From positions 18,967-82,966 of the forward strand of contig JANWIO010000166.1 in assembly GCA_025449835.1 (NCBI GenBank): a DNA stretch of 64,000 nucleotides, written 5' to 3'. The translations under genes were made by a program, and so were the position numbers. The notes beneath the pieces are model-generated. The model was not told where the DNA came from. It worked only from the letters and a program-made list of their open reading frames with translations, and did not search any database. Position 1 is the first letter of the stretch. Every line of letters starts with the position of its first letter. Positions 1 to 64,000 of the stretch are shown here, piece after piece. This DNA comes from Vampirovibrionales bacterium. Lineage in GTDB: Bacteria > Cyanobacteriota > Vampirovibrionia > Vampirovibrionales > JAGQHJ01.

Positions 1-1457
1 CTTACCCCGTTCGCGTGGGGCTTTTGTCTCGTTTTCGGTCCGCCAAAGAGCAAAAAGAAGTCGTGGATCGCTTGGTTATTGGAGAATGTGACGTGGTGGT
101 GGGGACGCATCGTATTCTTCAGCGAGATGTTCATTTTAAAGACCTGGGCTTGGTGGTGGTGGATGAGGAACAACGTTTTGGTGTCTCTCATAAGGAGAAG
201 CTCAAGCAAATTCGCAAAGAAGTAGATGTGTTAACAATGTCTGCGACCCCCATCCCCCGGACTTTGTACATGGCCATGTCAGGCATACGGAATTTAAGTC
301 TGATTAATACTCCCCCGGTCAATCGCTCTCCCATTAAAACCTTTGTTGGGCCTTACAACCCAGCACAAGTTCGCATGGCAATGTTGCAAGAAGTGGATCG
401 AGGCGGACAGGTTTTCTTTGTCCATAACCGTGTTCAAACAATTTATGCCAAACTCAACGAACTCCAGGACTTAGTTCCTGAAGTTCGCTTTGCGGTGGGG
501 CATGGTCAAATGCATGAGCATGACCTGGAAACCGTTATGCTGGATTTTGCCCAGAAAGAATATGATGTGCTGATCTGTACCACCATTATCGAAAGTGGTC
601 TTGACCTGCCCAATGTCAATACAATAATAGTCGATCGAGCCGATCGGTTTGGATTGGCCCAACTTTATCAAATTCGAGGCCGGGTGGGACGTAGCGAAAC
701 ACAAGCCTATGCATATTGTTACTACAATCAAGACCAGATCTTAACCCAGGATGCCCAAGAACGCCTCCGGGCTATTCGGGAATTTACCACCCTTGGCAGT
801 GGGTATCAAATTGCCTTAAGAGACTTAGAGATTCGCGGGGTGGGAAATGTCCTTGGCTCTGAGCAACATGGCCATATGGTGGCCGTTGGGTTTGACATGT
901 ATTGTCAAATGCTGGAAGAGTCTATCAATGAACTGCAAGGCAAGATGACTGAGACCAAAGAAGATGCCATTATCGATCTCAACGTCACTGCCTTTATCCC
1001 CGATGAATGGGTGGGGGATAAAAACGTTAAACTCACTGAATACAAGCGTCTGGCCGATATCCGATCGGAACGGGCCTTGGATATTATCCAAGCCGAATGG
1101 AAGGATCGGTTTGGTGAGATTCCTTCAGAGGCTCAGCAATTGGTGAAGTTGGTTCGGCTTCGGATTTTAGCCACTGAGTTGAAAATTCCGGGTATCCGAG
1201 AGGATCAGGAGTATCTTCGCGTTTCAGTTCCTTATAGCTTAAAGGAATGGATGCAATACCAAGCGAAACTGCCTCCTGAGGTTGGCAATAAGGCCCGTTG
1301 GGTTCCTGCAGTAACTTCCAGAGAAAGTAGTTTGCCTGTACTCTTAATCAAACAACAAGCCATGAAAGGCGCTGATCAAATTGAGTTTATGGAAAAACTC
1401 CTAGGCCAGCTAAAAAGTCTAACCACAAAAGCCATGGCCGAGGCCACTAAAAAATAA
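1..1457 (+). CDS. mfd: Transcription-repair coupling factor Mfd, C-terminal ~480 aa; the 5' end lies upstream of the window
   Basis: The reading frame is open back to position 1. SF2 helicase motifs (DEEQRFGV, SATPIPRTL, QIRGRVGRS) and a TRCF C-terminal domain are present. TAA stop at 1455-1457. Confidence 0.9.
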   Translation, partial: YPVRVGLLSRFRSAKEQKEVVDRLVIGECDVVVGTHRILQRDVHFKDLGLVVVDEEQRFGVSHKEKLKQIRKEVDVLTMSATPIPRTLYMAMSGIRNLSLINTPPVNRSPIKTFVGPYNPAQVRMAMLQEVDRGGQVFFVHNRVQTIYAKLNELQDLVPEVRFAVGHGQMHEHDLETVMLDFAQKEYDVLICTTIIESGLDLPNVNTIIVDRADRFGLAQLYQIRGRVGRSETQAYAYCYYNQDQILTQDAQERLRAIREFTTLGSGYQIALRDLEIRGVGNVLGSEQHGHMVAVGFDMYCQMLEESINELQGKMTETKEDAIIDLNVTAFIPDEWVGDKNVKLTEYKRLADIRSERALDIIQAEWKDRFGEIPSEAQQLVKLVRLRILATELKIPGIREDQEYLRVSVPYSLKEWMQYQAKLPPEVGNKARWVPAVTSRESSLPVLLIKQQAMKGADQIEFMEKLLGQLKSLTTKAMAEATKK

Positions 1458-1491
1458 AATCCTTCCGCCATTAGAAAGGACACACGGGCTT

Positions 1492-2670
1492 GTGGGAAAA
1501 ACAGGATCATTGCTTTTAGAAATACTGCTCCTGGGATATATTACTTTTTATCTAAAGGTGCTCTGGGACACCCTTTTTGATTGGAAGTGTCTTCCAAAAC
1601 TAGAGAAAGTGAATCCTTTACCCCTTGATAACCTCCCACCTGTCTTGGATATTGTGATTCCGGCTCGCAATGAAGGAGAAAAAATTAGGCGATGTCTCAA
1701 AAGCCTCCAGAATCAGACTTATACGACTTTTCAAGTTTGGATGGTAAACGACCGATCCACCGATGAAACCGAGGCCATCATGAAAGAACTTGTCCAGGAA
1801 GATAGCCGATTTCATCTGATTCAAGGCATTGAACCTCCTCCAGGCTGGGTGGGCAAGGTAAATGCCATTGCCCAAGCCATCCCCTTTCTTTCAGCACCTT
1901 GGATTTTATTTTTAGATGCTGACACCTGGCTCCATCCTGAAACGCTCCAACGCTCCTTGACCTACACCCAACAGCACCAGGTTGAGTTTTTCACCTTAAT
2001 TCCTTATTTAGAGTGTGGTACCTTCTGGGAGCATGTCATTCTACCCGCCATGGTCTTTCTCATCAGCTTAGAGTTTCCCTCTCGGCAAGTAAACAACTCA
2101 CAAAAACCCAATATAGCCATTGCTAATGGCCAATATATTCTTATTCAACGCCCCATTTATGAGAAACTGGGGACGCATGCCACCGTTAAGGGGAGTGTAA
2201 TTGAGGATTTAGACTTGGCTCGCCTGGCAAAACGCCAAGGCATAAAACTGACCCTTGCAATAGGGGTTTCTTATTTTCATGTCCGCATGTATACCTCCTT
2301 TACAACCCTGCGAGAGGGTTGGACCAAAAATCTTTATCTCGGTAAACCGGATCTATCCCCATGGCTGACGGCCTTTAGAATAATGGGACTTTGGTTACTT
2401 GGTTTTTTACCCATTGTGACATTCTGCATCAGCCTGTTTTCTTCCTCTCATCATGCCCCCTTAATGTTTCTCAGTGCCTTGGCCTTGGGAACCCTGTTTT
2501 TGAGCATGGCCTTTAATCGCTGGGTTTACAAATGTTTTCCAGGATATGCCTTACTGCATCCCTTGGCCTTGTTTGTTATTGGATGTTTCTTGTATGAATC
2601 CAGACGTCTTGCACTTTCCCCACAAGGCATTCTCTGGAAAGGGCGTCACTATAAAACAAAACCTGAGTAA
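1492..2670 (+). CDS. Family 2 glycosyltransferase (GT-A fold) with a C-terminal multi-pass membrane region
   Basis: N-terminal DIVIPARNE and DAD motifs typical of GT2. The C-terminal half is hydrophobic with several predicted TM helices. Confidence 0.75.
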   Translation: MGKTGSLLLEILLLGYITFYLKVLWDTLFDWKCLPKLEKVNPLPLDNLPPVLDIVIPARNEGEKIRRCLKSLQNQTYTTFQVWMVNDRSTDETEAIMKELVQEDSRFHLIQGIEPPPGWVGKVNAIAQAIPFLSAPWILFLDADTWLHPETLQRSLTYTQQHQVEFFTLIPYLECGTFWEHVILPAMVFLISLEFPSRQVNNSQKPNIAIANGQYILIQRPIYEKLGTHATVKGSVIEDLDLARLAKRQGIKLTLAIGVSYFHVRMYTSFTTLREGWTKNLYLGKPDLSPWLTAFRIMGLWLLGFLPIVTFCISLFSSSHHAPLMFLSALALGTLFLSMAFNRWVYKCFPGYALLHPLALFVIGCFLYESRRLALSPQGILWKGRHYKTKPE

Positions 2671-2678
2671 TAAATGGT

Positions 2679-3980
2679 TTAGGTGTTTTTCGAAGAAAAA
2701 GAAGGCGCTCGGCGGTACACAAAAATTCCTCGCACCGGCTCCATTTCTAAAAATTTCTGAACCTGCCCCATGGTTTCTTTTGAAATTTCACAATCTTTGG
2801 GCAAAATTAAAACCCCCTTCATGGTTTTTAAATCTCGTGAGAGAACCATCCCTGGCATCATATCCCGGGCATTAATTTCCACCTCAATGGCATCCTCATT
2901 GGCATGATTTCCCTCATTAATGTATTGCGTAAATGCCGTTACAATAGCTGGGTCAAATTCTTTTAAGGATCGCTCTTTTAAAAACCGCAGCACTTTTTCA
3001 GGGGTTGTGGTGGAGAAAACCGCTCTTTCGTTCATTGCTTTATCGTAGGCATCTACAACGGCAATAATACGAGAGCCCAACGGAATTTGCTCTCCTCTAA
3101 GTTTATCCGGGTAACCGTTTCCATCAAACCGTTCGTGGTGATGACGCACAATGACGGCCACCTCATTTAAATTGGCCATCATGCCAATAATAGACTCGCC
3201 TAACATCACGTGGCGACGAAGCAGCTCTTGTTCTGCCGGTTTTAAGAATGCATCTCGCTTGAGTAAAATTTCAACAGGGACGCCAATTTTTCCAATATCG
3301 TGAAGGGTTGCAGCAATCTCAACCTCAATCAGCTCTTCTCCTGATCGCCCCAATTGTTGCGCAACCGCCTTACACAATGTAGCAACTCGTTTGGAATGGC
3401 TCCCAATAATGGGACTATGCAATTCTGAGAGTTTTGCCATCACCTGAATCGAGCTGAGAAAGCTTTTCTGTAGGGCCTTATTGAGTAGCGAAATCTGCTG
3501 TGTACGCTCTACAACTTTGTCTTCCAGATTTTTATTTAAATCTTTCAATTCTAAATTTTGTTCTTGAGTCAACGCTTCCAAACGTTTATTTTCAGAAACC
3601 AGCTCATAATATCCCACGGCTTGACGCAAGGTCAGCCGCATATCTTCATCATCCCAAGGTTTGGTTAAAAATCGATAAACCGCCCCTTCATTAATGGCGC
3701 TAATCGCCGCCTGGGTGTCTGCATAGCCCGTTAATAAAATCCGAACCGTATCGGGAGACAAACGTCGAACCTCCGCTAAAAGCTGGGTTCCTTCCATGCC
3801 AGGCATCCGTTGGTCAGAAACCACCACGGCATAGTCTTGTTGAGATATCATCTTTAAAGCCTCTTCAGGTGAAGTGGTCGTCTCTATCTCAAAACTTTCA
3901 TGATGCAACAGACGTTTGAGTGCATTAAGAATATTAATCTCATCATCAATGAATAAAATCCGTTGCATCGTCATCCGCAA
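2679..3980 (-). CDS. Response regulator with REC receiver plus HD-GYP c-di-GMP phosphodiesterase domain (RpfG-like)
   Basis: N-terminal ILFIDDEINILNALKRLL receiver. HD motif HDIGKIGVP and canonical HHERFDGNGYP motif. Last gene of a tightly packed minus-strand operon. Confidence 0.85.
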   Translation of the reverse strand: MRMTMQRILFIDDEINILNALKRLLHHESFEIETTTSPEEALKMISQQDYAVVVSDQRMPGMEGTQLLAEVRRLSPDTVRILLTGYADTQAAISAINEGAVYRFLTKPWDDEDMRLTLRQAVGYYELVSENKRLEALTQEQNLELKDLNKNLEDKVVERTQQISLLNKALQKSFLSSIQVMAKLSELHSPIIGSHSKRVATLCKAVAQQLGRSGEELIEVEIAATLHDIGKIGVPVEILLKRDAFLKPAEQELLRRHVMLGESIIGMMANLNEVAVIVRHHHERFDGNGYPDKLRGEQIPLGSRIIAVVDAYDKAMNERAVFSTTTPEKVLRFLKERSLKEFDPAIVTAFTQYINEGNHANEDAIEVEINARDMMPGMVLSRDLKTMKGVLILPKDCEISKETMGQVQKFLEMEPVRGIFVYRRAPSFSSKNT

Positions 3981-3983
3981 TTA

Positions 3984-5204
3984 TTATCCTATCCTAGAAG
4001 CCAAGGTTTCACCCAACCAAGCTTCTAAACGCTCCAGATGAACCGAATGGTTGATGGTTGTTTTGTTCTCATTTTGCCATTTTGCAAAATTTAAAACAGG
4101 CAAATGGGAGCGATAAATAAATTCTTGTAATGTAGGTGACACCACTTCATCTATAATAACACCGGCTAAGGCTTGTTCATTATTAATATCCAATGAGGTC
4201 ACCACATGGTATCCCAAACGCTGGAGTACCATGGAAACAAACCCTTCTTCAACAGAGTTTTTCAGTAAAACTGCAACCCGATTCGAAGGAATATCCTCCG
4301 TTTCTTTGACATTCAGCGGTTTCGCCACCAAATCAAAGAAGACTTCCGCCTTTTGAATTTCGGTCGGTAAATCCACCAACAATTGAAACACATGATCTGG
4401 CAGCACTTTTTCAACGGCCAGTAATTGCATAAAATCCATTTTAACGTGGGGATCACCACTCGCACCTACACGAGCAATTTTAGCCACATTATCGGCCACT
4501 TGAATCAAGTTCACCATCCGACCTTCATGGCCATCTTGACCTTTTAAAACCGGTTGTTTTTGGGGATGGGAAGAATGATGATCTGCAACCGCCTGAATAA
4601 ATATATGAGGCAATTTCCAATGCTCACATAACTTGCCACCCAAAGCGGCATGATCAATGCCAAACGCTTCCCGCTCCAAGGAAATCAAAGATTTCTCACC
4701 CACCTCCGCTTTTTTAAGCAATTCAATATATTGCTCTGTGAAATATTCCATAAAAATGGCCCGCCCGATGTCATGAATTAGCCCGGATGTATAAGCCTCC
4801 TCAGGGTTTGGAATTCGAAATAGCGGGCTCAGAATCCTTGAAGAGCAAGCTACCCCTAAAGAATGTCGCCAAAAATCTTCTCGATTAAAAGAAACGTCCG
4901 GCACATTTTTATGAAAAAATTCAAAAACCGAAATCCCCAATGACAGATTTTTAACCCCTTGAAACCCCAAAATCATTACCGCCTGAGAAATGGTACTGAC
5001 GCGATGGGAAAGCCCATAAAAAGCTGAATTGGACACACGAAGCACTTTGGTGGTTAAAGCCTGATCACCGGATATGGTTTGGGTAATATCACGAATATCC
5101 GTATTGGGATCATCTGCCAACTGAAATAATCGCCCCACAGAAGAGGGTAAAGGAGGCAATGATTGTATTTTAAACAACACATCCCGAATAACTTTATTTT
5201 CCAT
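3984..5204 (-). CDS. HDOD-domain signalling protein with a C-terminal receiver-like region
   Basis: HDOD signature (TKVLRVSNSAFYGLSHRVSTISQAVMILGFQGVKNLSL). Lies 3 bp upstream of the HD-GYP gene and overlaps the upstream REC gene by 11 nt. Confidence 0.8.
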   Translation of the reverse strand: MENKVIRDVLFKIQSLPPLPSSVGRLFQLADDPNTDIRDITQTISGDQALTTKVLRVSNSAFYGLSHRVSTISQAVMILGFQGVKNLSLGISVFEFFHKNVPDVSFNREDFWRHSLGVACSSRILSPLFRIPNPEEAYTSGLIHDIGRAIFMEYFTEQYIELLKKAEVGEKSLISLEREAFGIDHAALGGKLCEHWKLPHIFIQAVADHHSSHPQKQPVLKGQDGHEGRMVNLIQVADNVAKIARVGASGDPHVKMDFMQLLAVEKVLPDHVFQLLVDLPTEIQKAEVFFDLVAKPLNVKETEDIPSNRVAVLLKNSVEEGFVSMVLQRLGYHVVTSLDINNEQALAGVIIDEVVSPTLQEFIYRSHLPVLNFAKWQNENKTTINHSVHLERLEAWLGETLASRIG

Positions 5205-6006
5205 TCAAACAATCCTCCATCACAAGGATACACCCCCGTAGGGTATTCCGTTCTTGTAAAGACTTAATCCGTAATCGAAGCTTTTGCCCTTGAATTTGAA
5301 AAGGGGATATTTCTTGGACCAGGTTCCGATCCATACATTGCCTCACCATATTCACAACGTCAGTCGGAAAAATCTCCTGAATATCCATCCCAACTGCCAT
5401 GGGACAGAGGGCCACAAATCGGCTCCGAATCATTTCATTGGTAAAAACCACCATACCTTCTTCACTTACCCCAATAACAGGAACCGGTAGCTTTTCCAAA
5501 ATCTCCTGTGAAAGCTGCAACGCTTTAGTTCGTTCAGCCACAGCCTCCTCTAAACGATCATTTAAAGTACGCAGTTTTTCATTTTGAACTTGAATCTGCT
5601 CCATCAGCAAGCGGTTTTCCAACATCAAATCATAGTGGGCTAAGCATTGGTTTATAGAAACCTTCAATTCTTCGTCATTCCAGGGTTTGGTTAAAAACCG
5701 ATAAATTTCACCCTTGTTAATGGCATCCAAAATAACGCTGACGTCCGCATAACCTGAAAGAACAACCCGCACCGTATCTGGAGAAACTTCTTTGACTTTT
5801 TGAAGAAAGGCAGTCCCCATCATCTCTGGCATCATTTGATCAGAGAGTACCAGGTGAACTGGCTGTTTTTCAATCAATGCAATCCCTTCTAAACCACTAT
5901 TTGCCGTAAGTAAGTTATACTCTTCCTTACGAAGTAAGCGTTTGAGGGCGTTTAAGATGTTGATTTCATCATCAACACAGAGAACGGTTTTTCGATCGGT
6001 CTTCAT
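5194..6006 (-). CDS. Response-regulator receiver protein with coiled-coil and PAS-like C-terminal region
   Basis: VLCVDDEINILNALKRLL receiver with conserved Asp and Lys positions. ATGA start/stop overlap with the upstream histidine kinase. Confidence 0.75.
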   Translation of the reverse strand: MKTDRKTVLCVDDEINILNALKRLLRKEEYNLLTANSGLEGIALIEKQPVHLVLSDQMMPEMMGTAFLQKVKEVSPDTVRVVLSGYADVSVILDAINKGEIYRFLTKPWNDEELKVSINQCLAHYDLMLENRLLMEQIQVQNEKLRTLNDRLEEAVAERTKALQLSQEILEKLPVPVIGVSEEGMVVFTNEMIRSRFVALCPMAVGMDIQEIFPTDVVNMVRQCMDRNLVQEISPFQIQGQKLRLRIKSLQERNTLRGCILVMEDCLNGK

Positions 6007-6980
6007 AATGGCTCATTGGTTTCAATTGGTAATTTGATGCTAAACGTTGTACCTTCACCCACCTTACTTTCCACATCAATGGTTCCGTGATGTTTTTGAA
6101 TAATCCCGTAAGAAATTGAAAGGCCCAGCCCAGTTCCGGTTCCCACAGGCTTGGTGGTATAAAAGGGGTTAAATATGTGGGACATATGTTTTTCCGGAAT
6201 ACCCACACCAGTATCTGAAATACGAATGACAATATGGGTATCTGTTGCTTCCGTCTCTATGATAATTTCCCCCTTTTCAGGAATGGCTTGCGCTGCATTC
6301 ACCAAAAGATTCATCAAAACCTGATTTAGCTGCCCCGGATAACACAGAATAGAAGGGACTTCTCCAAGATTTGTCGTCACTTGACATTTGTATTTCAACT
6401 CATTCCACACCATTTTTAAGGTATCTTGTATCCCATCATTCACATTGGCTTCTTTTAACTCAGACTCATCCAGACGGGCAAAGCTTTTTAAGTTTTGAAC
6501 AATGTCTTTAACCCGATGTAACCCTTGTTGAGACTCTAAAATCAAGGCATCAACATCCCCCATAGCATAATTAAGATCTTCCTCCTCACAAACTTTATGA
6601 ATCGCCTCTAACAGAGCTTGAATTTCATCTGCATGGCCTTCTTGATAGTGGGTTACCAACGTATCATACTGGGCAATAAGATCTTTAAAAGTGGTGACAT
6701 ATTCCATCAAGGTGCCCAAGTTCGACATGACAAATCCCACGGGATTATTAATTTCATGGGCAACCCCCGCAGCCAGTTGTCCTAACGAGGCCATTTTTTC
6801 TGAGTGAACGAGTTGAGCTTGATTTTCTTTCAGTTTCTCGTGGGCATGATGCAATTCAGAGGTTTTTTCTTCCAACAACGATTCGGCCCGTTGCCGTAAA
6901 GCTCTTTCCCATTGAAGAGCCTCTTCTAAGGATTCAAATGTTTGAGATTTCTCTACCAAATGCTTGGCCATCGAACGCAC
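6003..6980 (-). CDS. Soluble sensor histidine kinase (coiled coil, HisKA, HATPase_c)
   Basis: H-box AAGVAHEINNPVG, then N-box, G1 and G2 (GTGLGLSIS). No TM segments. First gene of the HK/REC/HDOD/HD-GYP operon. Confidence 0.85.
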   Translation of the reverse strand: MRSMAKHLVEKSQTFESLEEALQWERALRQRAESLLEEKTSELHHAHEKLKENQAQLVHSEKMASLGQLAAGVAHEINNPVGFVMSNLGTLMEYVTTFKDLIAQYDTLVTHYQEGHADEIQALLEAIHKVCEEEDLNYAMGDVDALILESQQGLHRVKDIVQNLKSFARLDESELKEANVNDGIQDTLKMVWNELKYKCQVTTNLGEVPSILCYPGQLNQVLMNLLVNAAQAIPEKGEIIIETEATDTHIVIRISDTGVGIPEKHMSHIFNPFYTTKPVGTGTGLGLSISYGIIQKHHGTIDVESKVGEGTTFSIKLPIETNEPL

Positions 6981-7268
6981 TCCAATGCTTAACGCATCCT
7001 AAAATAAAATTGTGCCCAGGGTGAGTCAGTCACCTGCCAAATCTCAAATGAGTCACAACTTCTGTAGAGGTTATCGTCATTTGTTGAATTGACTTTAAAA
7101 ATTTGAAAAAAGAAGGTAACATCCCATTTTTTGGTACTCACAAAACGATTCAAAAATAATTCTTTTTACCTTTTAAGCTTAACAGGCAGCCTTGTTCAAC
7201 AAAGAAGCCCTCCTCTGATAAGAAGGGCTTCATATGAATTTAAGGATAAGCTTCGTAAACTACGCTGC

Positions 7269-7556
7269 TTACTTTACTTTGTTGCTGCTGGTTTTGGTGG
7301 TTTTGGTGGTCATCATGTTTTTAGCCAATTTGGTATGATGACTGGATTTAGCAGCCATTTTGGTGCTGTGATGATGTTTAGCAGCTATCTTATGATGATG
7401 GCTGGTATGTTTGGTTGCCATTTTATGATGGGTTGCAGCAGCATGGTGTTTTGGGGTAGCTGCTTTGTGGTGCGTTGTTGCTGATGTAGCAGCAAAAGCC
7501 CCAGCAGTGGTCAACAAGAAAAGGCTCACGATACCTAATGATAATGCTTTTTTCAT
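7269..7556 (-). CDS. Small secreted histidine-rich protein (about 17 His in a ~72-aa mature chain); putative periplasmic metal-binding protein
   Basis: Start ATG at 7556 with an AAGGAG SD 10 nt upstream. Signal peptide MKKALSLGIVSLFLLTTAGAFAA. Repeated HHK / HHH motifs. Intrinsic terminator just downstream. The overlapping plus-strand ORF 7131-7484 is its antisense shadow. Confidence 0.6.
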   Translation of the reverse strand: MKKALSLGIVSLFLLTTAGAFAATSATTHHKAATPKHHAAATHHKMATKHTSHHHKIAAKHHHSTKMAAKSSHHTKLAKNMMTTKTTKTSSNKVK

Positions 7557-7832
7557 TTTTAAAAACTCCTTTGTCAATTTAATAATGTGATTCAAATAAC
7601 TGCAACGGGTATTTTCCCCAATACCCTAATTCTAGTATTCTCCTAAAATGCTTTTGTCTTACTAACCAAAAGAGCTACTCCTTAGAGTAGTTTTTTCGTT
7701 ACCCCTCACAAACGAAACATCAGAATACATTTACAGAGACAAAAATGATATCAGAGGTCCTTTCACAGCAGTACATGACTCGATTATTCAAGAAGTTCGT
7801 ATTTTATAAAACTTAATATTCTTCAAATTCTA

Positions 7833-8456
7833 GTGTTTAAATTGGATCATTTTTTTGAGAAAATGTTATATCGCAGGTTGTTATTTATTCTGGAGATCCG
7901 TGATTTTATGAACGTTGGAATGATGCCATGTGTGGCCACGGTTCGATTTCGGGGAAAACCCACCTCCAAGCAGAGTATTCGCCTGATTGAACCCAGGGAC
8001 GGTAAGGCCATGGGGCAGGTTATTATTCAAGTGCTAAGTGAATGGCAGTGCGACTCGGTGTATTTTTCCAAACCCCAACTGCTGGATAACCTCGCTGAGG
8101 ATTACCAGAAACCTGGCGCCAAGTATTGGGTGGTAACCGACAAGGCTACCGGCAAAATACTGGGTGGCGCAGGTTACGGGCAATTGGAAGGCACCCGGGC
8201 CGAATACAAAACTTGAGAGCTGCAAAAGATGTATCTTTTGCCTGAAGCTCGGGGCAAGGGTAACGGTAAGAAGCTGATGGAGCGTATTCTCAAGGATGCC
8301 AAACAGGATGGGTATCAAACCATTTATCTCGATACCGACGTGAAGCTGACCAGCTCTATTGGACTCTATAAAAAATACGGGTTCCAACAGCTCAACACTC
8401 CCATTGGCAACACTGGACACAACACATGCGGGGTTTATATGAGCCGAAGCCTATAA
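7833..8456 (+). pseudogene. GNAT family N-acetyltransferase interrupted by an in-frame TGA at 8214-8216 (pseudogene or sequencing error); likely true start ATG at 7908
   Basis: ORFs 7833-8216 and 8229-8456 are in the same frame. The GNAT acetyl-CoA motif (ELQKMYLLPEARGKGNGKKLM) continues immediately after the stop. TGA is used as a stop elsewhere (e.g. 32641-32643). Confidence 0.6.
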
Positions 8457-8550
8457 TCGGCGCTGGTGTTAAGATACTGGGCCAAAACAGTGGGGAGGCT
8501 AGGAGCGGCCCAGTTGGTCATTCACCATGCCATCGATCAGGCGTTAATCA

Positions 8551-9702
8551 TCAATGTAAAACTTCTGGCACCGGCATCTGTTGAAGTCGTTGATGAAAGG
8601 CTTTCAGTGCTTCAATGGTTCGTTCCGCAGCTTTTCCATCTCCATAAGGGTTCAATGCCTGGGCCATTTCTTGATATGCAGCAGGACTATCTAAAAGGCG
8701 TTGTGTTTCCTCTAGAATTCGGTCTCGGTGAGGGCCGACAAGCTTAACCGTTCCCATTTCAACAGCTTCAGGGCGTTCTGTTTCATCTCGAAGCACCAAA
8801 ACCGGTTTACAAATAGAAGGTGCCTCCTCCTGGATCCCCCCCGAATCGGTTAAAACGAGATACGCTCGGCTTAAAAGCTGACAAAAAGGTGCATAATCCA
8901 TGGGTTCAATCAGATGAATCCGCTCCACACCAGCAAGGATTTCAAAAACAACGGAACGGACATTGGGGTTGAGATGAACGGGAAGAACCATCTCAACATC
9001 GGGGTTATTCATCACAATGGTTTTTAAAGCATCACAAATTTCAACCATGGGAGCCCCAAAGTTCTCACGCCGATGCACTGTCACCAAGATCATACGATTA
9101 TCCGGGTCCAAAGCCATGGGAAACGCTTCATCCTTGGTTTTGGCCAAGGTGTAATGCAAAGCATCAATTACCGTATTGCCGGTTAAAATAATGGCCGACT
9201 CCGACACACCCATCTCGCGCAAGTTGTTTTGTGAGCGTTGAGTGGGCGCAAAAAACAGGGTTGCCACACTATCCGTCACAACCCGATTAATCTCTTCTGG
9301 AAAAGGGTAGTATTTATCAAAGGTCCGGAGACCCGCTTCTACATGCCCTACCGGAATTTTGGCATAAAATGCAGCAAGGCTTGCCGCCATGGTTGTTGTT
9401 GTGTCGCCATGTACCAGCACAATATCTGGCTTGTATTGGTTTAGCACATCTCGCATGGCTAAAAGTACTTTACTGGTGAGATCATAGAGATCTTGGTTTG
9501 GCCGCATCAGATCCAAGTCCACATCTGGCTGAATATCAAACAGATTCAAAACCTGATCCAGCATCTGACGGTGTTGCGCCGTCACACACAAAATCGATTC
9601 AAAAGTAGCCTCATGCGCTTTTAAAGCCATCACCACCGGCGCCATCTTAATGGCCTCTGGACGAGTCCCAAAAACAGTCATCACTTTTAGCCGGTTTGAC
9701 AT
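8551..9702 (-). CDS. wecB: UDP-N-acetylglucosamine 2-epimerase (non-hydrolysing)
   Basis: MTVFGTRPEAIKMAPV N-terminus and full-length similarity to WecB/MnaA. Confidence 0.9.
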   Translation of the reverse strand: MSNRLKVMTVFGTRPEAIKMAPVVMALKAHEATFESILCVTAQHRQMLDQVLNLFDIQPDVDLDLMRPNQDLYDLTSKVLLAMRDVLNQYKPDIVLVHGDTTTTMAASLAAFYAKIPVGHVEAGLRTFDKYYPFPEEINRVVTDSVATLFFAPTQRSQNNLREMGVSESAIILTGNTVIDALHYTLAKTKDEAFPMALDPDNRMILVTVHRRENFGAPMVEICDALKTIVMNNPDVEMVLPVHLNPNVRSVVFEILAGVERIHLIEPMDYAPFCQLLSRAYLVLTDSGGIQEEAPSICKPVLVLRDETERPEAVEMGTVKLVGPHRDRILEETQRLLDSPAAYQEMAQALNPYGDGKAAERTIEALKAFHQRLQQMPVPEVLH

Positions 9703-9705
9703 TGT

Positions 9706-10764
9706 TTATCCCCGAATTATGCTGACAATACTATAGAATAGAAAGGCAGTATAGAACAAGCCTCCAATCAGCAAAACCCGTGGGGAAAGCCGACGGCCAT
9801 ACACCACACTGGCGTAAATAATCCCCGCTGAGAGAAAACACAACAGAACACTCAAAGTGCCATGCACATCCAAAACCCATGGCGTAAACGAAAGTCCAAT
9901 GGCCGTTGGGATACAGCTTTGAAACACCATGGCCCCGGTAATATTGCCTAATGCGAGATTATCTTTCTTTTTGGAAATCCAGACCACACTATTAAACTTC
10001 TCTGGCAATTCCGTGGCAATGGGGGCAATAATCAAACTCAATAACAGTGCAGAGACGCCCAATATGGTTGCAACACTATGGATTTCTTGCACAAAAAGAT
10101 GGGCCATCAGCAAAATACCAAACAATCCTAATAAGGTTTGAAAGACAATCATAGTAGTGGGTGGCTCTGAGCTCTTCGGTGCCAATGTCAGGGGTTCCAG
10201 GGAGAATTCTGCATCCGGCACATGCTCTATCCGAAGGGTTCGATAAACATAGATGCCATAAAAAGCCAGTAAACCGATGGCAATAGCCCACTTTACGGGG
10301 TGAGAGGGGATAAAACTCGCCAGAAACACCATGCCATACGCCGGAAAAAAATAACTTAAATCTCGCTTAAACAAGTGTAAATCCAGGTGCAACACCACCC
10401 CTCGTTTTTGCAGAGAGGCAAAATAAAACACGGCTAACCCCACTAAAAACATCCCCAAGGTGCTCAGGAGAAAGGGCGCTCCTAAAATAGCCCCAACACC
10501 AATATGCTCAGCCTCTTTGGAAAAATGGTGGGTCATATCATGGAGATGCCCCATTTGCGCCAGATGTCCTTCAAACAATGCGACAGCCGGCACCAAAGTT
10601 TCCGGAAGAGCCGTCCCAACGGCAGCCAAAACACTTCCAACTGCCCCTTTTGACAGTTGAAATCTTTCTCCCATCCACTCAATGGCATTGGTAAAAATGG
10701 AACATGACCACACAATGCCTAAAAGGAGAAGAAAGGTAATAAAAAGAGATTCCAGTAAAGCCAT
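9706..10764 (-). CDS. CaCA-family cation/Ca2+ exchanger (YrbG-like) membrane protein
   Basis: About 10 TM helices with two alpha-repeat motifs (GTALPE... and GNITGAMVFQ). Lies 3 bp downstream-adjacent to wecB. Confidence 0.7.
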   Translation of the reverse strand: MALLESLFITFLLLLGIVWSCSIFTNAIEWMGERFQLSKGAVGSVLAAVGTALPETLVPAVALFEGHLAQMGHLHDMTHHFSKEAEHIGVGAILGAPFLLSTLGMFLVGLAVFYFASLQKRGVVLHLDLHLFKRDLSYFFPAYGMVFLASFIPSHPVKWAIAIGLLAFYGIYVYRTLRIEHVPDAEFSLEPLTLAPKSSEPPTTMIVFQTLLGLFGILLMAHLFVQEIHSVATILGVSALLLSLIIAPIATELPEKFNSVVWISKKKDNLALGNITGAMVFQSCIPTAIGLSFTPWVLDVHGTLSVLLCFLSAGIIYASVVYGRRLSPRVLLIGGLFYTAFLFYSIVSIIRG

Positions 10765-10888
10765 GAGAGTACCATTACTTCAATGCTGCCTCAGCTTTCA
10801 TTATATACCAGCAGCAACGTTTCCCCTGTCTTCAGTGATGGACCCTTCTCAACAGAAAATACGCTCTAAATCATGCTTTTCAAGTATC

Positions 10889-11752
10889 TTACAAATTAAA
10901 TTCAAGGTGATTTTCCAGATCAAATTCATCCAAAATTCGAGACCCCATGGTTTCTCCAAGAATATCAGCCCCAGCTTCTAAGAGTGCCATGGCTCTTTCA
11001 ATACTTACAATCTCCCCATTGGCTTTAATCCCAGGCTTTCTGTCCATCCGAGCCCCATGAATCACCTGGTGAATCATTTCCACATTTTCAACCCTTGCCC
11101 CTCGCCCATCTCTTAACATCCCCGAAGAGGTCTCAACCACCAAAATACCCACATTCATGGCAGCTTCGGTGGCCAATACAATCTCATCATCGGTTAACAA
11201 ATCGGTTTCAATGATAAGCTTCATGGGAACATCGGGGGCATTCTCCACAAGCTGTGCCAATTCATATTGTTCCGGTTCATCATGAGCCGACAGTAAATTT
11301 TGCTTGAAATAAGGGACATTCATCATCACATCCAACTCATCCGCCCCATCGAGCAAGGCTTTGCGAATTTCGTCAATCTTCTCTTCCACAGAAATATTCC
11401 CAAAAGTTGGGTTCAAGCGCTGGTGGTCCAAAGAATCCATGGACTTTGGGAACCCAATAACAGCCGAAATTCTGACAGGAGAGCCTTCTAAAATTCGTTT
11501 TGCAAGCGTAACATACTCAGGGCGAATACAAACTGCCCGAAAGCCTTCATTTTTAGCATTATTGCATAAGGCCCGAATCGTTTCTTCCGGGTCTTCTTCC
11601 GGCCAAAATACCACTTTGGTCTCATCAAGATGTTGTGCAAGATCATGCCGATTTTTTAGAGCAATCCTTGGACCTGAAGCTCCCACACGAATAATCATCC
11701 CCAAACCCCCTCTTCGCAGCTGAATCGATTCTCTGTAACCAGTTTGAAGCAA
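10889..11752 (-). CDS. DeoC/LacD-family class I aldolase (deoxyribose-phosphate aldolase-like) with an atypical active-site pocket
   Basis: Alignable to E. coli DERA (ALC..AK...A.CI.P, GADELDV, KLIIET Schiff-base Lys). The FIKTSTG lysine is replaced, giving VVETSSG. Confidence 0.65.
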   Translation of the reverse strand: MLQTGYRESIQLRRGGLGMIIRVGASGPRIALKNRHDLAQHLDETKVVFWPEEDPEETIRALCNNAKNEGFRAVCIRPEYVTLAKRILEGSPVRISAVIGFPKSMDSLDHQRLNPTFGNISVEEKIDEIRKALLDGADELDVMMNVPYFKQNLLSAHDEPEQYELAQLVENAPDVPMKLIIETDLLTDDEIVLATEAAMNVGILVVETSSGMLRDGRGARVENVEMIHQVIHGARMDRKPGIKANGEIVSIERAMALLEAGADILGETMGSRILDEFDLENHLEFNL

Positions 11753-11795
11753 AAATCAGGAGATGATAACTCCCCAGGGAAGCAATTTTATGGGA

Positions 11796-12032
11796 TTAGA
11801 GTTTTGAATGGGTCCCATCACAAAACGGTTTATTTTGAGTATGTTTGCAATTGCAAAGGGCAACCTGTTTGGTCTCCTCGACGGTAAACCGATGTGGCGC
11901 AAACCCGGTTCCAGCGTGGGAGCCATCACAATAGGGCTGTTTTTTTGAATGGCCACATTGGCACCACGCATACGTTCCTGGTTCCAAAGTTAATACAGCG
12001 GGACGTTTTTCCGCAATATGAGGTTCACTCAT
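11796..12032 (-). CDS. CDGSH iron-sulfur domain protein (two CDGSH motifs)
   Basis: C-x-C-x...CDGSH motif occurs twice (CQCGHSKKQPYCDGSH and CNCKHTQNKPFCDGTH). Confidence 0.85.
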   Translation of the reverse strand: MSEPHIAEKRPAVLTLEPGTYAWCQCGHSKKQPYCDGSHAGTGFAPHRFTVEETKQVALCNCKHTQNKPFCDGTHSKL

Positions 12033-12091
12033 CGATTTTTCTCCTATCGAATACTTTTTTCAAACGAGACGGTTTGGTATCTTCATGCATG

Positions 12092-12751
12092 TTACCCCGA
12101 AAGGGACTCGTGGTAATACCCACCCCCACACACCGACTCTAGAATTTTTAAGAGAAACTGTTGCGTGGCTTCGGCCTGATGAAAAAAGAACTCTTCCTTG
12201 CGATGGTGAAATTTCATCACAGCAGGCTGCACTGGAGAGGCGGGTATATATAAAGAAGCCAATTCATCCTCTAAAACATCCGGATACTCTTGAGAAGGCA
12301 GCATGTAAACATTCTCCTGATAATCTCCTAAGAGGGCGATAATTCTGCCTGTGAACAAAGGATCTCGCCCATTCCGTTGCAAGGCCATGGGTTTAATGTT
12401 TCCTCTGGTGGTAAAGCTAATGGTGTGCCACATCAAATGAAGTATCCCAACTGATCGATCCGCATCAATTTTGGCATAGACGCTTCCTACGGGCACTTCT
12501 CTTTTCATAAATGACTGTTGAAAGCTCACAACGGTCTCTTCCAATTGGCAAAGCAATTGTTCAAACATATCAACGGTACGCTTTTGAGCCGCTTCATGCT
12601 CTTTCAACTGATAAAACATATGGGATGCCATAAAATCAATCTGTTTGCGCAACCCACCCCCAATAGTCTCGTTCTGAACGATTGGGCTCTCTCGCTTCGG
12701 ACACCGGGGTTCTTTGGGAATACCGGTAAAATGTTCGAGATCAAATGCCAA
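12092..12751 (-). CDS. Hypothetical protein (219 aa), co-oriented between ugd-like and CDGSH genes
   Basis: Long ORF with no recognisable motif; tight co-directional spacing suggests operon membership. Confidence 0.4.
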   Translation of the reverse strand: MAFDLEHFTGIPKEPRCPKRESPIVQNETIGGGLRKQIDFMASHMFYQLKEHEAAQKRTVDMFEQLLCQLEETVVSFQQSFMKREVPVGSVYAKIDADRSVGILHLMWHTISFTTRGNIKPMALQRNGRDPLFTGRIIALLGDYQENVYMLPSQEYPDVLEDELASLYIPASPVQPAVMKFHHRKEEFFFHQAEATQQFLLKILESVCGGGYYHESLSG

Positions 12752-12832
12752 TTATCTACTCTCCATCGTGCCTGCCAGAGCTCATCCTCATTTTAGGAGT
12801 AGGTTCTAAAAAGGGCAAGAGGGGCTAGAATC

Positions 12833-14218
12833 CTATACTTTTTCCAAAGGCTTGTTAGATGCACTGGATCCTTTAGAAGAAGATTTTCCAGAGGCTTTTG
12901 CCGTTGTTGTTGGAACTGCCGGCACCCTTCCCATACTAATGTAGGTAAACCCAAGATCCATCATTCTTCCAGGCTTATAAAGATTTCGGCCATCAATAAT
13001 CAGTCGGCATTTTGTTGATTCTTTAAGATGCTTAAAGTTAATATGCTCAAATTCGCTCCACTCCGTTAAAATCAGGATCGCATCAGCATCCTTGGCAGCT
13101 TCATAAGCATTTTCACAGTACTCTAAATGGGGAAAGATATTCCGAGTCACTTCCATGGCCAAGGGATCAAAGGCTTTAATTTTGGCTCCTCGATTTTGCA
13201 GACTCCGAATAATGGTTTGGCTCGGTGCATCACGCATATCATCGGTATTCGGGCGATATGCTAACCCCCAAAGCCCCAAGGTTTTGCCTTCCAAGTTGCC
13301 GCCTAACGCCTGTTCAATTTTTTCAATGAACAGCAACCGTTGATACCGGTTAATCGTTTCAACCGATTTGAGAATATCCAGGTTTAAACTGTATTGATCG
13401 GCAATGGCCACCAATGAGGCAATATCTTTTGGGAAAAAGATGCCACCATAGCCCACGCCTGCATTTAAGTATTCTGCATTAATCCGGCGATCCAGCCCAA
13501 TCCCTTTTGCCACTTTAATAATATCGGCACCGGTTTTTTCACAAATTTGGGCAATGGAATTAATAAAGGAAATCTTCATGGCCAAATATGCATTAGAGGC
13601 GTGCTTAATCAGCTCCGCACTATTAATATCAGTAATTAAAAGCGGCGCATTTAAAGGTTGATAGACTTGCACCAGCATATCAATGGCTTTTTGGCTGCTT
13701 GCACCAATCACCACCCGATCTGGCTTCATAAAATCCTGAACGGCATACCCTTCTCTTAAAAATTGAGGCACTGCCGCCACATCAAATTCGATGCCCGGCT
13801 TGATATCTTCTCGAAGCTTTTGCTCCAGCCATTCCCCAGTCCGGATAGGCAGTGTGCTTTTTTCAACAATCAAAGTATAGCCTGTTAAGGCATGAGAAAT
13901 ATCATGAATGGCATCTTCCAACGGTTTCATATCTGGTTTGCCGTTAGGTAAAGGAGGCGTTCCAACACAGATAAAAACGATTTCTGCATCTTTCACAACA
14001 GCCTTATTGTCTGAAACAAAATGCAGCCGCCCATCTTCTAAATTGGTTCTTAAAAGCGGTTCTAATTGGGCTTCAAAAAAGGGCAGTTCCCCACGATTCA
14101 GTTTGTCAATCCGCTTCTTGTCCATATCCGAGCATGTCACTTCATGTCCTAGCTCAGCCAAACATGTCCCGGTGACTGTACCCACATAACCTGCACCAAT
14201 AACACCAATTTTCATAAC
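12833..14218 (-). CDS. UDP-glucose/GDP-mannose dehydrogenase family enzyme (Ugd or WecC-like) with a Ser/Lys-rich C-terminal tail
   Basis: MKIGVIGAGYVGTVTG Rossmann N-terminus. Start placed at the internal ATG 14218, preceded by an AGGAG SD. Divergent from flagellin 1. Confidence 0.85.
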   Translation of the reverse strand, partial: VMKIGVIGAGYVGTVTGTCLAELGHEVTCSDMDKKRIDKLNRGELPFFEAQLEPLLRTNLEDGRLHFVSDNKAVVKDAEIVFICVGTPPLPNGKPDMKPLEDAIHDISHALTGYTLIVEKSTLPIRTGEWLEQKLREDIKPGIEFDVAAVPQFLREGYAVQDFMKPDRVVIGASSQKAIDMLVQVYQPLNAPLLITDINSAELIKHASNAYLAMKISFINSIAQICEKTGADIIKVAKGIGLDRRINAEYLNAGVGYGGIFFPKDIASLVAIADQYSLNLDILKSVETINRYQRLLFIEKIEQALGGNLEGKTLGLWGLAYRPNTDDMRDAPSQTIIRSLQNRGAKIKAFDPLAMEVTRNIFPHLEYCENAYEAAKDADAILILTEWSEFEHINFKHLKESTKCRLIIDGRNLYKPGRMMDLGFTYISMGRVPAVPTTTAKASGKSSSKGSSASNKPLEKV

Positions 14219-14492
14219 CGTCCTCTCCTTATTTAAAAGACAAAGAGCCCCAAACACGACTTCGAAAAGAGATTAAGCAAAAAAGTCTGGATTGCTTTTT
14301 ACAAAGACGAATGCTCCTCTTCGTATCCGGCAAACCCTTATTACCCTCTGACAAATAACCCAAATAGATTTGCCTATGCACACTGTAGCATAAATGAACC
14401 CGATGAGGGAAGGGGCGACCCTCTGCACCATCTGGAGGAGTTTTACTGAATTTGCTTAAAGATTTCCCAAAGGATCCCGATATCCCCCTTAA

Positions 14493-14514
14493 GTACAGAG
14501 AAGCTGTACCTTTT
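14493..14514 (+). terminator. Weak orphan hairpin plus T-run upstream of flagellin 1
   Basis: GTACAG-agaag-CTGTAC followed by CTTTT. No plus-strand gene upstream. Confidence 0.25.
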
Positions 14515-14600
14515 GGAAGAAGAAAAGGATAACAAAGAGAAAAACAGGGAAATTTCAATTTTATAAAATTACAATTAATTGTTTAGAAACTACTTTGGCA

Positions 14601-14620
14601 CTATTTGCAGTTGCAAATAG
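14601..14620. promoter_or_regulatory. Inverted repeat CTATTTGCA-gt-TGCAAATAG, 40 bp upstream of the flagellin-1 start, overlapping a TTGGCAC sigma54-like half site
   Basis: Two 9-bp arms read directly from the sequence. Confidence 0.5.
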
Positions 14621-14659
14621 TACACGGAAGTGCTTTAGCGAGTTAAGGAGAACACGCAA

Positions 14660-15529
14660 GTGCCGATAGTTGTAAATACCAATATTGCATCTTTAATTGC
14701 ACAACAAAATTTATCAGTGAATACCAATAACGTTAATGGTTCACTGGAAAAATTATCCTCCGGCTATAAAATCAATCATGCCTCTGACGATCCAGCAGGA
14801 TTAAGCATCTCAGAAACACTTAATAGCCAGATTTCCGGGATCCAAACAGCTTTGCAAAACGCCCAAGAGGGAAACAGCATTTTGCAAGTTGCAGAAGGAA
14901 CTTTAAGTGTTATCGGTGATAACCTCCAACGGATTCGAGAGCTAACCGTTGAAGCTGCTAACGATACCAACAGTAGCACTCAGCGGGCAGCCCTTGCCAG
15001 TGAAATTAAGGCTCGCTTAAATGACAACCAACGCATGGTTCAAGCGGCACAATTTAATGGCATTAATCTGCTAACGGGATCAGCCGTCAGTGCTCGCCTT
15101 CAAATTGGACCCGATGCAAGCATTGCCGACAATACCATTAACATTGCCAGTGTCCTCGCCACGGCCACAGCAACAGCCATTGGTATTCTGGGAGCTGCCA
15201 CTTCCACAAAATGGGGAACTATCGGCAGCATTAACATTACCAATGGTAGCGTTGCCAGAAGCTTCTTAGGTGAGATAGATAAAGCTATTCAAGCCATCTC
15301 TTCAAGACGCACATTGATTGGTGCTTACCAAAACCAGTTAAGCAGCGCCATCTCCAATTTACAGTTGGGTTCACAGAACCTGACCTCCTCAGAATCCAAT
15401 ATCCGAGATGTGGATGTTGCTGCAGAAAGCGCTAAATTAACCCAATCTCAAATCTTACAACAGGCATCCGTTAGTATCCTGACACAGGCCAATCAAACCC
15501 CCTCAATGGTTCTTAAACTACTACAGTAA
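14660..15529 (+). CDS. fliC: Flagellin (copy 1 of 6, 289 aa, GTG start), the most divergent paralog
   Basis: Conserved flagellin D0/D1 termini (MPIVVNTNIASL... and ...LQQASVSILTQANQTP..LKLLQ). AAGGAG SD 9 nt upstream. Confidence 0.9.
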   Translation: MPIVVNTNIASLIAQQNLSVNTNNVNGSLEKLSSGYKINHASDDPAGLSISETLNSQISGIQTALQNAQEGNSILQVAEGTLSVIGDNLQRIRELTVEAANDTNSSTQRAALASEIKARLNDNQRMVQAAQFNGINLLTGSAVSARLQIGPDASIADNTINIASVLATATATAIGILGAATSTKWGTIGSINITNGSVARSFLGEIDKAIQAISSRRTLIGAYQNQLSSAISNLQLGSQNLTSSESNIRDVDVAAESAKLTQSQILQQASVSILTQANQTPSMVLKLLQ

Positions 15530-15634
15530 CCCTTACATAACCATAAGGAAAGCCCCATGAATACAACCCCCTAAGTTATACCCGCTCCCTCCCATGAACC
15601 TGGTCCATGCCCCAAATCATCACTGAACCAGACT

Positions 15635-16075
15635 CATGTGAGGACCTCCAAAGTTTTCACATGACCCCAGTATCTGCCCACATTAAACCTCAACATTAAC
15701 CCTTCGTGGATGGATACCCAACTCAATAACACCTGTAAAACGCTTCTGTGCATTAGCGTGGCGACCATCAAATTAAAAATAAAGATGCTGTCGACACCAG
15801 CTTCATGACTCAGATACCACTTTACAGGCTCAAAGAACCTCTTTCATGACTGAAAAGGATGAAAGCCTGGGCGCTAAAACGCTCCCGGGATGGGGTTCCC
15901 TACAATAAAATACCGAAACCCTTATATGTGCCTGATTCAGGGTGCCTTGGGCATCATTTTTTGAATCAGCCCCATGTGAGGATTCTTCGGACCTCTCACA
16001 TGACCCGATGTAAAACCGAGTTCGTGCCACTTGGCATGGATGTTTAAACCCAAACCGTTTGAACCGGCTTTACAT
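15635..16075 (+). repeat. Structured intergenic region with two copies of a CATGTGAGGA...CACATGACCC hairpin motif and further inverted repeats
   Basis: Copy A 15635-15667 and copy B 15973-16006 share 10-nt flanks that form 7-8 bp stems. Adjacent inverted repeats CTGATTCA/TGAATCAG (15933-15970) and GATGTAAA/TTTACATC (16007-16075). Confidence 0.5.
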
Positions 16076-16271
16076 CAAATTCATCAAGAATAAACCCCAT
16101 GTCTTATTTGGCATGAATGGATTAGAAATAAAGTTTTGTCTCTATTTCTACCCAGATCAAGCCTTTATAAGGCATTTTGAAAGAACCAACCTAACTCATA
16201 ATACACAACACGTTTGGAAAAACGCCACTTGACAAGGATGGAAAGTGAGAAAAAGCAAAAGGAGTTGAACT

Positions 16272-17114
16272 ATGCCACTCGTTATTAATACAAACGTAAA
16301 TTCATTAAATGCCCAACGGCTCTTGTCACAAAACACGATGAATCTGTCTAAAGATTTAGAGCAATTGGCCTCTGGTTATCGGATTAACCATGCCAGCGAT
16401 GATGCCGCAGGATTACAGATTTCTGAAAATTTTACTGCCCAAATCCGAGGCACTGAACAAGCCATTAACAATGCACAAGATGGCCTTAACCTCTTGTCTG
16501 TTGCAGAAGGTACCTTGAGCGTTGTGGCAAACAACCTGCAACGGATCCGGGAGCTCGCTGTGGAAGCTGCCAACGATGTGAACGGTTCAACCCAAAGATC
16601 TGCTATTAAGCAAGAAATTGATGCCCGAATCGCCGATATCAACCGAATGACCAAAGCAACACAATTTAACGGTGTCAATGTTCTTCAAAAGATCCCTAAT
16701 GTCAGCCTTAGACTACAGGTGGGTGCCAATGGTGTTGCATCACAAGACACCATCAATATCGCTTCTGCACTGGGAAGTGCAACCGCTACGGGACTTGGCC
16801 TTACAGCCACAGCCAATATGATTTCATCTAACAGTAATGCTCGGGCATTTTTGGCCAATGTAGATAGTGCTATGAATAACCTATCCAGCAGAAGAGCGGT
16901 AATCGGTTCATTCCAAAACCGATTACAAAGCGCTATTGATAACTTACAAATTGAAGATCAAAACTTCCAAGCTTCTGAATCTCAAATTAGAGACGTGAAT
17001 GTGGCCAAAGTTACGGCCGATCTTTCTAAAAACCAGATTTTACAACAAGCCTCTGTCAGCATCTTGGCGCAAGCAAATCAATTGCCGGCTCTGGCACTTA
17101 AATTAATCGGGTAA
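16272..17114 (+). CDS. fliC: Flagellin (copy 2 of 6, 280 aa)
   Basis: Flagellin N- and C-terminal helices. About 93% aa identity to copy 3 with many synonymous nucleotide differences. Confidence 0.9.
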   Translation: MPLVINTNVNSLNAQRLLSQNTMNLSKDLEQLASGYRINHASDDAAGLQISENFTAQIRGTEQAINNAQDGLNLLSVAEGTLSVVANNLQRIRELAVEAANDVNGSTQRSAIKQEIDARIADINRMTKATQFNGVNVLQKIPNVSLRLQVGANGVASQDTINIASALGSATATGLGLTATANMISSNSNARAFLANVDSAMNNLSSRRAVIGSFQNRLQSAIDNLQIEDQNFQASESQIRDVNVAKVTADLSKNQILQQASVSILAQANQLPALALKLIG

Positions 17115-17137
17115 GCCTGTTGTTTACCCATTTTTTA
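17109..17137 (+). terminator. Probable intrinsic terminator of flagellin 2
   Basis: GGGTAA-gcctgttgt-TTACCC followed by ATTTTTT; overlaps the stop codon. Confidence 0.55.
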
Positions 17138-17284
17138 TACCCAATCACTTACATAACTTAGAAAGGAGAAACAGATAAGACCTAAAATCACCTCATTTAC
17201 ATTACAGTACGTTACTTGTGTTTAACAAAAATACCTCATTATTAACAAGGATGGAAATAATAAGAAAGCAAAAGGAGTTGTACT

Positions 17285-18127
17285 ATGCCACTCGTTATTA
17301 ATACCAATGTCAATTCATTAAACGCTCAGCGACTCTTGTCGCAAAACACCATGAATCTCTCCAAAGACCTAGAGCAATTAGCCTCTGGTTATCGTATTAA
17401 CCATGCCGGTGATGACGCCGCAGGTCTCCAGATTTCTGAAAATTTTACTGCCCAAATCAAAGGGACAGAGCAAGCCATTAACAACGCACAGGATGGCCTT
17501 AACCTCTTGTCTGTTGCTGAAGGCACCCTAAGTGTTGTTCAGGATAACCTCCAGCGGATCCGCGAGCTAACTGTACAAGCGGCTAACGATGTTAACGGCT
17601 CCTCTCAAAGAACCGCTATTAAGCAAGAAATTGATGCCCGAATCGCCGACATCAACCGAATGACCAAAGCCACACAGTTTAACGGTGTCAATATTCTTAA
17701 AAGCATTGCAAATGTGAGTTTTCGCCTGCAAGTTGGTGCCAATGGTGTTGCATCCCAGGATACCATCAACATTGCATCAGCCTTGGGTAGTGCAACAGCC
17801 ACGGGGCTTGGATTAAAGGCAACGACCAATATGATTTCATCCAACAGCAATGCCCGTGCTTTTTTAGCCAATGTGGATAGTGCCATGAATAACCTATCCA
17901 GCAGAAGAGCGGTTATCGGTTCATTCCAAAACCGACTGCAAAGTGCCGTGAGTAACTTACAAATTGCAGATCAAAACTTCCAGGCCTCTGAATCTCAGAT
18001 CAGAGACGTTAATGTGGCCAAAGTTACTGCCGATCTCTCTAAAAACCAGATTCTGCAACAAGCTTCTGTCAGTATCTTGGCACAAGCAAACCAATTGCCG
18101 GCTTTGGCACTCAAACTTATCGGCTAA
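17285..18127 (+). CDS. fliC: Flagellin (copy 3 of 6, 280 aa)
   Basis: Flagellin termini. Leader shares the AAGGATGGAAA...AAGGAG motif with copy 2. Confidence 0.9.
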   Translation: MPLVINTNVNSLNAQRLLSQNTMNLSKDLEQLASGYRINHAGDDAAGLQISENFTAQIKGTEQAINNAQDGLNLLSVAEGTLSVVQDNLQRIRELTVQAANDVNGSSQRTAIKQEIDARIADINRMTKATQFNGVNILKSIANVSFRLQVGANGVASQDTINIASALGSATATGLGLKATTNMISSNSNARAFLANVDSAMNNLSSRRAVIGSFQNRLQSAVSNLQIADQNFQASESQIRDVNVAKVTADLSKNQILQQASVSILAQANQLPALALKLIG

Positions 18128-18317
18128 TTATCGAGCTCATTTGGCTTAAAACGCCTGTCGATAAATTTATTCTCACCTCATCAATGAGAAAAAAACAACA
18201 AAGGAGAATCTCCCTAATGACTTAAAACAATAATCCATCTGATTGAAACCTCTCACGTGTGGTGCAATCAGCCACTTACTTAAATTTGAATCAGGAAATA
18301 ACAGTAGGAGAAAAACT

Positions 18318-19157
18318 ATGCCACTGGTTATTAATACGAATACTAACTCATTAAACGCACAGCGGCTCTTGTCACAAAACACCATGAATCTCTCCAAAGA
18401 CTTAGAGCAGTTGGCCTCCGGTTATCGAATCAATCACGCATCGGACGACGCGGCAGGGCTACAAATCTCCCAGAATTTGCAGTCTCAATACCGTGGTATT
18501 GAGCAGGCCGTTCGAAACTCACAAGATGGACTTAACCTCTTGTCTGTTGCTGAAGGCACCTTGAGTGTTGTTCAAGATAACCTCCAGCGGATACGAGAAC
18601 TCGCTGTACAAGCAGCCAACGATGTTAACGGTACATCTCAAAGAACCGCTATTAAACAAGAGATAGATGCTCGAATTGCTGACATTAATCGAATGACCAA
18701 AGCCACGCAATTTAACGGTGTTAATATCCTTCAAAGCATCAAAGGCAGCTTCAATCTTGAAGTGGGTGCCAATGGTGCAGCATCCACAAATACCATTAAC
18801 ATTGCTTCAGCACTAGGTAGTGCAACAGCCACAGGGCTTGGACTAAAGGCAACCACCAATATGATTGCCGCCAACAGTAATGCTAGAGCCTTTTTAGGAA
18901 ATGTTGATTCAGCCATTGCAAATGTGTCAACAAGACGTGCAACCATTGGTTCATTCCAAAACCGGCTGCAAAGTGCTATTGCAAACTTACAAATTGCAGA
19001 TCAAAACTTCCAAGCTTCTGCGTCTCAAATTAGAGATGTGAATGTGGCTGCAGTCACTGCGGATCTGTCTCGAAATCAGATTCTGCAGCAGGCTTCCGTC
19101 AGCATTCTGTCTCAAGCAAATCAACTACCGGCCTTAGCACTCAAACTTATCGGATAA
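18318..19157 (+). CDS. fliC: Flagellin (copy 4 of 6, 279 aa); start corrected to ATG 18318
   Basis: MPLVINTN start preceded by a TAGGAG SD. The extra 25 codons of track ORF 18243 lack an RBS and break the paralog alignment. Confidence 0.9.
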   Translation: MPLVINTNTNSLNAQRLLSQNTMNLSKDLEQLASGYRINHASDDAAGLQISQNLQSQYRGIEQAVRNSQDGLNLLSVAEGTLSVVQDNLQRIRELAVQAANDVNGTSQRTAIKQEIDARIADINRMTKATQFNGVNILQSIKGSFNLEVGANGAASTNTINIASALGSATATGLGLKATTNMIAANSNARAFLGNVDSAIANVSTRRATIGSFQNRLQSAIANLQIADQNFQASASQIRDVNVAAVTADLSRNQILQQASVSILSQANQLPALALKLIG

Positions 19158-19315
19158 AAATATACACAAACAATCTTTAATAACAAAATAACCTGAAAGG
19201 AGGCTGATTATCCCGGAAAAATAGAACTCTTAGATTATCTAAATCCACACTTTACAAAACACAAACACTTTTTTTTGGAAGGAAAAGTGAAAAAACAACA
19301 TAAAGGAGTTAAATT

Positions 19316-20155
19316 ATGCCACTTGTTATTAATACAAACGTAAACTCGTTAAATGCACAGCGGCTCTTGTCACAAAACACCATGAATCTCTCCAAAGACT
19401 TAGAGCAGTTGGCCTCCGGTTATCGAATCAACCACGCATCTGACGACGCAGCCGGGCTACAAATCTCCCAGAATCTGCAGTCTCAATACCGTGGTGTCGA
19501 GCAGGCCGTTCGAAACTCACAAGACGGGTTAAACCTCTTGTCTGTTGCTGAAGGTACCCTGAGTGTCGTTCAAGATAACCTCCAGCGGATCAGAGAGCTT
19601 GCTGTACAGGCGGCCAACGATGTGAACGGTACATCTCAAAGAACTGCTATTAAGCAAGAGATGGATGCCCGGATTGCTGACATCAACCGAATGACCAAAG
19701 CAACGCAATTTAACGGTGTTAATATCCTTCAAAGCATCAAAGGAAGCTTTAACATTCAAGTTGGTGCCAATGGTGCAGCATCCACAAACTCCATTAACAT
19801 TGCGTCTGCACTGGGTAGCGCAACAGCCACAGGCCTTGGCTTAAAGGCAACCGCAAATATGATTGCCGCCAACAGTAATGCCAGATCCTTTTTATCCAAT
19901 ATCGATACAGCCATTGCAAACGTCTCAACAAGACGTGCAACCATTGGTTCGTTTCAAAACCGGCTACAAAGTGCTATTGCAAACCTACAAATTGCTGACC
20001 AAAACTACCAAGCTTCTGCATCTCAAATTCGAGATGTGAACGTGGCTTCAGTCACTGCGGATCTGTCTCGAAACCAGATTCTGCAGCAGGCTTCCGTCAG
20101 CATTCTGTCTCAAGCAAATCAACTACCGGCCTTAGCACTCAAACTCATTGGTTAA
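19316..20155 (+). CDS. fliC: Flagellin (copy 5 of 6, 279 aa)
   Basis: Near-identical to copy 4, including a ~78-nt identical tract near the 5' end. Confidence 0.9.
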   Translation: MPLVINTNVNSLNAQRLLSQNTMNLSKDLEQLASGYRINHASDDAAGLQISQNLQSQYRGVEQAVRNSQDGLNLLSVAEGTLSVVQDNLQRIRELAVQAANDVNGTSQRTAIKQEMDARIADINRMTKATQFNGVNILQSIKGSFNIQVGANGAASTNSINIASALGSATATGLGLKATANMIAANSNARSFLSNIDTAIANVSTRRATIGSFQNRLQSAIANLQIADQNYQASASQIRDVNVASVTADLSRNQILQQASVSILSQANQLPALALKLIG

Positions 20156-20180
20156 TCATCTATAACCAGTGCTTAAGCCT

Positions 20181-20212
20181 GCAGGAGACCCTTTTGGGGT
20201 CTCCTGTTTTTT
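20181..20212 (+). terminator. Strong rho-independent terminator after flagellin 5
   Basis: CAGGAGACCC-tttt-GGGGTCTCCTG followed by TTTTTT. Confidence 0.85.
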
Positions 20213-20501
20213 CACGCATTTCCATCTTCCTTCTTTACAACCCTTTGTTTTTAAAATTTAAACATAGATTGTAACAGATTGTTTCAATTTCCACTGAATG
20301 ATTTATGTTTCCGATGACCCTGTCGAAATCACATCAGGGACACCTCAAAAATGTTCCCACCCCAAGGGCACATCCCTGTAAAAGCACCTACCATAGAATT
20401 ATATGATGCAGCTTTAGGCTAACTCGGCTGGGTTAGAATGGCTTTTGCAGTGCGTTTCCTTAGGGTTCATGGATGAAATAATATTGTAAGGAGACAATAC
20501 T

Positions 20502-21341
20502 ATGTCACTAGTCGTGAATACAAACATTTCTTCTTTGAACGCTCAAAGAAACCTTGCTAATAACACAATGAGCCTTAACCGATCGTTAGAGCGGTTATCC
20601 TCCGGTTTACAGATTAACCATGCTTCTGATAACGCTGCAGGGTTACAAATTTCTCAAAATTTGCAAGCCCAAGTTAATGGTGTCAACCAAGCAGTTTCCA
20701 ATGCACAGGATGGCAACAATCTTCTGTCTGTTGCTGAGGGTACCTTGAGTGTTGTTCAAGATAACCTCCAACGGATTCGGGAATTGACTGTGCAAGCCGC
20801 CAACGATGTAAACGGTACATCTCAAAGAACTGCTATTAAGCAAGAGATCGATTCCCGGATTGCTGACATCAACCGAATGACCAAAGCGACCCAATTTAAT
20901 GGTATCAATATCCTTCAAAGCATCAAAGGAAGCTTTAACATTCAAGTTGGTGCCAATGGTGCAGCATCCACAAACTCCATTAACATTGCTTCAGCACTGG
21001 GTAGCGCAACAGCCACGGGGCTTGGGTTAAAAGCAACCACCAATATGGTTGCTGCAAATAGTAATGCTAGGGCCTTTTTGGCCAATGTGGATACGGCCAT
21101 TTCAGCTGTCTCAACCCGAAGAGCAACGATCGGTTCTTATCAAAACCGGTTACAAAGTGCTATCAGTAACTTACAGATTACGTCTCAAAATTTCGCTGCT
21201 TCTGAATCTCAAATCAGAGACGTGAATGTCGCTTCAGAAACGGCAAACTTAACCCGTTCTCAAATTCTGCAGCAAGCTTCTGTAAGCATCTTGGCACAAG
21301 CAAACCAATCATCAGCTCTGGCACTCAAACTCATCGGTTAG
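20502..21341 (+). CDS. fliC: Flagellin (copy 6 of 6, 279 aa), mosaic: divergent N-terminus, central block identical to copy 5
   Basis: MSLVVNTNISSLNAQR... N-terminus. A ~63-nt block (20927-20989) is identical to 19741-19803 of copy 5. Confidence 0.9.
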   Translation: MSLVVNTNISSLNAQRNLANNTMSLNRSLERLSSGLQINHASDNAAGLQISQNLQAQVNGVNQAVSNAQDGNNLLSVAEGTLSVVQDNLQRIRELTVQAANDVNGTSQRTAIKQEIDSRIADINRMTKATQFNGINILQSIKGSFNIQVGANGAASTNSINIASALGSATATGLGLKATTNMVAANSNARAFLANVDTAISAVSTRRATIGSYQNRLQSAISNLQITSQNFAASESQIRDVNVASETANLTRSQILQQASVSILAQANQSSALALKLIG

Positions 21342-21707
21342 TACTCGTCGCTTAAAAAACAATCGAGTATTACCAACCCGTAGCTGAGTGGAGATCCTGA
21401 GATGGTTGAACCAAAACCCAAGCATCGGGATCTCTCCTCCCCTCCTCTACCTGAAGATCATGTCCAACCGACTGATATTCAGCTAACCTTAGAGGCTTCA
21501 ACCCAACGAGATATTCAATACCTTAACCAACTCAGTGCATTGATATCTCTTTACCTGGTAGACCAAGCCTGTGCATTTATCCGAGCCGGATAACACCAAT
21601 CTAAGGTCTTAAAATAGACGAGGAGACTAGAGAAACCGAGTCATAAAACAAAGAAGCACTTAGACAAATACGTCTAGGTGCTTCTGATTTGTTTAAACCA
21701 ACACAGC

Positions 21708-22184
21708 TTACACGCTCATATGCGGGTCATCTTCCACTTCCATAATGGCGGGGTCTAACGGACGGTTTTTATAGTACACCACGGTAATCTCAGTTTGTGG
21801 AGACACATCTTTTTGATAGGTTTCAGCCAAAAATTGAATGACCTGAGCCGCTGTTTTGAGCCCCTGCTTTTGCGCTTCATAATCTGAGTCGTCCAGCTCT
21901 TGAATCAAACAGCATTTGAGATCACCTTGAATCACCCCCTTACGAATAATTTTGTGATTCACCCGGATATCAACCTCTTCGCCATCCACCCAGTAGTGAT
22001 TGTCATAATATAAACGTCCCAGGCGAAATGCCACACGAAGCTGATCAATGGATTCGTTTATCACGTCTTCCCGAAACTGAGCTGGCCAATTAATTGCTTT
22101 TGACACCTTGTTTACTCCTCCACATCCATAGATGATTCTATTGTAACGGCTCCGTGACAAGCAGTAACAATTTTTATCAAACAC
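21708..22184 (-). CDS. Hypothetical protein (158 aa) immediately downstream of the flagellin array
   Basis: Long ORF with no recognisable motifs. Confidence 0.35.
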   Translation of the reverse strand: MFDKNCYCLSRSRYNRIIYGCGGVNKVSKAINWPAQFREDVINESIDQLRVAFRLGRLYYDNHYWVDGEEVDIRVNHKIIRKGVIQGDLKCCLIQELDDSDYEAQKQGLKTAAQVIQFLAETYQKDVSPQTEITVVYYKNRPLDPAIMEVEDDPHMSV

Positions 22185-22338
22185 TTGACTTGCTTATCTC
22201 TCAGCCATTTTGTCTTTTCCATAGGGTATTGTAGTAAATTTTTCTCATTGCATGCCTTGGTCATGTTTCTTATCATACCCAATACGTTCTTGATGTTTCG
22301 AATAAATCTCGTGGGGTGCTTTGGCAGGAGGTTAGAGT

Positions 22339-22620
22339 ATGCCAGAAAGTGCTGGCAAAAAACGTGTTTCAAAATCAAAACAGAAAAAACCAACAAATTC
22401 TGATTTGCAAGGGGTTTTAGGGCGCCAAAAAGCCCTCTCTCGGGCAAAAGCCTTACGGCGAATGACCCAGATTCTAACGCTGGATAACATTATTTGTGAT
22501 GAGGTCGTTCAGTTGATGACGTTCTTTGATTTCCATATTGATGAGCTCACAGAAGCCGGTGTGCCCTATGAAGTGGTTCGGGCTCTGGAAAAGCGCTACC
22601 CATTACTCCTTCATGAGTAA
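22339..22620 (+). CDS. Hypothetical small basic protein (93 aa)
   Basis: The ORF is followed by a clean intrinsic terminator at 22665-22697. Confidence 0.45.
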   Translation: MPESAGKKRVSKSKQKKPTNSDLQGVLGRQKALSRAKALRRMTQILTLDNIICDEVVQLMTFFDFHIDELTEAGVPYEVVRALEKRYPLLLHE

Positions 22621-22664
22621 ATCAGACAGATCAATGGTTTTATTCTGATCTGTTTCCCCTCATT

Positions 22665-22697
22665 CCCTCTCTAACTTCAGAGAGGGTTTGTTTTTTT
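22665..22697 (+). terminator. Rho-independent terminator
   Basis: CCCTCTCT-aacttc-AGAGAGGG followed by TTTGTTTTTTT. Confidence 0.75.
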
Positions 22698-22711
22698 GTC
22701 TTTGATAATGC

Positions 22712-23536
22712 TTACTCTTTCACACTGCCTTGCAGAATCCCCTGAATAAACTGGCGCTGCCCCATTAAAAAGACCAACACGATGGGCACAATGGAAATCG
22801 TTGAAGCCGCCATGAGCATGCTCCAATCCGTAATATCCCGATAACTACTTTTTAATGCGGCAATTCCCACGGGTAAGGTTCTTAATGTATCGGATTGGGT
22901 AATAATTAAGGGCCAGAGAAAGCTGTTCCAGCTACTAATAAACACAAAAATACCTAAGGCTACCAAGGCCGGCTTTGCTAAGGGAAGCGCAACGTAGATA
23001 AAAATCTGAAACGGGTTACACCCATCCATACGGGCTGCTTCTTCCAACTCTTTAGGCAGGCCGTTAAACCATTGCCGCAGCAAGAAAACCCCAAAAGCCG
23101 CAAATAGTCCCGGAACAATTAAGCCTGGATAGGTATCCACCCAATGAAAGGTCTTCATCACAAAAAACAACGGCACAATATTCACTTGGGGCGGAATCAT
23201 CATGGTGATCAGAAACACCATGAAAATCAGGTTTTTTTTCGGAAACTCCAATCGAGAAAAGCCATAGGCCGCCATGGCAGAGAAAAGCACTTGCCCCACG
23301 GTAGTACAGATAGAAACGACAACACTATTGAAAAAATAACGGGCCATAGGAACCTGTTGAAACACCTTCAGATAGTTCTCCCAATGAACAGGATGAGGCC
23401 AAAAATCCGGCGGGAATTGAAAGACTTGCTCCGTACTCATTAACGAGGTGGAAATCATCACCCAAAAAGGCCCCACCATGGCAAGGGAACCCAAAATCAG
23501 TATCGATAGCCAGACAAACTTAGGATTCAGCTTCAT
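22712..23536 (-). CDS. ABC sugar transporter permease (MalG/UgpE-like, CUT1 family)
   Basis: Six TM helices. EAA-like loop (EEAARMDGCNPFQIFIYVALPLAKP). Confidence 0.8.
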   Translation of the reverse strand: MKLNPKFVWLSILILGSLAMVGPFWVMISTSLMSTEQVFQFPPDFWPHPVHWENYLKVFQQVPMARYFFNSVVVSICTTVGQVLFSAMAAYGFSRLEFPKKNLIFMVFLITMMIPPQVNIVPLFFVMKTFHWVDTYPGLIVPGLFAAFGVFLLRQWFNGLPKELEEAARMDGCNPFQIFIYVALPLAKPALVALGIFVFISSWNSFLWPLIITQSDTLRTLPVGIAALKSSYRDITDWSMLMAASTISIVPIVLVFLMGQRQFIQGILQGSVKE

Positions 23537-24428
23537 GAAGCACCCACCGTTTTCTGAGCCACCACTGAATTAACGTAATGATAAGAATAATGACAAATAA
23601 AATATAGGCAATGGCCGAAGCTGGCCCCACTTTGTAGAATTCAAAAGCATTTTTGAACAACCAGTACACCAACACCTGGGTACTGTTTTGAGGACCGCCT
23701 TGGGTCAAAAGATAAACCGAATCAAACGCCTGAAACGCATTAATGAGCGAAACCGTAATAACAAAAAACAGGGTAGGGCTTAACATGGGCAATGTAATCC
23801 GGGTAAATCGCTGCCAAGCCCCCGCCCCATCCAGTGCCGCTGATTCGTATAAATGAAGCGGAACACCTTGGAGACCTGCCAGTAAAATCACCATGTTATA
23901 GCCCATGTCTTTCCACACCCGAAGCATAATAATGCCCAGCATGGCCCAGTGCGGATCGTATAGCCAGGCAATGGGCTTTTGACCCACCAGTTTGAGCCCC
24001 CAGTTCAACCACCCATAGCTCGGGTCATACATCCATCCCCACACCAATGCCACACTGACCATAGGCGTAATCACTGGTAAGAAAAAAATGGTTCGGAAAA
24101 GACCGATTCCTCGAATCGACTTGTTCACCAAAAGGGCCGCTCCCAAAGCCAATACCACTTCTAAAGAAACCGTTGCTACCACAAACACCAGGGAATTTTG
24201 AAGGGTTTTCCAGAACAAGGCATCCTGAAAAACAGTGATATAGTTTTCAAGCCCCACATAATGCGGCGACCCCAAGAGATTCCAATACGAAAAACTAAGC
24301 CCCAATGACATTAAAACCGGGATATAGGTAAAAAGCAGCAGTCCTAAAAAGCACGGCAGAATAAAGACCATCGGCCATCCCCACGTTTTCCAGAACGAAT
24401 TGGGCCTTGCCCCTGCGGGATGACTCAT
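23520..24428 (-). CDS. ABC sugar transporter permease (MalF/UgpA-like)
   Basis: Multi-TM permease with EAA loop (ESAALDGAGAWQRFTRITLP). Overlaps both neighbouring genes. Confidence 0.8.
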   Translation of the reverse strand: MSHPAGARPNSFWKTWGWPMVFILPCFLGLLLFTYIPVLMSLGLSFSYWNLLGSPHYVGLENYITVFQDALFWKTLQNSLVFVVATVSLEVVLALGAALLVNKSIRGIGLFRTIFFLPVITPMVSVALVWGWMYDPSYGWLNWGLKLVGQKPIAWLYDPHWAMLGIIMLRVWKDMGYNMVILLAGLQGVPLHLYESAALDGAGAWQRFTRITLPMLSPTLFFVITVSLINAFQAFDSVYLLTQGGPQNSTQVLVYWLFKNAFEFYKVGPASAIAYILFVIILIITLIQWWLRKRWVLHEAES

Positions 24429-25741
24429 TGTAGCAACTTCTCAATCTTCGGTGACACAGATTCAATGGCCTGCTTTGCCGTAGTGGTCCCTTCCCACACC
24501 GGTTCTAAAGCAAGATCCAGTTCTTCTGAGATTTCATCCCATCGCACAGGAGTATGAGAAGGCTGACCCTGGGCAATGACACTGATAAAATAACGGCCAT
24601 GAGCCGGAGGATTTTTTAAAAACCCCGCAGACTGAGCAACATCAATTCGAGCTGGCACAATGAGCCCACTTTGAGAAAAAATCTGTTGCGCATGGTGACT
24701 GGATAAAAACTGGACCAATTCCCAACTTTCCTGAGGGTGTTGGGTTACTTTTGATATGGCATAGCCCGACGCATCCACCCCCACAACAGATCCGGCATTA
24801 CCTTGAGGAAACGGAACCACGTCCCAGTGAAACTTCGCCTGCTTTCGCAAGATAGGAACACTCCAGCGCCCACTCACCATCATCGCAAGCTTTCCCTGTA
24901 AAAAAAGCTGACTCATGGTGGCACTCCCCACTTCTTCTAAACGCGGAGCCACATGCCATCGGTTTCTTAAATCCCCATAAAACTGAAGGGCTTGAACGGC
25001 TTTGGGTTGATTTAATTGAAATTGGGTTAAGCCAGGATTAAACAGATGTCCACCAGTACTCCACACAAAGGGTAGCCAGAACAAAGGCGGCTTAGCATAA
25101 AAAGAAATCCCGAATTGATCTTGAACACCATCGCCATTGGTATCTCGTGTCAATTTTTGTGCCATGACCAGCATCTCTTGTAATGTCCAGTTGGGTTTTG
25201 GAGGCAGTAAACCCGCCTGTTTAAAAAGATCGGCATTGTAATACACCACCAAGTCAGAGACATCCCGTGGAATGGCATATAAATGCTCTTTCCAACTTAA
25301 AGCTTTCAGGGCCGGTTCAAAAAATGTTTTTTGGTTTAAAGGGCTTTGAGGCTTACCTAAGAAGCTCTCCAAAGGCAAAAAAATGTTATTATCGGCATAA
25401 ACGGGTAAACTAAGGCTATTCATAAACACCACATCTGGTGTTAACCCACCTGCAATTAGAATATGCAGCTTCTGAAAATAGTTTTCAGGGATATGAAGCA
25501 CTTGAATGTGAATATGAGGATGCTTCGCTTCAAAAGTGTTTAAAAGGGAGTTTAAAACGACCATTTCTTCAGCGCTCCCCCAGGTTGAAAATCGCAGGGT
25601 CACCACATCATTTTTGGTCTGGGTCCCACAACTGGCAAAAATAACCGCTCCCAACATCAACAATAAAGCCATCGCAACCGAAAGGCACTTTGATGAAAAA
25701 AAGTTCAAAATTTTACTTAATAAATGTTGGGAATTGCGCAA
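24425..25741 (-). CDS. Extracellular solute-binding lipoprotein of a carbohydrate ABC transporter
   Basis: Signal peptide with lipobox (IFASCG). SBP family 1 architecture. Operon with two permeases; no ATPase gene in the locus. Confidence 0.8.
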   Translation of the reverse strand: MRNSQHLLSKILNFFSSKCLSVAMALLLMLGAVIFASCGTQTKNDVVTLRFSTWGSAEEMVVLNSLLNTFEAKHPHIHIQVLHIPENYFQKLHILIAGGLTPDVVFMNSLSLPVYADNNIFLPLESFLGKPQSPLNQKTFFEPALKALSWKEHLYAIPRDVSDLVVYYNADLFKQAGLLPPKPNWTLQEMLVMAQKLTRDTNGDGVQDQFGISFYAKPPLFWLPFVWSTGGHLFNPGLTQFQLNQPKAVQALQFYGDLRNRWHVAPRLEEVGSATMSQLFLQGKLAMMVSGRWSVPILRKQAKFHWDVVPFPQGNAGSVVGVDASGYAISKVTQHPQESWELVQFLSSHHAQQIFSQSGLIVPARIDVAQSAGFLKNPPAHGRYFISVIAQGQPSHTPVRWDEISEELDLALEPVWEGTTTAKQAIESVSPKIEKLLQ

Positions 25742-26127
25742 TTTTCAATCGGACCCTTTTTTATTTGTAGAGGAACCACCCTTTATTGTACGGTCGAATG
25801 GAAGTATTTATCCAAAACTGCCCTTATGAAACATCACATTAACCTTATTTTAAACCAGTTTCCGCCACTCAAACGTAAACCACTCCTGAGATGGTTCAGT
25901 GAATCTGAGGTTGGTCGGAAATCTTGTCATCAAGCATTTTTAGCCTGCTTGCAAGAAGTTTCGGCGTCTCAACCTGAATTGGATCGGCGAAGTAAAATTG
26001 CCTTTAGCCTGGTCCATGAATTTGGCCTGCCCTTTTCAAAACAAACCCTTTATAAACCATTGATTGACGCCGTCGAAGAACGTTTAATCCAAAAGTCTCA
26101 TATTTCCTAGCCGCAAAAACAGGCAAC

Positions 26128-27549
26128 TCACGAAGGTTCATTAACAGGTTGTGCCGAGGTTTTATCAACCCAACCCTCAATCTGGGTTTGGCGGGCACGG
26201 GCAATGGCTAAATCGCCGGACTCAACATCTTCTGTAATAACAGAGCCAGCGGCAATACAAGAACGCTGATGCAGTGTGACTGGCGCAATCAAAACGCTGT
26301 TGCACCCCACTTTAACCCCGTTTTCAATCACAGTCCGATGTTTTGCATCGCGAATCGGATCATAGTTGGCCACAATCGTTCCAGCCCCCATATTCACATC
26401 ATCGCCCACATCCGCATCCCCTAAATAACAAAGGTGTGCCGCATTGGAACGATCACCAATTTGCGTTTCTTTCACTTCTACAAAATTCCCCACCCGAACC
26501 GTTTCTCCGAGGATGGCGTTATCTCGAAGATGGGCAAAAGGACCAACATAACTATTTTTGCCAATAGCAACCCGACGCTCAAGATTGGAATAAACAACCC
26601 GACAGAAGTCACTTACTTCAATTTCTCCCCGCATGGTGGTGTACGGTCCAATTTCACAATGGAAGCCAATGACAACATCCCCTTCCAGGTAACATCCCGG
26701 ATATAAAACCGAATCTGCCCCAACCTGAATTTCAGGCGCCAATGTCATGCTTTGAGGATTAACAATGCTTACACCTTGATCCATTAAGCGCTTGGCTGTC
26801 CATCGGGATAAAATGCCACACGCTTCTGACAATTGGGATCGGCTATTGATGCCTAAAATTTCATCCGGGTCAGGCCATACAACCGGAATCACCTGTTTTT
26901 TGTCTTGAGCCAACAAACCTAACACATCGGTTAAATAAAACTCTCCTTGGGCATTATTTTGAGTAAGTTTTGCAAAATACCCTGAAAAAACAGGCCAGTT
27001 AACCGTATAAATTCCTGCATTAATCCATGGAATCTTTTTTTCTTCCAACGTGGCATCTTTTTCTTCCACAATACGCTGAAATTGATTCTCCTGATCTCGA
27101 ACTACCCGCCCATATCCTGTTGGGTCAGACATTGCCACTGTCACCATGGCCACCGCAGGCTGCTTTTGGTCATACAGTTTAAGCAATTCTTGATACCGTT
27201 CGGCCAAAACCAACGGCATATCCCCACAGGTAATTAACACGTCAGCTTGGGTTTCAGAAGGCAAAGCCTTTAAAACCTGCATCATGGCATGACCTGTTCC
27301 CAGTTGAGGCTCTTGAACGACAAAGTGAATAGAAAAAGGTAAATTCAAGTGGGAAATGACTTCCTCAACCTGCTGAGCCTGGTGACCAATCACCAAAATC
27401 ACCTGATCTAATTTTAAAGGGACAAAACTTTCTAACACCCGTTGAATCATGCTTTTGCCTAAAACCGGATGAAGCACCTTGGGCAAATCACTCTTAAGCC
27501 GGGTCCCTTTGCCAGCCGCCAATACCACACCAATCCGAAGCTTTGCCAT
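26128..27549 (-). CDS. glmU: Bifunctional UDP-GlcNAc pyrophosphorylase / GlcN-1-P acetyltransferase
   Basis: N-terminal LAAGKGTRLKSDLPKVLH nucleotidyltransferase signature. C-terminal left-handed beta-helix hexapeptide repeats. Confidence 0.9.
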   Translation of the reverse strand: MAKLRIGVVLAAGKGTRLKSDLPKVLHPVLGKSMIQRVLESFVPLKLDQVILVIGHQAQQVEEVISHLNLPFSIHFVVQEPQLGTGHAMMQVLKALPSETQADVLITCGDMPLVLAERYQELLKLYDQKQPAVAMVTVAMSDPTGYGRVVRDQENQFQRIVEEKDATLEEKKIPWINAGIYTVNWPVFSGYFAKLTQNNAQGEFYLTDVLGLLAQDKKQVIPVVWPDPDEILGINSRSQLSEACGILSRWTAKRLMDQGVSIVNPQSMTLAPEIQVGADSVLYPGCYLEGDVVIGFHCEIGPYTTMRGEIEVSDFCRVVYSNLERRVAIGKNSYVGPFAHLRDNAILGETVRVGNFVEVKETQIGDRSNAAHLCYLGDADVGDDVNMGAGTIVANYDPIRDAKHRTVIENGVKVGCNSVLIAPVTLHQRSCIAAGSVITEDVESGDLAIARARQTQIEGWVDKTSAQPVNEPS

Positions 27550-27558
27550 GAACCCTTC

Positions 27559-28404
27559 CTAAACCAAAATAGATTCTGGCTCTTGGACCTCTTGTTGGTT
27601 ATGTGGGGACTCCCCAGGCCGATGATGCTTGCTGCAAATGCCTCGCTTGGAGGACAGTACAAAATCCAAGAGTTCTTCTAGATAGTGATCCATTTCCAAA
27701 TTATCTCGAATGGCCTGAATCGCGTGGGTTTGATTTAACCCCGAAAACCAAAGATAGAAAAAGGCTTTTTTCAGCCGTTGCCGCTCTTCAGAACTAAGCC
27801 CTCGGCGCCGAAGCCCCACAGTGTTAACGCCTCGAATGGTTGTAGGCTTTCCATCACTCATTGAAAATGGTGGCAAATCTTGACTACATCCACTTGCACC
27901 CCCTAAAAATGCCATTCTGCCCACCACTACATGCTGATGGATGAGACTCCCACCACCGATAAAGGCATAATCCCCTAACTTAACATGGCCTGCAACCTGG
28001 ACTGCATTGGCCATAATCACATGATCTCCGGCTTGACAATTGTGTGCTAAATGACTGTATGCCATGAGAAAGCAGTTATCCCCGATAACGGTTTCATTGC
28101 CTTCACCGGTTGCCCGATTTAAGGTGACATATTCTCGAATCAATGCATTATCACCCACCCGAACCCGAGTTAGCTCTCCTTGATAAGCTAAATCCTGAGG
28201 AGCTCCTCCTAAAACAGCACCTGCTGCAATTCGGCAATTTTTCCCTAAAATCGTTCTGTCTTCCAGCACCACATGGGGGCCTAAAATTGTCTGTTCCCCA
28301 ATGTGGACATTGGCACCAATAACACTATAAGGGCCAACTTCAACGTCATCTTCCAGAATTGCCGACGGATCAATAATTGCCGTGGGATGAATTCGTTGTG
28401 TCAT
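27559..28404 (-). CDS. lpxA: UDP-N-acetylglucosamine O-acyltransferase
   Basis: Hexapeptide-repeat beta-helix (IHPTAIIDPSAILEDDVEVGPYSVIG...) with the LpxA C-terminal helical domain. Adjacent to fabZ. Confidence 0.9.
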   Translation of the reverse strand: MTQRIHPTAIIDPSAILEDDVEVGPYSVIGANVHIGEQTILGPHVVLEDRTILGKNCRIAAGAVLGGAPQDLAYQGELTRVRVGDNALIREYVTLNRATGEGNETVIGDNCFLMAYSHLAHNCQAGDHVIMANAVQVAGHVKLGDYAFIGGGSLIHQHVVVGRMAFLGGASGCSQDLPPFSMSDGKPTTIRGVNTVGLRRRGLSSEERQRLKKAFFYLWFSGLNQTHAIQAIRDNLEMDHYLEELLDFVLSSKRGICSKHHRPGESPHNQQEVQEPESILV

Positions 28405-28890
28405 CTATACCGTTCCCCCATTTTTAGGTTGAAGGAAAAAGAGAATTTCACCATCCGCAACCCGTTCACCATCAACGGTTGCTTTCCCATAGGCCTTGCC
28501 CAAGCTGCCTTTCAATTTAAGTAATTCTACATGTAGCTCCAATTTATCACCCGGAATAACCTGGCGGCGAAAACGAACCTCATTAATTCCTGCAAATAGG
28601 GCTATTTTACCCTCTCCCTCAGGCAGATAGCTTACTAAAATACTCCCCAGTTGTGCCAGGGATTCAATAATCAAAACGCCAGGCATTAAGGGCATATTCG
28701 GGAAGTGACCTTGAAAAAAAGCCTCGTTCATCGAAACATTTTTATACCCTGTAATGTATTTTCCTTGTTCCATCTCAGTAACACGATCCACCAATAAAAA
28801 AGGATATCGATGGGGAAGGGTTTCCATAATGGTGTGAATATCGAATCCGCTGGTTAAGGATTGTTCTGTCTTTTCAAGCATTTCAATCAA
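28405..28890 (-). CDS. fabZ: 3-hydroxyacyl-ACP dehydratase
   Basis: Hot-dog fold motifs LPHRYPFLLVDRV and HFPNMPLMPGVLIIESLAQ. Confidence 0.9.
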   Translation of the reverse strand: MIEMLEKTEQSLTSGFDIHTIMETLPHRYPFLLVDRVTEMEQGKYITGYKNVSMNEAFFQGHFPNMPLMPGVLIIESLAQLGSILVSYLPEGEGKIALFAGINEVRFRRQVIPGDKLELHVELLKLKGSLGKAYGKATVDGERVADGEILFFLQPKNGGTV

Positions 28891-28998
28891 AACTCATCCA
28901 CCTTGCTTTAATCTCAATAGAGTGTTCGTATTATACGTAAAAAATAAAGTAAAAACGATAGTTGTTTATTGGAGCCATCGCTTTCCCGTTACACCTTG

Positions 28999-29730
28999 TT
29001 ACAATGGCCGTTTTGCAGGAATCCCTGGCTGCCGAGGATACTTTGCAGGCGTAGATTTAACTTTTTGAATCACGGCCAGTGCATGGTTTTTCAATTCCGG
29101 CAGCGTAATAGGTTCAATCTTTGAGACCTTCCCTCCCATCTCGTGAATGGCATGCTGTGCCAAAGGAATTTCTGTTTCCAGTGAAGTATGGGTTTTCATG
29201 GCATAAAAAGTGCCTCCCGTTTTCAAAAAAGGCAAACACAGTTCCACCAAAACATTTAACGAAGCCACGGCTCTGGCTGTTACTACATCACATTGTTCAC
29301 GATATTTGGGTTCATGAGCCAGGGTTTCACTTCGTTCTGCTAACACCGAAACACCTGCAAGCTCTAAGGCTTCAGCAGCCTGAGTAATAAACCGGGCTTT
29401 TTTTTGAGCCGACTCTACCGCGATGATACGGGCCGGAGGAAAAACAATAGCCAAGGGTAATGCTGGAAAGCCAGCACCGCTTCCAATATCCATCAACATA
29501 AAGGATGATGGTAACGCTTTTAAAAAAGGCACCAGGGTTAAAGAATCCAGGAGATGTAGCGTTCCAAAATCCGCTAACGTGGTAATGCGGGTTAAATTAA
29601 TAGTTTTATTTTCCTGAATAAGTAGATTATACAGGGTTTGAAATTGCTGCATCTGATGCGCATCAAGAGATATGTCTAAAAAAGTGGATGCAGATTCCTG
29701 GAGGACCTGCCAATAACTTGTGAGTTCCAT
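28999..29730 (-). CDS. rsmG: 16S rRNA (guanine527-N7)-methyltransferase
   Basis: GidB-family SAM-MTase motifs (LMDIGSGAGFPALPLAI). Confidence 0.85.
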   Translation of the reverse strand: MELTSYWQVLQESASTFLDISLDAHQMQQFQTLYNLLIQENKTINLTRITTLADFGTLHLLDSLTLVPFLKALPSSFMLMDIGSGAGFPALPLAIVFPPARIIAVESAQKKARFITQAAEALELAGVSVLAERSETLAHEPKYREQCDVVTARAVASLNVLVELCLPFLKTGGTFYAMKTHTSLETEIPLAQHAIHEMGGKVSKIEPITLPELKNHALAVIQKVKSTPAKYPRQPGIPAKRPL

Positions 29731-29823
29731 AGTACAATCATTGTATCGGAATCCAACATTTACAGAAATGAATTATCCCGCCGATACATTGGATACCCAT
29801 TCATCCCCAACCAACAGAAGAAG

Positions 29824-32643
29824 ATGGCTTCAAACAATCTGTTTTTTATCCAACCCCACATTGTAGAGCGGTTAATCCGCCATGAATTTGTTGCCAAACG
29901 GCAGCAGAGTAAAGCTTATCGCATGCATGATAGACGCAATACCCTTTCACCCCTTAATGTTACCCGTCGGGCGATTCGCTATGAACCGTTGGTTTTCACC
30001 AATCGCCACGAAGAACTGGTTGATTGTATACAAACGCTTAATAGCCCAGACACCAAATTGCTTCTCATTTCTGGACCGCCTGGACGTGGTAAAACCAGCT
30101 TTATCCGAGCCCTTTCTGAAATGATGGATGGCAGCAAGGCACAACTTCTTTGGTTCGATGTCTCTAAACATACCGATTTTGATGAGGTAGTCCGATTTTT
30201 GGTCGAATATCTCACCTACATCTGCCGAAGTTTAGAGGAAACTCCGAAAGATGTTCCCAAAGATTCGGATCCTATTGAAATATTGGAACAGCTGTTAAAT
30301 CAAACGGCCAATTTTCCCATTTTAATTGCCATTGATAACATCGAGCATCTCGTCACACCCGATCAAACGGTTCGTTCTAGAGAACTCAAAGAAGCCTTTA
30401 ACTTTTTACTCTCCTTTCCCAACGTCAAACTCATTCTCTCAGGCAAAACCCTACCCCTATCGGATATGAACCCGGCTGCCGAAGCCGTTTACCATTTACC
30501 CTTAGAGCCCTTCAACACGATACAAAGTGAGGCTTTGGTAAAACAGCTTTTTCACCATGACGCAACAAAATCTCAAAACATCACAGAACTGGTCCCTTTT
30601 TTTCACGGCGAACCCTACCTCCTCTTTTTGTTCGCCACGCTTTTTGAGCGTCATGCGAACACGCCTTTATGGTTTGAAACCCTTAGCCAAGCCCCTGATA
30701 ATCCAGAAAAAGTGTTGCTTTCCTTTCTGTACCCCCACCTTTCTGATATCGAGAAAAAGGTTTTAAGAATTTTAGCACTCATTCGCCATGGGGCAACCCC
30801 TTCTGGGCTTCAAGTAATTGTTCGCTACTGTAATCCCACCTTAAAAACCTTTGATTTTAAGCAAATAAACAAATCAATACTCCGGCTTCTCTTTAAAAAA
30901 GTATATCCCCCGCAAATGGTATTGGAAAAGTTAAGACACCGACCAGAAAACCATGGAGAGAATGATACCATTGAAGCGTATTATCAACTTTTTGAATTGG
31001 TGCAAGAAGATATCGTTCAAACGATCCCAGAAGAAGAACGGATTCAAACCCATGAACGTCTGCATCAGTTTTATCTCGCCGAAAAAAATAAGCATATTAT
31101 CGACCGAATTTACCAGACCCGCACCCTACATCTTGCCGCAGAGGCCCAATATCACTTTACCCACAGCAAACGGCGTAGATCCTCGCCAGTTTCTTCAGAG
31201 CCTTTTACCCTTGATTCCATTCATCCTCAGGCAAGTGATGGAATGAGTACACCTGAGCGCTACCTATACATGCAGCACACTGCCCCCCAGCATTTTAGTG
31301 AACTGTCTTCAGAAAAAAGTATTCCGTGGCCCAACTTGGAGACATCAGAAGAGGATGAAGTTTCAGGGGCATATGAAATCACCCAGTCCGTTGGCAGCAG
31401 CCACAAAAAAGGGAAATCGGATTCTGTATCCTCCACCGTCCCCATCTCCATCCAAATTGAGCCTTCTGCCACTTTAAACACCCCAACCGTAAGGCTTACC
31501 GATGAAGATTTAGAGAAATTGGCCCAATTGATTACACGAACAAGCCATCATACTTCATCATCTACCAATCCTTATATACAATCCCACCTAGAACTCCCTC
31601 TTGATACAAAGCCAGAAGCGGTTTTTGATATACCAGAAGCGGAAACGGAAATTTTATCGGATTTAGAAGAAGCGCCTTCCCTAGATCTCGAAGAGCAGGA
31701 AATTCAAAACCGGTTAAGTTACGCGATTACCCAACATGATCGCAAGAAAATTGCAGAAGAACTCCTTCAACTTGGCCGATATCGGATCCAAAAAGGGCTT
31801 TCTGAAAATGGGGAAGCTTGCTTAATCAAAGCCTTAGAGTATGCCGAAGACATCTCTGATACCATCCTACAAGCGGCTATTTATAGTACTTTAGGACATT
31901 CTTATCGAGAACATTTCCAGCACAACAAAGCCTTACGGCATTTAAGAGAGGTAGAACACCTTTATGAAAAGGGCAATAAAAGCGCAAAAGAGCAAGAAGT
32001 TTTGCCTCAGACCTATTGGGACATGGCTGAAATTTATTTTTACCGTAAAGAACTCGAAAAAGCACAATATTTTTATAAAAAAAGCTTGTCGTTTCAGACC
32101 ATTGATACCCCTTTTAAAGCAGAAGTGCTCTTTCGGTTAGCCTTAACATTGGATGATTCCGGAGAAATCGACGAAGCAACCCGTTATTATCGGCAAAGTT
32201 TTGAAGTTAGCTCAGCAATTCATGATAATTATACGTGCGCGGCAACATTGTATAACCTGGCCAGCCTTTATTTCGAACATGCTCAGTTTGAAGAAGCCAA
32301 GAAAACCCTACAAGAGTGTTTGGTTTATGATAAACAAAACGGAATTGAAAAAGACATTCTGCGATCCTTGATCCAACTTTCCAAGATTTGTGAAGCCCAA
32401 CACATACTCCCAGATGCAAAACAATACGCCACTGAGGCCTATGAATTTGCAAAAGGTGCTTCTAATAAAACCAATTTAGCGTCTGTTTGCTTGCACCTAG
32501 GGCATTTGGCCGAAACTGCTCAATCCTGGGAAGAAGCTGCTCGATATTATCAACAAGCTGAATCGGCAGCAAGTGAATTATCAGAAGAAAGCCGCCAACG
32601 GATCCGTCAAAAACAAGAAGCCTTAAAGGATTATCTCTCATGA
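29824..32643 (+). CDS. Large (939 aa) STAND-like P-loop NTPase with an acidic/Ser-rich linker and C-terminal TPR repeats
   Basis: Walker A LLLISGPPGRGKTSF near residue 85 and Walker B-like ILIAIDNIEHL. Residues ~430-640 are low-complexity and acidic. The C-terminal ~300 aa contain multiple TPR-like repeats. TGA stop overlaps the pyrE start. Confidence 0.6.
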   Translation: MASNNLFFIQPHIVERLIRHEFVAKRQQSKAYRMHDRRNTLSPLNVTRRAIRYEPLVFTNRHEELVDCIQTLNSPDTKLLLISGPPGRGKTSFIRALSEMMDGSKAQLLWFDVSKHTDFDEVVRFLVEYLTYICRSLEETPKDVPKDSDPIEILEQLLNQTANFPILIAIDNIEHLVTPDQTVRSRELKEAFNFLLSFPNVKLILSGKTLPLSDMNPAAEAVYHLPLEPFNTIQSEALVKQLFHHDATKSQNITELVPFFHGEPYLLFLFATLFERHANTPLWFETLSQAPDNPEKVLLSFLYPHLSDIEKKVLRILALIRHGATPSGLQVIVRYCNPTLKTFDFKQINKSILRLLFKKVYPPQMVLEKLRHRPENHGENDTIEAYYQLFELVQEDIVQTIPEEERIQTHERLHQFYLAEKNKHIIDRIYQTRTLHLAAEAQYHFTHSKRRRSSPVSSEPFTLDSIHPQASDGMSTPERYLYMQHTAPQHFSELSSEKSIPWPNLETSEEDEVSGAYEITQSVGSSHKKGKSDSVSSTVPISIQIEPSATLNTPTVRLTDEDLEKLAQLITRTSHHTSSSTNPYIQSHLELPLDTKPEAVFDIPEAETEILSDLEEAPSLDLEEQEIQNRLSYAITQHDRKKIAEELLQLGRYRIQKGLSENGEACLIKALEYAEDISDTILQAAIYSTLGHSYREHFQHNKALRHLREVEHLYEKGNKSAKEQEVLPQTYWDMAEIYFYRKELEKAQYFYKKSLSFQTIDTPFKAEVLFRLALTLDDSGEIDEATRYYRQSFEVSSAIHDNYTCAATLYNLASLYFEHAQFEEAKKTLQECLVYDKQNGIEKDILRSLIQLSKICEAQHILPDAKQYATEAYEFAKGASNKTNLASVCLHLGHLAETAQSWEEAARYYQQAESAASELSEESRQRIRQKQEALKDYLS

Positions 32644-33233
32644 GCCAACACACCCAAACCCTGAAAGAGGCCCTCTTTAAACTCCTTCTGGAACATTCCT
32701 TTCAACAGGGAGAATTTACCCTGTCATCGGGCAAAAAATCAAGCTACTACTTAGATGGCCGCATGACCACATTATCGGCCGAAGGAGCCAAAGTGATTGG
32801 CGAAATTCTATATGATTGGATTGCACCTTTAAATGTTGATGCCGTTGGCGGCATGACCATGGGAGCCGATCCCATTGTTACGGCCATCAGCCTCACCAGT
32901 GCGCTCAAAGGAAATCCACTCAATGGCTTTCTCATCCGAAAAGAAGCAAAGGCCCATGGCATGGGACGCCAAATTGAAGGGCATCTTCAGCCCGGGAATC
33001 GGGTTGTTTTAATTGAAGATGTTATGACCACCGGTCAATCTTTTTTAAAGGCTATTGAGGCCGTTCATTATTTTTCATCCGATATTGAAATTGTCCAACT
33101 TATTGCGTTGGTTGATCGAAATGAAGGTGCAACTGAAGTGCTTAAGCCAACTCAGATTCCGGTTCAGGCTCTATTTCCAATTGACGCATTTCTTCAGGCA
33201 CATACTTCTGCCAATTCTCATCCAAGTTGTTAA
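32640..33233 (+). CDS. pyrE: Orotate phosphoribosyltransferase
   Basis: PRPP-binding motif (VVLIEDVMTTGQS) and the conserved EFTLSSGKKSSYYLD N-terminus. Confidence 0.9.
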   Translation: MSQHTQTLKEALFKLLLEHSFQQGEFTLSSGKKSSYYLDGRMTTLSAEGAKVIGEILYDWIAPLNVDAVGGMTMGADPIVTAISLTSALKGNPLNGFLIRKEAKAHGMGRQIEGHLQPGNRVVLIEDVMTTGQSFLKAIEAVHYFSSDIEIVQLIALVDRNEGATEVLKPTQIPVQALFPIDAFLQAHTSANSHPSC

Positions 33234-33552
33234 AGAACTCATGGGCGTCTAAAACATCATCATACCCAATAGGCTCAAAGATAGATAAACGCTCAAGCTC
33301 ATCCGGCGTTAATTCGGGATCTTCGTACTGTTCATTGGAGCGAGATGTTAATTCAGATCCTTCTAAGCCCACCAAGGCGATCCCCATTTGGCGACTACAG
33401 TGTGTGCAATGAACATTCACGACATACACCCCTTTATCGTGGCGAATCAGCTCAATACCCTCAGGTTCCAAGTGCGAAGAACAAAAATTGCAACGCATTC
33501 TTGTAAAAAAGTTTTGTATAATACTAAAACCATCCATGAGTCTGATTTCCAC
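33142..33552 (-). CDS. Hypothetical zinc-ribbon protein (CxxC...CxxC) with an acidic C-terminus; convergent overlap of ~92 bp with the pyrE 3' end
   Basis: Two Cys pairs (CNFCSS, CTHCSRQ). ORF overlaps pyrE 33142-33233 on the opposite strand. Confidence 0.4.
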   Translation of the reverse strand: MEIRLMDGFSIIQNFFTRMRCNFCSSHLEPEGIELIRHDKGVYVVNVHCTHCSRQMGIALVGLEGSELTSRSNEQYEDPELTPDELERLSIFEPIGYDDVLDAHEFFNNLDENWQKYVPEEMRQLEIEPEPESELA

Positions 33553-33676
33553 ACCTCGTATCTCTTATTTTAGTATAGCGCTTTTCCAAAAAATTTTGCA
33601 AAATTATTGATTATTCATTACATTTTTACATATATCTTTAGAGGGAGTGGAACGTCACAGTTTGTCGTGAGTCACC

Positions 33677-34081
33677 ATGAAAGAATATAGTTTTAACTAC
33701 GATGTCCATATTTTTGATACCGATTGTTATGGGGTAGTCTGGCATGGGTCCTACACCAAATGGCTGGAAATGGGACGAGTCAACTTATTTAAGACTTTAG
33801 ATGTTGATATGAAGCAAATGTCAGATGAGCATGACATTATCTTCCCCGTAACTGAGCAGAACATTCGGTTTAAATCACCCGCCCGCTTTGGAGATGTGTT
33901 GCGACTAACCACATGGGCCCGTCTGGATAGCCCAAAGATTATCTTCTTTCAGGAAGTTCGGGATCTGCACAGTGAAAAACTCATTGTAGAAGCCCGAACC
34001 GACATTGTGATGATTAATAGCCAAGGCAAAATGTACCGCCGCTTCCCAGAGGTGCTTCAGGAGAAGTTGAAAAACCTTTAG
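33677..34081 (+). CDS. 4HBT-type acyl-CoA thioesterase (YbgC-like hot-dog fold)
   Basis: N-terminal YSFNYDVHIFDTDCYGVVWHGSYTKWLE resembles the YbgC/4HBT catalytic region. Confidence 0.75.
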   Translation: MKEYSFNYDVHIFDTDCYGVVWHGSYTKWLEMGRVNLFKTLDVDMKQMSDEHDIIFPVTEQNIRFKSPARFGDVLRLTTWARLDSPKIIFFQEVRDLHSEKLIVEARTDIVMINSQGKMYRRFPEVLQEKLKNL

Positions 34082-34117
34082 CACTGAGTGTAGTGATGCC
34101 AGTTATCGAAATACGAT

Positions 34118-34999
34118 TTATCGGAACTCAGATAAAACGCAACTGTCGATGTTTTCAGAGGACTCATCTGCGCCAATAAACACAATTTCTGGTTTTTCTG
34201 ACAGAAGGCCAATTCCGTATCCTCTAAAAAGCAGCAGTCGAACAGCTTTTTGAATTTCTAAATCGACATTCAGCGTCATATCATTTACATACATGCCCAC
34301 AAACCGATCGAGCAAAGATTCATCCAAGTCTTTGGCAAATGATTTTGCATACGCCAAGGCTTCTTCTCGATGTTCGAGACCATGCTGAATGCTGCGTTTT
34401 AAGACCCGTGCAATTTTTTGGCAGGTTTCAGGCCCTAAGTCCCGCCGAACGGCATTTCCCCCTAAGGGTAATGGTAAACTACATTCTTGAAACCACCATT
34501 CGCCCAAATCCACCACTTTATGAAAGCCCTTTTCTCGGTAGGTCAACTGGCCTTCATGGATAATGAGTCCAGCCACATAGGTTCCATCAGCAACTTTGTC
34601 CATAATTTGATTGAAAGGCACCACCTCGGTTTTGGCCTCAGGGTACCAAACTTTTAAAGCCAGATAGGCAGTGGTCATTTCACCGGGGATGGCAATGGTT
34701 TTTCCAGCCAAATCTTCTTTTTTCAAGGGTGTTTTGGCAATCACCACTGGACCATACTTATCCCCAATACTGGAGCCACAGGCTAAGAGTGCATATTTAT
34801 CTTGAATAAAGGGATACGCATAATACGAAATGGCCGTTAGTTCATATTGACCCACTTTGGCAGCTTCGTTTAAGGTTTGGATATCATCTAAATGATGAAT
34901 AAACTTCAAACCTTCCGTATCCACTAAGTCATGGGCTAAGGCCCAAAACATAAACGCATCATCACTATCGGGGCTGTGAGCAACATGAATTTCTTGCAT
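34118..34999 (-). CDS. MqnA/MqnD-family protein (futalosine menaquinone pathway, probably 1,4-dihydroxy-6-naphthoate synthase)
   Basis: VAHSPDSDDAFMFWAL resembles the MqnD HSPCPNDTF signature. Periplasmic-binding-protein-like fold length. Confidence 0.5.
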   Translation of the reverse strand: MQEIHVAHSPDSDDAFMFWALAHDLVDTEGLKFIHHLDDIQTLNEAAKVGQYELTAISYYAYPFIQDKYALLACGSSIGDKYGPVVIAKTPLKKEDLAGKTIAIPGEMTTAYLALKVWYPEAKTEVVPFNQIMDKVADGTYVAGLIIHEGQLTYREKGFHKVVDLGEWWFQECSLPLPLGGNAVRRDLGPETCQKIARVLKRSIQHGLEHREEALAYAKSFAKDLDESLLDRFVGMYVNDMTLNVDLEIQKAVRLLLFRGYGIGLLSEKPEIVFIGADESSENIDSCVLSEFR

Positions 35000-35281
35000 G
35001 GAGAGCCAAACCTTTCTGTCCTATCAAAAACCGTATGACCTACCATAACACAAGCAACCTCCCCAGACGACTCCAAAACACAGTTCGATGATCTCAATCG
35101 GTTTAAACCGATTGACCCATGGATCTCCGCCAAAAGATGGAGATTGAGAATTGATCCTTTAGTCAGTTGATGCATTGCGCAAAACAAAAGATAATGATGA
35201 TGTATAAAAGGCACAGACAGGTTGTTGATGGGTGCCGTGGTCGGATGATGGGAATCATACACAGAGAGAGGATTTGATTTT

Positions 35282-35653
35282 ATGGTTGATGGAATTTCAG
35301 GATCTCACAATAACGGGATTTCAGAATTAAAATCAGGTTTAATTAACCAGAATCAACAAGTTGAGCAGACCAATCAAGAGTCTTCTAATAGCCAACAGTC
35401 TGGTAACGTACTGAATTTGTTTGATCAGGCTGAAATTTCCAGCGATGCCAAAACCCGTTTTCAATCTGAAAAAGAGTTGATGAAATATTCCACCACCGCT
35501 TTTCGCCAAGATGAAGCTTTTAATACCGATAAAGTGAGTCAATTTAAATCCATGTTAGACTCTGGGCGGATTAATGACTACTTAAGTAGCCTCAACCCCA
35601 ATGATTTGGCCAATAACATTTTAAACAGCCCAGCAGCGGCACTGCTTAAATAA
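35282..35653 (+). CDS. flgM: Putative anti-sigma-28 factor FlgM
   Basis: Gln/Ser-rich disordered N-terminus. C-terminal FlgM-like helix region (KVSQFKSMLDSGRINDYLSSLNPNDLANNIL). Intrinsic terminator follows. Confidence 0.55.
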   Translation: MVDGISGSHNNGISELKSGLINQNQQVEQTNQESSNSQQSGNVLNLFDQAEISSDAKTRFQSEKELMKYSTTAFRQDEAFNTDKVSQFKSMLDSGRINDYLSSLNPNDLANNILNSPAAALLK

Positions 35654-35687
35654 GTTTTTCCTATCAACCCGAAAGGAACGGTTAGAT

Positions 35688-35716
35688 ACTCTCGACATCT
35701 TGTCGGGAGTTTTTTA
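35688..35716 (+). terminator. Intrinsic terminator after the flgM-like gene
   Basis: ACTCTCGAC-atctt-GTCGGGAGT (one G-U pair) followed by TTTTTA. Confidence 0.7.
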
Positions 35717-35757
35717 TGACCCTTGCACGCTTTCTCGAACAACCGCATCCAATAAAA

Positions 35758-35783
35758 AACCCTTCTTTTCTCAAAGAAGGGTT
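35758..35783. terminator. Second hairpin (10-bp stem) with T-runs on both strands
   Basis: AACCCTTCTT-ttctca-AAGAAGGGTT. Minus strand reads TTTTTTATT after the stem. Confidence 0.4.
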
Positions 35784-35971
35784 GAATCTTTTTAACGAGA
35801 TCCGAGAAAACAGAGAGATATTCGAGAAGAGAGGAGAAAGTGTTTGTTATTTATATAAAAACAGACTACTTTTCATTCAATGTTAGTTTTTAAAGAATTA
35901 TTTACATTCAATTTCATTTCGGTCTACCCTTATCAATAGACTTTACGAACCACTTCAGGGGAGAACACACC

Positions 35972-36463
35972 ATGATAAATCCGCTTCGATTTGGGGCTAT
36001 CACCGTTGCTCGCATGAAAAACGCGCCGCGTTCTTTTGATCGGGCAATTACGCAGCAAGCCGTGGCAAAATTTCAAGAAGGCATTAATGCCCACCTAAAA
36101 CAGTTAGAAACACAGCATCAAGGGGAAGCAGAATATTATGCAGCAGTTATTCCCTCTCTGTGGTGGGATCAGATGCTCATTGTGGATGGCCCCGAGTTTG
36201 ATCAGTTTGGTCGTGACAGCTTAAGACGACAACAACGAAACTTAAAAGCCATGGAGACCATTGCAAAAACCCAAACCCGTAATCCTCTCCGTTTTGATAA
36301 GAGAGAAGATTTTGAAACGGCTCCCACGCCTCAAATCTACAATTGGTGCGATGCCTATGCCTTAAACATCCCCAATATCAACGAAACAGCAACGGGGCTG
36401 GATCGATTTCTTGTCTCTGAATATTTAGGAAAAGCAACCCAGTATCTAGATATTGAAGTGTAA
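35972..36463 (+). CDS. Hypothetical protein (163 aa)
   Basis: ORF only; no recognisable motif. Confidence 0.4.
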   Translation: MINPLRFGAITVARMKNAPRSFDRAITQQAVAKFQEGINAHLKQLETQHQGEAEYYAAVIPSLWWDQMLIVDGPEFDQFGRDSLRRQQRNLKAMETIAKTQTRNPLRFDKREDFETAPTPQIYNWCDAYALNIPNINETATGLDRFLVSEYLGKATQYLDIEV

Positions 36464-36473
36464 ACGCTATGCT

Positions 36474-37208
36474 TTAATGGCCAAAGACCTTCATCAGCAA
36501 AATACTAAACCCATACAGCGCCACTAAACATACGGCCATCACCGTTTGTGAAAAGGGATCAACCGAAGGGGTTGCCACAGCCGCCAGGAAAAAGCTCATC
36601 ACAATGGCCCATTTCCACTGTTTGAGGAGCTTTGTTGAATTAATTAGCCCCGTAAATGAAATCAACAGCAAAAACAACGGAATTTGGAATAGTAAGCCAG
36701 AGGCAAAGAGAAAGCCCACACAAAAGTTAAGAAAAGAAGCAATACTCAGTTGGTTTTGGGCCACCGATTGCCCATACCCCAGCAGAAAATCCAACATAAA
36801 GGGTAAAATTCCGTAATACCCCACCAAAACACCCACCACAAACAATATAAACCCCAAAACCAGCATGGGCAGAATATAACGTTTTTCTTTGGGCTCAAGC
36901 CCGGGGGAGACAAAGCGAAAAATATGATACAAAATCACCGGCAAAGATAGCCCAATCCCAGCAAATACCGAAAGTTTGAAGCTTGCCAGAAACACTTCTC
37001 CTGGAGAAAGCTGCACAAAAACGGTTTTTGGCGGGACCAAGACCTGTAGTACGTGAATAATGGGATCTGCATACATAAAAGTGACCATGGAGAGAACCAC
37101 AACGGTCACCACACAAAAAATAATCCGGCGACGCAACTCGGCTAAATGCTCTGTAAAGGTCATGGCGTCATGGTGGATTACCGGGGGCTGTTGATTATCC
37201 GCGCTCAT
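36474..37208 (-). CDS. tatC: Sec-independent protein translocase subunit TatC
   Basis: Six TM helices and the TatC N-terminal motif (FTEHLAELRRRII). Confidence 0.85.
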   Translation of the reverse strand: MSADNQQPPVIHHDAMTFTEHLAELRRRIIFCVVTVVVLSMVTFMYADPIIHVLQVLVPPKTVFVQLSPGEVFLASFKLSVFAGIGLSLPVILYHIFRFVSPGLEPKEKRYILPMLVLGFILFVVGVLVGYYGILPFMLDFLLGYGQSVAQNQLSIASFLNFCVGFLFASGLLFQIPLFLLLISFTGLINSTKLLKQWKWAIVMSFFLAAVATPSVDPFSQTVMAVCLVALYGFSILLMKVFGH

Positions 37209-37315
37209 GTAATGTCATCCCAAAAACAATCTGGATTCATTCTCTCCTAGCGCTAATAGCGTAACACAGTTCATTCATGAGAACATATTTTTCCCAATGA
37301 ATGGCCCATAACCCG

Positions 37316-39961
37316 TTAATCGAGATCCGAAATTTCATTGAAGTGATAAAGCTGGTTAAAATATTGGTGTAATAGCCCTTCTTCTCGGCTCGGTTTCTCT
37401 TTTTGCAGGCTTTCTAAATAGTCTCGAATGGTCACAGATTCAGCAATGTTGCTCAAAGCCCGCTGAATCTCTTTTTCAGGCACTTTTAAATTCCGATCCA
37501 TACAGAGAATTCGAGCCAAATCTTTGAGGCTGGCTTCTAAGAAGGTATCCACCACATCGCCATCAAAATGGCGTTCTGATTCCAACCGAAGGATCTTCAT
37601 CACCCGATCAAAGGGCATTCTGCTTCGATACTGACGCTTTGAGGTGATAGCGTCAAAAACATCAGCAACGGCTAATATTCTGCCGCCTAAGGGAATATGT
37701 TCCCCCTTCAGATTACGAAAATAGCCGCTACCATCAATTTTTTCATGGTGCGCCGCTGCAATATCGGGAATATCGGCCAAATGCTTTTCAAAATGAATGT
37801 TTTTCAAAATGTCATGGGTGTACTGCACGTGTTGTTGGATATGCCGGTATTCATTTTCGGTTAAACGGCCCTCTTTCACCAAAACCTCTTCTTTTACCCC
37901 AATTTTACCAATGTCATGAAGCAAAGCAGCATATCTTAAGGCTTCCATCTCTTGATCTGAAAGATGCATTTTCTCACCAATCAAGACGGCATATTCCATC
38001 ACCCTTTCTGAGTGGCCTGCTGTAATCGGGTCTCTGGCATCAATAGTGGTTGAAAGGGTTTTCACAAAGCTTTCAAAGGTTACTTTCAATTCTCGATAAA
38101 GTTGTGCATTTTCAAGGGCAATCCCTGCACTAGAGGCAATGGCCACCAGCAGCTCTTCATCACTACGTCCAAAGATGGCGTTTTTCTTGTTCAACACCTG
38201 AAAAACCCCAATAATGTCTCCTTTTCGGTTCCGCATTGGCAGGCATAGCATACTTGTGGTTTTATAACCGGTTTGGCGATCCACTTCCGGATTAAATCGG
38301 GGGTCTTCGTAAGCATTTTGAACATTCAAGATCTCGCCAGTTTTGACCACATAGCCTGCAAGACCCTGATGCGCCGGAAAGCGGATTTCTTCGGTTTTAT
38401 CCAATCCAGATGCCAGCCGAGACCAAAGCTCATTGGTTTCGGCATCATATAAAAATACCGTACAACGATCGGCATGAAGGGCTCGCTCGGTTTCTTCCCG
38501 AATGAGTTGTAACAATTTATCCAAATCACGCTCGGCTGCCATGGCTTGCCCCACTTTCAGCAATGACACCAAGAAGGGAAGGCCCTGACCATGCATATGT
38601 TCTAATGCCGCATCCGGTTGTTCGGAATCTCGACTTTCCATGAGCTCCGTTAAGGCCTCCAGCAGAGAATGGCGTTTTTCAAAAATCCGCTCGTGCTTGG
38701 TTCGTTTATTAACAATCTCCTCCCAAGGAATCTCGTGGGTTCTAAAAATCTCATCTTCAATATAGGGCATCAGGTAGAACAAGCCATTTTCCTCAGCCAT
38801 CCGCAAGGCATCTAAAAAGCTGGCCAAGGCAAGTTTTTCGTTTCCGATCTCCTGATAAAATTTACCCAGCTCAAAATGCGATTTTGCAACCTCATCAATC
38901 ATATGCTCCCAACGAAACAGTTCAATGGCCTCACCAATCAGCTCAACGGGCTTTGTTGTATTCTGGGGATCAATGGCAAACTCTACCCAAGCCTGTAACC
39001 GTTTGGACATGGCCAGGCCCTTCTTAAACTGTAGTTTTTGAAAAACGGGCAATACCTCTTTTTCCAGCACTTTCATGGCTTTTTCAAATTCCCGACGGCG
39101 ATAGAGTAAATACACCTCATAAAAGCACGTCATACTATATTGAATTTTAAGATGGCGATTTTTACATTCCTGCCGAGCCTCTTCGATTAAAGTGACTGCT
39201 TCATCCTCTTTACCGCAACGTAAAAATAGACGAATCAACTCGTTTTTCAAAGAAGCTTTTCGTTTTTCATCTTTTAAAGCCGCACAAATCTCTAATGAAC
39301 GCTGCAAATGTTGGTACGCCAGTTCAAAATCTTCGTACAGCAAATGAAGTCGGCCTAAAATTTGGCACGTCACAGCAATTTCATGAATGGGCTCTTTGAG
39401 GTGAGTTTTAATGAGAAGCGCCGATTTTAGGTATCGAATCGCCCGATGAAAATCACCCGTCCGCTCATAATGCACCCCCAGGCTATCATAAAGCTTTGCG
39501 GCTTCAAGCCCTTGGGGATCACAAAAAGTGAGGCCCTGTTTAAAATATTTCAAAGCCGGTCCAAATTGCTCTGCCTGATAAAGCAGTAACCCTCGATAGT
39601 GCAAAAGCCTGGATCGGGCTTCATTCATGCCGGTTAAGGAGCCATGGGTCTCTAAAAGCCCTTCGGCATCTCGAAACATTTTTTCGCTCCTGGCCCGCTC
39701 TTGGGTTGAGCCATACAACCAAGCCAATTCAATCATGGCACAAGTAATCCCCAGGACATTTTTCTGTTGTTGAAAAAGACGAAACGCCTTTTCAACAACA
39801 TCAGTGGCTTGGGGAATCTCTTTTTTAAACCGAAGCACCATGCCTTTTTGTAACGCTTCGGTTGCAGCACCAGGAGGTAAAGCACCTTGCCCTTGTAACG
39901 CAATATTCTGGCTATCTGAAGAATCAATAAACGTGCTCATATCAAAAGGGATCTTTTTCAC
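37316..39961 (-). CDS. Large TPR-GAF-HD-GYP-type c-di-GMP phosphodiesterase-like protein (variant HHEKIDGSGYF motif)
   Basis: N-terminal TPR-like repeats, a central GAF region, and C-terminal HDIGKIGV plus HHEKIDGSGYF (GYF instead of GYP). Confidence 0.8.
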   Translation of the reverse strand: MKKIPFDMSTFIDSSDSQNIALQGQGALPPGAATEALQKGMVLRFKKEIPQATDVVEKAFRLFQQQKNVLGITCAMIELAWLYGSTQERARSEKMFRDAEGLLETHGSLTGMNEARSRLLHYRGLLLYQAEQFGPALKYFKQGLTFCDPQGLEAAKLYDSLGVHYERTGDFHRAIRYLKSALLIKTHLKEPIHEIAVTCQILGRLHLLYEDFELAYQHLQRSLEICAALKDEKRKASLKNELIRLFLRCGKEDEAVTLIEEARQECKNRHLKIQYSMTCFYEVYLLYRRREFEKAMKVLEKEVLPVFQKLQFKKGLAMSKRLQAWVEFAIDPQNTTKPVELIGEAIELFRWEHMIDEVAKSHFELGKFYQEIGNEKLALASFLDALRMAEENGLFYLMPYIEDEIFRTHEIPWEEIVNKRTKHERIFEKRHSLLEALTELMESRDSEQPDAALEHMHGQGLPFLVSLLKVGQAMAAERDLDKLLQLIREETERALHADRCTVFLYDAETNELWSRLASGLDKTEEIRFPAHQGLAGYVVKTGEILNVQNAYEDPRFNPEVDRQTGYKTTSMLCLPMRNRKGDIIGVFQVLNKKNAIFGRSDEELLVAIASSAGIALENAQLYRELKVTFESFVKTLSTTIDARDPITAGHSERVMEYAVLIGEKMHLSDQEMEALRYAALLHDIGKIGVKEEVLVKEGRLTENEYRHIQQHVQYTHDILKNIHFEKHLADIPDIAAAHHEKIDGSGYFRNLKGEHIPLGGRILAVADVFDAITSKRQYRSRMPFDRVMKILRLESERHFDGDVVDTFLEASLKDLARILCMDRNLKVPEKEIQRALSNIAESVTIRDYLESLQKEKPSREEGLLHQYFNQLYHFNEISDLD

Positions 39962-40051
39962 TCCTTATTTTCATTATCGATCAGATGTCATAAAAATTGA
40001 GTTGATAAAAGTCTTTGCATAAAATCAATCCCTGATTTTCTCAACCCAACA

Positions 40052-41674
40052 ATGGCCCCAAAAGGTCTAAAACAAGATTTCTCCAGATACAAAAAAGCGC
40101 CCTGTAAAAATATCCTCCAATGCCATTATTTCCATTATAATGGTGTGCAGGGTACTGCTAGAAAGATAAAACGATTGTCTTCACCAAATCAAACTGATAA
40201 TAAGGTTCTTCTCATCAGCACACAAAAGAGCCTGATTCAAAAAATATCGGCCCTGATGACCTCTGATTTTCAAGAGTTGGCTCTGGAAATTGCTGAAGCA
40301 GGGAGCAATGGCCTCACTCAAATTTATCATCACCCCCCTCGCTTGATTATTGTGGATAGCACTTTGCCCGATATCAGCGGATTGCAGATTTGTCGGGTTT
40401 TAAAGCATGATCCAGCCCTCCGCAAGCTACCCCTCATGCTTATTACCAAAGCCTTAAAAAAAGAATATGACAGATTGGGTGAACTGACCCTGATTGCAGA
40501 CGCCTTTTTGGAAGAGAAAAAAATCAACACGGCTTTTTGTACGGAAATCAAAATGCTCCTGAACCTGTTTAAGGGACTTGATGCTTCAGAACAACAACAA
40601 ATTCGACTCCTGCAACAAGACGCCGTACAGGTTGAACCCTTAAATCGGTTGGTTCAGCTCCTTGATCAATCCATTACAGAAACCACTTTAATGAATGCCT
40701 TCCAAAAGCTTTTCGACCTCGCCCCCTCAAAAAATATTCTGCATCATATGCTTTTTAGCCTCATGGAAACTGTTTTGGATTACGACGCAGCTGGGATTTT
40801 CTTTAACGATAAAACACGGGATACCCGTTTAATCACGTATCATCTGACCGATCAGGTGGCAATGAAAGATCAACAACTCCAAGAGTGGACAGACCAGGTT
40901 TTTGAGGAGCTCAAAAAGCAATCAAACGATCCTGCTCTGGAAATTCGTCCCTATCGCTATGAAACCATCTCTTCCAACATTTCTCCCGATACACCTGTAA
41001 AAACATCTAGCCTCAAACATCATTATCTTTACCCCTTTTTCATCGAAAACACCCTTGTTGGCGCCGTTGTCTTCTTAAATAAACAAAAAGTCAATTACGA
41101 TATCATCTTTCCCTTTTCTTTGCTGCTCCAGGAAATAAGCACTTTAATGCGGCTAAGGCATTACTATACAGAAGCGGAGATGCTCTCTATCTCCGACCCG
41201 TTAACAGGACTTTATACACACCAGCATTTTAGCTGGTCTCTTGATCGGGAGGTTCGCCAATCCAAACGGCATCAAACGCCCCTCACCCTGGTGATGATCA
41301 GCATCAATGATTTCCGGGAATTAAATACCCAGTGGGGTCATGCAATGGGAGATGAAGCGGTTAAGACCTTAGCACAACATGTGCAACAGAATGTTAGAAG
41401 CATTGACTACCTAGCACGTGCAGGAGGACGCAGCATTTTGGGGCTGTTCCCGAATACCTCTGCAAAAGATACCATGCATGCCCTCAAACGAATCCAAAAG
41501 TGGGTTTCAAGCAATCCGCTGACCTGGAAAGATTCAAAAATCTCTTTCAATTTAAGTATTGGCCTTGTAGAACTCAATGATTCCATCAATAACGCTTCAG
41601 AATTTATTGCCGCTGCAGAATCTGCAGTGGAGAATGCACGACAAAAAGGGGATAATATCGTTAAACACGTTTAG
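40052..41674 (+). CDS. Pseudo-receiver plus degenerate GGDEF protein (GGRSI in place of GGEEF, RxxD I-site retained); likely a c-di-GMP receptor rather than a cyclase
   Basis: Receiver-like region lacks the N-terminal acidic pair (KVLLISTQKS). GGDEF fold (DPLTGLYTHQHF...GHAMGDEAV...RSIDYLARAGGRSILGLFP). Confidence 0.75.
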   Translation: MAPKGLKQDFSRYKKAPCKNILQCHYFHYNGVQGTARKIKRLSSPNQTDNKVLLISTQKSLIQKISALMTSDFQELALEIAEAGSNGLTQIYHHPPRLIIVDSTLPDISGLQICRVLKHDPALRKLPLMLITKALKKEYDRLGELTLIADAFLEEKKINTAFCTEIKMLLNLFKGLDASEQQQIRLLQQDAVQVEPLNRLVQLLDQSITETTLMNAFQKLFDLAPSKNILHHMLFSLMETVLDYDAAGIFFNDKTRDTRLITYHLTDQVAMKDQQLQEWTDQVFEELKKQSNDPALEIRPYRYETISSNISPDTPVKTSSLKHHYLYPFFIENTLVGAVVFLNKQKVNYDIIFPFSLLLQEISTLMRLRHYYTEAEMLSISDPLTGLYTHQHFSWSLDREVRQSKRHQTPLTLVMISINDFRELNTQWGHAMGDEAVKTLAQHVQQNVRSIDYLARAGGRSILGLFPNTSAKDTMHALKRIQKWVSSNPLTWKDSKISFNLSIGLVELNDSINNASEFIAAAESAVENARQKGDNIVKHV

Positions 41675-41704
41675 CGTTTCTTGTCTTAAAAACACCGTCG
41701 GTTT

Positions 41705-42829
41705 ATGGTACTTTTCCAAATAATGACCAATACACAGCCACAACTTTCAACCCAATTGAGTGAAGATGTTCAAGATATTCTTCACTACGCCAAAAAGGCC
41801 GCTGCAAAAGATAAAAGCGCTGTGGTGACCGATCGCTATTTTCTAGCGGGCCTCTCCGAAATCAACCGGCTTTTTACCCATCTGGATGCCCTGCTCAAAA
41901 CTGCTGGGGTTCCACCCAAGAAGCTCTTTCAAGCTTATAAGGTAAACCAAAAAGGCTTTCAAGATTATCATGAGCCTGAAACGATTACGGCAAAGGCAAC
42001 GCAATTTGCATTAGAGGCTGCTTCAAAAGAAGAAACACCCCCTAAAAAAGTAAAAGTACAGATAGAGCATGTCTTGTTTGCACTTTCTGATTCACCGGAC
42101 CCATGCGTGAAAGCGGTTTTATCCCAAGCCGGACTCAATCGAGAGAAGCTTGAAAAAGCCATTCCTCAGGTGGAAGCAAAATCGCCGCTTCGGATTGTTT
42201 TTTATTGCATTCGTGAAACCTTAGAAGTTGTTGCAGTTGTCATTTTTTTATTGATTGTGATTAAGCAGGGGTTTGGGGAGTTTCGACTCATTCCCTCCGA
42301 ATCTATGCTACCCACATTGCATGTGGGTGATCGATTGGCAGTTGAAAAGGTATCCCATTGGTTTCGCCCCATCCATCGTGGCGATATCATGGTATTTTAT
42401 CCACCCCCACCCGAATCAACCCTGCCGCATGATCCGTGGAATGTGTTTCTTCGGTTAACAGGTTTTTCAGGCATTGTTTACAACAAAGACAGCCGGATTG
42501 ATACCGCTTACATCAAGCGAGTTATTGGGTTACCGGGAGATACACTTGAGGTAAAACCAGGCCAAGGCGTTTTTATTGATGGGCATCTTTTAAAAGAGCC
42601 TTATAAAACTGGGGTTTCCCAAATTTGTACCTTTATTGATTATTGCGGCCCCATCCAAGTGCCGCCTCATAGCTATTTCATGATGGGAGACAACAGAAAT
42701 CACAGTGCAGACAGTAGGTATTGGGGATTTATGCCTGAGAACCGTGTCATTGGCCGCGCAATTTTTCGGTTTTATCCATTCGACAATCGTATGGGCGTTT
42801 TTCAGACACCGCATTATTCTGTAAAATGA
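41705..42829 (+). CDS. lepB: Signal peptidase I with a ~160-aa cytoplasmic N-terminal extension resembling two Clp-N-type repeats
   Basis: SPase I boxes (IPSESMLPTL Ser, YIKRVIGLPGD Lys, GDNRNHSADSRYWG). Single TM. N-terminal repeats VTDRYFLAGLSEINRL and IEHVLFALSDSPD. Confidence 0.8.
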   Translation: MVLFQIMTNTQPQLSTQLSEDVQDILHYAKKAAAKDKSAVVTDRYFLAGLSEINRLFTHLDALLKTAGVPPKKLFQAYKVNQKGFQDYHEPETITAKATQFALEAASKEETPPKKVKVQIEHVLFALSDSPDPCVKAVLSQAGLNREKLEKAIPQVEAKSPLRIVFYCIRETLEVVAVVIFLLIVIKQGFGEFRLIPSESMLPTLHVGDRLAVEKVSHWFRPIHRGDIMVFYPPPPESTLPHDPWNVFLRLTGFSGIVYNKDSRIDTAYIKRVIGLPGDTLEVKPGQGVFIDGHLLKEPYKTGVSQICTFIDYCGPIQVPPHSYFMMGDNRNHSADSRYWGFMPENRVIGRAIFRFYPFDNRMGVFQTPHYSVK

Positions 42830-42946
42830 AATCCCTCACCTAGCCGATGAAAAACCCTTTAGAACCGATAAGGTATAAGCTATAATGATCATGTCTTTTT
42901 TGATATGATTTTGATGTATGTAAAAAAGAGGTTTTGATTCCGTCCC

Positions 42947-43462
42947 TTGTCAATGATTGAATTATTTGTAATGGGAATTGCCCTGGACACAAGGACAGGC
43001 ACCCCAATTGTTGTTTTAAATGATGCTGAAAACCGTCGAGCGCTCCCCATCTGGATTGGAACGGCAGAAGCCAGCGCAATTATTCGGCAACTGGAAAACA
43101 TTAAGTCCGCCCGCCCAATGACCCACGACTTAATGTTTAATATGCTCACCCAGTTGGGTTATCGCGTAACCCGCATTGAAATTAATGATCTGAATTCTGA
43201 TACCTACTACGCCAGCATTTATATTGAGGATCCGGCTGGTACAGAAAGTATTGTTGATTCTCGTCCCTCTGATGCAATTGCCTTGGCACTAAGGGCAGAG
43301 GCTACCATTTTTGCAACCGCCAATGTGGTTGCAGATGGCACAATTTCCACTGATCAAGCCCGTGATGAAGCTGAAGCAGAGGAGTTTCGCGAGTTTATTC
43401 AAGATATTAAGCCGTCTGATTTTAAATTTCGCTTTGGCGACGATATTGAATCCAATCAATAA
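42947..43462 (+). CDS. Bifunctional nuclease family (BFN/DUF151) protein
   Basis: PIVVLNDAENRRALPIWIGTAEASAI...RPMTHDLMFNML matches the DUF151 core. Confidence 0.7.
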   Translation: MSMIELFVMGIALDTRTGTPIVVLNDAENRRALPIWIGTAEASAIIRQLENIKSARPMTHDLMFNMLTQLGYRVTRIEINDLNSDTYYASIYIEDPAGTESIVDSRPSDAIALALRAEATIFATANVVADGTISTDQARDEAEAEEFREFIQDIKPSDFKFRFGDDIESNQ

Positions 43463-43470
43463 GCTGTCTG

Positions 43471-44235
43471 TTACTCAGCATTGATAGTTGATAATGGCTC
43501 CGCTTCAGGGGCGTGGTTTTGTAAAAGTAATTTCATCGCCAAATAGCCAATAGGTGTAATGTAGTCAGCACTGTTCCCTCCTTCACCTTGAGCACTGGTG
43601 CCATGCTCAATGATACCGATGGAACTTAGATGGCTATCAATAGAAATCGGCATTCCCACTGCTGGCATTTTTCCACCATTGTCCGCCATGAGTTTTTGAA
43701 AAAATGGATCTTTTGCAAAACGAGGGGGAAGCTTTTTCCTATCCTCCCAAGGCAAAACAAACAGTATAGACCCATTCCCCTCATAATCCACTTGTTTACG
43801 CAGTTGAAGCGCCCAATCAGTATGATCAACTCGTAATGGGCTTAAGGGCTGTTGTGGCTTCTTCATAAAAAATCTTTTCAATAGATTTTGGTGATGATAC
43901 ACCATTAACGCTTTTTGATAGTTTTGTAACGCTTTATCTGCATCTTTAAATTGCGCATCAATCAGCTCAACGAGGCTCCGAATAATCTGAATCCCTTTAA
44001 TATTGCCGTAGTCTGCGTTGGCAATCTCTTTTAGCTCTGACTGAAGCGCTAGAACCTCTTGGGATTTCTCAAAGGAGGCTTTCCGAACTTTACGAACCCA
44101 TCGAATGGGCTGGCCCGAAAACCGAACAGAGTCACCCGTGGGTTGTGGATTAGAGGATAACCGATTTTGAGTGAAAGACCTCGGTTGTTTTAAAGTACTT
44201 TGGATTCCCCTGTTTGCATTAATGCGGATAACCAT
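43471..44235 (-). CDS. Hypothetical protein (254 aa)
   Basis: ORF only. Confidence 0.4.
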   Translation of the reverse strand: MVIRINANRGIQSTLKQPRSFTQNRLSSNPQPTGDSVRFSGQPIRWVRKVRKASFEKSQEVLALQSELKEIANADYGNIKGIQIIRSLVELIDAQFKDADKALQNYQKALMVYHHQNLLKRFFMKKPQQPLSPLRVDHTDWALQLRKQVDYEGNGSILFVLPWEDRKKLPPRFAKDPFFQKLMADNGGKMPAVGMPISIDSHLSSIGIIEHGTSAQGEGGNSADYITPIGYLAMKLLLQNHAPEAEPLSTINAE

Positions 44236-44385
44236 TTCAAACCTCCTTCAACACACCTTACACCATTGTCCCCTTAGGGTTTTAGAATGGAGGTCATGCT
44301 ATCACGACTTCATCCAGCAAAACAAATCTTGAGTTGGTCACTCAAAATTATGAAAAGTCTATGCTTTTGATCTTTATGAAAGAAA

Positions 44386-45315
44386 TTAATAAACTTCAAC
44401 TCGCCAACGTTTTTCAGCATTATATTTTGCAAGAAGCTCGTTCCAGTCGAGACCTCTCTCACGAGCGGCAGCGGTTAGGGCTTCTAAAATGCCATTCTCC
44501 ATACCCCGAAGACCACAAATATAGACATAGGTATTGGGCTGTAATAACAGATCCATTAACGCTTGCCGATGCTCGGTTAGCCGATTTTGCACATACATTT
44601 TATCGCCATCAGCAGTCTTTTGTTCCCGGCTAAAGGCCGTTACCAAGTGATAGTCTTCATATTTTTCATAGCTTTCCAGCTCTTCCGCATAGAGATAATC
44701 AGAGTAATGCTGTACGCCAAAAAACAACCATGTTTGGCCTTTATCGGCAACCCGTTGTTGATATCGGGTCCGTAAAAAAGCCCGAAAGGGTGCAATACCG
44801 GTACCAGTGGCAATCATGACAATATTGGCATCTTTGACTTCGGGTAATAAAAAGGCTTTCCCCGCAGGACCCGTCACCGCTACCTCATCACCCACGTTGA
44901 GATCACACAAATAATTAGAACAAACCCCTCGGCGCTCTTCACCCGTTTCGGGATCGTTATACACAACCCGTTTTACACATAAACTCAGGCTTGTACCATC
45001 CCCTTGATCGCCATCCCCAGGAGATGCAATGGAATAAAGACGAATTTTATGAGGTTTACCCGCCGGATCGGTTCCAGGGGGAACAATCCCTGCACTTTGA
45101 CCATCCAAGTAGCGGTAATCTGTTTTGGCGAATTGAAAAACAATGTGATGCACATCATTGGGAGAGCTATCTCCCGTCAGCCTTCTATTTTCTACCACTT
45201 TTACTTTTAAAGGGGCAGCCTGCTTATACAAATTAAACGGAATTTCTGTCGGGGCATAGGGGGCTGAATCTTGGCCAAAGGTCACTGTATCACTCATTTT
45301 TCCAAAGCACTCCAC
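44386..45315 (-). CDS. Plant-type ferredoxin-NADP+ reductase
   Basis: FAD-binding RLYSIASP motif, GTGIAPFRAF NADP motif, C-terminal ...VEVY. Confidence 0.85.
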   Translation of the reverse strand: MECFGKMSDTVTFGQDSAPYAPTEIPFNLYKQAAPLKVKVVENRRLTGDSSPNDVHHIVFQFAKTDYRYLDGQSAGIVPPGTDPAGKPHKIRLYSIASPGDGDQGDGTSLSLCVKRVVYNDPETGEERRGVCSNYLCDLNVGDEVAVTGPAGKAFLLPEVKDANIVMIATGTGIAPFRAFLRTRYQQRVADKGQTWLFFGVQHYSDYLYAEELESYEKYEDYHLVTAFSREQKTADGDKMYVQNRLTEHRQALMDLLLQPNTYVYICGLRGMENGILEALTAAARERGLDWNELLAKYNAEKRWRVEVY

Positions 45316-45493
45316 TCATGAACATCGTTTTTTCTATAGTAACACGGAAAAGCGCTCTGTGACTATGGACCAACTGCTGTATTCCGTTTATGCAGAAGCG
45401 CCTTTTTCAAAAAATGAGGCAAGATGCCTCAAATGTAAACGCCGCTTCATCAGGAATTACCCAAGAAGAGAGGTTCTGTACTAGAATAGAGTT

Positions 45494-47188
45494 ATGTTAA
45501 TCCGGTTGACCCTGCAAAATATTGCCATTATCGAAACCCTGGATCTGGAGTTTCAGGGGGGACTTAATGTGCTGACGGGCGAAACGGGGTCAGGGAAAAG
45601 CTTAATCCTAGAGGCGATTCATCGGGTATTTGATAAACGAACCAGTCCAAAAGACTTGTTGCGTCATGGCACCAGCCGAGGGCGCATTGAAATCACGTTT
45701 GACTTGAGTCGGATTCATAACCGGCAACAGATTGAAGCACTTCTTCAGGAAGCAGGCGTTGAACTGTTACCTGAAGAAAACGAATTGGTGTTGGGTCGGG
45801 AGTTTTCACTTTCCAGCAGTCGGTGTCGGGTGAACGGATGCCAAGTTCCTTTGGATCTGATGGCCCGATTAGGCACCTTGGTGATGGAAATTTATGGCCA
45901 GCATGATCTTCATGATCTTTTTTCCACAGCCCGTCAACGAGACTTGCTGGACAATTTAGGCGGAGATCCCTTATTAAAACTTCGCCAAGAAATTCGCCAA
46001 ACCTTTCGGGGACTTCAGAAATTAAAAGCCGAAATGAACGCCCTTAGGCAACAACAACAGGATCAGGAGCGTCAAATTGATTTTCTCACCTTCCAAATCC
46101 AAGAAATTGCTCAAGCGGAACTGATGGCCCCAGATGAAGATGAAGGCCTTCAAAAAGAGCGAGAAAGGCTAACCCATTGTGAGACTTTGCGTCAGGCGGT
46201 TTTAGCATCCAATTACGTTCTCCAGGGAGACGATCACGGCGAGACACCCTCTGTTTTTAAACTTTTGGGGCAGATTCAAAAAACATTAAGTCATGGAACA
46301 GCCTTGGATCCCCAACTCAACCGTTGGTACGAAAGCATGGCTGAGATTCAAGAGCAACTGAGAAGCATTGCGCATGAGTTTTCACACTATGAATCCTCCC
46401 TAGACAGCCGCCCTGAAAGAATGCAAGAAATTGTGGATCGCCTCGATACCTTGGAAAAACTCAAGCGAAAATATGGGGGATCTCTGGAGTCTGTTTTAAA
46501 AACCGCCGTTTCTCTCGAAGCGCAGCTTGAAGCCTTGCAACAAAATGACATTTATTTAACCCAGCTTGAAACCCAATGCCAAAACGAAGAAAGCCGCTAT
46601 ACCCAGCTTTGCCTCGCCTTATCCGAACTACGGCAAAAACTGGCACAGTCCTTAGAAGAAACCATTTCTGAAGAACTCAAAACCCTCATGCTGCCAGCAG
46701 CCCAATTTCAAATTCAAATAATCCCCAGCCCAGCCACTGAAAATGGCCAAGATCAAATTACATTTTTATTCTCAGCCAATCCCGGCGAACCCTTAAAACC
46801 CCTTTCTCAGGTTGCTAGCGGCGGCGAACTGGCCAGACTGATGCTGGCATTAAAAATCCAAACAGCTCATGCTGATTCCTTAACCACCCTGGTTTTAGAT
46901 GAAATTGACACCGGAATGAGTGGCTTAGCCGTAAGAACCGTTGCGGAAAAATTATGTGCCCTCCAACATCATTGTCAGATTATTGTGGTGACCCATCAGC
47001 CTATTGTGGCAGCCAAGGCCCAATGGCATTTACATGTTCAAAAGCACCTCCATCAGGATAAAGTAGAGGTTAATGTTCATCCATTAACCCACCGGGAGGA
47101 GCGGAAAACTGTTTTAAGCCAATTGGCCTCTGGTTTTACAGAAGGGGACGCCATTACGGCGCAATTTATTGAACAGCTTTTAGTGTAA
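45494..47188 (+). CDS. recN: DNA repair protein RecN
   Basis: N-terminal Walker A GETGSGKSLILEAI, long coiled coil, C-terminal signature/Walker B region. Confidence 0.9.
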   Translation: MLIRLTLQNIAIIETLDLEFQGGLNVLTGETGSGKSLILEAIHRVFDKRTSPKDLLRHGTSRGRIEITFDLSRIHNRQQIEALLQEAGVELLPEENELVLGREFSLSSSRCRVNGCQVPLDLMARLGTLVMEIYGQHDLHDLFSTARQRDLLDNLGGDPLLKLRQEIRQTFRGLQKLKAEMNALRQQQQDQERQIDFLTFQIQEIAQAELMAPDEDEGLQKERERLTHCETLRQAVLASNYVLQGDDHGETPSVFKLLGQIQKTLSHGTALDPQLNRWYESMAEIQEQLRSIAHEFSHYESSLDSRPERMQEIVDRLDTLEKLKRKYGGSLESVLKTAVSLEAQLEALQQNDIYLTQLETQCQNEESRYTQLCLALSELRQKLAQSLEETISEELKTLMLPAAQFQIQIIPSPATENGQDQITFLFSANPGEPLKPLSQVASGGELARLMLALKIQTAHADSLTTLVLDEIDTGMSGLAVRTVAEKLCALQHHCQIIVVTHQPIVAAKAQWHLHVQKHLHQDKVEVNVHPLTHREERKTVLSQLASGFTEGDAITAQFIEQLLV

Positions 47189-47380
47189 ATTGGGGTTCAA
47201 TTTTAACCGTCTTCAAACCCTGATTTTTTCAGGCTTCTAAAGCATTTTTCAGATTTAATTATTTTTTAATATATCTTAATTGTATATAAATTTGTAACGA
47301 TTTTTTCTATTCTTTCAAGCGACGTTATCTCATCGCCGATACGTTCCCCACGGTAAGTTAGGAACTGAGAAGAGATACGT

Positions 47381-47968
47381 ATGGGACAATTCCCTTGGGC
47401 ACAGCGATTTTTAACCTTCAGCTTAATTGCGGGATGCCTCATGAATGTCGGTTTTTATTGCGCTCAAAACCACCAGCCCAAAGTGGTTCATCATATTTTA
47501 ATGGCTGCCTTTGGCCCCTTCCTGGATTCATCTTCAGAGGCACAAAATCCTTCTGTAAAAACAACGACCCCGGCCACCAACTATTTTATGGTTCCCCTCA
47601 AAAAAGATAACCGAGCCTTAATGTTGGACGCCACCTTAGATGATCAGGAAAATGCCACTTTAATCTTAGATACCGGCGCAACCTATACGGCTATCTCTCA
47701 GAGTCTTGCAAACCGATTGGGATATGATCTCACCACAGCGGATCGGGTAAACATTACAACCGCCAATGGCCAAGTTTCATTACCCAAAGTGGTTTTAAAA
47801 TCACTGACGTTAAATGGCTATACGGCCCATAACGTTGAAGCCACTGTTATGCCCCTTCCAAACAATGTCCCCTTCTCTGGATTACTGGGACTTAATTTTA
47901 TCCGCCAACACCGGATTACGATTGACGCAAAGGATCAAGACCTTGTCATCGAAGCAAAAGGGGCTTAG
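47381..47968 (+). CDS. Retropepsin-like (clan AA) aspartic protease, probable lipoprotein
   Basis: Lipobox-like LIAGC. Catalytic LILDTGATYTAIS motif. Confidence 0.7.
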   Translation: MGQFPWAQRFLTFSLIAGCLMNVGFYCAQNHQPKVVHHILMAAFGPFLDSSSEAQNPSVKTTTPATNYFMVPLKKDNRALMLDATLDDQENATLILDTGATYTAISQSLANRLGYDLTTADRVNITTANGQVSLPKVVLKSLTLNGYTAHNVEATVMPLPNNVPFSGLLGLNFIRQHRITIDAKDQDLVIEAKGA

Positions 47969-48123
47969 TAATCTAGCTATTTCACAGCGCTTTCAAATAA
48001 ACAACTCGCCAGTTGGGTAAACTTTGCAGACAATTCAATAGATTTATACCCTTTGAATCCCTCTCTGTCTGAAGTACAATAAACGGCATTCAATAGTGGA
48101 GCCTGTCAGCAGAGGGAATTATA

Positions 48124-49329
48124 ATGGTGTTAAAAACAATGCAAGAACGCTGTTCTGTGGAAGCCAATACCCGTTTAAAAAGTTTACCAACTTACGTTTT
48201 CGCCTGGTTAGACGAATTAAAAGAACAAGCCCGAAGCCGCGGAGCGGATTTGATTGATCTGGGGATGGGAAATCCAGATCAGCCCATGCCCAAACCCATT
48301 GTACAGGCCATTCAAAAGGCTTTTGAAGATCCCTCCAACCATGGTTACCCGGCCTTTAAAGGAAAAGACTCCTTTCGGCAAGCGGTTTCTAGCTGGATGA
48401 AAACACGTTACGGTGTTGAAATTGACCCAAAAACAGAAACCCTTTGCCTGAGCGGTTCAAAAGAAGGTTTGGCCCACCTCACCATGGCCTATATTGGCGA
48501 ACATGATGTTAGCCTTGTGCCCGAAATTTATTACCCAGTTCATAGCCGAGCCACCTGGCTGGTGGGCGGTGATGTTCACCACTTGCCCATGAAGGCTGAG
48601 AATGGCTTTCTACCCGATTTGAACAATATTCCAGCAAGCGTTTTGGAAAAAGCCCGACTCCTCTTCCTCAATTATCCCAATAACCCAACAGGTGCCGTGG
48701 CCAATATCGATTTTTATCAAAAAGCCGTTGCCTTTTGCAAACAGCACAACATTATTTTGGTGAGTGATTTGGCGTATGGCGAAATTACCTACGATGGTTA
48801 CGTGGCCCCCAGTATTTTTGAAGTTCCGGGTGCCAAAGATATTGCCATTGAGTTTCACTCTTTCTCCAAAAGCTTTAATATGGCAGGTGCCCGTATTGGT
48901 TTTGCAGTAGGTAATGCGGATATTATTCAAAATCTGTATGCCTTACGTACCAATGTTGGGTACGGTACCCCCTCTGCCCTTCAAGATGGTGCCGTTGCCG
49001 CATTAAACAATGGTCCTCTCTATTTAAAAGACATTGTTGCCACCTATAAAGAACGCCGAGATGTGGTGGTCAATGGCTTCAAATCATTGGGTTGGCCCGC
49101 TGAAGCCCCAAAAGCAACTTTATACGTGTGGCTGAAGGTTCCTAAAGGCTTTACCTCTCCGGAATGGACCCAGCATCTAATGGATACGGCAGACGTGGTT
49201 GTTTCTCCGGGCCATGCTTTTGGTACGGGAGGCGAAGGCTATTTTCGGGTCTCCTTGGTTTCACCAGTTGAAACCCTACAAAAAGCCATTGCCCGCTTGG
49301 AAGCCAATGGCATCCGGTACATTTCATGA
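48124..49329 (+). CDS. Class I PLP aminotransferase, LL-diaminopimelate aminotransferase (DapL)-like
   Basis: PLP-lysine motif HSFSKSFNMAGARIG; aminotransferase class I length and motifs. Confidence 0.7.
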   Translation: MVLKTMQERCSVEANTRLKSLPTYVFAWLDELKEQARSRGADLIDLGMGNPDQPMPKPIVQAIQKAFEDPSNHGYPAFKGKDSFRQAVSSWMKTRYGVEIDPKTETLCLSGSKEGLAHLTMAYIGEHDVSLVPEIYYPVHSRATWLVGGDVHHLPMKAENGFLPDLNNIPASVLEKARLLFLNYPNNPTGAVANIDFYQKAVAFCKQHNIILVSDLAYGEITYDGYVAPSIFEVPGAKDIAIEFHSFSKSFNMAGARIGFAVGNADIIQNLYALRTNVGYGTPSALQDGAVAALNNGPLYLKDIVATYKERRDVVVNGFKSLGWPAEAPKATLYVWLKVPKGFTSPEWTQHLMDTADVVVSPGHAFGTGGEGYFRVSLVSPVETLQKAIARLEANGIRYIS

Positions 49330-50327
49330 CGTCCCCGCACCAACATAAAACGTATTTGATTACCGGGGGTGCCGGATTTATTGGATCACATCTTTGCCGA
49401 ACCTTGTTAAATCAGGGTGCCCGGATGATTAACATTGATAACTATAATGATTTCTACGATCCCGCCTTAAAAGAGCATAACGTAAAGCCCTTTTTAACTA
49501 ATCCCGATCAGTTTATCGATAAACGGGTTGATATCCAAGATATTGAAGGCCTTTCAGAGGTGTTTCAACAGTGGGGTCCTCACATTGATCAGGTGATTCA
49601 TCTGGCTGCCCGGGCCGGGGTTCGACCATCCCTTAAAGAGCCTCGATTGTATTTAGAAACCAATGTGACTGGTACATTGAATCTGTTGGAATTGATGCGC
49701 ACCCATCAAATCCCTAAGATGGTTTTTGCCTCTTCCAGCTCTGTGTACGGCAGCCGGACCAACCCGCCCTTTCGGGAAGATGAAGATATCTCAAAACCCA
49801 TTTCGCCTTATGCTGCCACCAAAGTGATGGGTGAGAACCTGCTGTACACTTATAGTCACCTTTATCAAATCAACGTGGTGGCCTTACGATTCTTTACGGT
49901 ATATGGCCCTGGCCAACGTCCTGACTTAGCCATTCATAAATTTACCCGCATGATTGAACAAGGCAAGTCCATTCCGGTTTTTGGCGACGGCAGCTCTCAA
50001 CGTGATTACACCTATATTGAAGATATTCTTCAAGGTGTTTTAGGTGCCATGGACTATACCCAAAAGCAGTTTGATATTTTCAATCTGGGAGAATCCCAGC
50101 CTGTTAGGCTCATGAAGCTTATTGCACTTTTAGAAGAAGCCTTGGGGAAAAAAGCGCTATTGGATTACCACCCTATGCAACCGGGCGATGTCCCCCTGAC
50201 CTGTGCAGACATCTCCAAGGCCCAGCAATTTTTGGGCTATAATCCAGTAACGCCCATCACACAAGGACTCCATCAATTTGTGGATTGGTATCGTCATCAA
50301 GCACCCCAATCACTGTTGACCCCGTAA
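49326..50327 (+). CDS. NAD-dependent nucleotide-sugar epimerase (UDP-glucuronate/UDP-glucose 4-epimerase-like)
   Basis: GGAGFIGSHL Rossmann motif; YxxxK in ...SPYAATKVMGE. Translationally coupled upstream; followed by ugd. Confidence 0.85.
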   Translation: MTSPHQHKTYLITGGAGFIGSHLCRTLLNQGARMINIDNYNDFYDPALKEHNVKPFLTNPDQFIDKRVDIQDIEGLSEVFQQWGPHIDQVIHLAARAGVRPSLKEPRLYLETNVTGTLNLLELMRTHQIPKMVFASSSSVYGSRTNPPFREDEDISKPISPYAATKVMGENLLYTYSHLYQINVVALRFFTVYGPGQRPDLAIHKFTRMIEQGKSIPVFGDGSSQRDYTYIEDILQGVLGAMDYTQKQFDIFNLGESQPVRLMKLIALLEEALGKKALLDYHPMQPGDVPLTCADISKAQQFLGYNPVTPITQGLHQFVDWYRHQAPQSLLTP

Positions 50328-50366
50328 ATAGCACGTATTTCCAATGGCAAAGGAGGAAAACGCTTT

Positions 50367-51731
50367 ATGAAAGTCTGTATTATTGGTACCGGATATGTTG
50401 GATTGGTCACAGGTTCTGGCCTTGCCGAAATGGGAAATGATGTGATTTGTGTTGACAAAGATGAAGCCAAAATTGCAAAGCTTCAAGCGGGTGAGGTGCC
50501 AATTTATGAACCCGGGCTGGAAGAATTACTCCAATCCAACGTCAGAGAAGGTCGACTTCGATTTACCACCGACTTATCCACAGCTGTTAAATCCTGCGCT
50601 ATTTGCATGATCGCCGTCGGGACACCTCAAGATGATGATGGGGCTGCCGATCTGTCCTTCGTATTTGAAGTAGCCAAAGAAATTGCCCAGGCCATGAATG
50701 ATTATAAAGTCATTGCCACCAAAAGTACTGTGCCTGTGGGAACTGCTGATAACATTAAAGAAATTATCGCCTCCATCACAGAATATCCGTTTGCCGTTGT
50801 CTCCAACCCTGAGTTTTTAAAGCAAGGGGGCGCCGTAGAAGATTTTCTAAAACCAGATCGGGTTATTTTGGGGTCCGACGACAACCGGGCGGGTGATATG
50901 ATGCGGGAATTGTATGCGCCCTTCTTAAGAACTGGGAATCCTGTGATTTACATGGATATTCGCTCTGCTGAAATGACCAAGTATGTTGCCAATGCGTTTT
51001 TGGCCACCAAAATTTCCTTTATTAATGAAATGGCCAATCTCTGTGAAAAAGTAGGGGCCGATATCGGTGAGGTTCGTATTGGTATTTCAAGCGATCGCCG
51101 AATTGGACCACAATTTCTCTTTCCTGGTGTTGGCTATGGGGGGTCTTGTTTCCCGAAAGACGTAAAAGCATTGATTAAAACGGCTGAATCCTATGGCTAT
51201 TCAACTGGATTGCTGAAACAGGTGGATAGCATCAATCAACAGCAACGCGATATCTTTTTAAGTAAAATATTGGCTCATTTTGAAGGCAACATTACGGGTA
51301 AAACCTTTGGTGTTTGGGGGCTTTCATTTAAACCCCGTACCGATGATATGCGAGAAGCCCCGGCAAAAACCATTATCGAAGCCTTATTATCAAAAGGAGC
51401 CAAAATTCGAGCCTTTGATCCCAAAGCCATGGCAACTGCCAAACGGATTTTTGGAGACCGTATTTACTACGCATCAGGTGCTTACGATGCCTTAGAGGGA
51501 TCTGACGCCATGCTCCTTCTCACAGAATGGAACGAATTCCGTAGGCCCGATTTTGACCGGCTAAAGACACTTTTAAAAACACCCATTATCTTTGATGGTC
51601 GAAATCAATATGATTCAGACCGAATGGCAGCCAGAGGTTTTGACTACATCAGCATTGGAAAAACACCCTTACCGCCACAGCCTCAAAACCAGGAAAACAA
51701 TCTGGCCCCTTTTGAAAAAGAACCCGTCTAG
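50367..51731 (+). CDS. ugd: UDP-glucose 6-dehydrogenase
   Basis: MKVCIIGTGYVGLVTG, GEVPIYEPGLEEL, catalytic Cys region GGSCFPKDV. Confidence 0.9.
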   Translation: MKVCIIGTGYVGLVTGSGLAEMGNDVICVDKDEAKIAKLQAGEVPIYEPGLEELLQSNVREGRLRFTTDLSTAVKSCAICMIAVGTPQDDDGAADLSFVFEVAKEIAQAMNDYKVIATKSTVPVGTADNIKEIIASITEYPFAVVSNPEFLKQGGAVEDFLKPDRVILGSDDNRAGDMMRELYAPFLRTGNPVIYMDIRSAEMTKYVANAFLATKISFINEMANLCEKVGADIGEVRIGISSDRRIGPQFLFPGVGYGGSCFPKDVKALIKTAESYGYSTGLLKQVDSINQQQRDIFLSKILAHFEGNITGKTFGVWGLSFKPRTDDMREAPAKTIIEALLSKGAKIRAFDPKAMATAKRIFGDRIYYASGAYDALEGSDAMLLLTEWNEFRRPDFDRLKTLLKTPIIFDGRNQYDSDRMAARGFDYISIGKTPLPPQPQNQENNLAPFEKEPV

Positions 51732-52072
51732 AACCGATTTATCCGCCGGGGGCTTTTTTAAATTGTTAAAATTTGAAACACTTTTAACCAAAATCTGATC
51801 TTTAAAGCCTTATCTCAAGTAAAATAAGGTCTCTAAGTTTATTTTAGGGCTTACCCAGGGAGGATTATCATGTCACTCACACAAATTCGGTTTAGCCAAC
51901 ACCCAAAATCATTACCCACACCAGCTCCTCAAAAAAGCCATGCGAGTGTTTTGCTTGCATCGCTTCAGGGCGGTCAAGCACCCAAATTTGGATGCGGCTC
52001 TCACCCCACCTTTGCCTCCAATCTATTGAGCCCCTATGCTCCTAATGCAGGCCGTAAGCTTTCATACAAAGC

Positions 52073-52675
52073 CTAATTTTCGATCATAAATCGTAACGGT
52101 TCCGAGGCTGGAATTTTGGTTTCAGGTTGATTTTGCTTGCCGCAAAGAAAAAACGCTGCCTGAATTTGATATTCTCCCGGTTTCCAAAAAAGGACAGGGC
52201 TGGGTACCCGGTTTTTCAGATTAAAGATCACGCGATAATTTTGGCCTGGTGATAACGTGACATTTTTGATCGTAGATATCTCTTTCCGACTCAGTTGTAC
52301 CACCTCTGGCGGAATCTTTAGCTTGCCAGCCCCACCCCGATAGACTTCAACGCCAAAGTCTAACTCCGGCTGCTCACGGTTCAAGCATAGCGTCACAGGT
52401 TGTTGAGCCGTAAAATTTGCTTCAATGGGAATCTCCGCATTAGGGCCAAAAATATCCTGGGTAGTCGTGAGGGTAAACGTCACTGGCGCAGCGGGTTGTG
52501 TCGAATCTGTTGACTGAGGGGGCGTTGTCTGAGGCGAGCTTGAGGAAGAAGAGGCGGGCGGGGTCGAAATATTATTTTGCGCATTGGCCAATAAAGCACC
52601 CGATGAGACAATAGAAAGTATGATCAGCCCATAAGTAAAAGATTGAATTTTCATAATGCCCACTCCCGATATCAC
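52073..52675 (-). CDS. Secreted hypothetical protein with signal peptide and Ser/Pro/Thr-rich linker
   Basis: N-terminal hydrophobic signal (IILSIVSSGALLANA) followed by a low-complexity PST region. Confidence 0.45.
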   Translation of the reverse strand: MISGVGIMKIQSFTYGLIILSIVSSGALLANAQNNISTPPASSSSSSPQTTPPQSTDSTQPAAPVTFTLTTTQDIFGPNAEIPIEANFTAQQPVTLCLNREQPELDFGVEVYRGGAGKLKIPPEVVQLSRKEISTIKNVTLSPGQNYRVIFNLKNRVPSPVLFWKPGEYQIQAAFFLCGKQNQPETKIPASEPLRFMIEN

Positions 52676-53426
52676 ACTGACCTTATTGTATCAAGCCTCA
52701 CTGCTAGCACCCTACAGTGAAAAACTGATTCATGGGTTTACGGGCAAATCCGCCTCTTTTGGGGGACCTGATACTCCCCAAAATCGGAGAGAAACGGTTC
52801 TTTCAAACCGGCAAACGTTGCTAAATCAGTTGGGTATTTCCTCTCAAAAAGAATGGATCATTCCCCAACAGATCCATGGGCACCGTCTGGGGCGTACAGG
52901 AGATCAATCGTTCAGCCAAACCGATGGGATTCTCCTGCTTCATCCCCATCAACCTGTGATGTTACTCTTTGCTGACTGTGTTCCTATCTTATTCTATGAC
53001 CCAAGCCATCATGCGGGGGCCATTGTCCATGCCGGTTGGCGGGGAACATCTCAAAAAATTGTTGCCGAGGCCGTCATTGCCTTACAAAATTGCATTGGAT
53101 CAAACCCTCAAGAACTCATTGCTATCATTGGGCCAGCGATTGGACAGTGCTGTTTTCAGGTTTCTCTGGAAGTGGCACAAACCATCGCCCAATCCCAAGG
53201 GCTTTCTCTCAAAGAACTCCAACTCAAAGGCATCTTAGTCTGGGATCAAGACTATCCAGAGAACCCTAGGCTTGATTTAAAAGCCATGAATCGCATGCAA
53301 CTTATCGGTTCCGGGGTTCAACAGATTGAAACACTTCCCCACTGCACGCGTTGCCTGGAAGCGGAACTTTTTTCCTATCGGCGTGGTGAAGATGGCCGAA
53401 ACAGCGCCTTTATGATGCTGCAATAA
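52656..53426 (+). CDS. pgeF: Purine nucleoside phosphorylase/laccase-domain protein PgeF (YfiH, DUF152)
   Basis: HAGWRGT and CVPILFYD motifs. Confidence 0.8.
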   Translation: MPTPDITLTLLYQASLLAPYSEKLIHGFTGKSASFGGPDTPQNRRETVLSNRQTLLNQLGISSQKEWIIPQQIHGHRLGRTGDQSFSQTDGILLLHPHQPVMLLFADCVPILFYDPSHHAGAIVHAGWRGTSQKIVAEAVIALQNCIGSNPQELIAIIGPAIGQCCFQVSLEVAQTIAQSQGLSLKELQLKGILVWDQDYPENPRLDLKAMNRMQLIGSGVQQIETLPHCTRCLEAELFSYRRGEDGRNSAFMMLQ

Positions 53427-53431
53427 AACAT

Positions 53432-54085
53432 TTACTTCAAGGATGCCAGATAGTCCAAAACAAAAGGATTGGTCATGCGTTCTTGCCCAATAGTTGTGCT
53501 TGGGCCATGGCCCGGATAAACGATGGTTTCATCGGGAAGTGTCAGGATCTGAGTCTCAATAGAATCCATTAATTCTTGGAAATCACCTTTTGGAAAATCT
53601 GTTCTTCCAATAGAACCTGCAAAAATGGTATCTCCCGTAAATAAGAATGGTCCTTCTTTGACGTAATAACTAATGCCGCCAGGGGTATGACCGGGGCAAA
53701 AACGAACTTCCAAGGTAAAGTGATTGAGGGTGAAAATTTGCCCTGGTGTCACAAAGCCTGTTATCACCGGGGGCTCCGGAATAGGCATCTGAAACATTTG
53801 GGCTTGCATCGGCAAGGCTTCCACCCAAAATTGTTCTTCAGGATGCATCCAAGCCGGTAAATCCGGGTATGCCTGACGAATGGTCCCGTGGCCTTCCACA
53901 TGATCAATATGGGTATGGGTGTATAAAAGAAGCTTTAAATCCAAGGATTCAGTTGCAATCGCTTGCAGAATCGGCTCTGGATCTTTTCCCGTATCAATTA
54001 AAACGGCTTCTCGGGTATCGGTATCGTAAAGCAGGTAATTATGAACCTGAAAAGCTCCCAGTGTAAACGATTTTACCTTTAACAT
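53432..54085 (-). CDS. MBL-fold metallo-hydrolase (glyoxalase II-like)
   Basis: HTHIDHVEG metal-binding motif. Confidence 0.8.
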   Translation of the reverse strand: MLKVKSFTLGAFQVHNYLLYDTDTREAVLIDTGKDPEPILQAIATESLDLKLLLYTHTHIDHVEGHGTIRQAYPDLPAWMHPEEQFWVEALPMQAQMFQMPIPEPPVITGFVTPGQIFTLNHFTLEVRFCPGHTPGGISYYVKEGPFLFTGDTIFAGSIGRTDFPKGDFQELMDSIETQILTLPDETIVYPGHGPSTTIGQERMTNPFVLDYLASLK

Positions 54086-54096
54086 CTACTTAATTC

Positions 54097-56175
54097 CTAA
54101 GATTTTTCGGATGAAACCGAGTCGTGTTTAGGTTTTTGAGCATTCAACAGTTTTTGAATAATTTCAATCCGCTGCTTCGCTAAAGAAACATAACTCCCTG
54201 AAGGCGGGGCTTTTTCAACGTATTGCTGATATACCTGCATGGCTTGCTTCAGCTTTTTCTGCTTTTCTAGCGTAGTTCCCATCCCATAGTAGGTCTCTAA
54301 AAATTGCGGATCATCTTGGATGGCTTCTTTGTACTCTTTTAAGGATAAGTCTAACTGATCTTTTAAATTGTAGAGGCTTCCCAGATTATAATGAATCAAA
54401 GCATTATCTGGAGACTGGGTTTGAGCCATCTCATAGGCATGTTGCGCCCGTTCCAAGTCACCTATCTGGCGCCAGGCATTTCCATAGCCAATTAACATGG
54501 CTGAATCCGTGGGTTGTAACTCTAATGCCTTTTTATAATTGACGATGGCATTCCCATAATCTCCCAATGACTCATATACTTGGGCCAGCATTTTATAAGC
54601 ATCCACAAAGTCAGGATTATTTTTGACAATCCACCGTAAATTCTCCGTTGCCTGGATATAATTGCGTTGTTTAATATCGAGCTGGGCTTTATTGAGCCGT
54701 GCCACAAAATTTGCTGGATCTTTTTCTAAAACACTTTGATAGGTGGTATAGGCAACGTCATAATTTTGAAGTGCATACTGTGCATTGGCCATTCCCAGCA
54801 ACGCTGGGGTATTTTTCTCATTATCCAAAAGAAATGCATCCTGATAATGATTCATGGCCGTTTGATAATCTTTGTTTTTAAACGCCTGATCGCCTAACGC
54901 CAACAGCACCTGGCCCATATCTTTTTTCAGGAGGGGAGATTGTGGCGTTTGCGTCAGTAACTTACGGTAAAGCACCAAGGCTTTCTCATAATGACCTTGT
55001 TTATGATACGCCAAGGCCAAGTTTAAGCGGGTTTGATAGTTATCTTGAATGGCCAGAGACTTTTGATACGCCTGAATGGCATCCTCCAACTTCCCTTGCA
55101 TCTGATCCGCATAGCCCAGGTTCCGTAAAACAGCACCTTCAGAAGACGGATCCATTGATTTTGGCTGTTTTAAAGCGTCTTGATAAGTAGATTCTGCTAA
55201 ATCATAAGATTTTTTCTGAAGATACAGATTCCCTAAGCTTTTAGTAATTTGCGCATTGTCCGGGTGATATTTTAAATACGCTTTCAGCGCGTCAATGGCT
55301 TTATCTGGCTCATTTAAGGAGGATGCAATGTCTGCCATCTTGAGGTAAAGGCCATTTTTTTCATCTGGAGACAGTGCAATGGCATTTTGATACGCGTGGT
55401 ATGCGTCAGGCAGCCGATTTAACTTTTCATAGGCCATGCCTTCTTCTTCATATAACAACGGCGTTGGGGTTTTAATGGTTTTAAAAACCGACAAAGCCTT
55501 TTCGGACTGATCTGCGTTATTTAAAGCCACCCCATAGGCCAAGTTATCTTTGAATTTACTGGCATCCAACGCTTTTAAGTTTTTGTATGTTTCAGCCGCT
55601 TGGCTATAGTTTTTATTCACCAGCAGTAGGGCTGCCAGTTCCCGTTGAGCATCATAATGCTTGGGGTAGGATTTTAAAAAAATCTGATAATCGGCAATCG
55701 CTTGTGGGGAATCTTTAAGCGTTTTTTCCAACCGGGCCATGGGTAAGTACGCATAGGGATAATCAGGATTGCTGGCAACCAAGGCCTTATACTCTCCCAA
55801 GGCTTTATCAGATTGATTCTCCGCTTCATAGACCTGCGCAATAGAAAGATGAATCATTGTATCTTTGGGATTTAGCTGAAATGCATTTTTATAGAACTCA
55901 AGGGCTTCACCATATCGATTATCCCGCTCAACCAAGTATGCTAATTTAAGGTATGTTAGGCTATCATACGGATCCAGCCCAATTGCCAAACGATACTCCC
56001 GCTCTGCCCCACGAAAATCTTGAGATTTTTCGAGTTGAACACCTTTTTGGTAATGGCTGTAAGCATCAGGCGTCATTGCAGATGCTGGCAAAACAGCAAA
56101 AGTACCTGCCATAATTGATAGAATTATTGTAGAGAGAGCAATACGACGAATCACCATGGCTTGACCAAACTCCAC
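54097..56175 (-). CDS. Secreted multi-TPR repeat protein (692 aa)
   Basis: Signal peptide followed by more than 15 TPR units. Confidence 0.75.
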   Translation of the reverse strand: MEFGQAMVIRRIALSTIILSIMAGTFAVLPASAMTPDAYSHYQKGVQLEKSQDFRGAEREYRLAIGLDPYDSLTYLKLAYLVERDNRYGEALEFYKNAFQLNPKDTMIHLSIAQVYEAENQSDKALGEYKALVASNPDYPYAYLPMARLEKTLKDSPQAIADYQIFLKSYPKHYDAQRELAALLLVNKNYSQAAETYKNLKALDASKFKDNLAYGVALNNADQSEKALSVFKTIKTPTPLLYEEEGMAYEKLNRLPDAYHAYQNAIALSPDEKNGLYLKMADIASSLNEPDKAIDALKAYLKYHPDNAQITKSLGNLYLQKKSYDLAESTYQDALKQPKSMDPSSEGAVLRNLGYADQMQGKLEDAIQAYQKSLAIQDNYQTRLNLALAYHKQGHYEKALVLYRKLLTQTPQSPLLKKDMGQVLLALGDQAFKNKDYQTAMNHYQDAFLLDNEKNTPALLGMANAQYALQNYDVAYTTYQSVLEKDPANFVARLNKAQLDIKQRNYIQATENLRWIVKNNPDFVDAYKMLAQVYESLGDYGNAIVNYKKALELQPTDSAMLIGYGNAWRQIGDLERAQHAYEMAQTQSPDNALIHYNLGSLYNLKDQLDLSLKEYKEAIQDDPQFLETYYGMGTTLEKQKKLKQAMQVYQQYVEKAPPSGSYVSLAKQRIEIIQKLLNAQKPKHDSVSSEKS

Positions 56176-56589
56176 GTTGTGACTGCGGTTGCTTTATTAT
56201 ACTGCGAACCCAAAAAAAACTGTAGGCGGGTCACCTTTTCAACAACATCTCAGTGTAAATCTTAGCTAACTATTTTCAGCCTTTTATGGGCTCTAAAAAT
56301 CCCCCAACGCCTTCGCCTAGAACTGTTTATTGACGGGAATAAGCATCCGTTTAAAAGGCGTCATTTTGTCTAATTTATTAAAAAAATATTAATGGTGGCA
56401 AAAAACAGGCAATTTTTCATTTTGAATGTTTTTATTTATATACAACACCTTCCTCTTCACACACCCCTTATCTGTTTCAAGGCCTCTCACCTTAAAAAAC
56501 AGATTTTAAAAAAGTTAATCCCGACTCCCTTACTACCGGTTATCATCTGATCACTTATTCTACTCTCTTCTTTTGCACACTTTACTGGT

Positions 56590-56631
56590 ATCAAAAGGGG
56601 GATCTTCTGACCGCACTGAAGCATCCCCCTT
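56590..56631 (-). terminator. Intrinsic terminator of the 56674-57105 gene
   Basis: GGGGGAT-19 nt-ATCCCCC; on the minus strand it is followed by TTTTGATACC. Confidence 0.5.
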
Positions 56632-56673
56632 CCCGGTAAAGTGGTTATGGCTTTTCTACAAAAGGTTGGCAGG

Positions 56674-57105
56674 TTAGCGAATAAATAATTCCATATTAAA
56701 GTAACCCAAGTGGGTGTCTCCACTCCAAAGCTCATATAGCACTTCAATGAGGCCACCACTGGGCGTTAAAGCATAATCAAGCTTTTTGGTGAAATTACGG
56801 CAGATAATACTGCCCCCACCATAGAAAAATTGTGATGCAAGCCATTGATCCGGCGCAAAAGTTTGGCGACTATGAACATCCCCAATTTTGACCAGGGAAA
56901 GTGTATCGTTTCCAATTTTAACGGTGGTGGTTACCTTACGGCCATTCAGATGGCTATCATAAGCCAAAATATAGGTTTGACGATCGACTTGGTAAAGGGC
57001 CCCTTCAGCATCTTCTTCAATTTCAATCGGATCTAATCCATTCAAGCTTTGTGTTTGGCAGATATCTACCGAAACCAACCGTTTTAATTTCTTCAAATCA
57101 CTCAC
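56674..57105 (-). CDS. Hypothetical protein (143 aa)
   Basis: ORF with a downstream terminator. Confidence 0.4.
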   Translation of the reverse strand: MSDLKKLKRLVSVDICQTQSLNGLDPIEIEEDAEGALYQVDRQTYILAYDSHLNGRKVTTTVKIGNDTLSLVKIGDVHSRQTFAPDQWLASQFFYGGGSIICRNFTKKLDYALTPSGGLIEVLYELWSGDTHLGYFNMELFIR

Positions 57106-57276
57106 TGGAAAAATCCTCTTCTTCTACTTCTCTTAGGGGTGTGTGAGACCTTTGGTTTTATTCAGAACCTCTCAGTTTTTACGGTATCGGCAAAGATCAA
57201 AAAATATGTAGGAAAATCTCCTTCCTATTTTTGAAATGCGTGAGACACACCATTAAAAATAAGGGTTTCGTCCCGG

Positions 57277-57777
57277 TTATTTGTGGTAAGGTTCGTTGTT
57301 GGCAATCGTAAACGCTCGATAGAGCTGTTCTACCAAAATCAATCGAACCATTTGATGCGGAAAAGTGAGTGGAGAAAGAGAAATTGAGAATGACACCTTC
57401 TCAACAAGCTTTTCCGACGTGCCATAGGCTCCACCGATAATAAATATCATAGGGTCCCATCCCTCATGGTGGGGACCTCCATTGAGAGGATTTCCTCCTA
57501 AAAACCAATTTGAAAACGCATGAGAATCCAATAAGCGTCCTCGTTCACTTAAAAGCACCCGATTATCCCAACCCTCACAATGCTTTAAAATAGCCTGGGC
57601 TTCCTGCTCTAAAACCTGGGTAACTGTTCTTGTAGGGCTCGGTGGCACTTCCGGCACTTCAACCCACTCTATTTTCGCAAAGTGCGAAAGACGTTTTTGG
57701 TACAATTGAATACCCGTTTCAAGATATTTGGCCGACTGCTTGATTTTGCCAACCGCAACAATTCGGATGCTGCGCAT
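57277..57777 (-). CDS. rlmH: 23S rRNA (pseudouridine1915-N3)-methyltransferase RlmH (SPOUT)
   Basis: IRIVAVGKIK N-terminus and SPOUT knot region. Length 166 aa. Confidence 0.85.
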   Translation of the reverse strand: MRSIRIVAVGKIKQSAKYLETGIQLYQKRLSHFAKIEWVEVPEVPPSPTRTVTQVLEQEAQAILKHCEGWDNRVLLSERGRLLDSHAFSNWFLGGNPLNGGPHHEGWDPMIFIIGGAYGTSEKLVEKVSFSISLSPLTFPHQMVRLILVEQLYRAFTIANNEPYHK

Positions 57778-57840
57778 GGTATCCTCTTCATTGTAATATT
57801 GAGTTCCAGTGTACTGGCAGCAGAGAGGAGTAGCAAACCC

Positions 57841-59136
57841 ATGGTTACGATTCGCCCCTTTAAAGGTCTCCGATACAGTATGAAGGAACTTGCCAACATT
57901 GAAGATGTGGTCGCACCGCCTTATGATGTAATTTCACCGCAAGAGCAACAAGCCCTTTACCAAAAAAGCCCCTATAACATTGTGCGTCTCATTTTAGGAC
58001 TTAAACAACCCAGCGATACCGATGCAGAAAATATTTACAGCCGGGCCCATACATTTTTAGAAACCTGGAAACAACAGGGCGTTTTGCAGCCTGAAGGAAC
58101 ACCCGCCCTCTACGCTTACTCTCAAACCTGGGACAATATTGAAAGACGGGGCTTTATTGCCACCCTGCAAATAGAGCCCTATGAAACGGGAAAAGTTTTG
58201 CCCCATGAATTTACGTTGGGAGGCCCTAAAGCCGATCGGCTTGCCTTAATGAAGGCTACGGGAAACATTCTAAGCCCCATTTTTTGCCTTTATCATGACC
58301 CGCAAAAGTGGATGGAATCCTTATTGTTTGCCTCTCCTATTCCCACAAACGCCATTGAAATTGAAGATCAAGATCAAGTGCTGCATCGTTTCTGGCCGGT
58401 CACCGATCCCCACATTTTTGAATCCTTGCAAACGTTATTGAAAGAAAAAACAGCCCTGATTGCAGATGGTCACCATCGTTATGAAACGGCCATGGCCTAT
58501 CAGGCTTGGCGTAGAGAGCAAGATCATCAAGAAAGCACTCCATCCGGCAGTTTCCCTTGGGATTTCACCATGGCCTTTTTCACCAATATGGCAGATTCGG
58601 GATTAAAGATTTATCCAACCCACCGAGTTTTTACCAGCTTACCCAGTGGCTGGACAGCAGAGTCACTTATTCAAGCATTATCCAATTATTTTGAACCTAC
58701 CGCCCCAGAAAAAGCCCTATTTTGGGTACAGCATGGCCTTAGTGAAAAGCAAGCCTACCAACTGAAATCCACCGTCGATCTCTCTGCCATGCCAGAATCT
58801 TTAAGAACACTGGATGTTGCCTTACTGGATCAATTTGTTTTTCAAACCCTCTTAAAACAACCTGCCAACCAATTAAAGCAAGACGGCTACTTGGAATTTA
58901 TCCGGGATGAAGCAGCGGTACGCACCCTGTTACAAGAAGGCGCCCTGGCATTTTGGGTTCATGCTCCCAGTGTCGATGCCGTTCGGACCATCTGTGAATC
59001 AGGACTGCGGATGCCCCAAAAATCCACTTACTTTTACCCAAAACTCTTGAGTGGTTTAGTTTTATATGATCACAGCCTCCAGAATGCCTCTGACGAAGCC
59101 TTCAAACAAAATCAATTTTCAAAAAGTATTGGTTAA
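57841..59136 (+). CDS. DUF1015-family protein; start corrected to ATG 57841
   Basis: MVTIRPFKGLRY... is the typical DUF1015 N-terminus. GAGAGGAG SD upstream. The track ORF's first 53 codons overlap rlmH. Confidence 0.6.
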   Translation: MVTIRPFKGLRYSMKELANIEDVVAPPYDVISPQEQQALYQKSPYNIVRLILGLKQPSDTDAENIYSRAHTFLETWKQQGVLQPEGTPALYAYSQTWDNIERRGFIATLQIEPYETGKVLPHEFTLGGPKADRLALMKATGNILSPIFCLYHDPQKWMESLLFASPIPTNAIEIEDQDQVLHRFWPVTDPHIFESLQTLLKEKTALIADGHHRYETAMAYQAWRREQDHQESTPSGSFPWDFTMAFFTNMADSGLKIYPTHRVFTSLPSGWTAESLIQALSNYFEPTAPEKALFWVQHGLSEKQAYQLKSTVDLSAMPESLRTLDVALLDQFVFQTLLKQPANQLKQDGYLEFIRDEAAVRTLLQEGALAFWVHAPSVDAVRTICESGLRMPQKSTYFYPKLLSGLVLYDHSLQNASDEAFKQNQFSKSIG

Positions 59137-59261
59137 TCGTTCCAAAAGGTTTCATCAGCCTAAGACGCTGATCACATCCGAATTAGAATTTGCAGTTAGA
59201 CGTCGATGTCTTCTATAATATCGATGGCATTGCATGCACAAAACCAAGAGGTTTCATCACC

Positions 59262-59501
59262 ATGTCCACCACAGCTCCCAAAACGCCTGAACAATTGAAA
59301 AAAGAAGCTGAGCATCAGGCACAGTTTCGTGCAGCCCGGAACGTCTATTTGATTATTGTTGCATCCTTTCTAACGGTTTGTACCGTTGCAGTGATCATTA
59401 CAATGAAAACAGCCGCTTCACAAACCGGTTTTCAAGCGATCCACACTTCAACACCCATTGCCTTTTTCGACAAAACCTACATGGTTCATAAGAAAAAATA
59501 A
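59262..59501 (+). CDS. Small single-TM membrane protein (about 79 aa)
   Basis: Internal ATG with an AGAGG SD. One hydrophobic helix (VYLIIVASFLTVCTVAVIIT). Confidence 0.35.
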   Translation: MSTTAPKTPEQLKKEAEHQAQFRAARNVYLIIVASFLTVCTVAVIITMKTAASQTGFQAIHTSTPIAFFDKTYMVHKKK

Positions 59502-59512
59502 TTTAACACGCC

Positions 59513-60571
59513 CTAAAGGGTTAATAACGCATAGCGTAACCACGGGTTCCGGGGTTTTGGCTTATTCGAATAATAATAAACCACCAAAAGTTGATTTAAG
59601 TCCTCCAGCCAGATCATGTCCCCATAGCCCCCATCATAGTGGTTACCATTATAAGTTTCCACAACAAAGGGCGTTGAGAAACCTTTGGTTGTTGGATTAA
59701 ACTCCGCCAAGGAAAAAGTGCCTCCTTGCTCTGGATCTTTTTCGAGAAATCCACGAAAGCAGGTTAAAATCTGGCCGGAAGGCAGCACATAAAACATGGG
59801 GGCCTCCCCAAAAAGCGCCGTCTTTTCCGGCAAACTCCAGGTTTTGCCTTCATCTTTACTATAAGCCAGAAAAAGCGCCCCTGGATATTCCCCAGCAGTT
59901 CGCATCAATGTATACAGCACACCATTGGCATACACCATTGCGGTTTCATTGGCACAAATATTCGGTGCAAGATAAATAGGGGTTATCCAACTCAAAAACT
60001 GCCAGGTGCTTCCTTGATCTAAGGACTGGTAAAGTCCTGGACGGGTGACGCGTTTTTCCTTTGCTTCGAGCGGCATATCCGTACTCCCCCCATAAAAGAC
60101 CTGAAGCCATTTTTTTCCTGAATCAATGGCAACCACACGACCCCATTGGGCCCCAATTTTAAAAATATCATCTGAGGGAAAAAGCTGTGTCGAAGCCAAG
60201 GCGTGAATGGAAGGACCTTTTGTGTAAAAAACGGGATTATCATTGGGATAACGCCGTAAAAACATCATTAACTCTGACCCCACGGTGGTAATGTTGCCAT
60301 CAATCAATCCAGGAGGGTAGTCGTTTCCCTGATAAAGAAGATTTTCTGCTAAAAATTGCTTTTGGGTGGTGGAAAATGGCTTAAAATACAAATTGCCTTC
60401 CAGGCCATGGGCTCCCATGCCCGGGCGCTTATCTTTATCGTCATAAATCGCTCGTCGGTAGAGTAAAATAATCTCATTTGTTTGGGGATCCTGTGCCAAT
60501 GAGGGAAAACTAGCATAACCCCCTTTCTGTTTTTTGACGGCATCGCCTTGTTGAATCACTCGAAAATCCAT
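59513..60571 (-). CDS. Cytoplasmic BNR/Asp-box repeat protein (sialidase/glycosyl-hydrolase-like beta-propeller)
   Basis: Asp-box motifs SLDQGSTW and SKDEGKTW. No signal peptide. Confidence 0.6.
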   Translation of the reverse strand: MDFRVIQQGDAVKKQKGGYASFPSLAQDPQTNEIILLYRRAIYDDKDKRPGMGAHGLEGNLYFKPFSTTQKQFLAENLLYQGNDYPPGLIDGNITTVGSELMMFLRRYPNDNPVFYTKGPSIHALASTQLFPSDDIFKIGAQWGRVVAIDSGKKWLQVFYGGSTDMPLEAKEKRVTRPGLYQSLDQGSTWQFLSWITPIYLAPNICANETAMVYANGVLYTLMRTAGEYPGALFLAYSKDEGKTWSLPEKTALFGEAPMFYVLPSGQILTCFRGFLEKDPEQGGTFSLAEFNPTTKGFSTPFVVETYNGNHYDGGYGDMIWLEDLNQLLVVYYYSNKPKPRNPWLRYALLTL

Positions 60572-60577
60572 GAGACC

Positions 60578-61129
60578 TCACATAATTAACTGCTGAACCG
60601 CTTTAAACTGGGGATGTTGTGAGGTTCGCATCAGTTCAAAAAGGGCCATTTCTACACTACTGGGGATAGCGCCTAACTGTGCAAGCTTTCTGAGGGCAAC
60701 ATCATAATTCCGTGGATACCGAGTGCCAATGGCATCTTCAATTAAATAAACCTGATATCCAAGTTCCAGAAGCCGGACGACTGTTTGATTTACACAGATA
60801 TGGGCTTCAATCCCACACACTAGAATTTGCTTTCGCTCAAATCCTAAAAGTTTTTCTTCAATCAAAGGCTCATCACAGCAACCAAAATGGTTTTTTTCAA
60901 AGACCAGATCCGTGTCGGTAAGCGTATTTTTAAGTTCTAAAACCGTATGACCCAAGCCTTTTGGGTATTGTTCACTCACAATCACCGGTACCCCCAGATA
61001 ATGGCACCCCCTGATCATCTGCTGGGTTCCTTGCACCACCTGATCCGCATTGAATAAAATCGGTTTAAATTTATCCTGGATGTCAATCACCAGCAGTAAA
61101 GCATTATCGATAGAGAGAAGTTGGCTCAA
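60578..61129 (-). CDS. Isochorismatase-family cysteine hydrolase
   Basis: ALLLVIDIQDKF start and catalytic Cys context (LVCGIEAHICV). Confidence 0.8.
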   Translation of the reverse strand: MSQLLSIDNALLLVIDIQDKFKPILFNADQVVQGTQQMIRGCHYLGVPVIVSEQYPKGLGHTVLELKNTLTDTDLVFEKNHFGCCDEPLIEEKLLGFERKQILVCGIEAHICVNQTVVRLLELGYQVYLIEDAIGTRYPRNYDVALRKLAQLGAIPSSVEMALFELMRTSQHPQFKAVQQLIM

Positions 61130-61216
61130 AATTCAAAACTCCATAAACGCTTCATTCTATTATAAATCAAGAAATGCCCTTCCCCCAATATCCACACACA
61201 AGGCCAGCAAAAAGAA

Positions 61217-61242
61217 ATCACACTGTTCCAACACAGTGTGAT
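61217..61242. promoter_or_regulatory. Perfect 10-bp inverted repeat ATCACACTGT-tccaac-ACAGTGTGAT in the divergent isochorismatase/ssb intergenic region
   Basis: Read directly from the sequence; contains a CTGT-N6-ACAG core. Confidence 0.45.
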
Positions 61243-61660
61243 AAACAAACGAGGTGGTTGTTGTGGATCATTTTTAGTATAAGAGCGACTTTTATCTCAC
61301 CTCATCCACCGAAGAGTTGAAGCTTGAGGAAGATCTCCAAAACCATTGCCATTTGCGGGAAAAAAGATATCTTTTTATCCCATTGAACCACTCGTGATGC
61401 TTCAAATACACGAATCTCAGACCTCCTTCAGGATGAATTTCTATAAAGTTTTGTATCATTTGTGAAAAATTTTTCTAAAAAAGCCCTAAAACACTTAATT
61501 TTATGTTCTATAAATCCTTGGGACAGAAGGATTTTAGGCCATTTTTAAAGTCATTCCAAGAATTCATCGAAAAACAAACTGTAGGGACTGCAATAGAAAA
61601 GATTTGCTTTTTCTCCCCTCTTATCAACCCTTCAACGCAGCAGTAACTCCTCGTAACGCC

Positions 61661-61688
61661 GCACAACAGATTTGTTGTGCTTTTTTTT
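61661..61688 (+). terminator. Orphan strong intrinsic terminator 155 nt upstream of ssb; candidate 3' end of an sRNA or leader attenuator
   Basis: GCACAACA-gattt-GTTGTGC followed by TTTTTTTT. No plus-strand CDS upstream. Confidence 0.6.
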
Positions 61689-61843
61689 GTCTTTATTTTA
61701 CGGCTTACACCTTAAGAAATACAAAAACCGCCTCTATTTTAACCCATCGGTCTATAATCGTCTGGGCAGAATGGATTTGCTGTTGAAGAATGCTTTACGT
61801 ATAATATACCATTCAGATACAGACAAAGAAAAAGGGCAGTGCC

Positions 61844-62257
61844 ATGCAAGAAAATGAAAAGTCTTCAGGGAATCTCAACAGTGTTGTCGTTGTGGGTCGT
61901 GCCGGACGCGATCCTGAGATTAAATATTTTGAATCTGGAAGCGTGAAAGCCACTTTTTCAATGGCCGTAGATCGAGTCAGCTCTAAAGAAAATCGAGAAA
62001 CCGATTGGTTTAATATTGAAGTGTGGGGACGAACCGCTGAAGTAGTGGGAGAATACCTTAAAAAAGGAAATCAAGCCGCTGTGGCCGGTCGGTTAAGTGT
62101 GCGCAAATGGAATGATGACGCTGGCAATGAACGAGATTATCTGTCTGTGGTTGCCACTGATGTTCGCTTTTTAGGAAGCCGCCGGGATTCTGAAGGGTCT
62201 GGTAACTATGGAAGCTATAATAATAAAGCTGATAGCGGTCAAAGAGCTCCGTTTTAA
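61844..62257 (+). CDS. ssb: Single-stranded DNA-binding protein
   Basis: OB-fold motifs (NSVVVVGRAGRDPE, WFNIEVWGR). Gly/Ser-rich tail ending ...APF. Confidence 0.85.
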   Translation: MQENEKSSGNLNSVVVVGRAGRDPEIKYFESGSVKATFSMAVDRVSSKENRETDWFNIEVWGRTAEVVGEYLKKGNQAAVAGRLSVRKWNDDAGNERDYLSVVATDVRFLGSRRDSEGSGNYGSYNNKADSGQRAPF

Positions 62258-62279
62258 AAGTTGGATGGTGATTTAATCA

Positions 62280-63623
62280 ATGCAAATACCAGGTGAATCC
62301 ATTGGTATTATTGCAGATGACCTAACAGGTGCCTGTGATACCGCCTTGCAATTCCATATGGAAAACGCCAATACCCGAATTTTGTTAGATTACACGGTTG
62401 CAACGCAAACCAATAGCACCCAAACATGGCTTGTTAATACCGATTCCAGACATCTAGATCAGCTTGATGCCATTGCAACGGTTAAAAAATCAGTTCGCTT
62501 TTTACGCCAACAAGTCAGTTTAGATCGCTTTTATAAAAAAGTGGATTCGACCTTACGCGGCCATATCGCCCAAGAATGTTTAGCCATTCTGGACGAGCTT
62601 CGCTGGAAGGCAGTAATTGTCGCCCCCGCCTATCCAGATGAAGGACGCCGAACCATTGGAGGCTATCAAATTGTTCGCGGGTTACCCGTTGGACAAACGG
62701 AAATTGTCCGGGATCCCCTTTTTCCAGTGCGAGAATCTCATCTCCCAACCCTACTGGGAAAAACATCGGATCCTTCCATTGTGGGCTATATTCCCTTATC
62801 CAAGGTGATGGATGGGGCAGGCCCCATTTTAATGGCCATTCAAGAGCAGATTGCCGAAAATAAAAAATTGATTGTGGTGGATGCTTGCTCTGATACCGAC
62901 TTGGAGCAACTCAGCTTAGCTATTAACAAAATGCCTTCCGACATTAATGTGTTGCCATGCGGTTCTGCTGGCTTAGCTAAAGCCTTAAGCCGAAAATGGA
63001 TTGTTCAAAAAGAACACCCTTCACGTCCCCAAATGGTAATTGAGCGGACCCCATTGTTGTTTGTGATTGGAACCACCAGCCAAACGACCCATGATCAAAT
63101 TAAAGTACTCCTTGAGAACTTTGGAGACATTTCGACCGACGGCCGCTTAGAAATTTTTAATTTCACCCCACCCCAGATTTTAGGCCTCGCCCCCATTGAG
63201 GAAGATCTCTCACAGATTTTACAGGCCCTGCGGAACCAATCCACTGTCATCATCACCACCTCTTTCACCGAAGACAGCTTACGAAAAACATTTATCCTGG
63301 CAGAAGAGCATGATATGACGCCTAACGAAGCCTCCGCCATGGCATCTACCCTCTTGGCAAAAGTGACTAAAGAGGTGGTTTCTCAGATTCCGGTCAAACT
63401 TTTGTTATCCGGCGGAGAAACAGCAAACACCATTTGTAAGGCCATTGGGAGCCGTTCTCTTCAGATTATCGATCAAATTGAGACCTCAATTCCCCTGATG
63501 ATTGATGATCAGGCTCGATGGATTATTACCAAATCTGGTGGTTTTGGCACCTCCATGAGCCTCCTCAACATTTTTCGGAATCTAAAGCGCCTGGAGTCCC
63601 AGGAGGAACCTCAAAGTGTCTGA
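62280..63623 (+). CDS. Four-carbon acid sugar kinase (DUF1537/DUF2090, OtnK/PdxA2-partner family)
   Basis: N-terminal IGIIADDLTGACDTA motif. Stop overlaps the pdxA-like start. Confidence 0.7.
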   Translation: MQIPGESIGIIADDLTGACDTALQFHMENANTRILLDYTVATQTNSTQTWLVNTDSRHLDQLDAIATVKKSVRFLRQQVSLDRFYKKVDSTLRGHIAQECLAILDELRWKAVIVAPAYPDEGRRTIGGYQIVRGLPVGQTEIVRDPLFPVRESHLPTLLGKTSDPSIVGYIPLSKVMDGAGPILMAIQEQIAENKKLIVVDACSDTDLEQLSLAINKMPSDINVLPCGSAGLAKALSRKWIVQKEHPSRPQMVIERTPLLFVIGTTSQTTHDQIKVLLENFGDISTDGRLEIFNFTPPQILGLAPIEEDLSQILQALRNQSTVIITTSFTEDSLRKTFILAEEHDMTPNEASAMASTLLAKVTKEVVSQIPVKLLLSGGETANTICKAIGSRSLQIIDQIETSIPLMIDDQARWIITKSGGFGTSMSLLNIFRNLKRLESQEEPQSV

Positions 63624-64000
63624 GCAAACCCTTTGCATTACCCCAGGTGACCCCATGGGGATTGGGCCTGAAATTACCGTTAAGCTTCTACATGCCCATC
63701 ACAAAGAATTCCCAGACCAGACTTTTCGCATTATTGGATCTCTTCCAGCCCTTGAGCACTCTGCACAACGGCTTAATCTTCCATTGCCTCAATCCCATCA
63801 AATTGAATATGAAAATATCGAAGGAGAAACCCCAGGAGAAGTTGCTTATCAGTCCATTGAGCGAGCCATCGAAGTGATTGCCCAGGGTAAAGCCAAGGCA
63901 TTGGTGACCGGACCGATTCATAAAAAGAATCTACAAGACGCCGGGATTCTGGCCAGTGGCCATACTGAGATTTTAGAGCTTTTGGCCAGGCGGTTTTATC
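63616..64000 (+). CDS. pdxA: 4-hydroxythreonine-4-phosphate dehydrogenase family (PdxA/PdxA2), N-terminal fragment running off the window
   Basis: GTG start overlapping the kinase stop. ITPGDPMGIGPEI signature. Open frame to position 64000, not in the ORF track because it has no stop. Confidence 0.8.
   Translation, partial: MSEQTLCITPGDPMGIGPEITVKLLHAHHKEFPDQTFRIIGSLPALEHSAQRLNLPLPQSHQIEYENIEGETPGEVAYQSIERAIEVIAQGKAKALVTGPIHKKNLQDAGILASGHTEILELLARRFY

Follow-up and report, generated by a model that had tools for sequence, protein, structure and literature searches.

The flagellin leaders of Campylobacter jejuni (flaA) and Borrelia burgdorferi (flaB) are controlled by CsrA, with FliW as its antagonist; both csrA and fliW are known and genetically tested in these diderm hosts, some of which have several flagellins. 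In the model systems, CsrA is titrated by FliW, which is freed once flagellin is exported. In Bacillus subtilis, the hag leader contains two GGA stem-loops that are bound by CsrA, a binding antagonised by FliW (PMC13443453; the hag-CsrA-FliW work is that of Yakhnin 2007 and Mukherjee 2011, as summarised in PMC13443453 and PMC4347634). The SELEX consensus of Escherichia coli CsrA, RUACARGGAUGU, has an invariant ACA and GGA, and a hairpin loop is the preferred setting of the GGA (Dubey 2005, cited in the review PMC4347634).

The window analyzed here is a 64 kb stretch of DNA that contains six tandem flagellin ORFs (14660-21341, + strand), which carry the Pfam domains Flagellin_N and Flagellin_C and are the putative targets of the leader sites described below. 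Copy 1 (14660-15529, +) has a GTG start, and copies 2 to 6 (16272-17114, 17285-18127, 18318-19157, 19316-20155, and 20502-21341 respectively, all +) start with ATG at 16272, 17285, 18318, 19316, and 20502. The host is a relative of the non-photosynthetic cyanobacteria, and its nearest relatives are Vampirovibrionia (Melainabacteria) MAGs.

On balance, we favor the reading that the mRNA of every flagellin copy contains an operator with two binding sites for an RNA-binding protein of the CsrA family. We observed the motifs themselves, their spacing, their predicted accessibility, their conservation in relatives, and their specificity for flagellin genes. The preliminary description of this DNA had reported a GGA pair, 13-27 nt apart, in the leaders of copies 2, 3, 5, 4, and 6, and likened it to the architecture of known CsrA targets. 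Every motif that it quoted is present in these five leaders, but copy 1 was overlooked: the Shine-Dalgarno sequence (SD) includes a GGA in all six leaders, with a second GGA 13-28 nt upstream, a range in agreement with the earlier one. Counted between the first G of each GGA, the spacing is 21 nt in copy 1, and 25/21, 25/21, 13, 28/24, and 19 nt in copies 2, 3, 4, 5, and 6 respectively. A CsrA dimer is said, from work by Mercante in 2009, to tolerate an inter-site spacing of ~10-63 nt with an optimum near 18; the 13-28 nt in the window falls in the range for one dimer on both sites, and the mode in relatives is ~20-21 nt. The SD GGA lies 11-13 nt 5′ of the start codon in 6/6 leaders, and is embedded in AAAGGAG, GTAGGAG, or TAAGGAG in copies 2-6. 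On the RNA side, the likeness to CsrA targets is borne out by the two GGAs, one of them inside the SD, the consensus-like flanks, and the dimer-compatible spacing.

The upstream sites differ in how closely they follow the consensus, which is matched at 9 or more of 12 positions, GGA included, in four of the six leaders (copies 1, 2, 3, and 6), the ACA being present in copies 1-3. The best match is in copy 1, where the hairpin AGUAC-ACGGAA-GUGCU (14619-14634, +; GGA at 14626-14628) includes the 12-mer GUACACGGAAGU (equal to GTACACGGAAGT, 14620-14631), which agrees with RUACARGGAUGU at 10/12 positions and is followed by the SD UAAGGAGA (14644-14651, +; GGA at 14647, 13 nt 5′ of the GTG at 14660). 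Copies 2 and 3 have the upstream element ACAAGGATGGAAA in common, found in the hairpins CACUU-GACAAGGAUGGA-AAGUG (16226-16247, +; GGAs at 16236 and 16240) and AUUAUU-AACAAGGAUGGA-AAUAAU (17238-17261, +; GGAs at 17249 and 17253) respectively; in copy 2, ACAAGGAUG fits the consensus core, and both copies (U[G/A]ACAAGGAUGG) reach 9/12. Their SD is AAAGGAGU, at 16258-16265 (+; GGA at 16261) in copy 2 and at 17271-17278 (+; GGA at 17274) in copy 3. Copies 4 and 5 fall short of this match and share the GGA core only. In copy 4, the site AAUCAGGAAAU (element TCAGGAAAT; 18289-18299, +; GGA at 18294) has a stem of just 3-4 bp and lies just 13 nt from the GGA at 18307 in the SD GUAGGAGA (18304-18311, +), while in copy 5, UUGGAAGG (element TTGGAAGGAAAAG) tops the hairpin CACUUUU...AAAAGUG (19266-19289, +), with the GGA at 19277 in the loop, that at 19281 partly within the stem, and the SD AAAGGAGU downstream (19302-19309, +; GGA at 19305). 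The copy 6 site (element CATGGATGAAA) is the mini-hairpin UUCA-UGGA-UGAA (20466-20477, +; GGA at 20471), in which GUUCAUGGAUGA reaches 9/12, and its SD is UAAGGAGA (20487-20494, +; GGA at 20490). Elements of the AGGA type also resemble an SD, and may act independently of CsrA.

In every leader, the folding check proposed in the preliminary description predicts that an upstream GGA has its two Gs unpaired (P(unpaired) of at least 0.89, RNAfold; 0.90, 0.93, and 0.99 for the G, G, and A of copy 1). A hairpin loop is predicted around the upstream GGA in copies 1, 2, 3, and 5, and the prediction is weaker in copy 6, with its 4-bp mini-hairpin, and in copy 4. Copies 2 and 3 have a common loop, ACAAGGAUGGA, on arms that differ yet are complementary (CACUU/AAGUG vs. 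AUUAUU/AAUAAU); the predicted hairpin is thus kept via compensatory arm changes, of which this is one such swap.

In the favored operator reading, the first site, (A/C)A-N-GGA-(U/A)-G, usually located within or next to the loop of a short hairpin ~20-25 nt 5′ of the SD, would be of higher affinity, and the GGA within the SD would be the second. A single CsrA dimer would bridge both, mask the SD, and prevent binding of the 30S subunit, so that flagellin translation would stay low until titration removes the repressor. We infer that CsrA is the ligand, that its binding amounts to translational repression, and that an antagonist couples this repression to flagellar assembly.

For conservation, we compared 48 related flagellin leaders (the window plus Vampirovibrionia MAGs) with 98 SD-bearing control leaders of the same lineage. 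The SD GGA is present in 47/48 related leaders, and the GGA core of the upstream site in 42/48, as well as in 6/6 window copies. A GGA at -42 to -26 occurs in 5/6 window copies and 71% of the 48 related leaders, vs. 13% of the 98 controls. The motif A.GGAWG 20-30 nt 5′ of the SD is found in 52% of the 48 flagellin leaders vs. 2% of the 98 controls (Fisher P ~1e-12, for leaders that include paralogues and close MAGs and are not statistically independent), and in 0-8% of the flagellin leaders of other lineages. The lineage consensus accepts any base 5′ of the GGA and either U or A on its 3′ side. The composite A.GGAWG-N6-30-SD-ATG has 22 matches in 597 kb, 20 of them 5′ of flagellins; the remaining two are 5′ of ORFs with 46 and 14 codons. 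With no other real gene among the matches, this architecture is all but exclusive to flagellin genes. Matches to RTACARGGATGT with up to three mismatches show no window-wide enrichment (121 found vs. ~135 expected). Four of these matches share one relative position in four flagellin leaders, with an estimated chance of ~1e-5, or ~2e-4 if copies 2 and 3 count once.

In the related leaders, the mean P(unpaired) of the upstream GGA is 0.66 vs. 0.50 with shuffled flanks (P = 4e-4), the MFE structure places the GGA in a hairpin loop in 39% vs. 18% for shuffled flanks (P = 0.001), and stems of at least 5 bp surround it in 52% of leaders vs. 28-35% of controls; near-ideal hairpins are present among relatives, for example CUACA-AGGA-UGUAG (L001). 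Support for the predicted hairpins is moderate.

These data bear on an alternative that we consider unlikely, namely that the upstream AGGA element works free of CsrA as a translation enhancer, a ribosome standby site, or an mRNA-stabilizing 5′ hairpin. Such a role would suit the AGGA/AAGGA core, which is partly complementary to the anti-SD, as well as the A-rich leaders (40% A) and the high expression of flagellin genes. However, the conserved flanks (CA one base 5′ and (U/A)G, not GG, 3′) follow the CsrA consensus and not the SD, the element is rare in the other SD-bearing leaders of the same genomes, and most flagellin leaders of other lineages lack it. The layout is shared by lineages with fliW-csrA beside flagellin, which served as a positive control: the two genes lie within 1-5 kb of flagellin in Acidimicrobiales (L031, L040, and L046) and Lachnospiraceae (L074), and in these four loci and the related Lachnospiraceae L070 and L071 the GGA is in a hairpin loop (e.g., GUUCAA-CGGA-UUGAAC or AUGUCGC-AAGGAA-GCGACAU) ~20-35 nt 5′ of the SD.

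As the preliminary description had stated, the 64 kb window contains neither csrA nor fliW, according to both tblastn and home-made HMMs run with filters off. In the related loci, both genes are absent within 6-10 kb of the flagellins, and FliW (PF02623) was found neither in 23 Vampirovibrionia loci (flagellin ± 6 kb) nor in L160-L163; among 80 metagenome flagellin-centered loci, it occurs only in L120, from another lineage. Vampirovibrio chlorellavorus, a member of the class, has annotated CsrA and sigma-28 (PMC4451040 Table S2), and FliW is missing from its flagellar gene table. This CsrA, an annotation in the supplement of that paper, is the only lineage-level protein evidence.

The sites may be an operator for a different trans-acting factor that has taken the place of CsrA in this lineage, be it another RNA-binding protein or an sRNA that acts by base pairing, although we deem this quite improbable. 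While csrA and fliW are unseen in ~100 flagellin-centered loci, the flagellin arrays occur in variable, non-flagellar contexts, and the lineage is deep-branching, the fit to CsrA, in consensus and in two-site geometry, is specific, V. chlorellavorus has its annotated CsrA, no alternative regulator candidate is conserved beside the arrays, and no Rfam family matches. A more speculative form of the CsrA reading, to which we give little credence, is that CsrA controls flagellin in Vampirovibrionia in a FliW-independent manner and that graded leaders are de-repressed in a fixed order. Copies 1, 2, 3, and 6 would then be strong sites and copies 4 and 5 weak or closely spaced ones, and the order of de-repression on CsrA titration would determine the proportions of subunits in a filament built of several flagellins; the antagonist would be a novel one, for example the flagellin mRNAs themselves, an sRNA, or another protein.

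A sigma-28-like promoter, TAAA-N15-CCCGATAT, was identified by motif match 5′ of copy 1 (14457-14483, +), one of only two matches in the window. Provided that this promoter is used, the copy 1 sites would be within a ~165 nt 5′ UTR. A promoter motif search of copies 2-6 found neither a sigma-28 nor a clear sigma-70 promoter. This result, together with a distance of 30-40 nt from the element to the start codon, which would suit a short-leader promoter, might suggest a DNA-level element that belongs to a promoter of the flagellin genes or binds an activator of them. We regard such an element as very improbable: the sequence does not resemble a sigma-28 (TAAA-N15-GCCGATAA), sigma-70, or properly spaced sigma-54 element, it keeps a constant position relative to the SD and not to any -10/-35 pair, and it is strand-specific with hairpin potential. 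Further, in locus L012 the element directly follows the preceding stop codon in intergenic spacers of 45-66 nt, which argues for an RNA-level rather than a promoter-level signal.

Only the leader pairs 2/3 and 2/5 are alignable (identity 0.84 and 0.76 respectively over -45 to -1). The leaders of copies 4 and 5 score 0.64, equal to background, despite 91% CDS identity, and the copy 1 CDS is just 63-65% identical to the other copies. Because the leaders are mostly unalignable despite related CDS, the motif was kept or regained independently. Recent duplication does not account for the shared motif, given the unalignable leaders and the compensatory arms of copies 2 and 3. That the GGAs have no function, being duplication leftovers or chance occurrences in purine-rich leaders, is already disfavored and most improbable, since the likeness of the copy 2, 3, and 5 leaders and the abundance of 9/12 consensus matches in the window (121) are set against a layout kept in at least four unrelated leader types (1; 2/3/5; 4; 6), its strong enrichment over control leaders and other lineages with clustering ~20-21 nt from the SD, the 20/22 composite matches on flagellins, and the arm changes in copies 2 and 3.

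The mechanism proposed in the operator reading is well known, and is here predicted in a lineage without a prior description of it; a full-text literature search that paired Melainabacteria or Vampirovibrio with CsrA or FliW turned up no relevant paper. As a textbook mechanism, it would be expected rather than surprising to a specialist. If confirmed, the CsrA-flagellin checkpoint would reach the non-photosynthetic sister lineage of Cyanobacteria, whose flagellar regulation has not previously been studied. Confirmation would also support an ancestral CsrA control of flagellin among flagellated bacteria, and provide a simple sequence signature to annotate flagellin genes and their regulation in MAGs.

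Compared with the known systems, the arrangement resembles B. subtilis hag in that a flagellin leader contains two GGAs, of which the first is in an upstream stem-loop and the second overlaps the SD, with blocked ribosome binding as the expected outcome, predicted here from sequence. Unlike the single hag gene, there are six paralogous leaders that each contain a GGA pair; fliW-csrA is not adjacent to flagellin as in Bacillus, FliW is not evidenced, and the organism is a diderm related to Vampirovibrionia. Against the E. coli SELEX consensus, copy 1 matches at 10/12 and copies 2, 3, and 6 at 9/12 positions, whereas copies 4 and 5 have only the GGA core in common with it. GGA stem-loops near the SD are also a feature of C. 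jejuni flaA and B. burgdorferi flaB, where flagellin mRNA is the principal CsrA target, but csrA and fliW are only presumed in the present host. Finally, the Acidimicrobiales and Lachnospiraceae loci likewise have a loop GGA, (C)AAGGA(W)G or AACGGAU, upstream of a GGA-containing SD, and differ from the window and the 23 Vampirovibrionia loci in having FliW and CsrA near flagellin.

Six flagellin genes lie in tandem on the forward strand, i.e., copy 1 at 14660–15529 (with a GTG start), copy 2 at 16272–17114, copy 3 at 17285–18127, copy 4 at 18318–19157, copy 5 at 19316–20155, and copy 6 at 20502–21341, all encoding proteins with the Flagellin_N and Flagellin_C domains. The preliminary description reported in the leaders of copies 2 to 6 a GGA element upstream of a second GGA within the Shine-Dalgarno sequence (SD), and suggested that the pair could be a CsrA-type translational control site. 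The motifs it quoted are all present in their places. The SD GGA occurs in each of these five leaders (as AAAGGAG, GTAGGAG or TAAGGAG, 11–12 nt 5' of the ATG), with at least one further GGA 13–28 nt upstream of it. The leader of copy 1 was outside the stretch considered there and was missed; it contains GTACACGGAAGT at 14620–14631, with its SD GGA 21 nt further downstream.

The SELEX-derived CsrA consensus, RUACARGGAUGU, has invariant ACA and GGA, the latter preferably placed in a hairpin loop (PMC4347634). Copy 1 matches it at 10 of 12 positions and copies 2, 3, and 6 at 9 of 12, and copies 4 and 5 retain the consensus core alone. Across the whole window such matches are not rare (121 observed vs. 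~135 expected); four of them, however, occupy equivalent positions in four different flagellin leaders, for which we estimate a chance probability of ~1e-5, or ~2e-4 if copies 2 and 3 are counted once. The best match in the window (11/12), TTACAGGGATGT at 20370–20381 in the spacer between copies 5 and 6, is on the minus strand, opposite to the flagellins, and is probably a chance occurrence. A third GGA element, RAAAGGAG(R), is found on the plus strand at 17161–17172, 18199–18210, and 19195–19206, ~100–120 nt 5' of copies 3, 4, and 5 respectively and 45–70 nt past the preceding stop codon; the one at copy 4 precedes a mini-ORF of two codons (ATG ACT TAA). Similar AAGGAGG elements are present in spacers of Vampirovibrionia-lineage loci L003, L004, L010, L012, and L015. 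They may represent additional CsrA sites, decoy SDs, or remnants of duplication.

On folding the leaders from -55 to +12 with RNAfold, both Gs of one upstream GGA were predicted to be unpaired in all six (P at least 0.89). The upstream GGA is placed in a predicted hairpin loop in copies 1, 2, 3, and 5; copy 6 can form a mini-hairpin (UUCA-UGGA-UGAA), and the stem in copy 4 is weak. Copies 2 and 3 have the loop ACAAGGAUGGA in common, and the stems around it differ in both arms yet still pair (CACUU/AAGUG vs. AUUAUU/AAUAAU). In the wider set of lineage leaders described below, stems of at least 5 bp surround the GGA in 52%, compared with 28% when every GGA of these loci is counted and 35% when the flanks are shuffled; the mean probability of the GGA being unpaired is 0.66 vs. 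0.50 (P = 4e-4), and the GGA falls within a minimum free energy (MFE) hairpin loop in 39% vs. 18% (P = 0.001). Structural prediction thus lends moderate support to display of the GGA. In copies 2 and 3 (16258–16283 and 17271–17296), the SD (GGAGU) is also predicted to pair with codons 2–4 (CCACUCG), an alternative helix that would sequester the SD and might either reinforce protein-mediated control or compete with it. An Rfam search gave no matching family.

We compared 48 flagellin leaders, drawn from the window and from 23 Vampirovibrionia-lineage loci (L001–L023), paralogues and close MAGs included. The SD GGA is present in 47 of them and an upstream GGA at -60 to -18 in 42, mostly 18–29 nt from the SD GGA and most often about 20–21 nt from it. 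The recurrent upstream form is (A/C)A-N-GGA-(U/A)-G(U), often flanked by inverted repeats such as CTACA-AGGA-TGTAG, GTAAA-CGGA-TTTAC, TTTTCA-CGGAT-TGAAAA, and TTTAAC-ATGGAA-GTTAAA. Relative to 98 control leaders of these loci that also carry an SD, flagellin leaders more often carry a GGA at -42 to -26 (71% vs. 13%, Fisher P = 6e-12) and the pattern A.GGAWG (52% vs. 2%, Fisher P = 8e-13); these P values overstate the case because paralogues and close MAGs are not independent, but the direction of the enrichment is clear. Among compared flagellin leaders of other lineages, the corresponding frequencies are 9–11% and 0–8%. A composite pattern (A.GGAWG, 6–30 nt, a GGA-bearing SD, 4–11 nt, ATG) has 22 matches in 597 kb of lineage sequence, 20 of them 5' of flagellins and the remaining two before ORFs of 46 and 14 codons. 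As a positive control, loci in which fliW and csrA lie a few kb at most from flagellin (Acidimicrobiales L031, L040, L046, L051, and L064, Lachnospiraceae L074, and Bacillota L072) show the same layout, with a hairpin-loop GGA 20–35 nt before a GGA-bearing SD, as do the related Lachnospiraceae loci L070 and L071.

Overall, we consider it fairly probable that the two-GGA leaders are CsrA operators. The preliminary description noted that neither csrA nor fliW lies in the window, and this held when the proteins of B. subtilis and E. coli were used as tblastn queries and when HMMs built from the CsrA and FliW genes of other loci were run with filters off. Likewise, no CsrA or FliW gene was found within 6–10 kb of flagellin in the Vampirovibrionia-lineage loci, nor in four syntenic relatives (L160–L163). 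A protein-database search with B. subtilis CsrA returned only Bacillaceae among the 120 closest matches listed, and so does not reach Vampirovibrionia. Full-text literature searches found no paper whose main text mentions CsrA or FliW in connection with Melainabacteria or Vampirovibrio; a supplementary list of predicted highly expressed genes of V. chlorellavorus does, however, include a "Carbon storage regulator, CsrA" (gene 2600256354), as well as a sigma-28 factor (PMC4451040), and CsrA therefore exists in the class. FliW is not in the flagellar gene table of V. chlorellavorus (PMC4451040), which is not exhaustive, since flagellin is also missing from it. Alongside these results, an enhancer or stabiliser that works independently of CsrA is an unlikely explanation of the leaders, given the same layout at the fliW/csrA loci. 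Recognition by a different trans-acting factor is rather less likely still; no conserved gene that might encode such a regulator was found beside the flagellin arrays.

Judged from the sequences, duplication does not explain the GGA layout. Pairwise identity of the -45 to -1 segments is at background (about 0.55–0.7) except for copies 2/3 (0.84) and 2/5 (0.76). The coding sequences of copies 4 and 5 are 91% identical and their leaders are not alignable, and two GGAs are retained in both; copy 1 is only 63–65% identical to the other copies in coding sequence, yet has the best site. That the layout is without function is accordingly very improbable in our view. Action of the element at the DNA level is hardly more credible: in L012 it occurs in 45–66 nt spacers, immediately past the stop codon of the preceding flagellin, and an RNA signal therefore fits better than a promoter. 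The same Vampirovibrionia MAG (L012, contig CAZFBA010000002.1, and L001) has an extreme tandem array: a single region contains at least 13 flagellin genes, and the gaps between several of them are only 45–66 nt.

A good sigma-28-type promoter match (TAAA-N15-CCCGATAT) at 14457–14483 on the plus strand, 177 nt upstream of copy 1, would put the sites of copy 1 within the 5' UTR. For copies 2–6, no promoter of this quality was found. Terminators are predicted after copy 2 and copy 5, with a possible one after copy 6, so copies 3–5 may be co-transcribed, in which case their GGA sites would still be in the RNA. TGGCAC...TTGCA, upstream of copy 1, was rejected as a sigma-54 element because its GG and GC are 8 or 14 nt apart rather than 10. 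The spacer between copies 1 and 2 (15530–16271) is unusually long (742 nt), with two near-identical hairpins (CATGTGAGGA...CACATGACCC) at about 15635–15668 and 15973–16006 and a terminator-like site at 15941–15962. Its plus strand has eight GGAT vs. 2.7 in dinucleotide shuffles (P = 0.005), and its minus strand none. A CsrB-like decoy sRNA is nevertheless unlikely here, as most of the GGAs are paired in the MFE fold and no counterpart of the region was found in other loci.

The only other sigma-28-like match (TAAA-N15-xCCGATAw) in the 64 kb is at 7097–7071 on the minus strand, upstream of an operon encoding a histidine kinase (6980–6003), a response regulator, an HDOD protein, and an HD-GYP response regulator (3980–2679), which may form a module for c-di-GMP and motility signalling under sigma-28 control. 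Genes related to c-di-GMP share the window with the flagellins at 2679–5204 (-), 37316–39961 (-), and 40052–41674 (+), and encode a TPR-GAF-HD-GYP protein, a GGDEF response regulator, and the HDOD and HD-GYP proteins.

The neighbors of the array are otherwise non-flagellar (UDP-glucose dehydrogenase, an ABC sugar transporter, GlmU, LpxA, FabZ, RsmG, MqnA, and TatC among them), and contexts of flagellin arrays in the lineage are variable and likewise non-flagellar. Among one-genome-per-species contigs, the nearest flagellins (48–54% identity) are from Vampirovibrionia MAGs (Vampirovibrionales, Gastranaerophilales, and "Melainabacteria," some wrongly labeled Gammaproteobacteria), many of which also have tandem arrays. 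A metagenome scan for closer relatives that could show leader covariation gave a best identity of 54%. GlmU is 58% identical to its closest named relative, from a Vampirovibrionales MAG, and the ABC permeases are common to two Melainabacteria flagellin loci. In L160–L163 (GlmU 67% identity), the gene order of 22700–37200 is kept (TatC, MqnA, thioesterase, PRTase, STAND-TPR, RsmG, FabZ, LpxA, GlmU, ABC transporter), and past the permeases are patatin and PheST, or PHA genes, with no flagellin array there, so the six genes are either a lineage-specific insertion at this position or were lost in L160–L163.

If the leaders act as CsrA operators, a CsrA dimer would bind each flagellin mRNA at both its upstream and its SD site, blocking ribosome loading until an antagonist lifted repression once flagellin export became possible. 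In model systems that antagonist is FliW. Here, the sequences show the motifs with their spacing, predicted accessibility, conservation, and specificity for flagellin genes; from these we infer CsrA as the ligand, repression as the direction of regulation, and an antagonist, and membership in a FliW partner switch is not established. Blocking of ribosome loading by CsrA has been described for B. subtilis hag (PMC13443453). The proposed mechanism is of a known kind, plausible and unsurprising to a specialist, and what is new is the lineage, which had no earlier report. The flagellin leaders would work like the CsrA operators of hag, flaA, and flaB, with which they share two GGAs, their spacing, and a flagellin target, and, in four of the six, the consensus flanks.

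Follow-up and report, generated by a model that had tools for sequence, protein, structure and literature searches.

Within a 64,000-nucleotide stretch of DNA from a Vampirovibrionales bacterium, hereafter the window, two divergently transcribed genes can be read as a lineage-conserved c-di-GMP locus, in which a probably active phosphodiesterase and a c-di-GMP receptor with the form of a dead cyclase would be encoded back to back. We assign this reading a probability of roughly 0.55. A preliminary description had placed divergent ORFs of 881 and 540 aa here, and both are present at the positions it gave. The features of the locus are as follows:

37316–39961, minus strand: TPR-GAF-HD-GY(F) gene, an 881-aa ORF from GTG (ORF listing, Pfam, PDB matches)
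38762–39859, minus strand: N-terminal TPR region, about residues 35–400 (Pfam TPR_12, TPR_2, TPR_MalT and others)
38114–38527, minus strand: GAF domain of the phosphodiesterase, residues 479–616 (Pfam GAF, 5.6e-22)
37553–38059, minus strand: HD-GYP-type catalytic domain, residues 635–803 (Pfam HD_5, 3.2e-39)
37718–37750, minus strand: HHEKIDGSGYF motif, with the GYF tripeptide at 37718–37726
39962–40174, no strand: divergent intergenic/promoter region, its extent depending on the true gene starts
40052–41674, plus strand: pseudo-receiver-GAF-degenerate GGDEF gene, a 540-aa ORF (ORF listing, Pfam, PleD alignment)
40202–40513, plus strand: pseudo-receiver domain, residues 51–154 (Pfam, PleD alignment, orthologue alignment)
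40637–41116, plus strand: GAF-fold middle domain between receiver and GGDEF, residues about 196–355
41189–41656, plus strand: degenerate GGDEF domain, residues 380–535 (Pfam GGDEF, 8.3e-32; PleD alignment)
41396–41407, plus strand: I-site RSID, R449–D452, equivalent to PleD R359–D362 (PleD alignment; invariant in the family)
41423–41437, plus strand: degenerate A-site GGRSI, residues 458–462, equivalent to PleD GGEEF (PleD alignment; variable in the family)
41705–42829, plus strand: signal peptidase I with an N-terminal Clp_N-like domain
42947–43462, plus strand: BFN (bifunctional nuclease) domain protein (Pfam), found after the peptidase in most syntenic loci

The database copy of the TPR-GAF-HD-GY(F) protein (P0028) begins at Met8 and is 874 aa long. 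The GGDEF gene probably starts at the TTG at 40175, giving 499 aa, since the first 41–46 or so residues of the 540-aa ORF are missing from its orthologues and disordered in the structural model. The intergenic region between the two genes (39962–40174) gave no Rfam match and holds one sigma-70-like match at 39997–40025 on the plus strand, such matches being no more numerous than expected by chance. The signal peptidase I gene comes after the GGDEF gene with a gap of 30 nt, and the two form a probable operon; among the window ORFs and their Pfam matches, no pel or other exopolysaccharide genes stand beside the GGDEF gene.

The 881-aa protein has the TPR–GAF–HD-GYP architecture earlier ascribed to it, with several TPR families, GAF and an essentially full-length HD_5 match (PF13487, profile positions 2–170 of 170, 3.2e-39) recognised by Pfam. 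It matches PmGH of Persephonella marina (PDB 4MCW) with an E value of 1.5e-78 over GAF + HD-GYP (343 residues, 45%-type similarity), and the two share this architecture, seven of eight metal ligands, D183/K225, Y285, I294 and R314. In PmGH numbering, H189, H221, D222, H250, H276, H277 and D305 are present along with D183/K225, and all of these, as well as D308, G284, Y285, I294 and R314, do not vary among the 66 orthologues (43–77% identity). The E185 position is Ile in the same 66, leaving the carboxylate absent; this rules out the trinuclear (E/D-T-G) subfamily, to which PmGH belongs, in favor of the binuclear subclass. The guanine-recognition motif Rxx(K/R) is present as RQYR, with R314 and R317 invariant (the PmGH K317 position being Arg in every orthologue); it is the c-di-GMP-type signature, as against the RxxQ/N of cGAMP-specific enzymes. 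From these residues we infer that the protein probably hydrolyses c-di-GMP as an enzyme of the PmGH (GAF-HD-GYP) type, binuclear in subclass and, unlike PmGH, extended by an N-terminal TPR array of about 460 residues.

A suspicion implied in the preliminary description was that GYF in place of GYP impairs the enzyme. The motif HHEKIDGSGYF does occur in the 881-aa protein and aligns with PmGH HHERWDGTGYP, so that HHExx[D/N]GxGYP is matched in its Gly and Tyr and departs from it at Pro. The Pro position is, however, F, H, W or Y in all 66 orthologues, and of the 120 HD-GYP domains nearest to this one, 74 show the same aromatic-for-Pro swap. Another HD-GYP of the window keeps the canonical GYP, pointing to a family-specific change. 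With the catalytic and substrate residues invariant across the orthologues, and with the G284A, Y285A and P286A mutants of PmGH remaining active, the suspicion is not supported. GYF is a clade-wide subfamily signature, neither damage nor an individual lesion, and this proline-to-aromatic HD-GYP subfamily is common in metagenomes and appears to be undescribed, no member having been found in the searchable literature.

The GAF domain of the phosphodiesterase bears an NKx(n)Fx3DE motif, NKKNAIFGRSDE, which is found in 62 of the 66 orthologues and which we take to be of the cyclic-nucleotide-binding type (PDE2/5/6, CyaB1/2); PDB matches of this domain are to CyaB2 (E 1.9e-47), PDE5 (E 1.3e-35) and also the PDE2 GAF. 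Given this motif, which together with GYF for GYP sets the protein apart from PmGH, hydrolysis of c-di-GMP would probably be gated by cAMP or cGMP, with the TPRs probably adding a second gate via a protein partner. GAF gating of HD-GYP in the cyanobacterial phylum is exemplified by Tlr0485 of Thermosynechococcus, a cAMP-dependent GAF-HD-GYP phosphodiesterase, the likeness being one of domain architecture and phylum. The Vampirovibrionales are a non-photosynthetic relative of cyanobacteria.

The divergent partner can be seen as a former response-regulator diguanylate cyclase of the REC-GAF-GGDEF type. PleD, WspR and DgcR-type cyclases are its best sequence and fold matches, the PleD-type enzymes sharing with it the REC-linker domain-GGDEF order and the RxxD + R390 I-site, and it is most closely related to canonical REC-GAF-GGEEF response-regulator cyclases (e.g., L004, P0127–P0145). 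Unlike in the PleD-type cyclases, the acidic pair and the Lys are missing from its receiver, and the A-site and the two metal ligands from its GGDEF domain; it is thus predicted not to be activated by phosphorylation and not to act as a cyclase. The receiver fold is supported (Pfam Response_reg, 29.3 bits, slightly below the 30.2 cut-off), and the lack of the acidic pair, noted earlier, is evident in the alignment, where PleD D9–D10 corresponds to S–T and K105 to E, with the phospho-acceptor Asp (D102) and T83 kept. The DD-to-ST and K-to-E changes rule out a phosphorylatable receiver, and normal phosphorylation would have been lost; wider relatives lose the acceptor Asp too, with Gly in V. chlorellavorus for example. 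The middle domain, which was overlooked in the earlier sequence-only reading, has a GAF fold with invariant DYD and IFPF motifs and gave no match in Pfam and PDB sequence searches.

Within the GGDEF domain, RSIDYLARAGGRSI, encoded at 41396–41437 on the plus strand, gives a gap-free alignment with PleD RAIDLPCRYGGEEF, in which RSID-YLARA-GGRSI faces RAID-LPCRY-GGEEF. This bears out three earlier statements: that the A-site is GGRSI; that RSID lies five residues upstream of it; and that RSID occupies the I-site position. RSID falls exactly on R359–D362, and GGRSI on the PleD GGEEF in identical spacing. An active diguanylate cyclase is ruled out by the absence of GG[D/E]EF and by the changes of PleD D327, a metal ligand, to Ser, K442 to R and R446 to D. 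The forecast of a catalytically dead domain is thereby supported: the A-site is gone, as are D327 and E370, which would bind metal, and an Arg that would bind phosphate, and c-di-GMP synthesis would have been lost. The third I-site residue, equivalent to PleD R390 and PelD R402, is kept as R480. Among 36 degenerate-A-site relatives, which share phylogeny and are not independent samples, conservation is 100% at the RxxD Arg and Asp and at the R390 position, and 97% at that of R366, whereas the catalytic columns D327, K332, E371 and K442 drop to 22–50%. Nine GGDEF columns are at least 95% conserved in these 36, four of them being R359, D362, R366 and R390, and the guanine-binding N335 and D344 are kept at 94% and 92%. 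The A-site pentapeptide is different in almost every family member, with one partner still carrying GGEEI. The persistence of the I-site while the catalytic columns collapse supports a receptor role, even though RxxD is near-universal in the canonical cyclase relatives too, by which its retention is partly inheritance. The protein is most likely a c-di-GMP receptor binding the ligand at this complete allosteric site. Neither an output domain nor a target can be recognised; the output would run via protein contacts of the pseudo-receiver and GAF domains, with the downstream signal peptidase as a possible target.

The likening of this protein to PopA and PelD in the preliminary description stands in its receptor part, which the I-site conservation strengthens, and fails as kinship. 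PopA of Caulobacter, a response regulator resembling PleD, has reportedly become a c-di-GMP effector by way of its I-site; it is said to work without normal phosphorylation and to target RcdA/CtrA degradation. It would have taken the same evolutionary route from enzyme to receptor, with an independent origin: PopA is REC-REC-GGDEF as against REC-GAF-GGDEF here, the middle domain having the GAF fold, and the PopA target has no counterpart at the window locus. PelD of Pseudomonas aeruginosa (PDB 4DN0, 4ETZ) has a GAF followed by a degenerate GGDEF that binds c-di-GMP via RxxD and a downstream Arg. It has a membrane anchor and its gene belongs to the pel operon, as opposed to the putatively soluble window protein with its pseudo-receiver; orthology is rejected, with no pel genes nearby and PelD not among the PDB sequence matches at E <= 1e-5. 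A precedent for the receptor reading is CdgA (Bd3125) of Bdellovibrio bacteriovorus, which has GVNEF and no cyclase activity and binds c-di-GMP at about 2 uM. This degenerate GGDEF protein of a predatory bacterium likewise has RxxD five residues upstream, but it has other N-terminal domains and is experimentally characterised.

For each protein a different biochemistry might be entertained. An improbable one is that the HD-GY(F/H) protein is not a c-di-GMP phosphodiesterase, instead acting on pGpG or 3'3'-cGAMP or binding proteins through its altered loop. The binuclear subclass marked by the missing E185 carboxylate is linked to pGpG handling, the cGAMP-specific V-cGAP3 is second only to PmGH among the full-domain PDB matches, and the aromatic subfamily is without a member in the searchable literature. 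The GYP motif has also been reported to mediate RpfG-GGDEF contacts in Xanthomonas, not catalysis; these physical HD-GYP/GGDEF interactions come from one laboratory, an earlier RpfG paper of which was retracted, and involve a GYP loop as against the altered one here. The invariant Rxx(K/R) argues against cGAMP and the wholly invariant catalytic residues argue for an enzyme over a mere binding protein. Slightly more doubtful still is that the GGDEF protein serves as a scaffold or pseudo-enzyme without need of a nucleotide, or binds another ligand such as GTP at the remnant A-site or a different guanine nucleotide, its I-site being conserved for structural reasons. GTP-sensing degenerate GGDEF domains such as CC3396 are known, and the A-site guanine-recognition residues N335 and D344 remain 92–94% conserved; yet the loss of D327 and E370, the K442-to-R change and the Asp or variable residue at R446 argue against GTP-Mg binding, and R359, D362 and R390 lie on the PleD surface, giving no obvious structural reason for their invariance.

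A weightier alternative, though still an unlikely one, is that the genes are neighbors through inherited gene order only and serve separate pathways. The phosphodiesterase would then hydrolyse c-di-GMP (or pGpG) in general, and the GGDEF gene would head an operon that includes the signal peptidase gene and relates to secretion. The adjacency may indeed be gene order inherited within one bacterial order. The divergent pair with the signal peptidase gene is found in 7 of 11 Vampirovibrionales loci examined, namely the window and, in the same order, L001, L003, L006 (V. chlorellavorus), L010, L012 and L013; in four further cases the phosphodiesterase and GGDEF genes of a pair are found on the same contig as each other. 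In L001 the whole neighborhood of TatC, pair, signal peptidase, BFN, FNR and RecN is syntenic, as expected of inherited order. The same alternative is favored by the tight linkage of GGDEF and peptidase genes (the 30-nt gap here, a 4-nt overlap in L012), by a phosphodiesterase family that is larger and more conserved (66 members, 43–77% identity) than the close GGDEF family (15 members, 41–57%), and by the four orthologues without a GGDEF neighbor (L007 to L009 and L011), the phosphodiesterase gene of L007 directly facing the signal peptidase gene. Against it, the divergent arrangement persists in V. chlorellavorus and L010, where one flank has fully changed, with acetyl-CoA carboxylase genes at the place of the window's TatC, and it does so even with a partner only 33% identical in V. 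chlorellavorus. The conserved divergent synteny is the sole basis on which the pair may form a sensor/effector module as had been suggested, the phosphodiesterase presumably setting the c-di-GMP level that the neighboring receptor reads. A far more speculative extension, which we regard as a long shot, is that the GY(F/H/Y) loop marks an HD-GYP subfamily in which it was re-purposed as a docking surface, here for a phosphodiesterase/dead-cyclase complex; in that complex c-di-GMP at the partner's I-site would gate hydrolysis, as a trigger-enzyme-like feedback device, and the complex would control the co-transcribed Clp_N signal peptidase. If true, this would tie c-di-GMP to protein export during predation on algae.

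A dead cyclase with a kept c-di-GMP pocket is an already known kind of signaling protein, and no new mechanism is involved; the family of the pair in Vampirovibrionales is new, well-defined and ordinary. No paper joining Vampirovibrio and c-di-GMP was found in the literature searched, and the locus offers a defined, conserved entry point to such signaling in Vampirovibrionia, pairing a probable reader with a probable eraser whose sensor domain is of the cyclic-nucleotide type. Within the reader family the A-sites grade from GGEEI, which looks active, to dead ones beside an invariant I-site, and this natural series may be seen as a clean comparative example of cyclases becoming receptors. On the side of the eraser, a published HD-GYP census applied an HHExh[D/N]GxGYP check; motif filters that require GYP would miss the proline-to-aromatic subfamily.

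The two divergent ORFs claimed in the preliminary description are both present as described; the gene layout that bears on their interpretation is as follows:

37316..39961 (-): 881-aa TPR-GAF-HD-GYP protein (HD-GYF protein, probable phosphodiesterase; motif HHEKIDGSGYF)
40052..41674 (+): 540-aa pseudo-receiver-GAF-degenerate GGDEF protein (GGDEF protein)
41705-42829 (+): signal peptidase I, with SMLPT, KRVIG and GDNRxxSxDSR motifs intact

TatC lies on one flank of the pair; on the other, the signal peptidase I gene begins 30 nt after the GGDEF gene and is followed by those for a BFN-domain protein, FNR and RecN. Vampirovibrionaceae/Vampirovibrionales metagenome-assembled genomes come closest, with proteins about 50% identical (50-57% for the relatives used to place the organism), so that the window most likely derives from a member of the Vampirovibrionia (Melainabacteria), which are non-photosynthetic; the GGDEF protein itself had no match in an exact-sequence look-up. 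Rfam scans were negative for riboswitches and other RNA families, both across the whole window (gathering thresholds) and between the two genes (E <= 1), and promoter and terminator scans found no more sites than in shuffled sequence, with no significant intergenic promoter signal.

In the 540-aa protein Pfam recognizes a GGDEF domain at 380-535 (8.3e-32) and a receiver that falls just under the cut-off (29.3 against 30.2 bits), and its best NCBIfam model is the PleD family. A phmmer comparison with PDB sequences aligns residues 369-537 with PleD 279-449, gap-free across the catalytic core.

Equivalents of PleD residues in the GGDEF protein
D327, metal ligand: Ser
N335 and D344, guanine recognition: kept
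R359-A-I-D362, I-site RxxD: R449-S-I-D452
R366: kept
A-site GGEEF: GGRSI
R390, I-site: R480
K442, phosphate binding: Arg
R446, phosphate binding: Asp

The spacing of RSID-YLARA-GGRSI, encoded at 41396-41437, equals that of RAID-LPCRY-GGEEF in PleD, which places RSID at the I-site position and upholds the earlier reading of it as a preserved I-site 5 residues upstream of GGRSI. The same alignment bears out the claim of a receiver devoid of the acidic Mg-binding pair, PleD D9-D10 being replaced by S-T; K105 is likewise replaced by Glu, with the acceptor Asp (D102) and T83 kept. The earlier prediction that the GGRSI A-site is dead gains from the additional changes at D327, K442 and R446, which make cyclase activity improbable. 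Two other identities were considered for this domain and rejected: a Hypr-GGDEF (cGAMP synthase), given the Asp at D344 and the lack of a GGDEF motif, and a GdpP/YybT-like ATPase GGDEF, since the protein has no GGDEF_GdpP match.

AlphaFold2, run with 15 homologues, gives a model (mean pLDDT 79.8) in which a receiver fold (51-154) is followed by an alpha/beta domain (approximately 196-355) and, past a long helix, by the GGDEF fold; a Foldseek search with the full-length model was dominated by GGDEF/REC matches and returned nothing informative on the middle domain. Residues 1-46 are disordered in this model and missing from all orthologues (465-523 aa), the first 41 codons (40052-40174, +) have no counterpart in any of them, and initiation at the in-frame TTG of position 40175, just behind a purine-rich AGAAAG, would yield a 499-aa product that starts as the orthologues do. 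Thus, the annotated start of the gene is probably too far upstream. The orthologue at L001, one of the loci of relatives compared with the window, also begins at TTG, and its product resembles the 499-aa form.

A word-indexed search turned up no more than 15 close relatives of full length (41-57% identity), in the alignment of which R449, D452, R456 and R480 are invariant, with the A-site pentapeptide being GGRSI, GTRTI, GGSKI, GGGKV, GGRKI, GSRSV, GGKKI, KGLTV, SGRRI or GTTGI. Once the matches of a full HMM search (1.84 billion representatives) had been re-aligned and tabulated, the wider family separated into three tiers: this close family; a second tier with degenerate receivers (HP, HH, YP and the like instead of DD, with a variable acceptor position) and mostly degenerate A-sites (SGDEL, TGKEL, DRKTL and NRDDM among them; some members have GGEEL, but not many); and a third of canonical REC(DD, D, T, K)-GAF-like-GGEEF cyclases. 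When 36 relatives with degenerate A-sites were compared with 60 canonical ones, counts that are non-independent events owing to shared ancestry, only nine GGDEF columns were at least 95% conserved in the degenerate set (D382, E400, R406, R449, D452, R456, T469, R480 and G533), and four of these nine are the equivalents of PleD R359, D362, R366 and R390. In contrast, the catalytic columns D327, K332, E371 and K442 (PleD numbering) drop from 98-100% in the canonical relatives to 22-50%. Even with RxxD being the ancestral state too, nothing in the analysis argues more strongly than this selective retention that the I-site is the functional part of the protein.

The GGDEF protein derives from REC-GAF-GGDEF response-regulator cyclases. 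Its proposed mode of action is that of the degenerate GGDEF I-site receptors PopA, PelD and CdgA; it is an orthologue of none of the three. The literature search found no published study of c-di-GMP signalling in this lineage, and both proteins extend known kinds. The finding is real and well defined, yet unlikely to surprise a specialist. The nearest canonical relative, at locus L004 (3391-10573; 28% identity), is a REC-GAF-GGDEF protein with complete catalytic residues. Its gene belongs to a chemotaxis-like cluster that also encodes an MCP, a CheA-CheY hybrid and a double-CheW protein, a Wsp-like layout that is perhaps the family's ancestral setting.

In the 881-aa protein, Pfam recognizes several TPR families at approximately 35-400, a GAF domain at 479-616 (5.6e-22) and HD_5 at 635-803 (3.2e-39). 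The GAF domain is similar (E 1e-47 to 1e-32) to those of CyaB2 and PDE2/5, which bind cyclic nucleotides, and 62 of the 66 full-length orthologues (43-77% identity, Vampirovibrio chlorellavorus among them) carry in it NKx(n)Fx3DE, which we take to be a cyclic-nucleotide-type motif, as in PDE and CyaB GAF domains. Both the GAF and the HD-GYP domains align to PmGH (4mcw), an active enzyme and the top match in the PDB (E 1.5e-78). In PmGH numbering, D183, H189, H221, D222, K225, H250, H276, H277, E278, D281, G284, Y285, I294, D305, D308 and R314 are invariant across the orthologues, and K317 is Arg and E185 Ile in every one. The GYP Pro is never kept, being replaced by His (38), Phe (25), Trp (2) or Tyr (1). 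In all tested features but two, the GYP Pro and the third-metal carboxylate, the protein fits the GAF-HD-GYP family of PmGH type. Loss of the E185 carboxylate marks a second, presumably binuclear, HD-GYP subfamily, and the G284A, Y285A and P286A substitutions in PmGH did not substantially lower activity (Bellini et al. 2014). Rxx(K/R) is the recognition motif of the c-di-GMP type, as against RxxQ/N in cGAMP-specific enzymes (preprint 10.1101/600031). Taken together with the invariant residues, this indicates that the HD-GYF enzyme is very probably catalytically competent, with c-di-GMP as its most likely substrate.

Among the 120 HD-GYP domains nearest to a domain-only query, GYY (49) and GYP (46) are followed by GYF (21), GYH (3) and GYS (1). 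One of the GYF proteins (relative P0263) comes from Ignavibacteriales, and short stand-alone HD-GYP proteins (~200-330 aa) with GYY, GYF or GYH for GYP are abundant in metagenomes (relatives P0258-P0377). The second HD-GYP of the window, an RpfG-type protein, keeps the canonical HHERFDGNGYP. Judged from these motifs, GYF is the signature of a broad HD-GYP subfamily, with the Pro replacement extending beyond the clade of the 66 orthologues; the subfamily appears undescribed, as the literature search found no paper combining HD-GYP with GYF or GYY. At locus L011 a short stand-alone HD-GYP (7794-8675, +) lies directly downstream of a Vampirovibrionales TPR-GAF-HD-GYF orthologue. The second HD-GYP of the window belongs to a c-di-GMP/two-component cluster (2679-6980, -):

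2679..3980 (-): RpfG-type REC-HD-GYP protein
3984-5204 (-): HDOD protein
5194-6006 (-): stand-alone receiver protein
6003-6980 (-): histidine kinase

Eleven loci, counting the window, were examined for the pair. The divergent order, with the HD-GYx gene facing the GGDEF gene and the signal peptidase gene behind it, occurs in seven (the window, L001, L003, L006 from the cultivable V. chlorellavorus, L010, L012 and L013), and there are four more same-contig pairs. This order persists with acetyl-CoA carboxylase genes in place of TatC on the opposite flank (L006, L010) and with a partner at only 33% identity. The pair is absent from the other 4/11: in L007 the phosphodiesterase gene directly faces that of the signal peptidase with the GGDEF gene missing between them, and in L008, L009 and L011 it stands in unrelated contexts. 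As for the proposed sensor/effector module, the conserved gene order is synteny suggestive of a functional link, and the loci lacking the partner speak against one. The partners differ in their decay: that of V. chlorellavorus has RGID...YSSKSL and lacks the acceptor Asp as well, the A-site at L010 is GGKNL, and the L012 partner (3125-4717, -; from a Cyanobacteria-labelled MAG) keeps IDID (the D327 equivalent), GGEEI and RVVD behind a degenerate receiver (EP instead of DD), and may still be an active cyclase. A likely history is one of a phosphodiesterase-cyclase gene pair wherein the receiver decayed first, followed by the A-site in several lineages, with the I-site staying. Across 11 pairs, no correlation emerged between the partner's A-site sequence and which of F, H, W or Y stands in for Pro.

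The analysis shows directly which domains the proteins contain, that catalytic and phospho-transfer residues are gone while the I-site is retained, that the active site of the phosphodiesterase is intact and that gene order is conserved; from this a mechanism may be sketched. By analogy with PleD, WspR, PelD and CdgA, the GGDEF protein would bind c-di-GMP at R449/D452/R480, probably as an intercalated dimer, and thereby change its conformation or oligomeric state. Similarly, the HD-GYF enzyme, by analogy with PmGH and the cAMP-dependent cyanobacterial GAF-HD-GYP enzyme Tlr0485, would hydrolyse c-di-GMP under the control of a GAF-bound cyclic nucleotide, with its TPR array recruiting partners. 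More speculatively, the phosphodiesterase might set a local c-di-GMP pool that is read by the neighbouring receptor, which in turn might act on the probably co-transcribed signal peptidase.

The signal peptidase gene always follows the GGDEF gene and still adjoins the phosphodiesterase gene at L007. Its product carries an N-terminal fused cytoplasmic Clp_N-like domain (Pfam Clp_N 6.4e-4; NCBIfam ClpB/ClpA N-terminal matches), an unusual architecture that recurs in the orthologous loci L001, L012 and L013. Elsewhere in the window, six tandem flagellin paralogues (14660-21341, +; 279-304 aa, all with Flagellin_N and Flagellin_C) are consistent with a motile organism and are a possible downstream target of c-di-GMP control. 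A 939-aa STAND-type NTPase (29824-32643, +; AAA_22, NACHT and nSTAND6 matches) bears TPR repeats at its C-terminus, and its gene is followed, with a 4-nt overlap, by a phosphoribosyltransferase-like gene.

Follow-up and report, generated by a model that had tools for sequence, protein, structure and literature searches.

The analyzed window, a stretch of 64 kb, contains a 714-bp gap (61130-61843) that separates a gene of the isochorismatase family on the minus strand from the ssb gene on the plus strand. The two genes were delineated with Pfam and the list of open reading frames (ORFs), and a candidate promoter for each was read from the sequence:

60578-61129, minus strand: isochorismatase-family gene (Pfam, ORF list)
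61159-61188, minus strand: putative promoter of the isochorismatase gene, TTGGGG-18 nt-TATAAT (read from the sequence)
61777-61805, plus strand: putative promoter of ssb, TTGCTG-17 nt-TATAAT (read from the sequence; kept in the related loci L085 and L001)
61844-62257, plus strand: ssb, with the ATG at 61844 (Pfam, ORF list)

Between these promoters lie two features that had been described in a first-pass annotation of the same DNA. One is the palindrome ATCACACTGT-tccaac-ACAGTGTGAT (61217-61242), which is indeed an inverted repeat whose 10 base pairs match perfectly around a 6-nt loop; the other is a plus-strand intrinsic terminator, GCACAACA-gatt-TGTTGTGC followed by T8, which is found, as annotated, at 61661-61688, 155 nt ahead of the ssb ATG. 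The terminator scan detected two terminator-like sites in 2 kb, against 1.8 expected by chance, and the core of the palindrome occurs once in the 64-kb window, against 0.43 expected; both features are judged to be real because they are conserved in other genomes, not because of these window statistics. The comparison set consisted of related Melainabacteria-like genomes, among which the SSB proteins are only 64-73% identical and in which, unlike the two conserved elements, the flanking intergenic DNA is unalignable. Because invariant blocks are retained against this background, the conservation of both elements is far above neutral.

The minus-strand unit and its hairpin

The features on the minus strand, which the comparison of four genomes delimits, are the following:

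61209-61269, minus strand: predicted small RNA (sRNA) gene of 61 nt, consisting of GAUCCACAACAACCACCUCGUUUGUUU, then the hairpin, then UUUCUUUUU; conserved in four genomes
61217-61242, minus strand: predicted terminator hairpin (the palindrome), with a U-tract at 61209-61216; detected by the terminator scan
61276-61281, minus strand: -10 hexamer TATACT, with a predicted transcription start at about 61269; invariant in all four sequences
61301-61314, minus strand: conserved upstream motif CTTCGGTGGATGAG, separated from the TATACT hexamer by exactly 19 nt

When read on the minus strand, the palindrome is directly followed by TTCTTTTT, and the terminator scan scores a minus-strand terminator at this site; the first-pass annotation had overlooked this tract. 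The whole unit is conserved in the window, L085, L088 and L091, and in all four loci an invariant 25-nt 5' region, GAUCCACAACAACCACCUCGUUUGU, is kept together with the hairpin and the T-run. A covariance model of the unit (R2) scores these four sequences at 87-93 bits and finds nothing else significant in 1.46 Mb. The order of parts is the same in the four sequences, namely an invariant motif, 19 variable nucleotides, TATACT, 6 variable nucleotides (those that separate TATACT from GATCC) and the invariant RNA, with CTTCnGTGGATGAG of the upstream motif identical in all four at a fixed distance. The unit is gene-like because invariant parts alternate with the variable N19 and N6 spacers. The upstream motif CTTCGGTGGATGAG may be a -35 region or an activator site, and the RNA would start 7 nt after TATACT and extend for about 61 nt, from 61269 to 61209. 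Its 27-nt 5' region contains CACCUCGU and is predicted to be unpaired in at least three of the four folds. Taken together, these features suggest that the minus-strand sRNA is a free-standing gene with its own promoter and terminator.

The CTGT...ACAG core of the palindrome had been likened to LexA-type SOS boxes. More generally, a perfect 10-bp inverted repeat between divergent promoters could be the site of a dimeric repressor, LexA-like or other, especially as the lineage encodes LexA and lexA adjoins ssb in L093. Across genomes, the features expected of an operator dissolve: the palindrome is imperfect in three of the four genomes, with asymmetric arms, and the ATCACAC/GTGTGAT core is spaced by 12, 13, 13 and 14 nt, a variation that tells against a protein-binding operator. 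Only on one of the strands are the substitutions of the G·U type. The nine pairs that were counted are intact throughout (100% paired), two of the four sequences having U·G in place of U-A, and L085 and L091 have G·U at the tenth pair as well; these A-to-G changes yield U·G pairs in the minus-strand RNA but would yield C·A mismatches on the plus strand. Folding energies of the minus-strand hairpins range from -13.3 to -14.6 kcal/mol (z-scores of -2.3 to -3.1), whereas the plus-strand fold of L085 loses pairs (-9.1 kcal/mol, z-score of +0.26). Because the 10 pairs are kept, through G·U, only on the minus strand, the hairpin is assigned to the minus-strand RNA, and a U-tract follows it on that strand in all four sequences. 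The hairpin is thus embedded in a unit that comprises a promoter, a 27-nt unpaired region, the hairpin and a U-tail, and it lies about 560 nt away from the ssb promoter. The palindrome has no second copy in the 64-kb window, and even when two mismatches were allowed none turned up at a relevant place; the region upstream of the recN-like gene (45494) has none, and the lexA-ssb spacer of L093 carries no copy either. The SOS-box reading is not supported by these searches. A repressor site is accordingly a most improbable reading of this sequence. The case illustrates that a perfect palindrome located between divergent promoters can be a terminator hairpin rather than an operator, which only the comparison across genomes, with its G·U changes and varying loop length, revealed.

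A different alternative retains the terminator and assigns it to the downstream gene, such that the minus-strand unit would be a cis-acting terminated leader, an attenuator that controls read-through into the isochorismatase/BNR-repeat operon. In each of the four genomes, the isochorismatase start indeed follows the unit on the same strand at a distance of 67-83 nt, and a perfect TATAAT separates its terminator from the gene in only two of the four loci. However, all four cases belong to one syntenic block, so that the linkage amounts to a single observation, and a -10-like hexamer is present at this position in each locus (TATAAT in the window and in L085, TATACT in L091 and TAAAAT in L088). 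With the 27-nt 5' region predicted to be unpaired, there is no sign of an alternative antiterminator pairing, and the twin RNA on the plus strand, which is built in the same way, is demonstrably not bound to any single gene. We therefore consider the attenuator unlikely and retain the free-standing minus-strand sRNA gene as the preferred reading.

The plus-strand unit and its probable promoter

The second unit, which ends with the orphan terminator of the first-pass annotation, comprises the following features:

61545-61573, plus strand: sigma-28 (FliA)-type promoter, TTAAAGTCA-N12-ATCGAAAA; fixed geometry in six loci
61581-61688, plus strand: predicted sRNA of about 108 nt, with a conserved core at 61624-61688; the prediction of the 5' end, based on the promoter, has an uncertainty of several nucleotides
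61634-61656, plus strand: invariant 23-mer AACGCAGCAGUAACUCCUCGUAA, with the anti-Shine-Dalgarno-like UAACUCCUCGU; identical in six genomes
61661-61688, plus strand: intrinsic terminator (sequence and terminator scan)

The 23-mer is identical in the window, L085, L088, L091, L002 and L083. In all six loci, the terminator retains the T-run and the invariant stem GCACAAC/GTTGTGC around a loop that varies from 4 to 11 nt. The terminator stems are invariant to the extent that the only changes are to G·U, with no compensatory covariation. A covariance model (R1) scores the six loci at 84-93 bits and nothing else. The RNA, which would extend from about 61581 to 61688, appears to be pyrimidine-rich and largely unstructured, with an invariant GCAGCAGUAACUCCUCGUAA six nucleotides before the terminator; its orthologues carry one to three CCUC-type tracts, and a comparison of folds revealed no hairpin common to the six.

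The contexts of this element differ among genomes. It precedes ssb in the window, L085, L088 and L002, and a guanylate-kinase-like gene in L091, and it is located between mtnA and asnB in L083; ssb genes that lack the element are found in L001, L086, L087, L089 and L092-L094. The first-pass annotation had offered two readings of the terminator, a small RNA or an ssb leader, and these contexts, together with the block that is invariant in six genomes, speak for the former. A terminator-containing leader or attenuator of ssb could be argued from the observations that the element has the same orientation as the next gene in all six loci and that this gene is ssb in four of them. Nevertheless, in six of the six loci a TATAAT-type -10 element (TATAAT or TATAGT) of the following gene is located between that gene and the sRNA terminator, so that an ssb attenuator is not supported; the ssb promoter downstream of the terminator is conserved even in L001, where the element is missing, the gene that follows is asnB in L083 and guanylate-kinase-like in L091, and six further loci (L086, L087, L089 and L092-L094) have ssb without the element. 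An ssb leader is thus very unlikely. Considering both strands, a -10 element follows the terminator in six of six plus-strand and four of four minus-strand loci, three different genes follow the plus-strand RNA, and no competing fold was detected. By these comparisons, the plus-strand sRNA is independent of its flanking genes, and, with conserved non-coding sequence on both strands, a 23-mer and a 25-mer that are predicted to be unpaired and could serve as accessible seeds, and three contexts for the plus-strand RNA, the two elements have the characteristics of free-standing sRNAs.

Coding explanations were assessed on both strands. A plus-strand ORF of 47 codons (61503-61646) ends 15 nt before the terminator, so that the statement that no coding sequence lies in front of it does not hold literally; in substance it does, the ORF not being conserved. 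This ORF is interrupted by an in-frame stop in L002 and begins before the point at which the transcript is predicted to start, the interior of the sRNA has no ATG, and no ORF is conserved among the six loci. Candidate minus-strand ORFs of 52 and 55 codons, as well as a frame ending ...LQRSSNSS*, were rejected owing to in-frame stops, missing start codons or lack of conservation. More broadly, ORFs on either strand of the gap are interrupted in relatives. The proposition that the conserved blocks encode small proteins draws on the ends of the 47- and 55-codon ORFs, which precede the two terminators by 15 and 50 nt, and on an open plus-strand frame (LLWI..SI......HP.K) that follows GAGGTGG and spans 61258-61320, overlapping the minus-strand sRNA promoter, without a frameshift in four genomes. 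In the latter frame, however, only the residues over TATACT and the upstream motif are conserved, those in between change radically, and the stop comes after 20 codons in the window as opposed to more than 60 in L085; the region of the 55-codon ORF is unalignable in L085, and the 47-codon ORF has the L002 stop. Small proteins accordingly seem extremely unlikely to account for the conservation.

Upstream of the plus-strand sRNA, a module of the form TTAAAG-N16/17-CGA(A/T)A is kept in all six loci, with invariant CGA and (T)AAG cores, and we interpret it as a probable sigma-28 (FliA) promoter. TTAAAG-N16/17-CGAWA has three matches in the window, against 0.18 expected, all of them intergenic and correctly oriented, the other two being located as follows:

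14456-14482, plus strand: sigma-28-type promoter (TTAAAG-N16-CGATAT) before the first of six tandem flagellin genes (14660-21341); motif, with the flagellins assigned by Pfam
7072-7098, minus strand: sigma-28-type promoter before a signalling operon that encodes histidine kinase, response regulator, HDOD and HD-GYP proteins (6980 down to 2679); motif and Pfam

The published sigma-28 consensus is TAAAGTTT-n11-GCCGATAA (PMC2859248), and the window promoter matches it in part, with a -35 element TAAAGTCA (6 of 8 positions), a spacer of 12 rather than 11 nt and a -10 element ATCGAAAA (5 of 8). The L083 promoter consists of TTAAGGGA, an 11-nt spacer and CCCGATAA (7 of 8). Five of the six flagellin genes in the window have no recognizable sigma-28 motif, and no fliA gene is present within the 64 kb. 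The host is a flagellated, non-photosynthetic relative of cyanobacteria.

Other readings of the upstream region were considered. TATCAA-like hexamers near the core do not occupy a fixed position in L088 and L091, and a sigma-70 promoter of the plus-strand sRNA was rejected. A CAAACT-type -10 element is conceivable, albeit weaker than the sigma-28 reading. No common fold emerged from the conserved upstream module that could represent a hairpin, and matches to the sigma-28 motif in Gastranaerophilales loci fell inside coding sequence and were discarded.

Combining the evidence from both strands, we propose that the gap 61130-61843 probably contains four transcription units rather than two, with two sRNA genes as the best explanation of the conserved elements. 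Each flanking gene would be transcribed from its own sigma-70-type promoter adjoining the start codon, and between these promoters two free-standing, non-coding, divergent sRNA genes would each be closed by an outward-facing intrinsic terminator. The existence of the two genes is well supported by the genome comparison. The palindrome and the orphan terminator, which the first-pass annotation had taken together, are, as far as sequence comparison can tell, not parts of one element; they are the terminators of these two separate, divergent genes.

Candidate targets and mode of action

Both sRNAs would act in trans by base-pairing. The CCUC motifs would mimic the anti-Shine-Dalgarno sequence and cover ribosome-binding sites of the GGAGG type, blocking translation or changing mRNA stability. 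The strongest lead for the plus-strand RNA, which is a lead and not a proof, is a site of complementarity in the flagellin cluster:

16247-16267, plus strand: candidate target site in the 5' UTR and Shine-Dalgarno sequence of flagellin gene 2 (ATG at 16272)

Here, the UTR segment GAGAAAAAGCAAA pairs with sRNA positions 61603-61615 and AGGAGUUG pairs with the invariant UAACUCCU (13 and 8 nt, respectively), the sRNA segments taken as pairing partners being UAACUCCU and UUUGCUUUUUCUC. The 13-nt match is the longest perfect complement of the plus-strand sRNA body anywhere in the window, and in a shuffle test 1 of 2000 shuffles reached 13 nt in the six flagellin UTRs; this complementarity is A/U-rich and falls in a part of the sRNA that the other genomes do not conserve. 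AGGAGTT[AG], the complement of UAACUCCU, is found in the window only at the flagellin Shine-Dalgarno sequences at 16260, 17273 and 19304. These three AGGAGUU sites are paralogous and not independent. The output of RNAduplex on the gene starts of the window was dominated by long-loop artefacts and yielded no usable information. For the minus-strand sRNA, neither the complementarity search nor RNAduplex identified a convincing target within the 64-kb window.

The complementarity suggests that flagellin mRNAs may be among the targets of the plus-strand sRNA. An elaborate version of this scheme, which is possible although we hold it to be rather unlikely in its entirety, is that a FliA-dependent, free-standing sRNA with a Yfr1-like ACUCCUC motif represses flagellin translation, that a second anti-Shine-Dalgarno sRNA, encoded head-to-head, is under different control, and that the two jointly form a post-transcriptional motility switch. 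Regardless of its fate, the two genes are clean, testable candidates, with defined boundaries and invariant seeds, and for one of them both a specific regulator (FliA) and a class of targets (the flagellins) are predicted.

Relationship to known small RNAs

Database searches provided no assignment for either RNA. The Rfam comparison suggested in the first-pass annotation matched no family at the gathering score in the window and none of relevance at E <= 10 in 60900-62100; the best permissive match was a plant miRNA, with 26 bits against a threshold of 100 bits. Searches at E <= 5 on L002 and L083 gave nothing relevant. R1 and R2 retrieved no more distant homologues from 90 sources (the window and 89 loci, from Melainabacteria, Sericytochromatia and Nostoc) and nothing from the three further loci L092-L094. 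A metagenome scan with a 19-mer yielded one true match and three chance matches inside genes. The sequence GCAGCAGUAA raised the idea of a tmRNA tag, which was dropped when ARAGORN found no tRNA or tmRNA. In the literature searched, no small RNA has been described for Melainabacteria/Vampirovibrionia.

Functional parallels exist in other bacteria. The sigma-28-dependent sRNAs of the E. coli flagellar regulon are UTR-derived (PMC10578931), and Campylobacter jejuni has the flagellar-regulon sRNAs CJnc170/FlmR (PMC11187230) and CjNC1/CjNC4 (PMC4626219). Such FliA-dependent sRNAs are made together with the late flagellar genes and exert base-pairing feedback on flagellar expression. The plus-strand sRNA would resemble them in its sigma-28-type promoter and its complementarity to a flagellin ribosome-binding site, both predicted from sequence; it shares no sequence or structural similarity with them and, in contrast to the E. 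coli examples, appears to be free-standing with its own terminator. In the C/CU-rich anti-Shine-Dalgarno sRNAs of Gram-positive bacteria (RsaE/RoxS type), unpaired pyrimidine-rich motifs, sometimes in several copies, pair with ribosome-binding sites of the GGAGG type. Sequence, structure and lineage are all unrelated to those of the RNAs described here, so that the analogy is purely functional.

The closest parallel in architecture is with two sRNAs found in photosynthetic cyanobacteria, Yfr1 and Yfr10, in which a UCCU core is required for mRNA pairing (Voss et al. 2007, PMC2190773; Lambrecht et al. 2019, PMC6778093). The Yfr1 descriptor demands the ultraconserved, unpaired undecanucleotide ACUCCUCACAC with no mismatches, a 5' stem-loop of 5-10 bp that directly precedes this motif, a hairpin of 6-9 bp and a U-tail at the 3' end, and a length of 54-69 nt (PMC2190773). 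Both RNAs described here carry CCUCGU six nucleotides before the terminator, an anti-Shine-Dalgarno-like motif that is Yfr1-like in appearance. The likeness extends to short sRNA genes in the same phylum-level lineage, an unpaired, CU-rich ACUCCUC motif a few nucleotides before a GC-containing terminator hairpin and U-tail, and the presence of more than one sRNA with a common motif per genome. Each RNA also ends in a hairpin of the required kind, with a 7-8 bp stem and U8 in the plus-strand RNA and 10 bp and UUUCUUUUU in the minus-strand RNA. The differences are that the plus-strand motif, ACUCCUCGUAA, agrees with ACUCCUCACAC at 8 of 11 positions and the minus-strand RNA has CCACCUCGUUU, the exact Yfr1 11-mer occurring neither in the window nor in 1.47 Mb of loci; that neither RNA has a conserved 5' stem-loop; and that the minus-strand RNA (61 nt) falls within the Yfr1 size range whereas the plus-strand RNA (about 108 nt, as predicted) does not. 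Homology to Yfr1 is thus unproven, and the resemblance appears to lie in the architecture and the probable mode of action. The two genes may provide a link to the network that Yfr1/Yfr10 form in photosynthetic cyanobacteria. Should true homology connect the ACUCCUC core with that of Yfr1/Yfr10, sRNAs of this class would be older than the divergence of Melainabacteria from oxygenic cyanobacteria.

Two predicted small RNA genes upstream of ssb

The intergenic region between ssb and the isochorismatase-family gene most likely harbors two independent small RNA (sRNA) genes, as judged from conservation and sequence signals. The palindrome and the terminator hairpin that were described in the first-pass annotation are both present in this region.

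60578-61129, minus strand: isochorismatase-family gene
61130-61843: intergenic region between this gene and ssb
61217-61242: perfect inverted repeat (palindrome), ATCACACTGT-N6-ACAGTGTGAT
61661-61688: hairpin GCACAACA-gatt-TGTTGTGC followed by T8
61777-61805: ssb promoter, TTGCTG-17-TATAAT
61844-62257, plus strand: ssb

The terminator scan scored the palindrome as an intrinsic terminator on the minus strand, where TTCTTTTT directly follows it, a point that the first-pass annotation had missed, so that the region contains two terminators facing outward. No tRNA, tmRNA or Rfam family was detected in the region, even at permissive thresholds. The relatives of the SSB protein all come from Melainabacteria/Vampirovibrionia-type MAGs (top identity 74%), and the window contains six tandem flagellin genes (14660-21341) with Flagellin_N and Flagellin_C domains. 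These findings place the organism in the non-photosynthetic lineage of the Cyanobacteria, as a flagellated member of a group for which flagella are already known (PMC3787301).

Comparison of the intergenic region with 80 related loci using blastn yielded a single significant match (L002; 40 nt, 95% identity), also upstream of ssb, and searching metagenomes with the 19-mer of the core turned up one further true copy of the plus-strand element (L083), located between mtnA and asnB, away from ssb. Three loci from contigs that encode close SSB homologs (L085, L088 and L091) were added, for a comparison of six loci including the window. The 23-mer AACGCAGCAGTAACTCCTCGTAA and the terminator stem GCACAAC/GTTGTGC are identical in all six, a T-run invariably follows the stem, and the loop varies in sequence and length. 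Open reading frames run across the element on both strands; they are interrupted in L002 and were rejected as coding sequences. In L083 (5990-6045, minus strand), the asnB gene downstream of the element has GTGACA-16-TATAGT, which ends 7 nt before the ATG, so the asnB mRNA may be leaderless.

The plus-strand terminator had been proposed to belong either to a small RNA gene or to an attenuator of ssb. All six loci have a TATAAT or TATAGT box after the terminator and ahead of the next start codon, the ssb promoter is retained in a relative that lacks the element (L001), and several relatives possess ssb without any such element. Because ssb has its own promoter and occurs without the element, the element is not an ssb leader, and the attenuator proposal falls. 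The small RNA gene proposal holds: the element, found in six loci and not always near ssb, appears to be a conserved, free-standing unit.

The palindrome and the putative minus-strand RNA

When the intergenic region was aligned with the syntenic locus L085, a further island of conservation, with the palindrome inside it, became apparent; it is also found in L088 and L091. Read on the minus strand, these sequences are built alike in all four loci: CTTCnGTGGATGAG is separated from TATACT by 19 variable nt, and TATACT from the invariant GATCCACAACAACCACCTCGTTTGT by 6 variable nt; after 2 more variable nt come the hairpin and TTTCTTTT. This conservation pattern reads as a promoter followed by a predicted 61-62-nt RNA. 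The palindrome would accordingly be part of a second putative gene, on the strand opposite to the plus-strand sRNA. The 3' arm of the hairpin is ACAGUGUGAU in the window, GCGGUGUGAU in L085, ACGGUGUGAU in L088 and GCAGUGUGAU in L091; in the minus-strand RNA, pairing is kept at all positions via U·G (100% of alignment cells paired), with U-A changed to U-G in two of the four sequences, and the same substitutions read on the plus strand are C·A mismatches. The L085 hairpin folds on the plus strand into only a 7-bp stem (z = +0.26), compared to z = -2.6 on the minus strand.

These observations bear on the earlier interpretation of the palindrome as an SOS/LexA-type box. A dimeric DNA-binding protein would need symmetry and fixed spacing, neither of which is needed by an RNA hairpin. 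The ATCACAC and GTGTGAT cores stand 12, 14, 13 and 13 nt apart in the four genomes; there is no second copy of the palindrome in the 64-kb window, in particular before the recN-like gene, and the motif does not occur in the lexA-ssb spacer of a related locus (L093). Given the asymmetry, with G·U pairing on one strand, the variable spacing and the lack of further copies in these places, the SOS-box interpretation is rejected.

Several additional features of these loci were observed. At 45460-45495, before the recN-like gene with its ATG at 45494, the sequence GGTTCTGTACTAGAA contains adjacent GTTC and GTAC half-sites and is a possible candidate for the real LexA-type box of this lineage, unrelated to the palindrome. 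In L093 (9640-9940), lexA is divergent from ssb, and a ~57-nt repeat, AGAAGCACCGCATTnATCGAGCCCGTGCTCGCATnACGGAAAACGGGGCGAATGCCCCT, occurs three times in the 670-nt spacer. A conserved, partly palindromic motif upstream of the minus-strand sRNA promoter (61301-61320, minus strand; also in L085, L088 and L091), with the form TCCAC-N6-GTGGA in L085 and L088, is centered near -43, a typical position of a class II activator site. The isochorismatase gene beside the minus-strand sRNA in L088 (810-1361) is called in two pieces of 108 and 71 aa, which reflects a pseudogene or else an error in the assembly.

A predicted sigma-28-type promoter and a candidate flagellin target

On the 5' side of the conserved core, the six plus-strand sRNA loci differ in both sequence and length. 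What they have in common there is a module with constant geometry, T(T/A)AAG, 16-17 nt, CGA(A/T)A, which precedes the invariant 23-mer by about 60-130 nt (in the window, by about 60 nt). This module partially matches the flagellar sigma-28 consensus TAAAGTTT-n11-GCCGATAA (PMC2859248): it is TAAAGTCA-N12-ATCGAAAA in the window, where the -10 element matches at only 5 of 8 positions, and TTAAGGGA-N11-CCCGATAA in L083. Its position predicts an sRNA start near 61581 and a length near 108 nt. The pattern TTAAAG-N16/17-CGAWA occurs in the window exactly three times, against 0.18 expected, a count of three being reached in 1 of 100 shuffles.

Site 1: before the first flagellin gene
Site 2, 7072-7098, minus strand: before the histidine kinase / response regulator / HDOD / HD-GYP operon
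Site 3: before the plus-strand sRNA

The motif is absent before five of the six flagellin genes, and no fliA gene is present in the window; the chance that the plus-strand sRNA is FliA-dependent seems slightly short of even. The promoter at 7072-7098 is near-consensus, TTAAAGTCA-N11-GACGATAA, and its location before the operon 2679-6980 (histidine kinase, response regulator with PAS, HDOD protein, response regulator with HD-GYP) suggests a signaling module in the flagellar regulon, possibly c-di-GMP related.

Because of its sigma-28-type promoter, the full plus-strand sRNA was compared with the window. The longest perfect complement is a 13-mer that joins sRNA positions 61603-61615 (UUUGCUUUUUCUC) with 16247-16259 (GAGAAAAAGCAAA), immediately 5' of the Shine-Dalgarno (SD) sequence of flagellin gene 2; when the sRNA was dinucleotide-shuffled 2000 times, a single shuffle reached 13 nt against the six flagellin 5' UTRs. 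Next to this site, AGGAGUUG shows complementarity to the invariant UAACUCCU of the sRNA. The window has no AGGAGTT(A/G) other than at the SDs of three flagellin genes (2, 3 and 5) and on the antisense strand of the sRNA gene. The 13-mer complementarity is A/U-rich and lies within the non-conserved half of the sRNA, and the flagellin UTRs are paralogous; flagellin mRNA is thus a tentative and rather doubtful target. Several flagellin genes share a conserved 5' UTR block, ACAAGGAUGGAAA...AAAGGAG, right before the start codon, with two GGA motifs that recall the CsrA-binding sites on flagellin mRNAs of other bacteria.

Common design and comparison with known sRNAs

Both predicted RNAs consist of a long unpaired stretch, CCUCGU, exactly six nt and the terminator stem, the stem-proximal segments being ACUCCUCGU-AACGCC-stem and CACCUCGU-UUGUUU-stem. 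Their CACCUC and CUCCUC motifs are similar to the anti-Shine-Dalgarno end of 16S rRNA, and the ribosome-binding sites of the window genes are of the strong GGAGG type; pairing of both sRNAs with ribosome-binding regions would be the most economical mechanism. Covariance models of the two alignments matched only the training sequences in 1.46 Mb of related loci, and both families so far appear to be confined to one clade.

By lineage and design, the closest known family is Yfr1/Yfr10 of photosynthetic cyanobacteria, in which an unpaired ACUCCUCACAC precedes the terminator and pairing requires a UCCU core (PMC2190773, PMC6778093). The terminator fits, as does the size in the case of the minus-strand sRNA only; however, the plus-strand sRNA matches the Yfr1 11-mer at just 8 of 11 positions, the Yfr1 5' hairpin has no conserved counterpart in the two sRNAs, and neither has an Rfam match. 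Both RNAs may act like Yfr1-type RNAs, yet cannot be classed as members of that family, and homology of the plus-strand sRNA to Yfr1 is improbable. In E. coli and Campylobacter, sigma-28-dependent sRNAs are described as tuning flagellar synthesis (PMC10578931, PMC11187230, PMC4626219); these are unrelated in sequence to the plus-strand sRNA, and those of E. coli (PMC10578931) are UTR-derived, unlike the free-standing unit found here. The two putative sRNA gene families thus appear to be new and clade-restricted but of a familiar kind, with one of them plausibly linked to the flagellar regulon.
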